Origin: Klebsormidium nitens
Lineage: Eukaryota > Plantae > Klebsormidiophyceae
Length of the DNA stretch: 64,000 bases
NCBI GenBank assembly: GCA_000708835.1
Contig: DF237188.1
Coordinates: forward strand, 1 to 64,000
Direction: 5' to 3'
In this document: one piece after another, positions 1 to 64,000 of the stretch
How the letters are laid out: each line of letters begins with the position of its first letter
Position numbering within the stretch: position 1 is the stretch's first letter
Position numbers and translations under genes: made by a program
Notes under the pieces: model-generated
The model's input: the letters and a program-made list of their open reading frames with translations, nothing else
What the model was told of the DNA's origin: nothing
Database searches by the model: none

Positions 1-1133
1 CCCCCTGGAGTCGCTCTCCTTAAGCACTCCCTTCGCGGCACCACCGACTGACGTCACGCGGGCAGGAGCCTGCTCACCCGCGGCAGTTCCGTTGTCCAAC
101 AGCAGACCGACGGGGGCTTTCACGGGCGAGGGTTTGGATCGGCGGCGTTTAGTTTGTGCGGGCCGGAGCAGCGGGCCGGTTTCGAAGACCAGATCCGGGG
201 AGAGGGCTGGGGCTTCTGGGAGAGGGGAAGGGGCCTGAGGGAGACTCCCAGGGTTCGACGCAGCGGAAGCAGGAGGGGCCTCGGTGGCTGTGTTCGTTGT
301 GCAGTTGGGCAGAGCCGGAGGCTGGCCATGAAGGCAGTCGGGGATCTGCAAGCGGTACAAAAAGGGGTGGGTTTAGCTCTATACTTCCAAAATTGTTCTT
401 CTTTGAGATGATGATCGAGCACGGCAGATGGGGGGCGACAACCCTCTCAAGGCTCAAGTTCCAGCACGTACTCATGGAGTTATTGACCAGAATCATGCTG
501 GTATAGTGTCGCTCACTCCTTAAGAAGGGAAACCCTGAGGAACGACTCGGTAAAGCACGAGCAAGACGGTATCAACAAGCAGAGTTTTGCAGAGTCCCTT
601 CCCGGTCCGGCGTAGATCTGCTGATTTGAAGAGGTTGTCATGGGAACCAAGAACTTTCTGCCATCTCCAGAATGATAGCCATCTTTAAGAGCATTTTCTG
701 AGTTAGTGCGTCATGCAATTCTACAGTGACAGAGATTCCGAGCAAATTCAAGCAGTACTCTCGCAAATACTGCATTTCCAACACAGGCAGTTCACCCGAG
801 ACAAAAGGGCTACGGAAGAATCTGGCAAAATTCAAAATCGGTGCGAGCCTGTAACAGCAGAAGAGGTGAAATTGCTTCCTCATGCAAGCCAGAAAAATAA
901 GCTTGCTTGAACAGGTTCTCGGAGGAGTTGCAAGTAAGTTCCGTCAATACTCGAAAAAACTGTGATCTGAGACCTGCCAGATTCAAAAATGCAAAATAGA
1001 ACGTCTTTTGACTGTGCGCTCACTCCAAAAATCTCTTAGTGCTCGCATTTCGGAAAAAGTAAGATCATCAAGTAGTTACTCATTAACTGAGTCTCTTCTT
1101 TTCCGTAAACAAGCTGCTTGGGAAGGGCAAATT

Positions 1134-3976
1134 TCATCCAACAGATGGACAATGGTCACAGAGTCTCACATCGCCAGCTGCCGCGTCGCCCGGCTGCTCC
1201 TCCGTCGTGCTCCAGCGCCCTCCTCCCATGCTCCTTTTCTTTGTACCGGTCCCTGTGTTGCCCTCCGACCAGTCTCTGCCGCGCTTCGAAGCAGCAACGC
1301 TCGCCCGCCTCGTCTCTCCTGGCCCCACTTGCACGCCCCCCTGCCCCGCCGGTGACACCCCGTTCTGCGGGCAGCTCTCAATCTGGGAATTTCTGTACTC
1401 GTTCCGACAAAGCGGGTTTTCATATGCGCTGGCAGTGTCGTTGTGCAGCAGCTGCTCGATGGGCGGCACCTCCCTCCGGTTGCTGACGTCAGCAATGACG
1501 ACTCCCTCGCGTCCGTCTCCCTCTCCACCCGCCATGCCGTTCTGGTCGCCCGTCACCGGATTGCCGACCTTCCCGATCTCCCCTCTTTCCTCTGCCGTGC
1601 CCTCTGCTTTGCTTCTGGCGTCGTCAGCATGACCACCCGCTGGCAGGTCCTTGAGGGCGTCTCCCGCTGCTTTTGCTGCCTTTAAACGCGGCGTGGCACT
1701 CGGCGAGGGCTGTTGGGCATTCACTGACACCTCGCACAGGGCTTCCCGCTGCGGAGATGCGGCACTGCTGCGGTGGGGACACTCCACCTGGACTTGGGGG
1801 GGTGGGCAGGGAAGCGGACGCGGGCTGCGGGTCGGACCCTCCGCTGCAAACAAAAGGGCGACAGCTGTCAGCTTTCGTGGTCTTAGCCAATATCCTTTCG
1901 GGAGAAGTGGTAAGAAGAGCAGCACAACCTGGGAACATGAGGCAAATGGAGCAGACTGATTACAGCGAAGCTTCTAACCTGGAATCAAGACGAGGGCGAA
2001 TCAACCTCAACTGCGGGGTCACAAGAGCATCATTTATTTTAAAAGTCGAAAAGGAACAGTGATTTCAAGGCTTTCTGAAGGCAAGTCGCCCTGTGTCTGG
2101 CATACAAGTCACAGAAACAAGTAGATCATAGAAGCACGCTGCAGCAGCATGGCAGCAATCACAGACTAACAATGCCCTGACTACATAGGCCACCTGGCGG
2201 TAGAAATTGTTTTCACATGAGCCAGAGGACTGACCACAGGCCTGCTGCCTTGCAGATTTGGCAGGTGGCTAGTTTTAGGTTCTTACCTGAATGCTGACGG
2301 TTTGTTGTGCTGGTTAGGGTGGCCGTTGGCTGCCGCGTCGCTGGCCACCTGCCTGTCCTTCCTGCCCGGAGGGGCCATCTTCAGTGCCAGGGCCTTCACA
2401 TCGCTTGGCCTCGGCACCGTCTCCCAACCAAACAGGCTCTGACTGCAATTGCAGGCTTGGTTAAAGACAAGTCCTTTTTCAAGCCCCGAGGAAGCTAAAG
2501 CTACAGAGCATTTGCTTCACTAAACAAGTCCTATGTATACCTGGACAGTTGCGATGGTGCTGCAAATTGGTGGAGCCGGAAGCAGTGCCCTACAGCACAT
2601 CAGAGTTCAGGACATAGTGCTTGCTCTTCTTCTCCAAGATGGTTTGTCCGCTTCAGCATATGCTCTCCTTAAGGGGAACTTTCTTGGAAAGGAAGCAAGG
2701 AGCATTGCAACCTGTATTTACTGGTAGTTCTTAATGGTAGCAACTTACACCTTTATGCCATAATGGAGTCCCATATCAAGTAAGTGAGGACCAATGCAGG
2801 TACCTTTGCATGCCATCGTTCGCAGCTTGATGGTCTCCTCGCCGAGAATCAACATCCTTGAATTGGCTGGACCCCCTGGGATGAAGATCTGAGGCTGGGG
2901 GAGCACTGCGCCCCCTGCAAGAAAGAGACATGAGCCTTGTGTAAAGAACCGCTTTTCCCTGGCTTTGCTCTTTCTCTTCAAGCCTGAAGCAGATAAGAGA
3001 ACCAGCAAGGGAAGTTGGCTAGCAAACAACAGTCAGTGCATTGGCTTAGGAGACAACGCGGAGGCCAGGACCATGGGTGACCAGGTTTTGGACAGATGGC
3101 GAGCTCAGCCTTCTGTTGACTGAGGAAGGTGTCCATGTGGAAAGCAATCAGGCACTTGCTTCAGCGCAATTTTTCAAGATGAGATTACATGGCCACCATC
3201 TTCAGATGGGGGGAGGGCCAGACTTCATAAAACCTCGGTCCACTAATCTGCATTTAGAGTAGGAAAGGGCGTAAAGCAGAGTGCAAAAGATTGGTCATTA
3301 TGAAACTCTGTCTCAACCTTACCTCTGCTCATGATTAGAAAAATGGCTCTGATCTCGCCCCCGGCCGGAACTCTGAGCACGATCATGGCGCCTGTCTCTC
3401 GACTGCAGGCAGGAAGTAAGGAAACAAGCAATCAGGACGGAGGAGAGCATGAAGGTTTGAAGCAGCAACATGATGTCCTCCAGCACGAATCAAGCGAGGT
3501 AGCAATCAGGTTTGCTTTCGCCATAATTCTGCTTTTGCAGGTTCGCCACTGGTAGCAATCAGTTTTGCTTTCGCAATTCAATCTGCTTTCTTATGTTCGC
3601 CATTGAGCATGCAAGAAGGCAACATTAGAGAATGGCCGACTTTTACAGTTTCTATTCTTCTGAGCTACTTTTGCGGGCAGACAATGCTGCAATCCCTTTC
3701 AACTTTCTGTGTGATCCTCACTTGTGCTCTTTCTGACGTATCATTCTCAACCAAGGTCAAGAAGTATTTGGCCCTTGCCCATCGCACTGATTCTTCATCC
3801 GGCCTGTCTACAATCCCTTGAAGGCAGCTCTTCAAGAGCTTCTTGTCACCACCCTTGTTCACAGTTTGGTTTTCACACTCAAGCTCCAATTCCAGGAGAG
3901 CAAGGCTGAAGAAAGGAGGAGGATGATGCTCCAAGCAGCGATCAACATATCGCTGGATGACGTCCTCTTTCGACAT
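1134..3976 (-). CDS. Unknown-function gene, paralog 1 of a three-member family; frame disrupted in the last exon
   Basis: Exons 3976-3722 (255 nt), 3402-3323 (80), 2914-2804 (111), 2442-2287 (156) and a last exon from 1843, all with GT-AG ends. Exons 1-3 match paralog 2 (25539) in length and phase. The last exon shares EAL.EVSVN.QQP and KRGRDW...KKRSMGGGRWST.EEQ with paralog 2, but only after a +1 frame change near a C-run at about 1795-1810. Confidence 0.7.
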
Positions 3977-4078
3977 TGTCAAGCTGTCTCCCTGCAGCCG
4001 CTGTGTTGGCTTCTGTCCTGCTAGCTCCCGTGTTGGTTGTCAAGTACAGAGAGCGGAATGGGGTCAGCACAACATGCT

Positions 4079-4106
4079 NNNNNNNNNNNNNNNNNNNNNN
4101 NNNNNN
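4079..4106. other. Assembly gap (28 N)
   Basis: Run of N. Confidence 0.99.
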
Positions 4107-4916
4107 GTGTCCCCCAGCTATTTCTCAGATCTGCAGTTCGCCTGATGCGCTTCCTCCCTGATGAAGTGTGTTTGCGTCCATGAATAGTATACAATGCTGC
4201 GCCGAAAGTCCAGCAGCTGTTCCAGCATGAAGACGAGCAATGTTGCGATCTAGAGGTAGCAGAGCTACTATGACTAGTACAAATGAACTCTTTCTGCGAG
4301 TACTGCAGGCCCTGGCCCTGGCCCTGGCACCATGCAGTACTTGGCCTTCATCGGCTCACATGGCTTTGCTCCGTATCACTGCCATCCGTACGATGAGATC
4401 ATCATTCTTCAAACGACGGCATCGATGGGTCACACAAGTCGCGCGCGTGACAAACCGTTAGCTAGCAGTTCAACGTGTCGCTAGCAGTTCAACGTCGTGT
4501 CACGAAAAGCAGAGCTGCAGAGCTGCAGAGCTGTAGTGGTGCGTCTGGAGCGCGGCCGGGCGGCCGCGCGTCCATCGCGCAAGAAGTGGCGTTCTTCAGA
4601 AGAGCCTGAAAGCCAACTTGCTATTGCGTGATACTCACAGCTATTCGATTCGCCTCAATTGTGAAATGTTTCTTTTCTGTCAGCAGCTTATAATCTTGTG
4701 TTGAATGTGTGGGTTTTATCCACACGGGATCCAAAGCTCATTACATAGGACTGGTCTGAAAGGGAGGCGAGGTCGGACACTGCAGTAGTAGTCGCGTGCC
4801 TCTCGCCCTGCTGTCCGCAGGGTGTCCGCCGGCCTGCCACCCTGCTGAATGGAGCATGCCGACATCGTCTCCTGAAACGTTCTTACTCCTGGTGAGCATG
4901 GGAGAGGCGCGAAGGT

Positions 4917-5443
4917 NNNNNNNNNNNNNNNNNNNNNNNNNNNNNNNNNNNNNNNNNNNNNNNNNNNNNNNNNNNNNNNNNNNNNNNNNNNNNNNNNNNN
5001 NNNNNNNNNNNNNNNNNNNNNNNNNNNNNNNNNNNNNNNNNNNNNNNNNNNNNNNNNNNNNNNNNNNNNNNNNNNNNNNNNNNNNNNNNNNNNNNNNNNN
5101 NNNNNNNNNNNNNNNNNNNNNNNNNNNNNNNNNNNNNNNNNNNNNNNNNNNNNNNNNNNNNNNNNNNNNNNNNNNNNNNNNNNNNNNNNNNNNNNNNNNN
5201 NNNNNNNNNNNNNNNNNNNNNNNNNNNNNNNNNNNNNNNNNNNNNNNNNNNNNNNNNNNNNNNNNNNNNNNNNNNNNNNNNNNNNNNNNNNNNNNNNNNN
5301 NNNNNNNNNNNNNNNNNNNNNNNNNNNNNNNNNNNNNNNNNNNNNNNNNNNNNNNNNNNNNNNNNNNNNNNNNNNNNNNNNNNNNNNNNNNNNNNNNNNN
5401 NNNNNNNNNNNNNNNNNNNNNNNNNNNNNNNNNNNNNNNNNNN
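4917..5443. other. Assembly gap (527 N)
   Basis: Run of N; ORFs spanning it are artefacts. Confidence 0.99.
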
Positions 5444-7670
5444 CCTGCTCCTCGTAGGCATGCTTCTGACGCTCGTCGCCCCGCTTGCCTGATTTCCGTT
5501 GCTCTGCGGCAGTAAAGTGCGCGATGGTGCGCCACCAAACTTCTGCGCGTCGTGGTAACGTTTGCGCGCCACCAATTTTCTTGCACGACAGGACTCTGCT
5601 TTGAAGTGAGGACGCTTTCGAGTTCCAATATCTTGCGCATTCGCTCGCACGCTCCTCATTTGAACGCTCTTTCCTTTCCATCTTCTCCTCGTTTTTTATT
5701 TGGGGGCCTATCCTTCCCGTCCAAAACTAAGCTTGTCAAATCTGCAGCAGAAGCCGCTCGCCGAGGAGAGCAGAGGTGGCACCGTCAGAGCCAAATTCAG
5801 TTGGAGAGGTTATGGTTCGAAAGCAGGCGATGGTCATCCTTCGATTCCACGTAAGCTGGCAGTCGGGCGTTCAGCTTTCAAGACCGGCCGCTAAGTCTCT
5901 TTAGTTGGAGCTCGCTTACAGAATCTGATGGGAATCTATCTCTTCTTCTCTACAGCATATAAGGCCGCTGACTTGTTTGTAAGTCCCGCAGCATCTAGGC
6001 TGCCCGCTCTGTTCCGACACCCAGAAAGCTTACTCAAACCGGAAACCGTGACCGCTGAGCGGCAGGACTTTCTCGACAGGATCCGACTGCGAGGACGTTC
6101 TGATGCCTTTCCCTTTGACGAGATGTAGAACGCTTTACGTGCAAAATCAGCCTCAGTAATCTCAAACCCCAGATACGGAACTCAGTCGCTTCTTCGAATC
6201 AGGCAGCTTGATGCAACAATGACTTTGTGCCTGCTGCGAACAGAAGAATACGTTTTTCTTCATTATTCAGCCAGTTCCGCTTCACTCGCAGACAGTCTTC
6301 TTTTTGAGTAAACGGATTGACAGCTGGCAGTCTTTCCAATCTGGCGGACAGCTGACCGTCCCCCGTTCTCCCACCCTCCCTCGTTCCTTCGCTCTGTCCT
6401 GCCCGCTTCAATGACTCCTGTTCTCAGCGGGCGCCTTACTTTGCTCGCTATTCGACAAGGGCCCAGTCGATTCCATCACCCTTGTCACTCCCCCGCCCCG
6501 CGACTAGGAAGCCAATCAAGATCGCCAATCAAAATTGCCTACTTTGTGAGTTTCATCTTGGTTTGCTATTATTCCTGTGTTCCTGCTGCGCGCGCGCCTC
6601 GACGACTTCCACAGCAATCTGAAGGTCGTTCCACTCGTCGAAACGGCCCTCGCCGATCGCGGAAGGCCTTTTCCGTGTTCATCTGGCAAGTTTGTAGATG
6701 CTGCTGATATGACCGCATGCAGCAACCACATAAGAAATCGTTCGTTAGCGTATAGAGGGGTTGAACCTCTAAGTATCGACGTCTTGTATTAAAGCAGAAC
6801 TTGCCCTTTCTTCAGGGCATGCGGTTGATTTGGTTCTTGAGGGAGAGAATCAACATCCCGGATTTCGCGCCTCTGCACAAATGGAAGAAGCTACCCAGTT
6901 CGCCTACACTACCAATCAGTGACGGACTTTGCACGCGATCAGGTACGTTGAAGACTCCAGGTAGACGTTGTCAATCGTAGTTTGAAGCACAGAAGAGGAA
7001 GGTTTGCTTCTAAAGAGCAAAACCTTAACCCCTCTACCTGAAATGTTTCGCAGCCTCAGGGAGATGGGTTGGCGCAAAGCTCGGGAACCTCCATTCTCCA
7101 AGTTCAGGCAAGCTTTTCTTCCGAAAATTTCCTTCCTCGTTGATGAGATTCTTCCTTTTGTGGGGGCAACTGACCCTCTGGCAAGACACCTGGGGGTTCC
7201 GTTGGGCACTAGCTCTACTTTCGCTTCTCGAGCTTTTATTCAACTCATGTATACGTGCCCCATTTCGGGCGCTGTTACCCCTGCAACAATCTGGAATCTA
7301 TTTTCCTCAATCTAGTCATGTCAACCGAAGAGGTTGCAATTCGTGCGAAATAGCCACCACGGCCTTGATCGGAACGCCGTCAGCTGATCTTCTTATGTGG
7401 CATTAAAGCCCCTGGCTGACGCTTCCATGGCTATTCAATGGAAGTCCGGTGCACTCGCTTGATTGCCACGTGTCTCTCGCCGGTGCGCAGACGGCCCACG
7501 TCGCATAGGTAGCTTGCGGCTTAATACGTTGGTTTGAATGCAGCGAAGTAGGTAGGTATATGCAAGTTGGTGCATACGGAGGACAGTCGCTCGAATGAGA
7601 AATTGACGGTAAGTCTTTACTTCAGAGATAAGTGCATCCTACTGGACAGCAGGGGTCGAGAAAAACATCT

Positions 7671-7927
7671 TGGAGCTGGCGGGGCTCGAACCCGCATCTC
7701 TCATGCTCGGGAGTCCTCGGGAGTCCTCCTTGGAAACCTCCTAAGGCTCCTGAGCATTGCGCGGGCTAGGCCCGGCAGGCTGCGCGGAGCTTGCACGTCA
7801 AGCTCCGTGCCGCCCAGGGATCACCCCCCTTAGGAGGGAAAGCGGCCCCTCGAGGTCATTGTGCACGTGACCTCAGGCCGGTTCATTGAACCGGCGACTG
7901 GCGCTTTACCGATTAAGCTACAGCCCC
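7671..7927 (-). ncRNA. tRNA-Ala-like RNA with a 206-nt structured insert replacing the anticodon arm
   Basis: Minus strand reads GGGGCTG TA GCTT AATCGGTA AAGC G [206 nt] GCGGG TTCGAGC CCCGC CAGCTCC A. It has a 7-bp acceptor with G3-U70 and A73, a 4-bp D stem and a 5-bp T stem. U8, A14, A15/U48, G18G19 and T54T55C56-A58 are present. TTTTT follows 5 nt downstream (7665-7661). Confidence 0.8.
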
Positions 7928-7959
7928 ATCGTAAGGTGACTCGTCATGTGTGGTTTCTG

Positions 7960-8000
7960 AAAATAAATACGCCGATTCCAAGAAATGAATATCTGTGGGT
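7960..8000 (-). promoter_or_regulatory. USE-like (ACCCACAGAT) plus TATA-like (TATTTAT) promoter of the tRNA-like gene
   Basis: ACCCACAGAT at 8000-7991 and TATTTATTTT from 7969, spaced 31 nt apart versus 29 nt in the four 77-nt units. CCCACA is the core of the plant snRNA upstream sequence element RTCCCACATCG. Confidence 0.55.
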
Positions 8001-8142
8001 CAATGGTCACATCAAATATCGACCGTTGATTGAACGTGCATGAACCGAAGGTCAATCGAAAGCCGGCTCCAACATAGTCCGTTAGCTCACATGTACTGCT
8101 CAGTGGCCATGACGAGCAAAATCGGGGCAGCACTGCGCACTA

Positions 8143-8243
8143 GCGGCTCTCGTGAGCGCTCCCGTGAATGACTATCGTGAGCAGAGGGACTCTCGTGAGC
8201 GGCTCTCACAGTAAGTGACTCTCAGCGAGCGGCTCTCGTAAGT
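8143..8243. repeat. Seven degenerate tandem copies of a ~13-bp unit (G[CT]G[GA]CTCTCGTGA)
   Basis: gcggctctcgtga, gcgctcccgtga, atgactatcgtga, gcagagggactctcgtga, gcggctctcacagtaa, gtgactctcagcga, gcggctctcgtaa. Confidence 0.8.
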
Positions 8244-8818
8244 CAGTAAATTCCAGATTCCAAAGGGACACTCCTACACAAGAACAAGCTTATCAGATCG
8301 AAGAAGCAAGTGCGACTCCTTCTGAGCTTGTTCAATCCGCCAAATGCTCGTATTACTGCTATGCAAGATCAAGTCGAGACATGGGCAATGTGGCATGGGC
8401 ACGCATGACTCGCATCAACTCAGAAGATAGTACTGGTCAGATGCTCTCAACCAGAAAGAGTACCGTTTCTTATGCCCTTTGACTCGGACGTCAGGAATGT
8501 TGGGTCCTTAAGAAATTGCTTCCCAGCAAGTCAGACGCACGTGTGGGCTCTACCAACATGACCGCCGCGAGACGCTCGATCAGGTTGCAGCAAGCCCGGA
8601 TCCGCTTGTCCGCGCACTTTGACAGGAAGCTCCGGCGAATAGTTGAATCTGAAAGCAAGAGAACAGCGTCTCGATCTGCTTCTAGTTCCGCTGTCTCATA
8701 TTCAAAGCGCCGGCATCACTTCCCTGCTTCGGACAGTTTGCTCCAGCGCGAAGCGGACGGCGATGCGCTGCAACGCGCGTCCGGTTTCGCGTCGTTGTGC
8801 CAGAACCGTCCGATGAAA

Positions 8819-8903
8819 GCCACGTGGCAGTCTTGAGCGGTAGGATCTTTCCGCTCGTTCTGGGCCGGCCCACAGAAAATGAAGGCAAGCAGGGCGTATA
8901 TAA
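8819..8903 (+). promoter_or_regulatory. Promoter of unit A: G-box, USE-like motif, TATA
   Basis: CACGTG at 8821, GCCCACAGA at 8868 and TATATAA at 8897; the conserved element starts at 8929. Confidence 0.7.
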
Positions 8904-8928
8904 GGTGGCGTTCCTGCCCTCGTCTTCC

Positions 8929-9190
8929 AGCGGATCGATCCGGGGCGCCCCCCGGCCCAGGGGCAGGACCTCTGTCCAGGGGTGCTCCACGGAGCTCCCC
9001 CGGAACCACCCATTACATAACCTCCCCCAAACAAATCTTTAAACCAACACAGACCTCCCAAACTCTCTTACAATCAATACAACAAACACACATCTCTCAA
9101 ATCTATCATGCTGCAACACCCAACGTCACACACTCACTTGACATTCATACGACTGACTGTGCTCATACTTCTTGAAGAGCCGCATGTTTT
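8929..9190 (+). ncRNA. Putative novel small RNA gene, unit A (77-nt conserved 5' domain plus G-poor tail); 3' end uncertain
   Basis: Core 8929-9005 is identical to unit C. The tail 9006-9150 has 5 G in 145 nt. The first T4 run is at 9187-9190. Confidence 0.65.
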
Positions 9191-9525
9191 CATTCAATTC
9201 GGCTGAACAAACACGTCTCATGAAGCGTCATTAGGAGATGAATATCCATACACTGCTTAAGCAGTGCTGCTGCATGCATCTGCTTCGTTCGAGAAGTGCC
9301 AGAATATTGTGCCTGCTCTCGCGATTTGGAACGTCGGACAACCGTTTCCAGCACCTGAATGACTTGCTGTTAAAAGCGCTTGACCTTTGAGGCTCGTGAA
9401 ATCTGTCAGGCGTGCTATTGAAGTGAAGAGCATGCTTGTATCCCATTCATTTCTGAACAAAACTGCTCTGTGGTTACTAGGCATAGGACTCGGTTGTGTC
9501 AAAATCAAAAGCAGGTCCCTCTGGC

Positions 9526-9745
9526 AAAACGTCGTCGGCAAGGAGAAGTGATGCTGGTTGGCGCTTGGTTTGGTTGGGTTTGTTCAGTATGACGAGTCAT
9601 GGATGGTTTGTTGGTCTGACATTGGTGCGAAAGAAGGAGGGAGTGGTGTTGATGGTGGTTATGGTTTGTTCCGGGGGAGCTCCGTGGAGCACCCCTGGAC
9701 AGAGGTCCTGCCCCTGGGCCGGGGGGCGCCCCGGATCGATCCACT
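9526..9745 (-). ncRNA. Putative novel small RNA gene, unit B; 3' end uncertain
   Basis: Core 9745-9669 has 1 mismatch to A/C. The tail 9668-9541 has 9 G in 128 nt on the RNA strand. Three T4 runs lie at 9529-9526, 9510-9507 and 9504-9501. Confidence 0.65.
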
Positions 9746-9771
9746 GGGAAAACCAAAGGGCAGGCGCTGAA

Positions 9772-9858
9772 TTATGTATGCACTGCTCGTTTGAAGGTCT
9801 TGTGGGCAAAGTGAAGAGATCGATAGAACGCCTTCGAGCGGTCCGATTGTGCCACGGG
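9772..9858 (-). promoter_or_regulatory. Promoter of unit B
   Basis: TACATAA from 9778 and GCCCACAAG from 9807. CCCGTGGCACAATCGGA near 9858 shares GTGGCACAATCGGA with the unit C promoter. Confidence 0.65.
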
Positions 9859-11721
9859 GTACCTACGGGACCGCTGTCGTCACGAAGTCGCCGAAACCGG
9901 GCGCGCACGAGACCGACGCCCGCTTAAGATAGCCCGCCCAAGTTGCGAGGAAGCAGGAAGGAAGGGAGCTGAAAGAGAAGTGATTAATCGTGTATACATC
10001 TGCGGCCTTTCTGCCACATTCCTTCTGCCAGCGCACGTCCGTCTCCGGCCTTGGGAGCACCACAGCCGTGATCTGATAATTCTGTAGAGTGTTAACAGAT
10101 TAGCACATGGATAAACTTAAACCCGTCTTCTTGACAAAGGGTCGGGCGCTGATCATCCAATCTTTTCTGTTGTCAAGGTAAAGGCAAACGAAGAGATATT
10201 CTCCGCAGCTTTCGAACCCCGATCCAAAATGACGGGGATGATAACGTGCAAGGGTGACCTTGACAGGAGTAGATGTCTTCCAAGCTCTCGTGGCAGCAGC
10301 CCGGCCAGCCCCGCGGCAGCGCTCCTGTGGTCGGCCGCCCTGAGCCATGGTCGCGAGGAAACTTCTCATGATCTGAGTCTGCCTCCAAAGAAAAGATGCC
10401 CAAGGACAAAGTTTTGGCTCATCATGGTTGCGAGTACGTGAACCTTGTGAGGAGTGATTTTGGTAGAGGATGTCGGGTGTCACATGCTTTCACTTTTATA
10501 GCTTGCATCTGAATGATCGAAACGGGCCCTGAAATTACGCTTAGGCCGCGGCCGCTAGTGGCCACAGTTTTGGCAGTTGCATCTTTTGAAGCTATGTTTT
10601 TAATGTTCAAGCATGGAGAGTCTGCGTTTCTCAGTCTTTGATACATGCATATCAACGTGTAAGAGGATTTAATCACGGTTCGTATGGCACGTTGAAAACC
10701 AGCCCGCACTTCAATCGCTCATATGATGTGTCTTCACAGGCGCTTCATCTTACACGGGATGCATGTCCCTTGAAAGCATGGCAGTGGATACGATCGACGG
10801 ATCTCAGGACGTTCAAACGCCTTTTAAACCATGCGCAGTATGATTAAGTTGGGCAGCTTATGCCGCGGCCTATAATTAAACGTTGACCGTCTTTGAGCAT
10901 GCTCACGTTCTCCTACTTCGCTTGATCCAAGATCGAGCTTCATGAACCTGTTTCATTCTCCAACTTGATCGAAAGGTGTTTCTGCTGGCAGGTCTCAGGT
11001 GATCATCTCACAAATGGGCATTGAGCTCATTGACTACGTTTTTTCGGCCATACTCCCCATGTCCTTCTTATGCAAGTCTTCCCTGTGTCGAACTAGGACA
11101 GAATTTGATGTACAAAACGCATGCAAGAAACTTTCTCCTTCCGTCATATCCTGGATATTTCTATCAACAACCTTGCTGTCTGCTTATAGCGAAAGCACTG
11201 TCATATTACCTATTACCGCGCCTGAAGTGCGCGGACCTTGAGTGTCTTCTCAAGGTCACCAATGAGGTCTTCGCTGGCGTGCTGCGTGTTCGGAAGCAAG
11301 AGCGATGAGCGTCCGCGAGGACCATGGGCGGGTATTCAGGATATCAAGCATCGTGCAAGCCCAAATCGTATACTGCGCATCTTTCGGAAGAAGCCTTTGA
11401 AGGGACAGGAAGGCTCATTGCCTTGAATTTTTTTGAACGCTCCTGCAAAAGACTCGATGCTAATAAAAAGGCTTTGTTTTCTTCTTTGGAGGCAGTTCCT
11501 TCCGGATTAGCCTACAGTTGAGCCAACGGGATTCGTGTACTTCTCCTGAGCTTGGAGAGGAGTCTCGTTTTCGGATAAGGAAGCAGGACACGCTGGCCAA
11601 CATGGCTTGTCATTCCAAAATCCTCGACCCTTCTCAAGGTTTTGGATCAGCCGTTCCCTTACATCGACTCTGGTCAAGATAAGGTTTGTTTCGACAGCCA
11701 ATTTAGAGGTTTGACGGATGC

Positions 11722-11756
11722 GTTCCGTTCCGTTCCGTTCCGTTCCGTTCAGTTCC
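11722..11756. repeat. (GTTCC)n / (GGAAC)n microsatellite
   Basis: Five perfect and two further copies, about 10 nt inside a minus-strand GTACGG donor at 11766. Confidence 0.9.
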
Positions 11757-11766
11757 ACTGCCGTAC

Positions 11767-11982
11767 CTCTAGGATTCCGGTCTGCACGACAGCGCTGCGG
11801 GAGGAGTCGTGGCCGGCTTGGGCGCCAGACCCCACAAGCGCGGGCGCGAACACGTCACGGTCGATGATGCGCGCGTGGAAGTCAGGGTCGCCGCGCAACA
11901 GGTACGCGCGCAGACGTACAGCGTTGCGCAGCTGGCGAGGCGTGAAACGCCCGCGAGTGTGGTGTCGCGCAAAACAACGACC
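11767..11982 (-). CDS. Probable internal exon of an unidentified minus-strand gene
   Basis: CCTTTCCAG acceptor at 11983 and GAG|GTACGG donor. The frame ...QLRNAVRLRAYLLRGDPDFHARIIDRDVFAPALVG... is open and GC3-rich. The remaining exons are unresolved. Confidence 0.4.
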
Positions 11983-14900
11983 CTGGAAAGGAAACCAACC
12001 GGTCACACTCCGTTCATCGTTTCGTGCTTGGAAGCAACCCTGACAAACGCAACGGATGGCAAGCAAGCGGGCGGGGGCGCGTCACTTTCGGCGACCAGTT
12101 GCTACAAGGAACCACATGAAACCAGACTTGCAGACACAGTCTTTTCAAGCCATTGACGACGCAAGCCAGTAAGCCAGTCAGCCGGACATTCAAGTGATCG
12201 TTTCCGCGGGCCGATCCGAAATTGTCAGACGCCTCGAGTCTTTCAAATCGTTCTGCATTAGGCCAGAGTGACCGACAAAAAAATAAGCCAAAGGCGTACC
12301 TGACGGTGGCGCCGATCTGCTGAATTACAAACGCCAGGACGGCGCGTGCCTCATGATTGTCCACCTGCGAGGGATCCCGGCCTTTGGCGCTGACGTCAGC
12401 AACGATGGGCTGCACGCAATTATCTTTGTTGGAGGGAGTGCTTGTCGGGGCCCTAGAATTCGGCGGCAGGCTCAACACACTGGCCCCACTTTTTGAAAAC
12501 CGCTCTGACGCACCAGCAAACCATTGTTCGACCTTGAAAAGCTGGTCAAAAGACGGCAATTCTGAGCTAGGATGCCTTTAGATGACAGACCCATATATCC
12601 GCAAACGGCTGACCGAATGCCCCTAGGGTTCTTTGCGCCGTCCCTTACCTGGCAAGCGCCATTTACCGGGCATCGACCTCAGCAACTGAAGGCAGCGCTT
12701 GTCGAGCATTATCAAGATGTCCACGACACGACACGGGCTGGCAAAGTGGTCATGCAGTGGACAGTTTCAGATTGCACGTAAAAATGGGTGGGCTGCCGGG
12801 GCACCTGAAGGACTGTTAGACGGGCCCCCCGTCCCTAGTGGTACTTGCTAGCGCTATCGAACTGGCGGCAACAGCGCGAAGCAGGCCGCCCACGAGCAGA
12901 GCGCAATGCACGATGTCTCGCTGGAAAAAGGGAGAGAACAAGCATCAACGCAAGAGCTTCTCGAACGGAGATGACGAAAAGACGGCCCTCCTGAAACGGC
13001 CGGTGCATGTTTCTCAGGAACTGCTTCCTCGTCCATTTTTCCAAGAGAGCGTCAGCAGCTGCGAAATTGACACCAATCTAGGGATCCACGGTCAGTCCAG
13101 CATCTGATTGGCAGTAACCATGAAGCTCCGGATTGCTGGAGGACCAAGGGCGAATGGTATGAGAGTTCTGTGCATTGTTAAGCAGATGCCGCTTTCCTTC
13201 TTCTGGGCCTCTATCTCTTGGCAGTTGGGAGAAAGCTGGGAACTCCAGAGTCGATTTAGACCAGCCCCTGGCAGATCGTTGACCCGGCATATTTCAAAGT
13301 CCCCACAAGACATCAACTTCTGTGCGTGCTTTTCCGTCTGTCGTGCACCAGCCTTGAGATGATGCGGGTTTCTCTGATACAAGCTATGGTTGGATTTGCC
13401 TTGTCCACGAACAATAACCGCCAGTGTGTCAATAAGATCTTTGCGTCGCATGCAATCCAGAACATCGTTCTGCACACACCTTCTTCTCCGTCTTTTTCTC
13501 AGCCCGCCAGTGCGCTGTGCCAACCGGTCCGCAAGCAACGCCTTTCCTCCAGCGTGTCCAGCTGTTGCCGCGTTGTGGCCTGCTCTTGCCCCAGCTCAAA
13601 CCCGCCTTTGCTGACTGGCTTGCCATGCGCCCGTTGGCTCATTAAAGGTCTACAGGCCCCCTCTTTCTTTTACCTCCGGTGGTTTGGACACACAGTTTGG
13701 ACGCTTTGACCCGCATGCCTGCTGGTGGAGGTTAAGATCGCGCACTCGAAGGACCTTCTGGAAGTCGGACTCCCGAAGATTTTGGAGGGGGGGGTGGCTG
13801 CGCATATTTGTGAAAGGAGGAGTCGGGCGGAGGGGCTTCGTCCACATGGCCGTTGTCTAGAAGGCACGGACATCCTGCAATAACAGAAGCCTTTGTGCGT
13901 CTACAGAAGACTTCGGAATGATTCTGGACTCCTGGATGTCACTCATCTTTGCACAGTTTCTGGTAGCTTGCACCTGGCCGTGGGGAGAATTAGCTGGCTG
14001 ATCATAAGCTGGCGCCCGTAACTTCAGAGAGTCATTCTGCTTGACGAATTCTGGAAAGTCGACCTGATTACATTTCCAACTTTAATCAAAGCTTTTCGAA
14101 AGTTGCAGGCTAAAGCTTTAACAATCAAAGCTGTCACAGTCTCCGTGAGAGGAGATTATGGCCCTGAATGAATCAGAAGCGAATTGGCCTGCTAAAATAT
14201 TTCCCATCGACTGACATGGAGCGCTTCAGTTGCAGCTTGGCAAAGGCCCCATGCATTACGGTTTTCAAGTTAAGGAGATCACAGATACCAGATGGAAGCT
14301 AAGCAGTATCCTCTGTAGATTTGCAATATCTGCCAGCCAACCTGCATACGCAGCCTAACAAATCGAAAGGGCTCACGACATGTCCCACTGCCAGCGCTAC
14401 AGATCCCTCAAGCAAAATGATAAATGGAGTTGTGCACCCTCACCCCCTAAGGTGCTGCTTTTCAGCGGCATGCGCATCCTCGCTTCTGGGCAAGAGGGGA
14501 TTTCTGCTGTCCGCCAATGCAGTGCCACCAGCCCCCTGGCCTGTATAGATTTTGTAGAGTTCTTTACTAGTGATGCGATGCAGCTTCTGCAGCAAACTCG
14601 AACTGGTTCATGTCCAACTTGAAAGTTTGGAACGGCCAATTCGATCTGCAATACGCAAAGAATGGATAGAGGCGCAGCTCAGATTGCGTCGAGGTCAGCA
14701 AGCAGAGATTGTGGTCCACCCCCGTTTTCAAATTTTGGCATTGCTGAACTACAGGAGCAAGTTTCACATAGACTCCCAATCAGCAAACATCTGCTGCACA
14801 CATTGCCAGCACTTCTTTCCATGTCCTTAGAAGGGCTCTCAAGGGAAAAATCAACCAGTCGAGTCCAATCAGCTATAGCATTCTCGCAGTAACTGATCGC

Positions 14901-16129
14901 TTGAGTGACGCCACTGATCATCATCTCATAAACTCGAAAGTCCGTACGCACCGTTTTGCTGCATGACGAGAAGCTTCAGAATTTCTGGGGCTTCCCCGCT
15001 ACGGACAGAAGCTGTTCGTTTTGCAGATATCTGTCCGTAAGCTCAAGGGTTGCAATGCAGGTACTGAATGCTGACCAATAGCACACGTCCCTCACCTTTG
15101 TGGGACCCTGTGCTAAGGGAGCCACTAAGCCTCCGGCGGCGATTCTGGTCTTGCCCCCACTGCCCTTCACAAACATCATCACGCCAATGTATGTGCGGTA
15201 CTAGCAATCATGGGAAGAGCGGAATGGACATTTGCTGTCCTCTAACAGATCGCCTTTCAATGGGAATCTTTGAGCGCGCGGTGGGAATCATAGGCCACTG
15301 GCTGAGACGAAGACACCATATCCTAGATCCTATTGATATCAATGTCATAGATCGAGGCGGCTGCTGATAAGTCATAAATCTAAAAACTGAGCAAAAAAGC
15401 AGAACCTGATCAGCCAATCCAAAGATCCAAATGCAACAAGGCAAATGTGTGCCGCAACTCCAGCTTCAAATTTGGAACGTCAGTCGTAGGATTGATTCAC
15501 CACCCCGGGGCCTTCGAACCGTTCGATTAGGCTCCTAGGCCCAATCGACGCCCCAGATGTCTCAGAAAATAGCGCGCGCGTTTTCCAACTACCTAAAATG
15601 CTTATGAAAGCCGAGGTGATTCTGAATCGTGATGACATACCTAATACCAGCACAAGTCCCACAGTATGCACTGCACAGTACCTAGTACTAAGAAGAACCA
15701 ACATCTGTGTACTAGCCTCTCATGACGCTGGGCTGCATTTTCTGTTTCATACATGTATTACTAGTTAAACTAATAGATGTACGCCTTCACTGTCAGCCCC
15801 TGATAGTTGAGCAGGAAGCTACATTCGAGCACTGTGCTGGCCAATCTGCATGGCCGGACTTCACTTTCTTCAGCGTACCTTCACGCCTGGGTTGAAATCA
15901 GAGCGGCATTGCGTGTCTTGTAGGTTCTTCAAACGCTGCTTGCCGCCATTTTGCCGCTGGAGCCACCATTTTGCACCGAGCATTGCGCCGCTAGTTTGCA
16001 CTCTGGAAACGTAATCAGCAGACGGGTTGATACTGCGCGCAATTGTCCATGCATGCATAGCAATCAGTGCCAGGAGTGCTCCTTCCAAATTCTATCCCAG
16101 CGCGCCGTTCTGCCAGGCGTTAAAGGACG

Positions 16130-19100
16130 ATGGACAAGCTAAACATCATCAGGCAGTATGCGTCTGACCGCCTCGACTCGCAAGCACCCCCGCAGTTCAG
16201 CCTCGTGGAGCTTGAAGCAGCAATCCTTTGGGGGGGAGGCAAGGTGGTCAAGGGGGTAGACAAGCAGCTGTTGAAGAAAGCATTCGTGGAGATAAGCGAG
16301 GATGAGCAGGAACTGCCACGCCGCAGGGCACGGGCGCGTGCAATGCTACTTGTCATTGATGCAGACACCGCCAACAAGTTGCAGGTGAAAACACAATGCC
16401 AGCTGGCAATGCCCATCCGCAATCTGCACTTGTCCTCGTGTGGAGTTCAGGATTCAGATCTGGTTGTATGTGAGCATCATTTGCTCTTAGGATTAGCAGG
16501 TTCTCTAAGGATATGCAGAAATCACACAGATACGCAAGAGACGAAGGCATGCATGAAGCTCATGTGCATCATCTCTCAAGCTTGCTTGCCCATCGTTGAA
16601 TTGCAGAGACGCAGGGACAGGTATCAGCAAGCGCCGCCGCAGCAGATTATGCAAGCTGAAACGGCAGCCATCTTCTCCAATGATGGCCAAGCTACTGAAG
16701 AACAAGGAAGCGAGCGGAGCTGGCCGCAAATGCAGGACAATGGGCGCAGGTAGAAGACACTCCACTCGGCATGGATGATGTGTTACTGAGTGATCTCCTC
16801 AGAAGAAATTTACCACACCGGCGGTTGAAAAAAGCATGAAAAGTGGGCTTGACCTCGTTGTTCTCTTGCAGTTTGCATGTTGATTGGATACCATGGCCTA
16901 TTAGTGCAGTGGTCAGCAAACCCTGATGGCGAAATGCGACAGCTGGGAGTTTTTCTGAAGCATCTAGAATCCTGTGGTTTATTAGCAGGACTCCATAAAA
17001 CACAAGAATCTCAAAAACACTCTGGTTAATCCGTGTCCTTACAGGATGGCCCCCCGTGCAACGTATGACACCCATGAACGCGACGTGGCAACCGGAGAAA
17101 TTGCTAACCTGAGAGAGCCCAGGTGAGATTCTCTGCCGCAGGACCCGGGAATGACTTCATGATACAGTCTGGGTTGCTGGCTGGAAGCAATTGAGCTTGT
17201 TAGTTTCAAAGTGCAGCTATTGCATGTAGACTCAAAAGCATGTCATATCCTGAATGATGGCAGGCTATTGTTGGCTCTGTTCATCCCGCAACATAATGAG
17301 GAAGGTCTTGAAGCCCCTATAATCTTGGTGGCATTTCAATTGTTCCTTGCTTTAGTGACAGGCCACTGTGCTCTATCGTGATGAGAGCAGAGTTTTTGCT
17401 TGTGGTGAACTTGCATTAAGAAAGTAGGTCAACTCTTTCAAAGTTCTGGTTACTCATGCAACCAGTTACGCAAATCTGCGACAGGCCAGATGGCGTTCAT
17501 GAATCAAAAGTGCCTGTAGCAGCAGAGGCATCCTTGCCTTCAAAGGTGCCCTTCACTTTGTCAGAATGGTGAGTGCAGCTCCTTCGGTCGGATCCTGGGT
17601 TGCCCCATATCCGTTTTAGCGACGGCCAAAGTTGACGCTTCGCTCACAGAGTTTCAATTAACGCGGTTGCAAGTTTCTGAGCGAGATCGAGTTTAACCAA
17701 CTTCGTCTCTTCCTTTGCAGGAACGTGGAGACACTGTGGCTGCCCCCGTTGACTTACCACGGCGCCCCCCGGCCAAAAATGTTCCAGAACGACCCGCAGT
17801 TCCCCCCCTACCCCCAAGTGTTCCGCCCCGTCCCCGTCAATCAGGAGTACTTTGGACCCAACGGAGCGCGGCTTGGCGACCACAATAAGGGGAACACAAA
17901 GCCTCTCTGGAGAGACCCCCGGAAGAGACCCTTTAAAGAGGTCGGAGAGGGCGAGAACGAGGAGTGCGGCTGGTTTGAGCAGCCGGTCAAGAGCCAGCGC
18001 AACGAGGGCGTGGAGAACAGCGGAGGAGTGCGGGCCAAGAGGCGCTTGGAGCTGGGGAGCGGCACGTTTGAGGCGAGCGCGAAGAGAGGGAGCGACGGCG
18101 TCTATGAGGACATGCCACCATTGGAGCCGGTCCTGGATGTGCCGGCTGGCAGGACGGAGTACGAAGAGACGTTCCAGGTGAATTTCGCCCTCTTCTGCTT
18201 GCAATTTAAGATTTTCATGACCGAAACTTTTGGTTGAGCACTTATGGAACATGCGGCTGACAAGTGGGTAGCGTGGTACTCGAAGGCTTTACGTTGCTTT
18301 CATTGAAAGCTCATTTTCTTCTACTGGCAGGAACATAGACGCGTTCCGAGCGTCACGAGTGCGGCTGTGAATCTAAACAGATACTGACTGCGGAAGCAAC
18401 ACTGGTAGTCCTGCATATGAGTAACTTGAAGCGACATTCCGTTTGCCTAACGTTGAGCTTCGAAAGTCGTCGCTTCATGCTTGAGCACAAAAAATGAGAC
18501 TTCTTATTTCGATCGTATGTCCATGGGTCTCTTCACTTGCTTTTTTATAGAACCTTTCCTGCAGGCAGCGTGCACAGGTGCCAATCGCGTCAACATTATC
18601 GACAACGGAGTCTGATGGCAGAATCTCAACGTCCACGTTGTGAGAAGCTATTGACCTCATTCAGTTCATTTCTGCAAAGTAAAGAACAGACTGGGATTTC
18701 CTGATCAATACCTGATGGCATCTTGAAGCATCTCGTTTTCCCCCTTGCAGGTGGTCGGGGATGACCCCCGGGCGGATGCCAAGCACGTGTACCGCTTTTA
18801 TGAGTCCAGAGCCGCGGCCGCCTTGCCGCGGCGCGTCGCGTCCAGCGGCCCTTACCGCAGCCGCGAGGAGCTGTATCGCGCGGAGCGGCGCCCCGGGAAT
18901 CCGCCAGTGCGCGAGCACGACGAGCGCGATGGCAGCACGGTGGTGAGGAACGAAGCCGCACTCAAATCTATCAAGGGTTTCTCAGGATCGGTTGAAGCTG
19001 AAAATAATGCTTTGCCCCGGGCGTGGTCATCATCGTCCTTGCGAAGTGATTGTTGCAGCTCACGGACGAATGCCTTGCGCGAAGCGTTGGATCGTAAGGA

Positions 19101-19440
19101 GTCCTCAATTGTTGCCTGTAACATAATCGAAGCATAGCACTCCCTACATGGTCGGACTATGCGGGTCCACGGTCTGCGCTTTGTTCGCGACCCCATCCTG
19201 AAGTTGCACCTTCGGCAGGTATCTGGCGGGAAGAGCTGGGTGAAGAACGAGGCCGTGCACCAGACCGTGTACGACCCCCGGGACGTCCGGGCCTTCCCAG
19301 GGAGCGAAGTGTTCAGCCAGCGTTACGGCAGCCCCGCGGGTATGTACCGGGAGGAGCGGCGCCCCGACTTGGCGCAGGGCCTGCCCGAGGATGAGCGGAG
19401 GAGGGCGAGCTGGGCACGCTGGAGGGGTGCGCGGAAGTGA
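16130..19440 (+). CDS. Unknown-function gene, paralog 3 of the family; intact, about 422 aa, Pro/Arg-rich C-terminal part
   Basis: Exons 16130-16384, 16607-16749, 17721-18177, 18751-18942 and 19219-19440 join in consistent phase (1269 nt) with GT-AG ends. Exon 1 (255 nt) is homologous to paralogs 1 and 2. There is an internal repeat YRSREELYRAERRP / YGSPAGMYREERRP. Confidence 0.75.
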
Positions 19441-21080
19441 GTAAAAACCATCTGTGCACTTTTCTAGTCACAATTAGTGAAAGTTTTCATCTCGAAGATC
19501 GGGTTTCATCTGGAAGGTCGGGAAAGACGAGAATGGAGACAGCTTGCAGGAAAGCAGTGCGACTCTAAACGTTCCGTTTTTTGCTGCCCAATCGTAATCT
19601 TTAAAGATGCAAGCTAGCGTACCCTGTTATAAGACGCTCAGAAACGTTGATCCCTTCAAGGCGGAGTATCTCCCTTCGCTTCGCCTTAGGCGTCTCTCTT
19701 CAATATTCTGGCCGCCTCTGCAAAATTAGACATCCCCGAAGCTGTCATATTAGCTTGAGAATAAGACCTCAACGCGAAACTTTCAGTGTTTTTCTCTGCT
19801 TCTTCCACTCAGGCGAGATGATCGCCGGAAAGTGAGCCTGAGGTCTAATTGTGACTTTGATCAGTTGGAGCTTTTCAAGTGAAGTGACCCCACATTGCGC
19901 GGTGTGCAGTGGGATCATGACAAGAAGGACGCATTTCCGCCGCACGCCGGACAGGACAAGACTCATGGGCGCGTTTAGGGAGACTCCGCTCGGGGCCTAT
20001 GACAGAGGAAACCAAGAGGACCACGGGGCAAGAGGTGCTTGTTTAAGGGAGAAGAGACAATAAGAGAATTGTGAGACTAGGATAGTGGGGCCCTGCTTGT
20101 ACATGGAAGTTGTAAAATAAGTGACGTGCCTGACTTGAGCGAGCCGATAGCTCAAGTGTAGTAGTTCGGGGGTGGGACACTACATGCTTTCCGCTATTAC
20201 TGAACAGCTTTACGATTGCTCTGTTGTATACCTGTATTTTTGACGGTCGAATATATTCATCATAAGCGGGTTCGGATTGACCTGAAAACTGAGTTAAAGG
20301 GATCCAAGCGGGTTCTTGCAACCACAAGAAGTGCCTCTTACGATCAGGGAGGCTAATCGTGCTGCTCCGTGCTGATCTTTTCACGTCCCAGACACGTCAA
20401 GGCATCGCTCAAGAAATCGCTATAATGGAAAGCTCGATGGTTTGACAATCTCGATCATCGATCTAAATGGAGCGTTCGGAAGATAACATGACCGTCGTTG
20501 ATATTGCAGTGACGCGATCCTTCCATATCAAATGCTATGAGAGCATTGCTGCAGTGCTCTGAACCAGACAAGTCAAGCCGCGCTTTCAGAACGCCGCCAA
20601 TTGTTCCCTTGGCTTTGTTCCATGTGTGTGTCACCTGCCACAGAATACCGTACTTGCATTCAGCATCCGCGCACATGCGGCCTTTGGTCAGCGCTAAAGG
20701 ATCTCATCATGATGAATGCTTCTCATGAGATCGACCGCAGATTTGCAATTCGATCAAATGTGCCGCTATGGCTTTGATCCACTTCGTGAATCGGAGAAAC
20801 CGTCCAATCACTATGTATCTGTTCTCTATGACCTGCAGAAGTGCAAGCGGGTGAGCCTCCACGTGCCTCCAGATTCATCAATATAAGCCTGTGCTTTTCT
20901 AATAACAAGCGCTGAGCTGCTACCAGGATTTGGTATTTTCAGATCAAGTTTAGTAGGTATTCTACGAGTCCTTCTCGCTTGATCGCGCTTGCTCTGGAAA
21001 GAGTGTGGCGGCTGTCGGAGAAACTCTCGAGCCCGCACGGCGCCTCGTCTGGATCCTGCATCGAGGCCGTTCAATGCACA

Positions 21081-21165
21081 CCACGTGGCACAATCGGAGG
21101 GCCAAAATTGCCTCGACAAAGTGTCATTCGCCCACAGATGATCCGTATATGGGTTGCATACATAA
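21081..21165 (+). promoter_or_regulatory. Promoter of unit C
   Basis: CACGTG at 21082, GCCCACAGAT at 21130 and TACATAA at 21159; the core starts at 21191. Confidence 0.7.
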
Positions 21166-21190
21166 GTCAGCGTTCTGCCCGCCGTCATTC

Positions 21191-21410
21191 AGCGGATCGA
21201 TCCGGGGCGCCCCCCGGCCCAGGGGCAGGACCTCTGTCCAGGGGTGCTCCACGGAGCTCCCCCGGAAACATTCCCGTCCTCCACAAACACAATTCCCAAC
21301 CAAACCAGATGCCCCACCAAATGCAATCCATCAATTTTTCCATTCCCCATCATCTTGCAGACCATCTGCTAACCCAAACAACACGTTCGACCAAAACCGT
21401 CTGACCCTTC
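21191..21410 (+). ncRNA. Putative novel small RNA gene, unit C; 3' end uncertain
   Basis: Core 21191-21267 is identical to unit A. The tail 21268-21410 has 11 G in 143 nt. T5 at 21335-21339 is a possible earlier Pol III stop. Confidence 0.65.
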
Positions 21411-21779
21411 AGTGTCACCGGAGCAGATGTGTGACGCAAGACCTCGTCTTTTGCATCCGTATGTGCTGAAAGTCGGAAGCCGATGGTCATCGGACTGAAC
21501 TCTTGCTGATCGTTGGTGTGAAAACTGAGCAATATTGGACTCAATTTTCATGGATGCGGTGCTTACTTTCAGCACTCAGCTTGTCGGCATGGTTGAACAA
21601 AACCAAATGGCTGAACAGACTCATGAGTTTTGATCTCGTCAAACTTGACATGGTGGCCCTATGGTCGAAAGTAAGGTAACGGCCCGCTTTTGAACAAACT
21701 CATCAAGACTACGTGCTTCAGAACGACGAATGCTCTTCCAGAGCCACGGTGAACACGCTGAAGGAAGTCGAACAAGGAC

Positions 21780-22107
21780 TTTGAGTGGTGGTGCTGAGTT
21801 TGAAGGAAAAGGAATGGGGTCAAATTCAGATGAAGGAAGAGCAGTGGTTCTGGATGGTGGAGGAATAGTACCGGTGGTGTCTTGGGTTGAAGGGAAAGCG
21901 GTGGTTTGCAATCATGAAGGATAAGGGATGGTGTTATATTGGTCAGAGGGGGTGTTGGTTTGGGGCCGGGGGGAGAGGGATCGTGTGAAGTTTGGTGTAG
22001 AGGGACGGTGTGAGGGTTTTAGAGTGATGTTTCCGGGGGAGCTTCGTGGAGCACCCCTGGACAGAGGTCCTGCCCCTGGGCCGGGGGGCGCCCCGGATCG
22101 ATCCACT
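21780..22107 (-). ncRNA. Putative novel small RNA gene, unit D; 3' end uncertain
   Basis: Core 22107-22031 has 2 mismatches to A/C. The tail 22030-21781 has 16 G in 250 nt on the RNA strand. Confidence 0.65.
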
Positions 22108-22132
22108 GAAAAACGAGGACGATCTCGCACCC

Positions 22133-22215
22133 TTTTGTATGAAGGAGGAAACCGTGTTCCTTGTGGGCTAAGGGCACACCAAAAGCCGCATCGCAGCCGT
22201 CGATACTGCCACGTG
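22133..22215 (-). promoter_or_regulatory. Promoter of unit D
   Basis: TACAAAA from 22139, GCCCACAAG from 22168 and CACGTG at 22210-22215. Confidence 0.65.
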
Positions 22216-25200
22216 TCATCTCATCGACGGTTCCGTCGAAAGGAGTGCCAGACTCCGCGGAGTTAAGTCAAACGAGTCAGACCGAGAACGCTTGTCGGAA
22301 TTAAACGACGCTTCCAGGAACTTGACGCCTTGCCAAGCTCGAACGTCCTTCCTGTCTGATGCGTAGCACACGGTAAAAGCTTTCATTCAGCTCTTTGAAA
22401 AGCTTTAAAAACGGCTCAGATAAGTAAATAACGGCCCGGGGAAGAGGCTGTTCGGTCTTGCAGTTTGCAACGGCTTCAGCTTGCTCCGAGCGCCCCATCT
22501 GATGCCTTGACGGATCAGATACTTTCATAGATTAGCTTCCGGTGTCAGCCTAGCTTCGTATACTATCTCAACATTGCTAAAACGGGTCTGCATACATACG
22601 CAGACTCTGGCTCCGGCCATAACTGATCAGCTGATGACCAGCAAGAAGAGTCCTGTACTTGCAGACCGCATTCGTCGTGGCCAGCATCCTGCATTCCACG
22701 AAGACCATGACTCCGTGTCTTCCGGGCCGAGATCTGGTCTTGATCGTCTGCAAAAGTCTTGCAGAACGATTTATCTACACAGAATATTCTGCACTTGGTG
22801 TCATGACATCATGATTACGGTGTCCGCTTTATCGGATGAGCATCTAAATGGCGCGGTAGCGGCTCTCTCTGTGATGCGCAACGTCTTCGGAGCAGTACTG
22901 GTCCGGAAAGGAAAGCGTGTAAGTATGTTCACGGTCTAACATCCGGCGTACAAGTAAATCTGTCCTGATCCAATTCAATCCTCTAAGCAGTAGTAAGCGG
23001 GACCAAGAATCCCTCAAGGCAGCTACCTTTGGTTCCGAGAGCAAGAACAGCCTTCAATCCTCAGTGAGGTCCTGTCCATTGGGGAGGAGCGCTTCCTTCT
23101 CTATCAGCCTCCTGAAGGAGGCCCTTAATTGTCGGTGGTTTTATGGGAAGGCAGTGTGTGCACGTACATGTCCCCCAAATCAACGACAGAAACAAAGGTT
23201 CTTCGAACACTGGAAGGGTCCAAGCTTGGGATGCTCCCGCCACGATAGACCTGCTGACGTGCCACATGAATGCCCGTCTCGGTTCTCGCCCGTCACCTGT
23301 GCTGTCTTTAATCAAATTCTCTATGGCTGGTCAAGAGAATCGGGAGATGCTTATTCAAAGACTCTGTTCGCATCCTGGTCTAGTGTCTCGTTTGCGTGCT
23401 CGCGCTCAGACAGAATCATCAAGCTGCAGCCCATCGGGGACAAGTTTCGCTCCTTCATTGTTGGTCTCTTCGTTGTGGCAGGAGACCGTGACAAAGAGAG
23501 GCGTCCTTTGATGATGAAGGGTTAACCAACCTTCCGCCCTTTGAAGTCTTGACAGATTATAAGATGGTAGATACCGTCAGATCAGATCTACAGTGCACGA
23601 AGTAGACTTCTTCAGACCACTCCCGAATGATTTTTATCAAATCCCCCCCCCAGGAACTGTCAGTTCTACTGGGAAGCGTACCGTCATTGCTGTTCAACGG
23701 ACCCAACTTCAGAGCGAGCTTCACGTGAAGAGTCCGAGTTCTTGCTGGGACCGAAACGCTCCGGAGTCTAGGATCCTGCATTTGCCTGACGTCAATGAAC
23801 GCCCGACGCCGCTAGGACAATGTCAAAACGTACAAAGAAGGCAACGGTGCCCTTAAACCGGAACCAGCTTCGCGGTCGTAAGAGGCATGCTATGATAGTA
23901 TCATTGTAATGAACAAAGAGCGCGCGCTCAACCTTGGTCAGTCGCAATCCCATATTGGCAATCGTCGCCGCTGCAAAAATTGAAGTCAATTAGATGTAAC
24001 AAATCCTTTCTAGGTGCATGAGACGCACGAAGAGGTGTGAATTGCTCCTGACCAGGGGCCTGAACTCTCAGTCCCGGATACGACCTCAAGGTGACATGGT
24101 GCAGACGGATCAGCGTAACTTCAACTTGACTGTCACCAAATGTTGCTGCCAAGATGTTACCCAGTTGTTATGCGACTAAGGCCAGTCGTTCGTCGCTTTC
24201 TGCGTCGCTGCTTTTCTGCTCTGAGCATTTGATCAGGTCAATCGTTTGCTAGTCGTGACGAGAGCTTGCATACAGCGGTTTCCCTTCTTCCCTCGGAGGC
24301 CGGTCCTCGAACCTGTCCGAGTTCACGAAGTGGTTTCAAGCAGGGTATCGAGCTTCGACAAGGTGCACGAGCTGGCGGTGCACGAGGATTAAAGGGACCT
24401 ACCGAGTTGAGCTTATGGCCCAGTGGGTTCGACCGGCTACATATCCGATCCAAACGGGGACCGACTGTTTCCGCGCATTGAGTCAAACATAAGTACCGGG
24501 CACCGCGCAAATCGACAAATCGAGCTATTTATGAACCAGACAGGTTTGAAAAAAATCGCTGTAGAGTGGGTATTGAACGCCCAGGAAGACCAGGCATTCT
24601 CGGCTGGGCGGATACATTCAGAATTACTCGCACCGGCGCATACATACTGCCCCTGGTGGGGCCCTGGTTCTAACGCTGTGAGGTGTCTCGGCATCCTCGA
24701 TCAACAAGCTGAGACGTGCGCAACAGCCTGAGGTGGGCTACCACCATCCTGGAGGCATTACTGGCAATCAAAGTCCCTTTCATACCGGGTTTACCCAGAC
24801 TAGTAAACCAATCACGCTTCGATGATAAGATCGAGTAACATCGAAGCACTAGCTAGGTGGTCGATGGCTTCCGAGGGCGCGGTGTGAGCGGGTCGGGCCA
24901 GAGGGGCGAGCGTTAGCACGGCGCGTTTGACCAAGCCCTCTGCAGCTCTACAATGCCCTCTAAGTTCAGCTGTGACGCGAAGGGCGCTTGGCCGGCCGCG
25001 GCGCGGCAAGTTTCTGTGGCGTTTGAAGCACAAGTAACGGTTTGTTGCGCGCGCGATTTCTTCTTCTACCAGTCAAGCCGTCGATGAAAGCAGCAGAATC
25101 TCATCGTACGAACAATGATGCTCCGAAGCATCGTAAGGAAAACGCCCACTCTGCACGTTGCAATTTGCAGAGCCAAGCTCTCCGAGCTCCATCTTCTGCT

Positions 25201-25538
25201 TGAGAGGCTCAGGCTCCTTGACTCCAGAATTGCGCCTTTGAAAGTCCTGAGGAAAGTTGCTGACTCTAGCGAACGGCATTGCTTTGTTGAAGACCCTCTG
25301 GCCAGCTTATTTGGTGTTCCACCCCGTTGCACCTTCACCTTTATGGTTGCGGAAGTCTGCAGCAGGGGCCTGTATGTAAGTCACGGTTTCCGAGCTTCAT
25401 CGTGGTGCCTTGTAAATGAAATGAGGCAACATTCTGAAGGAAGCGCAAGCTGAGTCCATTGAGTGCTCTGTTGGCGCTTGATTCAATAATTGGCAGGCCA
25501 GAAAGCAACACAGCGGGTGCAAGGAAAGAGCCTCGACA

Positions 25539-28500
25539 ATGTCGAGAAAGGCGGTCATCAAGCAGTATGTCAATCAATGCTTGGATCAGCATCCCCCGCC
25601 GGCGTTTAGCCTCGCTCGTCTCGAGCTGGAGATTGAGTGTGCGGAACTGGTTGTAAACAAGGGCCTCGATAAGAAGCTCTTGAAGAGCCGCCTTCAGAAG
25701 ATTATGAACTCCATCAATGAGTCTTCAAAGAGAAGAGCAAGAGCACACTTCATGTGGAAGGAGGTTGAGGAGGATACCTCTGCGACAGCAGAGGTGAGGC
25801 TTGCGCAAAGAGCTGAAAGGCTTAGCGGCCTTGTCTGCCCTTTCGGTGACAGCAGTCTAGAAGTCGGCCCTGCTGCAATTCTGGCGCTCTTGCATGCTCA
25901 ATGGAGTGCATGCAAGACCAGATCCAATCCCGAAAGCGGACCCAATTTCAAAAGCAAACCTGATTGAGAGCGCGCTTGGTCCTTTCTGGAGGACATCACA
26001 TTCCTGCCTCAAAGCTTGCTGCTCTTTCCCACAATAATTGCTTGTGCTTACCCTTCCTGCCTGCAGTCTAGGAACAGGAGATACGAGCGAGCTCAGAGTT
26101 CCGGCCGGGGACGCTACGAGAGCCACTTCCCACCAGATGAGCAGAGGTAAGCTGGAGACAATGGTTAGCATTTCCTTCCATACCATTCGGTGCGCTGTAC
26201 GTACTCTGGAGACATCTTGTGCTCTGAGGCACTTTGAAGTCTAGCCCTGGTTCCAGTATGGGGATCTCCACCTTATCAGCATACAGCTCAGGACATGCCT
26301 GCCCTCTTTCCATTCATGGTCACCGAGGTTGACAGGAGGTTGCGATTCGCATTTGTATCGAACTTGGTCAACCTTACTTCTGACTACCTACATCATGTCT
26401 GCGACCAAATGCATGTTCTGTCCAGTCATCCTTATGATTCCCCTCGTCTCCTTTTACGATCTGAGAGAAGCAGCAAAGCAAAGAGCTTGAGGACCATCTG
26501 ATTTCCCTTGTGTCTCGCCCTTTCCTGCAGAGGGCGCAGTGCTCCGCCTGCCTCAGATCTCCATCCCAGGGGCTCTTGGCGGTTCACGGATGCTCAACCT
26601 TCGGGACGAGGACATCAAGCTGCGGGAAATGACATGCAGAGGTACCAGCCCTCAGTCCCTCACTGACGTGACATGGGACTCCTTCGTAGCACACGGCAGT
26701 AGGTTTGCTTTCCTTCTAGAAGGGACAAGTGCTGTAATGCCCTCTTGCTTCCTTTCGGTAGAGTTGTTGCTCAGAAAGCTTTCGCTGATGCTACCAGACT
26801 TTCTCGGCAAGAACAGCACTCAGTTTGCCATGAAGTACAATGTGCTCCAGGGCAATGCCTTCTGCCTCACCTTTCTGCAGTACAGAAACCCTTTACAGAT
26901 AGGAGTCAGTAGCCATAATATGATGGTGCTGTGTGACCTTGTCGGATTTGGCCGTCCAAAGAAAATGCCTCTCAACGCCATATCCTCCTCTATCTTCAGT
27001 CAAAGCCTGCTCAACACGAAGATGGTACTGAGGCCCAGCGATGTGAAGGCCCTGGCACTCCAGGTGGCGCCCGGGAAGTACAGGCAGGTGGCCAACGACG
27101 ACCCAGCCACAGCCATCCTGACCAGCAGAAACAAGCAATGACTGCCAGGTGGGAGCCTCAAGTAGTCCGTACCAACTCTGTAAAACAGCGTGGCTCGTTG
27201 TCGCATATCGGGCTTATTGCTTGACTGATGCATATGAGACAAAAGCCTGACAAGCCAGGGACGAAGGGTTCCAAAATGCGGGGTAGATTTAGAGTCTATG
27301 CTGCTGCAGCGTACTTCTGAAAGTTAACATGTGTCTGTGACCGGAACTTGTACACCTGGACTCCAGCTTCTTTTGGGAAACGCCTTTCCGCTCTGTTCAA
27401 ATGAGTCAATGCTGAAAAGTTGTGGACCAGACACCTGCTCAAGGCCCAGGATCTGGCCAGGACGATTGGGAGGCAGACTGAATGTCCTAGCATCCAGATA
27501 CATGTTGGGGCGGTTTGCCTTGAGGCTTTTAAACATTTTCCATCGAACATTCGTCGTTACAAGGAATCCGTCAGAAACCTTCAGAGAACACTGCTCAATT
27601 GGTGGACGTTGCTTCGCCAGCCTCACATCCCTCTGGTTGACTTGTTTAAGTTGTGTTCCTCACTGTTCTTCTTCATCTTTTGCCCTCGCCTTGTCTCAAG
27701 GTTAGAAGCTTGCTTCATGCAAAACCCCACCATATCAGTCTGCTTTCATGTTCCTTGTATTCCAAGGTTGGGCCCCGCTTTTTATTACCGACACTTCTGC
27801 AAAGAAGAGTCGCTCGAGCCACGCAAGCTGACAGCTGTCACGCATTTCGTTTGCAGCGGAGGGTCCGACCCACAACCCGCGCACGGCCACCTGCCCGCAC
27901 CCCCCAGTACCAGCTCCCCCCGGCGCACCTCCAACGGCCCCCTCCTGGAGCGGCCCCCCGCAGCAGCGCCGCTTCCCTGCAGCGGGAAGCTCTCGGCGAG
28001 GTCTCAGTCAACACCCAACAGCCCCTGCTGAGTGCCGCACAGCAACCAACCGCAGTGAAAGCAGCGGGAGATGCTCGAAAGGAGCAGCCGACGGGCGATC
28101 CTGCAGACGGATCCGCACGCAAAGCAGAGGGAATTGCACGGGGATTAGAGGCCAGCGACTCGGAAGCGGACAACCAGAGCGGCACGAATGCTGGAAAGGG
28201 CGGCCACGGAGAGGCAGTCGTGACCGCTGATGTCAGCAACCCGCAGCTGCTGCAGACCGACATTGCCAGCCCGCCTGATCACCCGGACCCCGAAATCGAG
28301 GGCAGCACCTTCCAGATCGAGAGCCATTTGCAGAACGAGGCTCCACCAGGGGGAGAGGGGGGCTTTCACGACGGGCGTTCGGGGGAGCGGCGGGTCAGCA
28401 GCAGCGCCGCTTCAAAGCGCGGCAGAGACTGGGCGGGGAGCATCACTGGGAGTGGCGCCAAGAAGAGGAGCATGGGAGGCGGGCGCTGGAGCACGGCGGA

Positions 28501-28546
28501 GGAGCAGGCGGGCGAGAGGATATTGCACAACGTGAGAATCCTATAA
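25539..28546 (+). pseudogene. Paralog 2 of the family; apparent 1-nt deletion in exon 4 (pseudogene or sequence error)
   Basis: Exons 25539-25793 (255), 26067-26146 (80), 26531-26641 (111), 27000-27148 (149 versus 156 in paralog 1) and a last exon from 27857. The RPSDVKALAL frame ends at TGA 27139-27141. Confidence 0.65.
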
Positions 28547-29178
28547 TCCATCGTCATGTTGGTCGAGATTGCGTTTGTCAGCCGCTATTCTAAACGAAAT
28601 TGGTGACACGGCTAGGTGTAAAAGTCTTCGCTCGCGTGCTCCAGGGTTTGAGGTGGTTGCACACCTGTTAGTTCTGGACGAGCGTGGGCGTAAACATTGA
28701 AGGAGCTCACTTTTGCTTCCTTGAAGCTGGCATGTCCCTTCTAGATTCGTACAGGTTTCGAATGTCAACACACCCAACGCCTTCAGTGAACACGTTGTCA
28801 CAAAACTCGAGCGACCCCAGGTTCTGGTCATGCGTGAGGAAGCACTTCCACTTCTTGCATGCTTTTAAACTCGCACCAGGCCTGACTGATTTCAAAATCT
28901 CCTTCGACTGTCCTGCGTCGGGCATATGTTTTCCGGCTATCCTGTGCTGTCTCGGTGTGAGTGCCTTTCGACTCTGCTCGCATTCTCTCTACGAGTCAAT
29001 GACTGACATTTTCCAATGATAACCTCTGTGGGCATACTTTCCGTGATAACGCCCTGTGATTCCTGACTTGAAGCTCTGCGCCGGACCTTGAGGAGGCTCA
29101 ACAACGACTTGGCGGTTGATCGCGTTCGCTCGAGAAGATTGGCCGGATCCCTGAACCTGTCTTTTCGCACGATTGCAG

Positions 29179-31398
29179 CTCTCGGGGGGTCTACAAGGCC
29201 TGCCTCAAGCTCAGCACAACTTCGAGACGACCACGCCCACCGGAAACCTGCCTGCCCCCGCTGCATTGACCGACCGGTCTCTGCCCAAGGCTGCTTCCCC
29301 GATGCAAGAAGATCCAGTTCTTCCCACGGCTCTCGTCTTTGACAACGGCCAGCATCCAATCCGCCCCGCAACGACAAAACGCCGCCGGTCCAAACCGTCC
29401 CCTCAGAAAGCCCCCGTCGGTCCACGGTCTGACGACGGGAATGCCACGGACGCGCAGGACGCTGCAGCCGACACGCCGGTCAAGAGTACTGCAACGGGGG
29501 AGAGCGACTCCAAACAGAATGACGGCACCCTCTGCTCTTCGCCAACGTGGTCTGAGTTTGTTGACAAGACGAGAGAAACCTTCGATAAGCTGCTGGCGAA
29601 ACAAAACTGCGAGCAAGTCCAAGTAGGTCACGTTCTCAGCACACCCTCCCCCGACGCCGCTGGAAACCCTCCCCCTCCTTTCGGTGGAGGCGGAAACGGA
29701 AATGGGAACGGAATCGGAAACGGAAACGGAAACGGAAGCCTTTGGAAGGAAGAGGCTTGGGAGAAGGACGACAAGAAGGTCAAAGCGCCGCAGCATCTCC
29801 TGACCGGCACGGCTAAGGGTGGAGACGAAGCAAGCGCGCACGCGCTAGCAGGACGCGCGCCGCCGCCAATGAAGCCCTCGCTGGGCTTGCACACGACGCG
29901 TAATGAAATGCGGGCGCCAGATCTCCTGCGCCGTGGGAAGAGCGCTCGGGGAAGTAGCGAGAGGACCGAAAGGGGCGAGGATAGCTCCGGCGTGGCTGAG
30001 GGGGAAGGGGAGAACGAGAAGGTGGCGGAAGAGGAATGGGTCTGGACCAATGGGGAGCCTCAAGAGAGCGACTTGATTGAGGAAGTCGCGCCAGATAATC
30101 GCGAGAAGTCCACTGGAGGAGCCGGAAAACCGGTCGAGGAGGGGGTGCTTGTGGTTCCTGGAGACGGAGGAGAAGCGCGCGAGAAGGAAATAGCGCGCGT
30201 TCTGCAGGGAGTGTCAGCCCTTGCGGTAACGCGTGAGACGGACGAGCTGGACGAGGGCGCGAAGAAGAGCGTACCGGGTGCAAAAGCGAAGGAGGCGAGC
30301 GGACTGACAGGTGCTCATGGCAGTAGCAAGAACGGGTTTAGCGCCGTGAGAGATGGGAGCAAGCTGACCAGTAAAATGAAGTGCAACGACATGGGCAAGT
30401 CGAGCCGCGAGGCAGAAAGTGCGGCTGACGAAACGGCGGGGAAGGACGCCATCAGCGTCGGAGCGGCTGAAGGGGTGAGAGCTAAGAGTGCGGCGCAGTC
30501 GGAGACTGTCGAGCAGACCCCGGCCAGAGCCAAGCCGTCTAAGGGAAGCAAGGGGTCGGGGCAATCGAGGGGCATAGCAAAACATAGCGGCGCAGTTATG
30601 GGAGGCATCGCCAACGAACGCTTCGGGGATGGTCTTACGATGTTGGGACCTGCAGAAGGGAACTCTAGCCCCGGTTGGATAGAGTTTAATGCTGGAGTGA
30701 AAGTCGCACGTTCCTCATTTCCACCCACAGAAGGTGAGCCACAAGATCGTGAGTCCATCGACAGATATTGGGCCTCTCGGGAAAGCAGTCCCCATATCCC
30801 GACCGAACACCGCCCCTTTAAGCCGCTATTTGTTGACACCCCGGACGAGCCCGCCACAGAGTCAGCCCCCCAGACGCAGCCAAACCCGCCTGCCGAGCAA
30901 CCGATGCAGAGGGGCCTCAGGAGAGCTGCAGTCGGGGGACTTTTCCGCGGCGAGACGCAAGAGGGGGGCCGAGAGCTGACTGTTCCTGCAGGGATTGCGG
31001 CAGCCGGTGGAAGGAAGTTTGCGCCGGCGAAGCCCACTGTGTCGGGGGGCGTGACGGCGGGAAGATCAAACCCGGGGCTGACCAGAAGAGTTCCGGAAGG
31101 GGCACCGGAGGGCGGAGTCGGAAGAACCGGAGGCACGGTCAGATTTATCGAGGGCGGGGCGTCGGGCACGGAAGCGAGATCTGTGGCGGTGAAGGAGTCT
31201 GCGGAGGCGGTGAGTGTGACCGGGAGAGCAAAGGTGGTGGTGGTCAAGAAGACGGCAGGAAGCGGGGTGTCGGCTGAGGACAAGAAAAAGGGCCCGGGCG
31301 GCGCGCAGGGCGGCTGGAAGGGAGTCGGGAAGCCGCCGAAGGGCGCAGGAAAAGGGGCGAGCGCAACCGGTGGAACTGGACCCGCCTGGAGAGGGTAA
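29179..31398 (+). CDS. Long exon of a low-complexity, probably disordered Gly/Ala/Glu/Lys-rich protein
   Basis: 740-codon open frame following a TTGCAG acceptor at 29173-29178, with a GN-repeat encoded by (GGAAAC)n near 29690-29735. No recognisable domain; the 5' exon was not found. Confidence 0.75.
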   Translation, partial: LSGGLQGLPQAQHNFETTTPTGNLPAPAALTDRSLPKAASPMQEDPVLPTALVFDNGQHPIRPATTKRRRSKPSPQKAPVGPRSDDGNATDAQDAAADTPVKSTATGESDSKQNDGTLCSSPTWSEFVDKTRETFDKLLAKQNCEQVQVGHVLSTPSPDAAGNPPPPFGGGGNGNGNGIGNGNGNGSLWKEEAWEKDDKKVKAPQHLLTGTAKGGDEASAHALAGRAPPPMKPSLGLHTTRNEMRAPDLLRRGKSARGSSERTERGEDSSGVAEGEGENEKVAEEEWVWTNGEPQESDLIEEVAPDNREKSTGGAGKPVEEGVLVVPGDGGEAREKEIARVLQGVSALAVTRETDELDEGAKKSVPGAKAKEASGLTGAHGSSKNGFSAVRDGSKLTSKMKCNDMGKSSREAESAADETAGKDAISVGAAEGVRAKSAAQSETVEQTPARAKPSKGSKGSGQSRGIAKHSGAVMGGIANERFGDGLTMLGPAEGNSSPGWIEFNAGVKVARSSFPPTEGEPQDRESIDRYWASRESSPHIPTEHRPFKPLFVDTPDEPATESAPQTQPNPPAEQPMQRGLRRAAVGGLFRGETQEGGRELTVPAGIAAAGGRKFAPAKPTVSGGVTAGRSNPGLTRRVPEGAPEGGVGRTGGTVRFIEGGASGTEARSVAVKESAEAVSVTGRAKVVVVKKTAGSGVSAEDKKKGPGGAQGGWKGVGKPPKGAGKGASATGGTGPAWRG

Positions 31399-34300
31399 TG
31401 AAGGTACGCCTTTGCTTCACGATTGCAGGCTTCCGCAACGACTTTTTATGCAGCTGCCGGAGAGCTTCTGATGGTTAACTGAGGGCTAGTGATTGCGTAA
31501 ACCACGGTAAACAAGAGCGTCGCCACGTTGGCAGGATGAAGCGGGGTAACATCTCCTGTACCCTTTCGCATCAATGGTCCATCACGAAGCAACTCCGGCA
31601 TCGTACTGAATTGTTTTGCGCATTAGAAGCTCGGAACCTGCGGCTAATTCCCCGGATATGACGGGGTTGAATGTTGGCGCTAAATTTCCAGACTCCCCAT
31701 GTTCTTACCTTCGCGGTTCCTATCGCGGCACTCGTCGAACTGGACACAATCAAAGTCTCGGGCTTTGTTTTCTGAACTTGATCGTAGACTGGAGGCCACA
31801 ACACTGTCTGGCTTTTGCCTCGCAGGTGTACAGCAGCGGCGACATAAGTGAGGACAATAGCTTGTAATTTGAACAGAAAAAATGAAAAACAAACTGAGGA
31901 CGGGACTTGTACAATGACAGCTTACGGCACTGGTGTATGACGGCCATGCTTGAATTCGTTACCAAACGAGGCAGATGCTTTGAGAGGAATCGTGTAACCT
32001 ACGAGCACACAGTGAGGGAGGCAAACGTAGATTCGGCAGATGTATGCAATTATGAGAGGGGCGGTCGGCGTAGAGAATAGCTAGTGTTGAGCACATACCT
32101 GGTGGCTCAGGCAGAGGTTTCCAAGTAGATGCAGCAAAGCATACGTAGAATATGGAGATGTAGGCTGGTCAGAGTACGGGTAGTTGAGCTTTATGAGCGA
32201 GAGCTGAGCTTGTCCTAAAATCGGCCCCACAAAGCAGACGTGATCATCAGTGCGTGGTGGCCTCTAGATAGTAAACGAGAAACTTTTGTAGTATGTAGAT
32301 TGGCCCCTGTGTAATGTTACAGCTTTCTTTCCTCAGCTTGCATCGTCAAACAGCCCTCTGAGGCTTCTCTTTGCAAACTATGTTGCCTATCGCGAAAAAA
32401 TCATGTTTAACCATAGCTCCTATTGTACTCGGCTTGTAACATAGCATGTACCGTCGCTATAACGCGCTTGCATTATAAGCCGGAATGCCTAGTGTTATAT
32501 GCAAGCTTGGAAGCGTGCATTCATGCAATCAGTCGCGGAGGCGCGATGCACATTGTACACAAAGATCATGTATTGCTGACGTCCAACTTGAACACGCGGC
32601 GCGAGCCAGATTCATGATTCACGATGTTACTACGTACCGTATATACTGCAGATCGACAAGATTGATCCAGCATCTGTTCACATCTATGGACACGTTACGC
32701 CGCCGGTGCCGCACACCAAGCATGTTCAAGCAATAGCTAGCCGCATGGGCCCAGCCGCGCCTTAGTCACTCCATTGGGCATGCTTACAAAATTAAGCATG
32801 TACCAGCTAGCTGCGAGGTAAACATCCAGAGAAACTGGCACAAGCTAGGCGAGCGCTTTAGGGCCAATCATGCACACGGTCGTGCGTACGCGGCGGCCGC
32901 GGACCGCCCCCGCGAACACGGCCATATGTCGCAACGCAACCCCGTCAAACCCTGGCTGAGCGTACCAGACGGTCAAGATTTGTCCAGCCGGCCGCGCGCG
33001 CCCGCTTCTACTAGCCGACTACTGACGTCTGAAGTGGTTGAGTGCAGTCACTGCTTCTCGCGGGGTGTGATCAAAGGTATGCTGTGGGTTTGTTCAGGCA
33101 CATGCAGCCTGCTTGAACGTCTGGTAGAGAAGCTTAAGGTCCTGTGCTATACCAGCAAACAGAGAGGTTTTTAGCTGGCTTCCAAAGATGATCATTGTGG
33201 ATGGCACCAGGTTGATGAGTAGCTCCTCTAGTGCTCTCTTCAGATCCTGAACAGCCCTTCTAGTGTCGCTTTAAGTCCTCTCGCCTCGTGGTACTTCTGA
33301 CCTCTTCACACACCAACAGCGTTGTGAGAATCCGGGAACCAAGTTTACAGCCGGCTGTTGGCGTGGAGGATCTGGTGAGGAAGCGGCGGGCTACGTAAGG
33401 AGTAGCTCTCAGGAGGAGATCATTAGGCGCACCTCCTCGTTCAATGTTGTTAACCTGTAAGCTTTCCTGCATCGGCGGAAGATGGATTCGTGAAATTCTG
33501 GACTTTGCCACTTTGAAGTCCCTTTCATGGGGCTACGGTGAAGGAGAGCTTCTTTTGATCAAAATATGTGTTTTCAGGTCATGGGCCACTGTAAGATATA
33601 GTCAGTATTAAGGAACTACAGAGCTTGAAGTTCATCAAGGCGATAATTGACTTTGAGCTGAGACGTATCTGCACGTTCCATCTGCAGTCAGCTTAGCACC
33701 TTCTCTCCAATCTCTGTATTACTTTTGCTACATACCTAATTAAATTCTGGTCAAGAGCTTCCAGACGTCTTGAGTTGCCGTCTTACACGATCAAACAAAA
33801 GCTCAGTGGCATGAAGAGTTGAGGCGGCCTGCAAAATGTCCTTTGGCCCACCTCATGTTCTGAAATCCTCTTGCCCCTCATGTACCGTGACGTGGTGGTC
33901 AGAGCTGTCGTTTGCAATCTGTGAACGTGCTCCTAAACAAGAAGGGAGGCCTTCAAGATGTCAGTTGTGGACAAGCGATCAGACGGCTCACCAAACAAAG
34001 CTGCAGTACTTCTAAGTTATCTCAACGATTGACATCTCTTTCTTGTTTCGGAACAGCGAGTAACAAAAATTTGAGCCTGTCCGCCTCTCAGAGCCAACAG
34101 AAGCATGGCCTCAGTTAACGCGATTGCGCAGACACCTTCGCCGCCAACAGTGAGGCAAAGACCTTCGCGGTGCCATTCCCTTTGCTAGCTTTTCAGGACG
34201 GCACTGCTACTTTTCCCCAAGTAAAGTGTGGCCTTGTTCGCCTCACCCTTCATCTGTGCACTTCGGCTTCGGGATGAAGCTTCGTCTTTCGTGTTTGATC

Positions 34301-35346
34301 TCACTTTTGCTGTAAAAATGTTCCTTTGGGTTTTGACGTTTCAATTCGCAAGAACAACTTCCTTGAGTTCACCGTGCGGCTGTTATTCAATGAAGTGACT
34401 GTGATCTGCTGTCTCGGAAAGATGCAGATGAAACGGGTTTTGTGACGTTCTTCACAACCGCACAGTCCTGCAAACAGTCTCCTCATTTAGCAATTTACTT
34501 TTTGAGGGAAGGGGAGGTCCAAGACTGCTGGGCATTTGGACTGACAAGGATATTTCAGTGGTTGGATGCGGTCTATCTCATCTGGATCACTAGGTTCTTT
34601 TGGCTCTCTAAGTTATGTCGCTTTTGTTTCCAATAGAAACTTCTAGCACTTGGGTCCTAAGCGTTCAATGAACCTGTTTCTCTTTCCTGGTCGAAGCTCT
34701 TGAAAGAGTACCTGCAACAGACTCCGCTCAACTTTCTGATGCAGTCGGCGGACAAGCCGCCGTCTCCCTGTCCGGAATCCACGAGCGGAAGTGCGGCTGT
34801 CTTTCTACCGGCGCCAGGGCCCGGCTTGAAATCTGAACAAGTGCTCTTTGTTGGCTCGTCGAATGAGAGCGATTTTGAGACTCTCTTTCCCACAGCTTGG
34901 TCCCGCATAGCCTCCGCACTTCCCAGTGCAAGGTACGTCAATCACGTTTCCGCCTTCTTGCGAATTCTACTTCCAGAAAAGGGTCCTTAGTGCGACACTT
35001 GCATGGTTGATCTCAAATCAGTCCTCACTCGAAGCTCACGTGCCATTGGTATGGAGTTTGACTTGATTTGTTGGTTTTGAATCAGCATCTAGCCTGGGTA
35101 TCCGTTCCTAGAAACTCTCACCGTGGCATGTTCAACGGTGCGGTTGTGGTTCCCCGTTGCTTAATTGAGCATGATGAAAAATTTGTACCTTTCTCAACCA
35201 CTGATTGGTTCTGCAGATTTTGGTCTCTTCGTACTGTCCTTTGCCTCAAGAAAGCGGTCGCATCTGGGTCGACCCCATGTCGTTTAACAGCTCTATTTGA
35301 AGTTCTGAGGAGACGATTGTGCTCTTCTGTCTGTATTTGCAGAAGG

Positions 35347-37393
35347 ATGCCGTACAAGCCGACAGTCGAGCAGACTTCAAACTGGGTTTCAAGCCTCTGC
35401 AAAGGTAATTGCATTTTACCAGGAGCCAAGTATCAGATCTGAAGCAGATGAATGTGCCTAGCGCGCTTAGAATAAAATCTGACGTCCATCTAGTCCTTGT
35501 CCTTGGATCAGGTCTTGCTTTTCGCTTTTCTTTCCTGCTTCAAGCCTCATTCAGAGGGGGTTTCTTTCAGGTGACCTACTCTCATTCGCACAGGATGTAA
35601 CATGCGGAAGCAAGAAAGGAAAGTCTAGAAAAGACTACGTGGCTTTTCTGTTGCAGAGTGCGCTGTCTGCGCCGAAGAGAAGCCGATTGCCGATTTTGAA
35701 CGGCCCACAACTCTCTGTTCCCACGCTCTGATAATCTGCAGGTGAGAAGGCGTTATGGATCACCGAAGATGTCAGAAGAAGTTTCTTGTGCAACAATTCT
35801 GAATGTGCATGACAGTGTAAGATCGCGGGACCCACATAACGCGAGTCGATTCAGTGACAACCTATTTCGGTTCTTACGGTGGTTCCGATCCTGAGTTATG
35901 TAGGGGCTTGCTGAGACCCCACTTCGGCCTCTCAGCTGAGAACACGGTTTGGCGGCGTAAAGAACAGTAACCAGAAGTCCCTCTCAATCCCCACGGGCTG
36001 CTCGGCTTGAATCAGTACGCATCTTTAAGCTTATGACCCAGAAAAAAGCAATCTAGCACCTATCTAGCACACCTTTCCGACAGCTTGTCTTAGATATCTT
36101 TGGAGGCACAGCCTTGTAATCGGAATATGCCGCAGGGAACCAATCCGACACGCTAGCTTATTCGATTGCGGGGTAACTTCCAGTCAGAGGACTAAGATAT
36201 GTTCGTTTCATCTTTCAGGCGATGTGTTCAGAGAAGTCTCGTCGTGGCGGTGATTGAAAACGGTGTGACTGATCAGGCGCTTCTGTGTCCGTCTTTCGAC
36301 TGCACGTCAGCATTCAAGTTGACGGACTTGCAGCGTTCTTTGACGAAGGTGCGTCTTCATTTCGTGAATCGCTGGGGAGTGTGTATACACTTTCCAATAT
36401 TTGGCCTTCCTGAAGAGCCCTTTTGAGACTTCCTAGTGGGCTAGTTCCTTCTCTCACCAATAGCCTTATCTGCCGTCGTTCAGACTTGCAAATATAAGCT
36501 TCTGGTACCAGTTTGGGCAATCCAGATACGCCTATTACTTGTGTCGCTTTCTACAGAGTATTCCTTGACTCTCAAGTTGGACATTCAGAGAAGAATTCAA
36601 GCTCGGACCCGGCAATCCTTGAAAGAGACATATGAGATACTTTGGAAATGTCATCGTCTCCTCGAGGAGACACAACCATCTGAATCTGCTTCTTGCGAAA
36701 TACAGTGACCTCAAGTCCAGGAATCACCCCTGACTCCCTCTAAATCTGAACTTCAGCTCCACCTAGCTAGATCTCTTCTGCAGTCCACGATCCAGAAAGC
36801 CGGCTTGACGACTCCGGTCACACATCTCGACTCTTTCCGCAGGACACGTGGTGCTCGCCACTTACGAACATCTGTCGTCTCAGCGCGCGCTTGAAGCGGA
36901 CCCCGGATTCCGGTGGTGCCCCCGGAACGGATGCGGAAACGGTCAACTCGTAGACGACATTGAAGGGAGCCGCTTCTGGACTTGCTCTGAATGCAAATGC
37001 AAGATCTGCATACGTCACCGGAGCCTTTTCCACGACGGACTGACGTGCGACGACTTCGACAAACTAGCCACGTGGAAGGGGAGATGGCTCAGAGTGGCGG
37101 CGAGAGCGTTCCGCCCGTTCCGGTGGCGGCGGGCTCAGCGGCTTCCGGCGGGCGAGGAGGGGGCGGCAATTGACGCCGAAGAGCGAAGAGCGCGCGAGCT
37201 GGCCGCGCGGAAGCGCGAGGAAGCCGCAAGCCTCGCGGCGCTCAGGAAACTGCGCGTTAAGAGGTGCCCAAAATGTGGGCAGGGGCTGCAGAAAACCGGC
37301 GGGTGTGATCATTTCATATGCGCATCACCTGCCGGCTGCCAGGCGCAGTTTAACTGGAGTGGGGCGGACTGGGCCGGAGGTCGATCGGCGTGA
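35347..37393 (+). CDS. RBR-family (RING1-IBR-RING2) E3 ubiquitin ligase
   Basis: Exons 35347-35404, 35657-35741 and 36219-36348 give RING1 (CAVC...CSHALIICRRCV...CPSFDC). The exon ending at 37393 gives IBR (FRWCPRNGC...CSECKCKICIRHRSLFHDGLTC) and RING2 (KRCPKCGQGLQKTGGCDHFIC). The start and the 36348 to ~36843 junction are not fully resolved. Confidence 0.85.
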
Positions 37394-39004
37394 ACGAAGA
37401 GCATTGTACTGACAATCAAGAACCAGGCGTCAAGCGGTATCTATTTTGTCCCTGTGTAGGGTTCAGCAATATTGTTCGAAGAACCTTATAATGCGGTTGA
37501 ATTTGCAGGGTCATCTGTGAGCCTGAAGCTTGATGTGCGAGGATTCACTGCGAAAGATTTACTCTTCACTCTCTCTTGCGTCGCCTAAATGCCGGTTGAC
37601 CCATCTCGCTCACACTAAATTGGGTAAGAAGAGGTCGTTTGGTTTGCTTGCTACGTAATCACTTCAGTTCGTACATGACAATTTCATATGGCTCAATTTT
37701 GATGGAGACCCACTACCATCTTTGAATGTGAAGCACTGGCGGCGCCCCTAAGGCAGGCGTACTTGCTAACGGGCTGTCAGTGGTACGGCTGCCCACGTTA
37801 ATATTTGAACACGCATTTTTTGCCTTGTAAGATTATAAAACGATCGGGAATGCTGAAGGCCAAAACTATCACGTGGGATTCACTTACCCTCTGACACCGC
37901 ATAATCGTTGTCCAAGCTCGGCTAAATCTGAGCCGTTAGGGCTTACTTTACACTGTACTTCTCAGCATACAGCTTCAAGAGATTCGACGACTAGTCAGCC
38001 GCAAAGCTTTCAGAGTTTTGATGCGCAGTACATGGGCGTCAAGCGATCGAGGGTACACTTGTACGCAATGAGGAGCTCGCAGAAGACTCGGCTCTTGCAA
38101 GTTACGACAAGCAAGAATCTCGAAGAGCATAACATGAGCCGTACGCGTCTTCTCTATTTATTACTAGCTCATTGTGAAGCAGACCCTAAGTGTCTCTTCA
38201 TTTCCTCGGTGGCGTCATTTATATAGAGATTAAAAACTCAGAAAGACACGGCTTAGGTAGATATAAAAATTCTCTTCGAGAACGGAACATCGATTGTACG
38301 ATTATTGGACTCATGAAGCTCACATAAAGAGATGCGGGGCATTGAGCATTTCATAGTGATCTTGAGCATGTGGTTTTTACATAATATCGTTGGCGCAAAA
38401 GCATCGCAACCGGAACCATCCTGATCTCTACTTGTAGTCAGTTCTTAATACAGATACCTTTTCCTATCATACAAAGTTGCTAACTTCTTAGTCGCTCTTT
38501 ACGAGGAACCAGTATGGGTTCCTTTGCATCATGACCTAAGCTTGAAATATGTTGTAAGCTTGATGTACGGCGCTTTTATTGACAATCTGTATCTGGTTAA
38601 ATGTTATCTTACCCACAGATACCATTGGGTTTCATGCGAAAGGAGCAATCTCGTCAATCACGATAAGCTGAGAGTTGACGGTTTCAAGCTCTTGAATGAA
38701 ATGCAAAAGACACTACTCTGATTCACAGAGTCTGCTGAAACCAACCACATACAACAGGAACCCTGGAAGAAACCACCCGACCTGCAGCCGTTCTCGATTG
38801 GCACCCTACGTTCTGATAGCTGTCCATGCTCTATACAAATAACACAAAGTCACCTTTCAATCACTGAAAGAGGGCAGAACGCTTCTGAGCTTTTTCTTCT
38901 GGCCTCGATTCGTACTTCAGAATCACTCTTTTCAGAGCAATTTTCAACTCGCTTCGAGCCACCATCTTCCGTGTCTGCTCAGCATCCCGAAGTCCGTCTC
39001 AAGA

Positions 39005-40732
39005 ATGGCGCCCAAATCCAGCCCTGCTGCCACCGCTTGCTTCCTTCTCCTCATGGCTGCAGCAGGGGTTGCGCAGGTAAGAGATTTCTTAGTCTAATCT
39101 ACCGAAAGGTCTCTTACCTGTGGCTTATGCAGAGTGAGTATCGATTGTAATCAAGCTGCTTCGAAGAAGATTTTGCTACAACCAGAATATTTTTTGTTGA
39201 GTGGAAAACACCTCCAGAACACCCGTTCACTCATAACTGCAGTTTGGAGACTAGCTTGATATTCTGCTTCTGTAGTCGCTGCTTCGAGCCGCATGCAGCC
39301 TTCGCCGGCTGATGTCTACCATGCTGTATTGAAGTTCGCGTTTTAATCCTTTGCAGAGCCCTTACACATTCTCAATGTTCCGGATCCAAGATGGAAAACA
39401 CCCCAAGTCTGATTGATTTCATAACCTGTCAGCCATCTGTTCCGCTCTTGACAACAGTTGATTGCCTTCTTTATGCTACAGGTTTTGGCGGGGACCGGCC
39501 CTGGGGAAAAGGACACCGAAATTGGCGCTGAACGTCGTAGCCCCAAAGGTTAGTCTGCTATTAGCCTAGGCACCCCAACCTTCTGCCAAAGATCTCGAAT
39601 ATAATCAGAAGAGCGTACATCCATTACGAAACATCCACCCATTAACAATATGTCGTACGGATGGCACCTCCGAATATTCCAAATCACCCTTGACACACGC
39701 AGCTTACAGAGTCGAGCGCGAGAATCATCCACAGGCTTGGATATTTTTTCTTGCAGTGCTTGAGACCCACTCTCTTCAATCATGACTGGCAAAAGCAATC
39801 CTAAGTAAAAGAAGTCTCGAGAGCGCGTTGATCGGAATGAAGCCCCATCATAACCCAAAAGTCTCCAAACCGGGTTCCCATTCCATGCAGTCGTTCCATC
39901 GAAAACTGGGGCTGTCGGCAGAAAGCTCCTGAAGGACGAGTACGTGTACGAGGAAGTGCGCGACCCGGCCGTCACGGCTGAGCTGCACCGGATGCTGGGC
40001 ACCGGCAAACACAAGACGGCGCAGTTCATGGTGGCGCCCGGGCCGAATAGCATCAACCAGACCCAGATCGGTGAGATACATTTTGTTTTATGCCAAAGAT
40101 GTTTCAGAGAAGCCAGAAGTACGGCAGAACACCTAGCTCCAGAGAGAGGGGAGTCGTATTGTGTGGTTTTTTAGATTTAGGCTTGCTCTCTGCGTCAGGA
40201 TGACTTTGTTGATGGAGGCGCCTCCTTCTGGCCAAAGCCCGTTGGCAGCAAATCGTCCTTTGTTTCTAAAACGATCCCAAGGCCTTTCCCAAAGGGAAGT
40301 AACCTTGTGCAAACTTACGATATTAAACATGACAAGCAGGTCAAGGTTGAACGCCAGATCTTTACTTGTCCTTTTCATTTTCCAGCTTTGAACGGGCTGT
40401 CCGACGGGACCATCAACCAAGTGCAGCAAGGTAAGACGAGTTCCCTTAAGCTACATAGTCTGGTCCGACCTGTTTGACCAAGCTTTTACACACAGGCATG
40501 CAATCAATGTGTCTCGAATTCTGTCACCGACACCACCTCCATTCCCAAGTATGTCTCTATGTTGCAGAAGGACGAGTTGGCGTCAGGCTGTAGAACAGAT
40601 GAAACTTCTCAAGAACTTCGTCCTGATACGTGTTTGTTTGCTCTTCGTGTGACAGCTGTCAGCCAGCTGGGCAGCGGGTACAACACGGCAATCCAAATCG
40701 TCATCATTAACGAGAAGGGCGTCTGTCCTTAG
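39005..40732 (+). CDS. Small secreted protein (146 aa) with RKLL motif and Asn/Gln-rich C-terminus
   Basis: Exons 39005-39076, 39482-39548, 39891-40070, 40386-40430 and 40656-40732 join in phase (441 nt). Exon 1 is a signal-peptide-like MAPKSSPAATACFLLLMAAAGVAQ. Confidence 0.75.
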
Positions 40733-41389
40733 CAACCCAAGCATCGACTTGGCTGGTTAGAATTTGTCTTTCCATAGACAGTACTCGTTTATTATGGTCA
40801 AATTCCTTTGCGGAGTGTATCTCCAATGAGCCAGAGCTACTTCCCCGGCTGATCAGGCTAATTACCAAGTCTGAAGCTTGAATTTCTTGAGATACAAATC
40901 GTCTTTTCTCAGCCGTAGAGCGTATCAACCGCCCAGTGACATCAAACGAAGTTGGCTCCGTACAAAACATGAGGCTGGAAGGGCATCAAAGTTGGACCCC
41001 ATTTACTTGTGGGTTCAACCTACGTGAGGCAAACGGTTACTGCATCCGCCTTCGAATGTCAAACGTTGATGTGCGAAGAACATAGAATGATTGGCTGTTT
41101 CTACAAGACCTAATTAACGCAAACGATTATCTGAGCGACTGCATAACGTGATAACGCCGATGATGTGTACGTCTACCAGTATGAATGGTTACTCATGGGA
41201 ATGTTTATCTGACTGCACACCACTAATCCACCGCTGATTATTTTTTCAAAGTGCATGCGGCATGACATTGGATATCGATAAGTAAGCTCCTGGTCTGATG
41301 TGCTTTATGATAGTGCACCAACGCACAATTTGATTACAAGACGTGTCTAACAGTCTTGTAATGCACTGCAGCGGATCTGGTCATCGATC

Positions 41390-42525
41390 CCACTCTCAGC
41401 GTCCACTGGCAGGCAACATCTTCGCTCTACTTAAGGCTCGAGTTTTCGGACAAGGGGAAAGCACGAGCAGCGAGAGCGAGTATAGGAACCGAGAATCTAC
41501 TTCAAGCGGAACTTGTGATACCGCATCCGCGAAGGGTCCCTCCCTCGAGCGACTCTCCTTCAAACTCTCTAGTAACATCCGCCGGAAGTTCTCCCTCAGT
41601 CTGTGAAGATTCCTGCACTGAGCTGACTTGAGGCGGGGGAAAGTGGAAGGAGACGTTCTTCCCGTCTCTTTCGCTATCTCTTCTGGTCTCCTTTGAAGTG
41701 ACTGGGTCTTTTCCATCCTTTGCAAAACTCTCCTTGGTGGCCTCTTTCTCCTCAAATCGCGGCGCGCGCCTCACCTGACCCAATCTTCTGCGGCCTGTTC
41801 AGGCTTGATTGTCCTGCCGCCTAAACTACGGTTGTAGCCTCAGGAAGGTTGCGAACGAGTTTCGTCGAGCCGTTTATCTTTGGAACGACTACTACTAGTG
41901 CCGCAAGCTCAGTGCTCTGCGCGGGCTGAGGAATGGCTGCTGGGCTGGAGACGATGAATGCAGCAGCGGAAAAGGGGGCTCCTTCCGCGGTAGAACCGGA
42001 ACGCGCGCTTACTGGTAAAACGGGGCTGCTGTCTCCGGGGGGCGCTCGTTGCAGGACGAGTTACATCTCCTCCTTCTAATCCGTGAGTCTGGCCTTGGTT
42101 AATCGCGCCTTCCGGAACCGGGTTGCGGATGGCCCCCCGTTTGACGGCCACATCTGGCCGTGGACACTTATTACCGCCTCGGAAGAAAGCTCTCCCGCTC
42201 TCCACTGACCTCTCTGATCTGCCCGGTACACGCCCGAAAGACTGTGCGACGCCTTAGTTTGCAGCGTGACCGGCCCTTCTTCCTCCATGAGGATTTTCCC
42301 CCTCGCGCACAACACGTCTCCGGTCGCCTCCGCCGGAATCCGCGCACCTTTATCCGCCAGCCGCGCGGCATCCTTTCGCATAGTTTTCTCCGCGGCCTGT
42401 CTGCGTCACGAGTCCGTTTGGGCAGACTGAGGGGCCTGCAACCCCGCAGTCTCCGCGTGAGCACGCTCAGAGACTTTGGTAGCGGCAGTAGTGCTGTCCA
42501 GCTTTTGGCTGCTCGCATCCTGTGA
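41390..42525 (-). pseudogene. Possible decayed low-complexity coding sequence
   Basis: GC-rich stretch with overlapping partial minus-strand frames broken by stops and frameshifts; no recognisable domain. Confidence 0.25.
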
Positions 42526-43600
42526 TTTGCAGCGGGATGAAGTCTGAGAAGTCTTCTAAGCTTCTTCAGAGTCGGTCGAAAAGTTCCGCTCGGCCGCCGG
42601 GGCCTCCCATCTCGTCCACTTTGGTTCAGCAGAGCATACGAATGCTGAGCTGGCGCACGAGATTGCTTAAAAAGGTTCAGATAGCTGCTCCAATTCAACA
42701 AGGAGGATACAAGAATTTGCACATCGCATGCGGTCCTGTTTATGTCTAAATGAAACGCGACACTTCAAGCAAGAATTTGACTTGGAAGCCGCGGCGCGTC
42801 GGCTGGCCGCTGCCGCGCAGAGCGGCCGCGCCATCTGACGGCGGGCCCAATGCAGGGTTTCAGGGTCCCGGTAACTGCGGAATTCAGAAACCTTACCGTA
42901 CCGTACCGACGTCATCTGTGATGAAACTCTGACGACCACCGTCCAGGCCGCCGACGTCGGCTGGAGGCGACGTCACACTTTTGTCGCATGCGCGCCCGGA
43001 TCTCGGGTATCTTGGCGGCCAATCAGATCAGTCGGTGGAGGGACCTCCCAAGTTCCCAGCAGCAGACAGCGAAGCTGCAGACTGACATTCACACAGTTGG
43101 TTGGTGCAGGAAGATGTCCGAATGTGAATGCGCATTGGCAAATACTCCGAAGCTGCCGGGATGTACGGGTGTACGGAGTCGGATTCCATTTGCCGGCCGG
43201 GGGCGGCAATGCGACGCCAGTCTATCATGTACCTTAGTACGAGCTCGAATCAGCCAGTGTGAAGATATCCTACCTGCATGGGTGGTTTTGTGCATTTATG
43301 ATGTGAGCTGAGACGGAAGCAGCACTAGCCAGACTGCATTACAGGATACAAGCTGAGCAAGTTGAGTAATTGCGGCTCTACTGTACAGCTTGCTGGATGT
43401 CTTGTGAGCCGCCTACAAAAGATATCTGAAAGCGCCTCCACATTCACCAGAACCTCGATAAATCCCCTAAGCTCAACATTCTCCAATTCCACATTCTGCG
43501 CAGCTGGCACGACAGAAGAGCGCCGCATCGCTTCTGTTGCTGGAAGACAAGCCATCTTAGTGAATTCTCAACGCTCAACACCGAGAGCTAGCTGGAAACC

Positions 43601-46600
43601 ATGGCGTCCGTCCTTTTGTTCCTTTGCTCCGCATTGCTCCTGAGCCAGTCGGCCGCTGCGTCGCGCGCCTTTGGAGCGCGCCGCTCCCTGCTGGATGACG
43701 AGATCAAGCCGGCCCCGGCGTCAATCGGCGCGGCGGTCCCGCTGGCTTACTTTGGGCCTGCTCCATCTTCGGTGAGTTGGAATTAACGGGTCCCAGTGGT
43801 TTCTTCACAATGGTCCGTTTCTGTGTGAAGGCCGGGTTTGCAGCGGAAGCAGTTGCGCACCGCGCATGTCAGCTGCAAGAAGTGGTTGTTGAGTCTGGGC
43901 TGCGAAAGCAGTGCATTGTGTGACTTGACGATCATTTTGAAGCCCGATCTTGACCTCTTTCCTGGTTGCGTCAAGCTAGGTCGATGGTGAGATTACACCA
44001 TGCACTGCGCATATTGTGATTTGATTGCGCACACTGGTGCATGGTGTCAATTTCAGCAGCCTGTGTACAGATTGAAAGACTGACTGATGTCTCACCGAAT
44101 CTTAAATCAATTGACTGATACGGGGCTACAACAAGTCTATGTTTGTGGACAATATCAGTTGAATGCTACTTGCTATATGGTCACCATCTAATCTCCTTGC
44201 AGCTAGACGGTCAGTCAGACTGAGCAGACTGTGTCTGCTTGGGATTTCAATCAGTGGTTTCGAGAGTCCTGATGCAATTCTCTAGGCACTAGAATGTGTT
44301 CCTCCTTTGGCTTCTTGGAATACTCTCTTACAGCCTAGCAGCTTGTGAATCTGTCACATCGATCTCAAGCTGGGAGATCTCGTCTGAGAGCAGGGAAGAC
44401 TGCCAAAGCCCTCAGGACCGGACCCCCTCTTCTACTACTGTCACAGTCGACATGAAGCATACCTCAAAAGCGTCCTTATAAACGTCTGTCCGAGTTACAT
44501 CAGGCATCGGATACTCCCAGAGGACGCTTTTCAGGATCAGTTTTGCTCCCTTGAGAATCTGCTGTTCTGACCAACGCTCGGTCGCTAATTCTGTTCCAGG
44601 TTATGAAGGAGCTGGTGGGTTCCGTTCCAGCTGCTCACGTCCGGCACGATCGACCTCGACGCGGGTACGATGACGATGCCCCTGTACCGTGGGATGGTGG
44701 TAAGTCGGCCGGGGCTCATTGCATGATTTTGGCAGTGCGCAAAGGCGGGTCTTGCTAAAAAGCTGATGCTTGATTTGTCTGGGGCACTGGTGGATAGAGG
44801 AAATTGGTGATCACTGGACTGGTTCCTTGAGCCGGGCCTGGTAGTGGCGCCTACAATCTGTGTAATGGTCATGGCTTATCCAGGGCGGTTGCTCGAGTCT
44901 GTTTTTGGGTTCTTCTGTGGTTGCTTCTAGATAAGCCTTTAATTTAGCTTTGAAACAGCCACGGATGGTGTGGAAAATGTAAGAGAGATTGCAGAACGAT
45001 AGAAATCGTGTCTACGAGGGGTTCAGGCATGAGATCACAACTCGTAGCTGGAGCGAGAAAGTGACAGCTGTCAGTGCGTGATATGCGCAGGCGGGAGCAA
45101 GCAACTCAACGGGGACGGCCAGCAGGGCGGCTTCCTCGACCTCCGGAGCGACCGTCTGGTGAGCAGAGAGACTAATGTGGGAGCATTTCTGAAGCAAAGC
45201 TTTTCGAAACAATCATGTTTCGATGACTTTGAACAAGAGTGGTGCGCCAGTCTTGAAATTCACATACAAGAAAGAAGCTTTCACTAAGCCACACCCCCAA
45301 CATTCTCGCTGCTCAGCATGCTTCTCTGTATGATGTCTTTCTGTATGTGAAGTCTTTTTCTCGCACGTAGACAAGTCTTACAATAAATCAGCATCAATGA
45401 CTCCCGACGTTTCTGGATGCATAGCCAGATGCAATCATTTTTGCTTCTAAATGGCAAAATGTACGCTCTTTCTAACAGTCGACATGTAACGACGTCTCCA
45501 ATCAGCACGCAAGCTGCATCTCGTTCTGACACGAGCACCGCGTTTCCTCGCAGGTACGTTCTGACGGATACGAGCGACTTTCAGAACGCCGCCGCGCTCG
45601 GCCTCAACCCCTCCGCCAAGCTGACGTATGGCAACGCCCCGGGAGCGGCCCGACAGGTGAGCTGACGTCACTTTATAAACACCGCAACGTCAGTCTCGAA
45701 AGAGCCAGCACACCCCTTCTTCGTCGAGCTCGCTGACGATCGGACTAGCGTTTTCGATCCGGATGTGCTGCTTACGCTGCCCTGCCTCCGTGCCAGCTGG
45801 ATTTGGAATGGTAGTTCACGTTCTTCCTTCGGAAATTGGGCGCCAACTTCGCTTGCCAGAAGCTCAAGCACTAAGTTGGCTTCTCGAGTCGCCGTCTTTG
45901 ACTCCCTTTCCCTTTTCCACCTTGCAGGCGACTCTTCTGAACGATGGCACTCTTCTCTTCGCTTCTGGCATGGTCGACTTTTCCCCGGTGCACAACATCG
46001 TCCCGGGGGATGCCCCCAACTACTTCCCCCCGAAGAACGTTACCGCCGGCTCCAAGGGTGGGTCATCTTAACCCGCCGAAAGTATCTTGTCTTTTTCTGG
46101 CTTGGCTCGCTCTCGTGTCTTCCACTTATTTTGAACAAGCCTCGAGAATCTCTCTGGAAGAAGGGTCTGATGAGTCAGTCCGGAAATGAGCTTTCCAGAC
46201 TGCACAGCTCTAATTGTTGTAAACATCCGCTTCCCACCGGTCGCCTAAAAAGAGCGATACCAACCTGGAGGCCCCACGTCATCGAATTGAGTACGGTGTT
46301 TTTCTCCCAGATCTTTAGGGAACGGCCGCAGCTTTGCCGCGCAAGTAGCTTCCTGATGGCCCTTTTTTCGAAAGTCTCGTCTTGTCCAGTTCCTAGCAAC
46401 AACCTTCTCGCAGACGTCGACTTGGTTTACACGTTCTCGACAGTCTGCTCAGGTTTGACGTTTTGCCCGCTCAGGGAAGCACGACCTTCTTTTTGTGATA
46501 GATGAGACTTCTGAAGCTTTTGACTTTGACTGAGGGTTACACGCCCTTTTCGCACTCTTTTTCAGTTGACTGCGAGAAAGACCTTCATCTTTTTCCGAGG

Positions 46601-49428
46601 GTGGGGAAAGGAAAGGCACTGAAACCTCACTGTTTGACCTAAATCATCGCGTTCGTACCAAAACTAAACCGGCGGCCCTCCATCCGCAGGCGACGAGAAC
46701 TACTCCCCCTTGTTCGTGCTGACGAACGGCGGTGGCCACGTATACAACGGCCCCATCATTGCGGGTGACGTCACGGCTGCCCAGCTGAGCCCTTTCTGCG
46801 GGGGGATCCCCACCAACATGATGGCCGAGGCATACGCGATGATGCACGACAAGGTGAGGCGCACAGACTGGATTTTGAAATGTGGTTAAGGTTGGAACCC
46901 TAAAATTCCAAAGCCCTAAAGCCCCAGCGCCCAGAAACCTAGCATGGATGTTGGTTCTCCTTAACCGCGGCTTAGCTAGGATCTTCCGGAAGCAGATTGG
47001 GAAGCGCTCGCAACTGTGTCGAGATTAGCAAAGCGCCGAGTTGGACATATCAACACTGAGCAGCTCTTAATTAATCCGGAGATTTTTAATGTTTGCCTCT
47101 TCCCTGGGTATTTCTGCGTGTTTCTGCGTACTTCAATCCAACTCTTGAGGTATGAAACGCACGTGCCAGGAAGCGCTCAGTACAATCTCGACGGTTTGTG
47201 CCTCTACCCGATTTCTATGAATATCGTAGTATCACGGACGAATGTAAGCCGTTGTTTGTTTCCGCAGATCGTCTCCATCTGCCCCGACGGCGACGGCGGC
47301 AACGTGACCCTCAAGCTGACCCCGGGGTTCTCCTTCGGCAAGCCGGTACTATACCACAGGTCAGCAGACTTAACTCAAAGTGATCTCCCCCAGGCACAAT
47401 CAAAAGTAACCAGAATCTCAGGCTGCCGCTTTCCTGCATTGCCCTTAGCCCATGAAGCGAAGACACTGGCCGTGCTTCCAACAAACCTGCCATACTCTTT
47501 GACCTGCTAGGGCTTAAAGCTTTGATTGTTGAAAGCATAACACTTCACGCCGACTCTCACCTTTATGTTCCCTCCTCTCCCCTGATCTCGAGTGGTCCTC
47601 CTCTCGTCTCGCTTTCATCGAGTAATTTCACGTCCTAATAAAGTGCACTGTTCGGCTACCCTCTTCTGCCGTCCAGCTTAACGGTCAGCTCCGCCCGTTC
47701 ACCCCTGACCATGACGTTCCTTCTTTCATTGAGTGTTCTTCCTCTGCCGCTTGGAGGGGACCGCCTTGCCGACGCCCCTTGCTGCTCGACACCAAAATCC
47801 AGCCTATATTCAACTTGCCTCCCTTCACTTTCGAGGGGTCCACCTCTTTTCTCGCTGCCCCACGTGACACATGAAAGCCTCACTTATTTGCGCTGATTTC
47901 AAAATCTTCTGCCTTGCCTAGTTTGGAGGGGTCCGCCGCTCTCCCGGCAGCCCTCGAGCTGGCCACGGAGGCCCCCGCGCTGACCAACCTAGTTGTCGGG
48001 ATGGACGACGGCGCGTTTTCCGCCGTAGAGCGCCTCTTCACAACCACCAACGGTTACACTAACGGCGACATTAACGTCGCGCAACTCAATAGCACCAATG
48101 GACTCGAGGAGAACCACCCTCTGCGCCAGGGCCTGAACAGGTGAGTCGGAAAGAACCGGAACGGAGAACGGAACGGAACGGAACGGAGCTCGCCGTGTTC
48201 TGAGCAGCGGCTGGTCGCAATTCATGGGAGAACACTGCCGGCATGTGAGACTTCACTCGGAAAGAGTAGCGGGGAAGGTTAGCTGGTTCACGGTTGAGCT
48301 CTTTACGAGTTACAAACAACTCTCGCTGCTTGAGCTGCTTTGCTATCTCGAAGTGCGTGCCGTCTGTCAGCCTCTCTCCTCAGCGATCTTCCCCGTGTCT
48401 GATGCGCTGCGCTTTGTTCGAGCCATCCGCGCCCCGCAACAGCCTGTCTCCAGCAGCGCAATAGCCTTTCACAGGTCTATTTGGCTGTTTGTCATGGATG
48501 CTTACTGGCTGGTCACGACGTGGTTATATGTCCGATAACCAGAATTGGACGGTAACCATAAGGTTCAGCACACCGGCTGTTCATCCAGTCACCTAAGACC
48601 AAGTCTGGTAAACGGCCTGGTTAGCAGCCAAATATCTCCGTGTCTCTTGCTAACCTTCGGTTCTTCCCCTTCGCAGCGCTGTGCGTGGCGACAGCAGCGG
48701 CGCGGGCCCGCTGAACATTCTGGGGGGCATTCCCACCGTAGCTACCGACTACAGCCCGCTGTGGGACTTGAACGTGGGCCAGTGGACCGACTACGCCGTC
48801 AAGAACTACTACCGCACCCAGATCAGGGACGAGTTCACGGTGAGAATGCGCCCCGCTGAGGTCGTGCCACTGCCCACGTCACGCTTCGGTGATCAAGCTG
48901 CGTCCCAATGTGGACACATAATGCGGATGGATTCAGGAAACTGTACGAAGGGGCAGACCAAGGATCCAAGTCTTACGAATTTCATTCTTGAGCTATAGTG
49001 ACTTTGCTTCTATTTGGGCGTGTTTCGAGAGACTTCGATCTTCATTTCCGTGCCCTTGATTCGCGCCAAAAAAGGCCAAAACGTCTGGAGCGACGAGCGT
49101 CAGTCTGGATTGCTCGTGTGCAAACAGGGACTATCCTTTGGCAAAGCTCTACGGGATCTGATGCGATTCAACCAGAGTCAGGCTTCTTGCCGACAGTTCA
49201 AACTTGGTCGTTCATGAGAAATAAACCCCAAGTCAGTGTCCGCAAGTCTCTCTGCCTTCCTAACCTAGGCTCGCCTCGGGCATTTCCCCCGGTTGCTGAC
49301 TTTGGGGCGTCTCTTGGGTGCAGTATTTGGGCAATGTGCAGCAGGGCTTCATCACCGGGCCAGGAGGCGCCCCGTTCGGCTCGAGCGGCTTCATCGTTAA
49401 CTGCCCAATCGCCTACCGCTTCTTGTAG
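43601..49428 (+). CDS. Secreted protein of unknown function (about 427 aa, 10 exons)
   Basis: Signal peptide plus RRSLL in exon 1. Exons 43601-43771, 44631-44699 (or from 44600), 45091-45158, 45554-45656, 45928-46057, 46690-46853, 47268-47359, 47922-48140, 48677-48839 and 49324-49428 join in phase. Motifs include WYVLTDTSD..NA.ALGLN.SAKL, NYSPL, GIPTVATDYSPLWDLN and GFIVNCPI. Confidence 0.85.
48158..48187 (+). repeat. (GGAAC)n microsatellite in an intron
   Basis: Starts about 17 nt after the GTGAGT donor at 48141. Confidence 0.85.
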
Positions 49429-51685
49429 ATTGACACTCAGGACAATAATCAGTTTACAAAAGGTTCACCAGTAGGGCGATTAGTCTTCATTCATCCGCGC
49501 CCTTAGGCTCACTACCGAGTCGTGTAGAAAGGAGACGCTGTGGGTTTGACTCGCATTCTGTATGATTCTCGAAACTGGTCGCACTCAGGATTTTGGACTT
49601 CCGTTGTGGTGACACTTACTTGGCCCTGGTTAAACATTGTATCATGACACTTGGCAGGACATTATCAAGGCGATGTCGACTTTGTCTCAGCCTTCAATTC
49701 AAATTCGGTCTAGTTTGGTTGCGGAAGGTGTCGGACAAACTCGCCTATACATTTTGGTGCAAAGACAGTCAAGGGATGTCCGACAATGACGTGTATCCTT
49801 TAAGCTCGTTGACATCGGGTGGCAGATGGAAGTGGCAAGGGTTTGAAAAAATGTCCACTTGGTCCGGTCCTTCCAATTCTCATTTATTCGAACTTCCGAC
49901 TCAATGAGCCAGGATCAGTGGTCCTGCTAGTATGCAGGCCGAACGTCTTCCTTCAAAATAAAAGGCTTTCAGTTTTTATGTCTCATTCTGATAGATCGTG
50001 CCAAAGCATTGGAACCAACCATCTTGCGTCGCCCTATTTGAAACTTTGACGGCCGTCTAGCAATAAAAGATAAACACAAAGCGGTAGCGCTGGGAGCACA
50101 CTGCACATGCATTTAGCAATTCCGTCAACTCGTCATTCACTTGCAATGCATCGAGTTCCATCTACATTTTGTTTGTGAAGACATGCTGAATTGCTGGACG
50201 GCGCCCTAGTACGTTGGGCACTAGTTTATGGGTCTCTAATGGAACGTACGCAGGATTGAGGCTGGAGGGAAGTCGACGAGGTCTAGAACGTATATTGAGC
50301 TAGCAAAGAAGCATAAGGGATTGGATGCTGGCTGGATCGATGACTGAATGACTTAACAGGTATGGTCCCTATACCTGTACTCCAGCTAGTGTTACTCGGC
50401 CAAGCGCGCTCGCCCATTTTCCAGCACAGGGGCGCTGCAGGGGGCCGGGGCTGCAGCTAAGCGCGAGAGCTAAGCACTTGCCATGCAGTCAAATCAACCA
50501 ATGTGAACGTATATTGTGTGCCGGAGATCAATATCGGATTGGAATGCGGTTTTATCACCGGACACTCCCTAATACTAGGTACCGTATACCCACTAAAGTA
50601 GCTGTACATGTGAGCCTACGGCTTTACGCAGTCCAGTAGAATTCGTATTTACTGCAGTACCCCGCCGGGTGCATGCAAAATTCCGGAAGCCGGCAGCCGA
50701 CTTCGGCCCGACTTCGGCCGGAGTAACGACCTTTTCAGTCGAAAGGCCGATTTGGCTAACATGATGTAACTTGGACCGTCGATTCCAAAACCGTTGGTTT
50801 CACGTGGCAAATGTACTTTCGATGATGGCGAAACAGGGAGGCATTTCCCTAACCACATTCTCTGACAGAAGCGCAGAGTACTCGTACAGCGGTACGGTCA
50901 GTCGTTCCGACGCTCTGAGTCTAGGTACGGTACCTTCCTAATCAACTCAGTATGGCCAGCTGTAAACCTAGCAGATTCCCAAAGCAATCTGATTCGCCAC
51001 GCGCACGTTACGATCAAGATGATCTAGCGGGATCTAGCGTGGACTCGACTCAGACCAGTTGGATTGCCCCCTTGAATGTTGCCGCCGAACTTACATGATG
51101 GTACATGTTACTGTACCATACGTGCAGGAAGCTGCCACCTGCATCTTGTCAAGTCAATGCATGCACGTTCAATGTACTCAGCTGATCGATGCGCGCTTGG
51201 AAGTGTCAGACCTGACAATGGATCGCCCGTGCTCTAGCAACGGCGTAAGCTGGTCCTACCGTACCTACGGACTCCTTAGAGAATTAGTCGAGAATGCTCA
51301 CTATCTAATCTGCTTGGCGCTTGTTAGGTATGTACGTGATTACGTACAGAGTAGCCTAAACACTGTCGAGCCGTCAAGAGGCTTTACCTGATCAGGTTGG
51401 AATTGCATGCTGCTGCACTAAATGTGCGGCATACGTACGGTTATTGGTGGGCGCCTCTTTATGACGTACTGGCTACCCGGATCGGAGTTTGATGCAAATG
51501 CCTTTGGATCTTCAACTTCAAGGCGCAGCCTGCTACTCAAAAAGCGAAGGAGATAGCGTCAGCTTTCGTCCTGGATGATGGAAGCTGAAGAGCCGCCTTG
51601 ACATGCAAATGCTTGCCTCGCTGAAAATCAAGCTTCAGGTTCAGTCGGATCCAGGTTGATCTGTGGGCTGTCAAGAGATCACGCC

Positions 51686-52087
51686 ATGGCCACCTCTGCA
51701 ATGAGATCACCAAAGTCGTTCACAATTGAGAGGTCGCCCAAATCGTTCACGACTCACCACAGAGAGAGACCTGAAGAGAAGGACTCTAAAGCAGCAGCTT
51801 CTCCTTTACACCGATCCTTCACGGTTACAAAAAGCGACGCCGCCCGCAAACTAGATTCTACAGCAGAGGGGGCTGCTTTACACCGATCTTTTACAAAAGG
51901 CAACGCCGCTGGCAGAGCGAAGCAATCAGTAACCGATCCAGAGCCATCAGATGCGGAAGCGTCGTTGCTGTGGCCTGAGGCGACCACGCTTGCTGAGAGG
52001 TGGAAGGCAGCGGAAAAGTCTGGGGACCCAGACAAGATCGCAAAGACGAAAGCCGAGTTTCTTGGAAGGTTCTTCAGTCTCGAGTGA
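51686..52087 (+). CDS. Small unknown protein (133 aa) with repeated [L]HRSFT motifs and conserved C-terminus
   Basis: Intact ORF. The C-terminus LWPEAT.LA..WK.AE.SGDPD..AK.KAEFLG is shared with the copy at 63102-63763, and the flanks are also homologous. Confidence 0.65.
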   Translation: MATSAMRSPKSFTIERSPKSFTTHHRERPEEKDSKAAASPLHRSFTVTKSDAARKLDSTAEGAALHRSFTKGNAAGRAKQSVTDPEPSDAEASLLWPEATTLAERWKAAEKSGDPDKIAKTKAEFLGRFFSLE

Positions 52088-54883
52088 CAGAAGAGGGTTG
52101 AGACACTGCGGGTGGGCTTTCGTCGTTCCTCTCCTTGTTTACGGCCTCTGGAAGTCCAGAACAAGTTTGGGCTCGCTTTATGTTATCTGAACACCGCAGG
52201 GTACAGTCTGCAGGAGCTCCCTGCTTCATGGATGAGTGCAGCTCAGGAAACCCTTTCTTCACACCACAGGATGACGCTTTCTATGTTCATCTTCGGTAAT
52301 ATCCTGACATGCCTGATTTTTCGTAGCATAAAATGGAGAATGCACCTCGACAAGCTCTTGCCGTGATCCTTTGATTTTTCCTTAGAGGTTTCTTAAATTG
52401 GGATGACGAGACTCAGAAACACTGGCACTCCACACCAACTAAAAGACAGAGCACCATTCAGAAAGAACTCAAGCTCGTCTCTTCGAGAAACTCTTCTGTT
52501 TTAAATTGACATCTGAGCAATGGGGGCAACTGTGTAGCCACAGTCTTACACTCAGAAGGCAGGAGAATGGGCTGTAGGAAAATGAAGCTCTGAATAGCAT
52601 TTGAAAGCCTGTTGAGGAGTCAGAGGAACGACTCCGAAGATAGCGAGGGAACTCCTAGAGGTCATAATGAGCTGGAATGTGTCTGCTGACTTTGTCAACT
52701 GACTTCCACATACTTTTGATGCTGGCGCACTTTCAACCTGACTCGACTAGTGTAGGGATATCCCTTTCTAGTTGTGTGCTGGATCCGCTAGCTGATCTCT
52801 TTGGCGTATCGGATCCTTTGAACCTAAACGAGCTCGTACCTACATAGCCTGTAGAAGACAATCCCTGTGTTGTGACGATCTCGTGTTTCAGCTCAACATT
52901 TGTTTCGTGGCGAGCCACCCCACTGCGCTTTTTCTCGATCAGCTAGCTCGGCCTTCAGAACTTGACGACGTGAATCCTCTGTGCAAGATAACTGGCATTC
53001 GCAAATTGAATTATCTGATTCAACGGTGGTCCTCACCCGAAGCAAAGAGCTGATCGCCTCCAGCTCATGACATCAAAAATGTTTTTTGACTGTGTCAGCA
53101 TGGTGCAACCCTTCACTAACTGTCCAAAAAAACTCTCTGCAGCCGGCCAGTGCCTCGCCATAGCATGTGCGAAGTTCCTGGCGGGATCACGTCAGACGTC
53201 GTCTTGAACAACCATCACTGCCTGATGCAAAGCTGATACTTCCATCATTGATACCGTAGCTAGCTTTCGTTGTATACTAGTATTTGAGACGTGATGTAAG
53301 ACCGTAACTTCCACAGCTCCGTTCGGAACCTGACGAAGCGCGTCAGGCGCGTGAGACTCTATGAGCCCACCATCTCCGCTGCCTCGCCCTAGATGACGCC
53401 TCTTAAAGTAGAAATGTTGAAGCTTGAGCTTCTCAGATGTAAATCTGCACGTCCCCGGGTCCATTTCATTTGTAGATGGGAGGTCGATCATTCAACACAC
53501 GGCCGGCTCATGCTTTGGCACCAGGTAGCCGGCCGGCCGCGTTTGGGCATGTATGTGTTTTGGCTGTCCACTGATTGCAGTCGCGGGCTCATCAGGTAAT
53601 CAGAGTCAGTCCTGGCGATTGCAAGTAGTGATGAGATGCAAACATGGGCGGGTGGAAGTCACTGAAAACTGCGGCAGAGTACCAGCTGCCCAGAATCTCC
53701 TCAGTATCTCGAACGCAGTGCATGCAGCCATTATGATCAAATGACGCCGCGAGCTTGTGTCAATGGTACGACACTCAAGTCAAGAAGAAACATGGTGAAT
53801 GAACTTCGGCGAGCTAGGCGCAATTCCCTCATTTGACTAGTGTGCGCATCGAGTCCGCGTCGAAGTGGGTGACTTTGACGGTATCACTACTATCATTGAG
53901 AGCCTAAATTAGTTTTAAGACGTGATGGTTGTAAATCGAGCCCATGCCAACTACAATTTTTCTTCCCTCTAGATTCATTTGGGGCAGCCAGATACGTACA
54001 GGACGTATGGGGGGTATATTAGCAGATTAGATTTGATACTTATCAAAGCTGCGAGTCGACTCATCGTTCACATCGTGACCATATATTAGGACAGCATGTG
54101 ACAAGCATTTTCTGGATCGAATGGACGCTCCTTTACATCTGGAAGTACGTCGAGACATTCTGTGAATCAGTGTTTTCGCTCTACGAACTGCCACCTCCTC
54201 ATTGAGCGCGTGGGTGCGCTGCAGTAGTACCGGCTCGTGATATTCATATCTTACAGCCCCGCGCGATCGGTCCACCAATAAGCACGAATGTCGAATGAAC
54301 GCACGCGCGAAAGTGCTTCGAGTCACTTCGAGTTCGCTTTATCCATGGCCATTTTTGTTTTCTATCCTCTTTTCTCATCGAGGCCACGAGCCGGAACGCA
54401 AGACCAGACGAATGAGCTCTTGCATTTTGTTGAAACTGGAGATCTCGTATTAAAGTCACCCATAATACATTCATTCAGCTCCCGGTTAATTTAAGAACCG
54501 GGCTATTCACGCGTGCCAAGCTAGCCGCATTCGAGGAACCGGCAGTGCGACTCCGGCACCGCGATTCAAGGCCTGTGAGTCGAGACCGCTCTATTTGACG
54601 GGTCACTCGGCCACCAAAACCGGCATGCTGGTGCTGCTCGGTAGACGGGCACTGGGCACCGCACTCTTTTACTACAAGCAGTGGAGCTGCTCTGCTTTTC
54701 TCTCATGCCGCCCGGCTGGTGCCAAATGGAGTGCACTGTGCAGACCTGTGTATCAGAAAGCTGACCATTGGCAGTGGCATTGGCCAAGGAACAGAGCACG
54801 GGCGCTAGACGTCCTTCCAGTGCTCCTGAACGGACGGGAAGATTACGTGCTCTACGTGCGCCTCTGTTCACAACAACGTCTTC

Positions 54884-57800
54884 ATGGCACAGCTAGCTGC
54901 GCGGCCGTTTGCTGTAGTTCTTGTCTTGCTTTCCAGCCTTTTGTTGCTTGTGACTGTATCCAAATGGTTTCCTGCCAGCAGCACACATTCCTCACCACAG
55001 CTCCAGTTCACCGTTGACTCTGTGGACGAAGTGCTGGCAGACTTTGGACCGCTCTGCCCAGGGCCAGAAGGGGTTGCCGAGAAAGGTGAGCACATTGCCA
55101 GCTGGCACTGGACATGGTGGCTATTGGCGCGCATTGCCTGATGTGAATTGCGTCTAAATCACTATCATCAAGCCCATTTCAGCTGCTTCACATTGAATAT
55201 ATCAGGGTATAAGAAAGTAACTCTACTTAGAAGCGATTGTCCCGAATTAGGTCCCAGTGAATTGCTACTCTAAAGTTTGAGATTCCCAATAGACTGACAA
55301 ATGGGCTGGATCCAAGGAACCTTATTGTGCATTCCTTCCTGACGACAAAGCTTCAGGGACCTGGTGGGGTTTTTGCCCAGATAGTTGCAGACGAGAGTCA
55401 GGTTGGACAGGAGGCCTCTCGATTCTTGTATTGCTATCGGCTGCGCATCTCAGTGAGTCTGCTGGTTTTGAAGTTGTCATCGACGAGAAGCTGGTTGAAT
55501 CGTCGAACAGGGCCCATTTGCGGAAACTCATTCCTGACCGCACTCAAACCATCAATGAGAAGATAACACACCAGTTTGAAACTATGCTTGAATAGAGTCC
55601 AACATCGTCCATCCAGCATTTGATGGGGATAAGGGGTTTGGGCTCTCCTTCAACCGCTCACTCATTCTTTCCACTATTGGTCTCAAATGCACCGCCCAAC
55701 ATAATGCAGGATGCTTCTTCTTTGGCCTGGCCACTGCGCCTGCGCACGTAGAAGACCACCTCAATGACAGCTGGCTCGAGTTTGCTCAAGCAACCACCCC
55801 CGGCATCGACCCTCAAACCCAAAAGCCCCGCCACCTCAACGTGCCCGCCTGGCACAATGTCCCCGTCCCTGAGCAGAGGGTGCGCTTCTGGACCGACGCG
55901 GAGACGGAGATTGCCCTGGCTGCCGCTGCGGGAGTGACGGTGTATCGCATGGGGGTGGACTGGGGGAGGCTGGTTCCACAAGAGCCGGTGCACGGGACGC
56001 AAGCGGTGGTGAGTGTGCTTTGATCTTTCTGTAGCACACCGTTGGATACTGAATCAGGCGGATGTTCACCAGAGGTTCAAAGTCATCCTTCGCCAACAGG
56101 CGGACCGCAGAAGCTCAAGATGGCCGATATCGCGTTGCAGCCGTCCGATCTTCAAACCCAGTCTGCAACATTTAGCCTCAAAGGGTTCAATAGCGTGAGG
56201 ACAGGTTACTGGACCGGGGTTGGGGTAAACTTTGCAAAACCGCTTGGAAACAACGAATCTGAGGCGTCCATTTTTTTGCCTCAGAAATCTGACGATAGCG
56301 ACGCGGTTTTGTTTTGTCCCCCAGCCATTCCAATCTTCTGCGGTCCGCCTGCCAACGACTCTTTATGGGTGCCTGGTCAAGGAACGGAGAGATAGACGTT
56401 CAAACTCAGGTTCTTGAGGGTCAAGCTCGCTGCATTGGGCGCCCATTCAGGTTTTGATAGCAGAAGAGTGGATATGTCTCCAACTCAAAAGAATTGAAAA
56501 CTCATTCAAAAAGCTTTCAGAGGAGCAGTGCATTTGTACGGCACAAGAATCCGTTGATACCTCCAGGGCTATGATATGGCGCTTGGGTTATACAACTTTC
56601 AGGCGGCTGACCATCCACCTCTTGGTGCTGCCAGTCTTCAGTTGCACACAGAATTGACGTTACAGCGCTCTCAGAAGACTGCAGTCCCAGAAGCGATCGA
56701 TTGAAAGAAAGCGGTGTTTGAGGTTGGCTTACTGCCTTGCAGGTCGACCGCGCTGCATTGGCGCACTACCGGGCTCTGTTGCAGCAGGTGCGAGCGCACG
56801 GCATGCGCGTCCTGCTCACCCTGTTCCACCATTCCATGCCCAAGTGGGCCATCCCGTACGGTGGCTGGACCAACCAGCGGACCAGCCCTTATTTTGTGGA
56901 GTTCAGCACGTAGGCGGCCGTCTCTCTTTAGCTTTTTGTTGTCTTAGAATGTGTAGGTTTGAACAGAACTGGGAGAACCGATTGGTTGCTTTTCTTTCTG
57001 CTGAGACCACTTTGTATCCGAAGTTGTGTGAACCACTTCATGACGACTGGAAGACCGGGTATGCTTGTCAGAAGGATGCTGCGAGACGCGACTTACTTCT
57101 ATCACACGTAGGAACTGAAGCACGACAGGTGCATTCCAAAATGCCGGTCGTGAAGCGACGCCGCCTTGCATGAGGCGTCGTCTTTTCATACAACAGCGTC
57201 CTCCAATGACGTCACAGGGCTTGACACCAGGGTCCTAAGCTTTGGAACTCCCAAGCGGACAACGACAAACAGATCTGCGTTCGTCACGATCGTCAGGAGC
57301 TACGAAGCGGCTTTCTCAGACACCTACTCGCTTTTCCTTCTTATCGCCACACATTCTGCAGACTCAATGCACTGACCTTCGAGCGACTGGGCACCCTTGA
57401 ACAAGCCGTGGGCGCATATGGCGTTGTTATGCAAGCCCTATTCTTCTCTTCCTCACGTGTTTTTTCGAGGCCCTGTTCTTTCCTTCGCAGACTCGTCCAC
57501 ACTGAGCTGGGCGACCTGGTCGACTACTACGTGCTGTTCAACGAGGCCCACGTGTTCGCACTGCTGACGTACTGCTCCGGCAACTGGCCCCCCGGCTTTG
57601 CACCCTCGTCGTTCCGCTTCTTCCAGTGCTTGATTCCGGTCTACGGCGACTTCTTCCGGGCGGTCGACAACATGATCGCGGCACACCGGGCGGCTTACGA
57701 TGCGATCCACGCACTGCCAAGCAAGTGAGACACTTCGCGTATCGTCAGGAACGGCGTGCTCTCCGGTCTGGTGATGTGAGGAGCTGTGCTTGCTAACATC

Positions 57801-60800
57801 ACCTGCTCAGACGGAGACGGCACGTTACGAGAAGGGGGAATCTGGAAGCATTGGTGTAATTGCCGACGGTCTCCTGTCTGATTGGCCGTTGACTGACTCA
57901 GACGTCGGACCCAAGAGCCCCTTCTAAATTCCCTCGATACGGCATCACGGTCCTTTAGTGCATCAGATGACTGGGTGCGCATAACGAGAGATAAGACTGC
58001 CAAGTGTTTTCTGGCTCCGGTTGGCAGACTCTGGCGATAACCAGTCATAGTTTCATCCCAATCTGCACCTCAGGTGGCTGCTCCTAGGACAAGTTGGCGT
58101 GGACTGCTGTCCGTTTCCCTAGGAGCCTCATCCCGCTCTCTAGGGAATGTTCTGACGGAACGTTCTCCACTGCAGAAAGACGCCGGTTATCGGTATCGCC
58201 CACCTGACGTCAGTGTTCATCCCGTGGAGCCCGTTCGACATCCCTGCTGCAATCATTGGGCGGTTCGTCAACACGTGGTACATTCCGGACCGCCTGCATG
58301 ACAAGCTGGACTTCCTGGGCATCAACTACTACGGCCAGGTACGTACCGCAGGAAGTATCTTGGAGAAGAAAGTAAAAGGAGGCTTCTGCAGTTGTGCCTT
58401 GGAAGTTTGGTGCGAGGTTGAAAGACAATGATGGACGGAGGAGAAGTCGGCATGTCTGGCTTTACATTTTGAGGGGCAAGTGCGCCGCGCTCGAAATGCA
58501 TACCTCCCTCTTTGAAAGTGGGTCTCTTGACAAACCTCAGGGCTTTATTTGAAATCCGAGCTCGCAGGAGCGGAAGGGCTAAGGCTCGTCAGTTTCTCAT
58601 CCACTGAGCTAGCTAAGAAAGTATTCCGCGCGTGAAGGCATTGAGACAAGGCACAACGACGGAGGAGACAGATAGGAACTTCAGGCGCCGGCATCTTTGA
58701 AAAGGAGGCCAGCGTATGGTTGATTCAAAAGCTCAAACCCCACGCTTTATCATTGCGTCTTTGACGAGGTTCCGGCTGTCTCAATCTCGACAGGTCGTAC
58801 AAGATGAAGATTGCCACGTACCATCATCCCTGGAACCGCTGTCAGCCACCTAAGCTCGGCCACTACCCAGACGTGTCTTTTCTCACCCGGCAGACAGAGA
58901 CGCTTTCGACGCCTTTCTCCTCAGGAGGTCATCTCGGGCGGTGCCACGTACATCGCCCCCGGCGTCGAGTACAGCGACTCTGGCCGGGCGGTCTTCCCCG
59001 ACGGCTTGTACCAGTCTTTGACCGCCTTCCACGCCCGGTACAACGCCCCGGGGAAAACGCCCCTGCGGTTTATCGTTACGGAGAACGGGGTGGCCGACGA
59101 TATCGACGTGATGCGGCCGGCGTATATCGTAGAGCATCTGCTGGCGGTGCATGCTGCTCGGCGAGAGGTGAGGGGCTCTCGGTGGAGCGGAGCTGGAAAG
59201 GGCCTAAACGGGACGCCTGGCTGAGGGCTTGCAAATCCTCGCGGGTCTTGGCTGCGGCTGAGAAGGGCATGTGGTATTTCCGTTTGCATCTGTTGAGCTC
59301 TCTAGAGACGGTGCTGTTTTTGCCCTGATGAACCGGGCGCAACTCTGGTTAGAAGTCTTTTCCGCTCGTTTTGTGTCGAGTTTCATAGCACCCACCTACA
59401 AGAACTCGAGAGCAGTATGCTTTTGGCACGTTAGTTCAGCGAGTTTTTGTCGCGCGTTTTCTCTCCAACCTCAGCAATCTCGTTCTCTTTCTCCAAATGT
59501 TGCGAACCAGAATTTCTTCTTCGTCTAGCTTCTGTTCCCTGCCAGACAATAAACTCGAGCAATCAGCCACCAACTTCGTCCGAGGAGCTAAGCAGCCACG
59601 TGTCTGCTTTCCAGGGCGTCCCCGTGGACGGTCTCTTCCACTGGACGCTGTCCGACAACTGGGAGTGGTCCGACGGTTATTGTCCGAAGTTCGGCATGGT
59701 GGCCGTGGACCGCGCCAACAACTTCACACGCCACGCGCGGCCGTCGTATTATCTCTTCCAAAAGGTGGGTGAAAAAGGCGCCTTTCACCTTTCGTTCAGC
59801 TGGGCTCTCAGGCTTCTGCCTCCTCGTGAATCTGGCTGAAAATTGGTCGAGCACGATGGAGGTTGAAAGAGTAGCAACCAAGAGCAGCAAGCCAAAGCTG
59901 CAACTCTTCGGTGTGCATGCATTAAACCCTACGCTGCGAATCTTCTGGGCGAACGTGAACCCTCCTAAATGCATCTTTTTGCCCCTATGCTTTTTTCAGA
60001 CGGGCTAGAAAGGGGCAAATCAAAATTTCAGGGGCTCAAATTTTGTCATCTTGCATCGTCTGGCTTTGGGCCCTCAGAGCATCCAGCTCGTTGTGCAGAT
60101 AGCCCAAATGGGCAAAATAACGCGCGAGCAACGCGCGCTTTCGTGGCAGCACCTGCGCGCGGCAGTGGCCCGGAATGCGACACATCCCTTCTGTCGGGCG
60201 GTCAGTCCCAGCGGAAAAGCCTTCGCAGGTAGGAAAGTCTGACTCTCTGAAAATCTCCATACTTGTTCAGTCAAATGGTTTTCCGTCCCTGCAGACGTAG
60301 ACAAATTCAGTTTCAGAATGGGCGTGAGCTTTGATTGTTAAATCCCAAGGCTTGTCGCCACGTTCGGGAAGTATTGGAAGCCGCCAATAATCTGCGTTGA
60401 AAACCGCTTGATCTTGTAATTCCCAAGGGGTTGGCCGCGTTGTGTGCACTCAGAAGCAGCGATATAAGCAGTGATATTTCTTCCTTGGTTCGAGGCAAGA
60501 CACGGATTGGCTTTTTAAATGCGTTTTTTAATAACGTTGTAATTGGATCTGAACATATTGGCGCACGGTAGATTGAAACTTTTGAAGTGAAAGCTCCAAG
60601 ACTCGCACTGACTTTCAAAGTTCTGATGGACTTGGGCTAAGGGTTCGCGGGTATTTGAAGCCCCGTAGTTTCTTCATAGACACACCGACAAGATTGCACG
60701 ACTTTGGAGTCTGGTGCATGGAAAAACTCAATCAATATATTCCGGATTTCTCCTTTCAGAGTCTTTAGACGTCCCCGTCCAAAGGCGACTCGTCGACACG

Positions 60801-60881
60801 GATTGGCGATTCAGCAGAATACCGAGTGACGCAGAATTGTCCAGTTACTATCAGTTGTCAGGCTCGCGTAAAGCTGCATAG
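54884..60881 (+). CDS. SFR2: SFR2-like glycoside hydrolase family 1 protein (galactolipid galactosyltransferase family), 569 aa
   Basis: Exons 54884-55085, 55710-56008, 56743-56909, 57491-57724, 58176-58338, 58925-59167, 59615-59764, 60099-60228 and 60760-60881 join in phase (1710 nt). SFR2 signatures: FFFGLATAPAHVED, RFW, RMGVDW, TLFHHS, FNEAH, DFLGINYYGQE, IVTENG, WTLSDNWEWSDGY.PKFG, DWRF. Confidence 0.92.
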
Positions 60882-63101
60882 ACAGACCAGCTACGGGCTC
60901 GTCGGGCGGCGCAAGCCGCACGAGCATTCGCGGATTGCTGTGTCGTATGTACATAGAGTTTCTACGGACAGCGCTCGCAACAGCGTGTATAGTTCTTAGT
61001 CTTTCGAACGGCCTTTTGTAGAGCCGTGCAGTTGATCTGATGGGTGAACAGAGCTTTCGTAGCTCGGGTCCCCAAGAAGAGTGTAATCGACTTGGGAAAC
61101 ACCCATCTGTTTGCAATTGCCACTTGGACAGTTGACTGCGACATGTTTTAAACATGATCTACACGGAGGTATTGCGTCCTCCAATCCGCAAGCACATGTC
61201 TGCAAACATCTAGAATCGTGTTATGTCCGACTTGGCATGCTGCATAGGATGAGTTTTCAAAGCAGGCAGGGTGCCCCGGGCGATCAGATTAAATACTCAT
61301 CCGCGCAGGATTTTTAGATCGGAATCTGCTTGGACAATCAACCATTCACTTTGCAATTTGAATGCTTAAATATCTAGTCAAATGCCCTCGAGAGAATCAT
61401 GCGTCGTACACTGATTGCATACCTAATTCTTTTTCCGATGTAATCAGCAAGGCCGCCATGGCTCCTTCACTCCTTGCTGTCCATAGGTCCATGTGAAAGG
61501 AAAGGTAGTTATCAGATGGTATTTAAGATTATGTCCGGACATGCCGTGCAAGATGTACCGGTTGGCCGGCCATATGCATTAATATCGTTAGAAGTATTTA
61601 CGTAATTGGTATGAGGGCTAATAGCGAGAGTATACCGGTCGACACGCGGGACAGTGATGACATGAATGGAAAGCATGCTATACTTTAAGTTGAGTGACTT
61701 TGAGTCCCCGGCCCCGGCCGCGCCGGCAGACAGCAGTCTTCCAACCAACTTTAAGATCGACGGCTGTTTCGCCGGCAACTTGCAATACTGACCGTCGATT
61801 GAGAGAAAAGTCGGTTTCATGGGGCGGCCCGTGCTTAAGTTGACTTGCAAATGTGTTGTTGATACTGACTACTTCGAATACCTAGTCCTACTCGATTTTG
61901 TAGAGCATTTTGAATTGAAGGACAGTGCTCGGGGGAAAGAACAAAACCAAAACTCTAAACCAAGAAATGACACGCTCCACACCCGTACCTACCCTAACCT
62001 AAATCAACCCTAGCCGTCCCCCGGGCACTCTCCTTAGTCAACACGGCCCTTGTTCCATTGGTCAACATGGATTCGAGACCTAGCTTCGATGAGCACAAAG
62101 AATTGTGGCAAGGAACCTGGGAATCCACCCAAATTCACCGTTTCTTATCAAATACTATTAACAGTGAGATCTTTTGGATCCACTGACCATCACGTGACAG
62201 TCACATGGCGCGACCGCCTATTCGGCTAAAAATGTAGTCCAGTCCAAGGACTAGCTTGTCCTGCTTTATAGCCATCTGATCTCCCCCCACGTGCTTCTAC
62301 ATTATGATATTAAGATGTGGACAGCCATCAATGATCCTTCAATGATGATGATGACGGTGGCACCGTCCCGGTAGCCATCACTCAGCACTGCACCCGGACC
62401 TCCTTTGGTTGACCATCATGCAGTGACGTGGACGGTCAATGAATGCCTACGTCAAGTTGGAATATTTCTTACGTATCTGCTTGTAGACCTCATGTCACTA
62501 ATTGCCAGGCTAGAAACACACAAGCTGCCACCATGTCACCTCCATGCTGTCAACCATTGAGTTGACAAGATTGATCAATCAGGTTATACCTACTTACTCC
62601 CAGGCTGTATTCCTGTATGTCAAGAAATGACCAGCTGCTGCACTGGTGGCTGAGACTGTACCTAGCCTTTCTACTAATCAGATCAGTGCGCGCTGGTGAT
62701 GGTACTCAAACGGCCCGACCAGTGACAATGGATAATTGCTCTTGCAGCACTACCAACTCCTTCTGCGAAAGTGCTGGGCATAAGCTGTCTCTAGCTAATA
62801 GAGGATTTGCTAAGTCTTTCACCTCAGTAGGTTGGAACAGCCTGCTGTAGGTGCGCATACATACATTGGTGGGCGCATTCGTTTGACGAAGTGTCAGCCG
62901 GATAATGTGGATTGATTGAGAGTAGAGGCTTGAATGTGCAGCTTTTCGAAAGGCAAGGAGGTAGCGTCAACTCTTGTCACGGACGATGGAAGCTGTCTCA
63001 GCCGCCTTGGATTGCAATCGCTTCAAGCATCCCTAACAATTAAGCTCCATTTCGAACGCTTGAACGATAGGCTATCTTGTGGGCTGTTTTGATACCACGC
63101 C

Positions 63102-63763
63102 ATGGCCACCCGGACTCCACCGAGGTCACCAAAAGCGTCCGCTCTAGTTGAGAAAGTACCACGATCCTTCCAGACGGATAACGCAGAGACCCTGAAAGAG
63201 AAAGACTTTGCAGCAGCAGCATCGTCTTTGCACCGATCGATGACGGCGGTCACGAGAGGCGATCGCACACGGAGCCTAGAATCTGCACTGGGTCGGACTA
63301 ATGGTCACAGCAATCACTAACGGCGGTCACAAACACACGGAGCCCAGAAGTTGCAGCTGGCCCGGCGGCAGCTTTACAGCAACCATCGGCATCGGCCACA
63401 AGAGTTGATCTCGCACAGAGCCCAAAACCTGCAGCAAGGGCAGCTACTTGGCATCAATCATTGACGGTCGACGTCACGAGAAGCCATCACACACGGAGCC
63501 CAGATTTTGCGGCGGAGGCGGCTAGTCCACCTCAATCGCCCACGTCCAGAACAGCTGGCATTCGCAACGCTGCTGGCAAAGCAGAACGTTCCGCAGCGGA
63601 TCCAGATCCACCGGCCGTCGAGGTTCCGGTCCTGTGGCCGGAAGCCACAGTTGTTGCTAAGAAGTGGAAGGAAGCGGAGCAGTCTGGGGACCCAGACAGA
63701 GTTGCAAAGGCGAAAGCTGAGTTTCTTGGAAAGTTGATCATTCCGCTCTTGGAAGAGGATTGA
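63102..63763 (+). pseudogene. Longer paralog of the 51686 gene with a frameshift at about 63302-63318
   Basis: The ATG frame stops at TAA 63318-63320. The repeat units ([LW]H[RQ]S[ML]T.VT...TRSP) and the conserved C-terminus continue in the -1 frame to TGA 63763. Confidence 0.6.
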
Positions 63764-64000
63764 GGAGGCGCGGTGCTGACGGTGAGCTTTCTCTTCGCAC
63801 CTCCTTGCTACGCCTTTTAAAGTGTCACCACAACAAGTTCGAGATGTCTCTGCGAGTTTCAGATGCAGCGCGAAATGCAGAAGTTGGCAGAAGCACTCTG
63901 TCGGTCCTTCCTTCCGAACACGTGCTTAGGCTTCTGCTATCTTCATAATGTCCTGAAAAGGCCTGGTTTTGGGTGCTTAAATCTGAGGAATCACCTCGAC

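Follow-up and report, generated by a model that had tools for sequence, protein, structure and literature searches.

A transcribed multi-copy unit with an invariant GC-rich head and G-poor tails in Klebsormidium nitens

Type-3 (USE + TATA) snRNA-type genes include those of U6, U3, MRP, 7SL and telomerase RNA; in green algae their USEs have been reported to be ACCCAYAW and ACCCATAA, and those type-3 promoters that contain a TATA are reported to be Pol III targets (PMC8287931). The dictyostelid Class I RNAs are lineage-specific, multi-copy non-coding RNAs of ~60 nt, with a DUSE at -60, an 11-nt motif and a terminal stem between their 5' and 3' ends; their function was long unknown (PMC7919456). 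Spliced-leader RNA genes are multi-copy, with an invariant 5' part, a variable 3' part and their own snRNA-type promoters. In the Pol III-type regulatory RNAs BC200/BC1, a structured 5' protein-binding domain is followed by a long unstructured low-complexity region; they are single-copy and retroposon-derived, with internal promoters and A-rich tails.

The units described here lie in a window of 64,000 nucleotides of Klebsormidium nitens DNA (contig DF237188.1). Like the type-3 genes, they have a box with a CCCA core near -60, a TATA near -30, multiple copies, an identical transcribed core and diverged flanks; in contrast, their RNA fits none of the Rfam 15 families of those genes, two further boxes lie distally (a G-box and CCGTC..ATG), the conserved part is not followed by a terminator, and the tails vary too much to be a telomerase RNA template. 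Compared with BC200/BC1, the promoter is external, the paralogues are many and the tails are C/A-rich. Compared with the spliced-leader RNAs, the boundary of the conserved part is GGAA followed by C or A, without a GU donor, there is no shared Sm-like site, and the conserved head was found joined to C/A-rich family tails alone, never to mRNAs. As in the Class I RNAs, an apparently lineage-specific multi-copy RNA has an upstream box ~60 nt from the start and a highly conserved 5' motif before a variable remainder (PMC7919456), but the conserved part here is 77-80 nt, a terminal stem is missing, and the variable part is a long single strand poor in G. Membership in that class was rejected, since length and structure differ and the general design alone is common; the likeness is one of analogy, not of homology.

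Repeat units in two convergent pairs

The GC-rich core of 77-80 nt occurs four times in the 64-kb window, arranged as two convergent pairs. A 74-nt pattern is present without mismatches at 8932-9005 (+), 9669-9742 (-) and 21194-21267 (+), and with one mismatch at 22031-22104 (-); the window holds no fifth site, the number of sites expected by chance is zero (100 shuffles), and an nhmmer profile of the head found no further or degenerate copies in it. The head coordinates are as follows.

8929..9005, + strand: copy 1 head, 77 nt; conservation extends to ~9008
9669..9745, - strand: copy 2 head, invariant; T at position 3
21191..21267, + strand: copy 3 head, invariant; RNA contig starts at 21200 and 21226
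22031..22107, - strand: copy 4 head, one G-to-A change; T at position 3

At most two positions vary among the four cores, and position 3 separates the left copies of the two pairs (C) from the right ones (T). The heads are 97-100% identical compared to ~30% for the flanks, and ungapped pairwise identity is 0.88-1.0 within the conserved block and 0.23-0.57 beyond it. The block extends from about -2 to +77..+81, with the C/T difference at position 3 counted in, and all the pairwise comparisons agree on its boundaries to within a few nucleotides. The four near-identical cores with non-aligning flanks reported in the original prediction are thus borne out by both the pattern counts and the pairwise identities.

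The mates of each pair retain a faint tail homology at matching offsets. An inverted duplication probably produced a convergent pair, which would then have been duplicated as a unit. Head identity could stem from concerted evolution via gene conversion instead of selection.

The arrangement also bears on a mobile or repeat element of MITE- or MULE-like type, whose terminal inverted repeats would be the heads and whose promoters would read inwards, or on a DNA-level regulatory cassette. Each pair is indeed an inverted repeat with heads 641-755 bp apart, the two pairs have unrelated interiors, in the manner of Pack-MULEs, and DNA palindromes (GGATCGATCC and GGAGCTCC) abound in the head. We consider this explanation very improbable: spaced boxes are conserved outside the heads, whereas the termini of a transposon are normally its best-kept part; identical heads beside spacers near saturation are not neutral decay; and head and tail are transcribed together. 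A Pfam search of the ORFs of at least 113 aa between 10 and 21 kb detected no transposase domain, the sole match being a weak, host-like GCS2 exon between the pairs. The traits of a TIR transposon or MITE were also missing, with interiors that do not align and with neither the heads nor the outer limits of conservation flanked by target-site duplications, so that the transposon terminus against which the original prediction had warned did not emerge.

Promoter boxes at fixed distances

Each copy is preceded by four boxes at fixed distances, despite diverged spacers. GCCCACA lies at -61/-62/-61/-61 (copies 1 to 4); the G-box CACGTGGCA at -108/-109/-108 in copies 1, 3 and 4 and, as the one-mismatch variant CCCGTGGCA, at -113 in copy 2; and a TATA-like box at -32 to -35, which reads TATATAAG or CATACATA in three copies and has the weakened form CATACAAA in copy 4. 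The offsets previously proposed for these three boxes were correct at all four copies. The fourth, a distal box CCGTC(N)GATG (CCGTC..ATG) at about -123 to -127, is an addition to them.

8806..8928, + strand: copy 1 promoter; distal box CCGTCCGATG 8806-8815, G-box 8821-8829, GCCCACA 8868-8874, TATATAAG 8897-8904
9746..9872, - strand: copy 2 promoter; CATACATA 9773-9780, GCCCACA 9801-9807, one-mismatch G-box 9850-9858, distal box 9863-9872
21067..21190, + strand: copy 3 promoter; distal box CCGTTCAATG 21067-21076, G-box 21082-21090, GCCCACA 21130-21136, CATACATA 21157-21164
22108..22230, - strand: copy 4 promoter; weakened TATA CATACAAA 22134-22141, GCCCACA 22162-22168, G-box 22207-22215, distal box CCGTCGATG 22222-22230

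Within the window, the arrangement of a G-box followed by GCCCACA is confined to the four units, and a promoter profile run over the 64 kb gave no additional sites. A conserved YCAG follows the TATA box, and its A, 32 nt past that box, is the most likely start of transcription. Type-3 genes have a USE-like box ~55-70 nt and a TATA ~30 nt upstream of the start; here GCCCACA at -61/-62 takes the place of the former in all four copies and the TATA-like box (weakened in copy 4) that of the latter, and GCCCACA has the CCCAYA core in common with ACCCAYAW and ACCCATAA (PMC8287931). A neighbouring Pol III-type tRNA-like gene, ~1 kb away and with a T5 terminator at its end, has an upstream CCCACAGA box with a TATA 28-30 nt downstream of the box; Rfam scans detected no snRNA genes within the window, and the promoter comparison is limited to this tRNA-like gene. 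The assignment to the plant snRNA-type promoters holds in part: the box resembles the green-algal USEs, and box and TATA occur also at the tRNA-like gene, but the USE-to-TATA gap of ~19-22 bp is unlike the 23-24 or 32-34 bp of Arabidopsis. The box offsets support a dedicated promoter of fixed geometry on a real multi-copy unit.

Folding of the head, composition of the tails and known families

The minimum-energy fold of the head consists of three consecutive hairpins (-38.4 kcal/mol), and this is the fold that the head most likely adopts, as judged from the energy model. The cloverleaf proposed earlier can be drawn with standard pairs throughout (-33.6 kcal/mol), but it is not supported as the structure of the head: it lies 4.8 kcal/mol above the best fold, covariation support is absent because the head copies are identical, and head stability is no better than that of shuffled sequence (z = -0.04). 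The G-to-A change of copy 4 disrupts the base pair that closes the loop of the third hairpin.

The tails are strongly depleted in G in all four copies (4-7% G across 120-260 nt), and their predicted folding energies (0 to -6.7 kcal/mol over 120-148 nt) leave them nearly unfolded. Leaving an N gap aside, stretches of 120 nt with at most 8 G occur window-wide only in the tails of copies 1, 3 and 4, the tail of copy 2 being marginally over this cut-off. The claim of an invariant head followed by variable tails is therefore borne out, with tails that are single-stranded by prediction.

9006..9155, + strand: copy 1 tail, 4% G; first 122 nt at a predicted 0 kcal/mol; first T4 run 9187-9190 (+259)
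9543..9668, - strand: copy 2 tail, 7% G; first T4 run 9526-9529 (+217)
21268..21399, + strand: copy 3 tail, 7% G; T5 run 21335-21339; T4 run 21449-21452 (+259)
21463..21575, + strand: possible structured 3' domain of copy 3; 11-bp stem 21463-21473/21565-21575 around two hairpins
21769..22030, - strand: copy 4 tail, 7% G; the longest, ~260 nt; T4 run 21807-21810 (+298)

A motif search of the tails gave a weak CCCAA(A/C)CAAA-type string as the only shared motif, and BLAST found no complementary targets of the full units within the window.

These compositions bear on whether the mature product might be the 77-80-nt head alone, as in an snRNA, with the G-poor tail acting as a 3' trailer or termination zone present in RNA-seq as precursor or read-through. 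Multi-copy snRNA genes have an identical coding part and diverged flanks, the pattern found here, where conservation is restricted to the head; moreover, RNAs of 80 nt are missed by ordinary RNA-seq, in which long precursors alone would be visible, and this could account for the low depth. Nevertheless, we regard a head-only product as decidedly unlikely, since it leaves unexplained the extreme G depletion over 120-260 nt in four trailers and in a fifth seen in RNA, and since neither a T run nor a shared box follows straight after the head in any of the four copies.

The original prediction that the units belong to no known RNA family stands. Rfam 15 (covering snRNAs, SRP, MRP/P, 7SK, telomerase, Y, vault, ribozymes, riboswitches and tRNA) gave no meaningful match at gathering or E-value level, for the whole window or for the unit alone, and ARAGORN called no tRNA. 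The best score was that of mir-331 (threshold 80), with 23.5 bits at 9657-9700, antisense to the copy 2 head, and 16.1 bits at the copy 1 head, likewise on the wrong strand, and Giardia U2 reached 11 bits on the wrong strand (threshold 100). Several other classes were rejected on inspection of the sequence: an HDV-like ribozyme (no downstream partner for the P1 helix), a tRNA-like cloverleaf (4-nt loops and no ARAGORN call), an H/ACA or C/D snoRNA (boxes absent), a telomerase template (telomere-like strings single, at chance level and different between copies) and a spliced leader (no donor site).

No relatives in other genomes were found by the metagenome and viral-collection scans. A 20-mer from the head had 11 metagenome matches, in GC-rich, bacterial-looking contigs, which were attributed to chance, 34-44 of 80 positions being identical beyond the seed; two viral-collection scans gave 0 matches. 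At the protein level, a word search with two frames of the head and exact-protein searches with three head or tail ORFs had no match, and a HMMER scan of 1.8 billion representatives returned just two tandem-repeat proteins with summed weak matches, judged to be chance.

Transcripts and the nature of the RNA

The family of RNA genes is real and transcribed: it is covered by RNA contigs, as the original prediction had called for, and these contigs place head and tail in one molecule. Contigs of three studies cover 21200-21941; they are unstranded and of low depth (2-5). The stretch 21942-22400, including 21942-22027 of the copy 4 tail, is uncovered, so the coverage is not a uniform DNA carry-over. 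Contig sequence also covers the copy 3 promoter region itself (20953-21187), which counts against the explanation favoured below. Around the copy 3 head, one contig stops 2-4 nt before it and another attaches 31 foreign bases to it at 21226.

Two attributes of the family have to be revised. One contig carries the head (21200-21267) on a different C/A-rich tail that is absent from the window, switching exactly at the head/tail boundary; the family thus has more than four members, instead of the four initially counted. The label of small RNA does not hold either, as the observed transcripts, of at least about 350 nt (unbroken contigs of 348 and 663 nt, beginning inside or just after the head), are not clearly small, and the sole T5 run of a tail (copy 3, 21335-21339) is read through. 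The clues to the polymerase are the presence of a TATA, which in green algae predicts Pol III, first runs of at least four T at +145 to +298, and the T5 run crossed by RNA contigs. This read-through and the lack of a T run right after the head are a poor fit to a simple Pol III small RNA.

These transcripts might instead be Pol II mRNA-like or long non-coding RNAs of ~380-500 nt, with the head as a cap-proximal 5'-UTR control element, the G-poor stretch as an AUG-free unstructured leader like TMV omega, and short fast-evolving peptides perhaps translated from the first AUG. The G-box is a typical element of regulated Pol II promoters, contigs of 348-663 nt cross the T5 run, the leaders are unfolded by prediction, the first AUGs (at +118 to +192, with frames of 12-33 aa) fall close to where the G-poor stretch ends, and in two studies the contigs end at 21572/21573 and resume at 21608/9, as expected of convergent 3' ends. 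However, the first-AUG peptides are unrelated and every frame is closed in at least one of the four copies, indicating no conserved downstream ORF; the translations resemble none of the 1.8 billion proteins; a structure of -38 kcal/mol at the cap would block scanning; no UGUAA or AAUAAA was seen by eye near the putative ends; and the USE-like box and TATA match those of the neighbouring Pol III-type gene. On balance, we find Pol II genes of this kind unlikely.

The explanation that we favour, with about even confidence, is a family of non-coding RNAs specific to the lineage, with an external promoter of snRNA type, an invariant 5' head, a low-G single-stranded tail and an ordinary 3' part. The promoter would consist of the distal G-box, the USE-like GCCCACA at -61 and the TATA at -32. 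The GC-rich 5' domain of 77-80 nt, kept base-for-base, would assemble a fixed protein or RNA partner and protect the 5' end, and the low-G stretch of 120-260 nt, unable to fold, with few AUG or GU and drifting freely in sequence, could serve as a platform on which C/A-binding proteins dock or G/U-rich targets base-pair, followed by a 3' part of ordinary composition. A role of the tail as guide, template or decoy is purely conjectural. In its boldest form, which we hold to be rather doubtful, the family would represent a class of modular eukaryotic RNAs new to science, in which a universal 5' handle loads one protein complex and a G-free, structure-free 3' arm gives each paralogue its own specificity, either by addressing G/U-rich nucleic acids as guide or decoy or by tethering C/A-binding proteins; the genes, paired convergently, would be driven by an snRNA-type promoter that the G-box regulates.

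The non-coding RNA of green algae is poorly charted, and the traits of this family (fixed spacing of the promoter boxes, a 77-nt handle that does not vary and a single-stranded arm of constrained composition) are clean enough for its members to be found genome-wide. If the head were merely the conserved 5' leader of unstable transcripts, it would still mark a dedicated promoter and leader module, having its core box in common with a Pol III-type gene 1 kb away. The promoter would be a candidate tool for small-RNA expression in Klebsormidium nitens, and the family would amount to a new RNA-protein particle should its head nucleate a specific protein complex.

Copies, promoter boxes and a neighbouring gene

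A pattern search of the 64 kb recovered the core as originally described, with four occurrences in the window and 0 expected by chance.

8932-9005, + strand: core match of copy 1, 0 mismatches
9669-9742, - strand: core match of copy 2, 0 mismatches
21194-21267, + strand: core match of copy 3, 0 mismatches
22031-22104, - strand: core match of copy 4, 1 mismatch

The unit starts (8929, 9745, 21191 and 22107) correspond to the core plus three preceding bases, the third being C or T. The copies form two convergent pairs (1/2 and 3/4; heads separated by 641 and 755 bp), and a profile search across the 64 kb revealed no extra or degenerate copies. When the copies were compared without gaps and aligned at their starts, mean pairwise identity was 0.88-1.0 from +1 to +80 and 0.23-0.57 in every 10-nt window outside the head. 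This pattern mirrors that of multi-copy snRNA genes, in which the transcribed core stays identical and the flanks decay. The two left-hand copies have C at position 3 and the two right-hand ones T, a split by side which suggests an inverted duplication followed by duplication as a pair. Between the pairs, a host-gene exon at 18745-19137 (+) weakly matches glutamate-cysteine ligase (GCS2). The region of this exon is overlapped by a GC-rich direct repeat with 76-nt units (18820-18895 and 19291-19366, 72% identity, 471 bp apart).

The promoter offsets of the original prediction were all correct when re-measured in the four copies: they have the USE-like box GCCCACA at -61/-62/-61/-61 and a TATA-like box beginning at -32 to -35, whose sequence is TATATAAG or CATACATA except in copy 4, where it has weakened to CATACAAA; the G-box CACGTGGCA lies at -108/-109/-108 in copies 1, 3 and 4, with a version carrying one mismatch at -113 in copy 2. 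Beyond these, CCGTC(N)GATG forms a fourth conserved box, located about -123 to -127, and there is a 15-nt string common to copies 1 and 2 at about -145. The arrangement of G-box plus GCCCACA is confined in the window to these units, and shuffles gave none. A gene with a comparable promoter was found one kilobase upstream of copy 1.

About 7930 to 7661, - strand, promoter to about 8000: tRNA-Ala-like gene with a long insert

Neither ARAGORN nor Rfam made a call at 7661-7930. Upstream of this gene there is CCCACAGA, followed 30 nt further down by a TATA-like box, and the mature 5' end lies about 42 nt beyond that; directly past the 3' end there is a T5 run. The gene looks Pol III-transcribed, and the matching box and TATA indicate a module common to the family and this Pol III-looking gene. 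According to Fajkus et al. (PMC8287931), green-algal USEs have the ACCCAYAW and ACCCATAA forms, green-algal type-3 promoters with a TATA are Pol III targets, and Arabidopsis tells the polymerases apart by a spacing of 23-24 vs 32-34 bp. In the family, GCCCACA and the TATA-like box are spaced by 28 nt. The USE-to-TATA gap is about 19-22 bp, indicating that the Arabidopsis rule is not transferable. There were no snRNA genes of the same genome within the window.

Head, tail and rejected or less likely identities

The head was proposed to be structured, which is plausible but unproven from folding predictions. The proposed cloverleaf (7-bp closing stem plus three hairpins) is legal, with standard pairs throughout and a predicted energy of -33.6 kcal/mol; the minimum-energy fold reaches -38.4 kcal/mol with three consecutive hairpins (12-17 with 22-27; 30-35 with 41-46; a long interrupted hairpin across 47-76). 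Stability was not greater than that of dinucleotide shuffles (z = -0.04), as expected of any sequence at about 70% GC, and covariation is absent because the copies are identical; the single substitution of copy 4 disrupts the pair that closes the loop of the last hairpin, whichever fold is assumed. The head contains two perfect DNA/RNA palindromes, GGATCGATCC (+4..+13) and GGAGCTCC (+63..+70).

Past the boundary ...GGAA, G drops to 4-7% for about 125-150 nt (copies 1-3) or about 260 nt (copy 4). Leaving aside an N gap, stretches of 120 nt with 8 or fewer G are confined in the window to three of the tails (copies 1, 3 and 4); that of copy 2 (7% G) is narrowly above this cut-off. Base counts point to a run of N at about 4902-5477, an assembly gap that produces the artefactual long 'ORFs' at 4716-5681. 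Tail pieces of 120-148 nt gave folding energies of 0, -3.7, -6.7 and -2.5 kcal/mol, so these RNAs are predicted to be unable to fold, in agreement with the single-stranded tail first proposed. The tails are mutually unalignable, with faint homology between pair mates at corresponding offsets. All four contain a string of the CCCAA(A/C)CAAA type, more commonly than block shuffles do; five of the seven window occurrences of TGAACAAA lie between paired heads (9204, 9454, 9579(-), 21594, 21691), and CTGAACAAAC is common to copies 1 and 2.

No Rfam family reached threshold (the best sub-threshold matches were junk on the wrong strand). No tRNA identity was found, C/D and H/ACA snoRNA boxes are absent, and the lack of both a GU donor at the boundary and a shared Sm site rules out a spliced-leader RNA. 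A mobile or DNA-level element is very improbable: there are no target-site duplications and no transposase nearby, and the conserved spaced boxes continue beyond the heads, unlike transposon termini. A 20-mer of the head gave only chance matches in a metagenome collection (GC-rich, bacterial-looking contigs), and a viral collection gave no matches. No frame is both open and conserved across all copies, and head translations have no real protein relatives. A Pol II RNA resembling an mRNA, in which the 5' leader is conserved and tiny peptides drift, is considered unlikely. Elsewhere in the window, host-gene exons were found at 36848-37393 (+; IBR/RBR E3 ligase) and 58811-59839 (+; glycoside hydrolase family 1-like by eye), and a 741-codon open frame at 29173-31398 (+) encodes a low-complexity Gly/Ala/Glu/Lys-rich product with no Pfam match.

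Transcription of the family

Both pairs are partly represented in RNA-labelled runs from the same organism. Four runs from three studies were mapped on 20900-22400 (assembled contigs, strandless, at a low depth of 2-5), and RNA contigs span head and tail.

21226-21573: RNA contig
21609-21803: RNA contig
21279-21941: RNA contig
21329-21572: RNA contig
21608-21814: RNA contig

None of the four runs had contigs over 21942-22400, so uniform DNA carry-over does not account for the coverage. In a 241-nt contig, positions 21200-21267 of the head lead into 173 nt of another C/A-rich tail, with the switch exactly at the head/tail boundary; 30 examined letters of this tail were not found in the window. 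Head and tail therefore belong to the same RNA, and one or more additional members are expressed, enlarging the family of four originally proposed. A small RNA made up of the head alone, with the tail as trailer, appears slightly less probable than the mRNA-like reading.

In two studies the contigs end at 21572/3 and resume at 21608/9. The break fits two convergent RNAs (about 380 and 500 nt, ends 35 nt apart), in which case the copy 3 end would match the 3' strand of an 11-bp stem closing a two-hairpin domain. It is no more than suggestive, being equally compatible with one long transcript of copy 3 in which coverage dips, or with shorter Pol III RNAs that are read through. Such shorter RNAs could end at the T4 runs found between +217 and +298, a distance of 15-50 nt past the G-poor stretch in copies 1-3; the T5 run in tail 3 is traversed by RNA contigs. 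The copy 3 promoter region (20902-21187) is also covered, and one contig (20953-21187) stops 2-4 nt short of the head. An assembly break caused by the repeat would fall elsewhere, and the contig may reflect a processing site or a transcript that is antisense or lies upstream. A contig from run X25 joins 31 bases absent from the window to the head, with the junction at 21226 beside a putative CAG acceptor (CAG|GACC at 21228/9), and is then colinear to 21573. This junction could be a cryptic acceptor, a copy of half the head at another locus or a chimeric assembly via the shared 45 nt.

Proposed nature of the family

We give about even chances to a family of lineage-specific non-coding RNA genes with an snRNA-type promoter. 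Pol III and Pol II are both candidate polymerases: the promoter resembles that of the neighbouring Pol III-type gene, while the transcripts seem to exceed the usual length of Pol III products. The closest counterparts in design are dictyostelid Class I RNAs (PMC7919456) and BC200/BC1-type RNAs, the family being a member of neither. The simplest explanation of the invariant head would be a platform on which a fixed partner assembles. In the tail, composition is constrained and sequence is not, pointing to a role that requires a long, accessible single strand poor in AUG and GU, which may serve as a protein-binding platform or a pairing arm.
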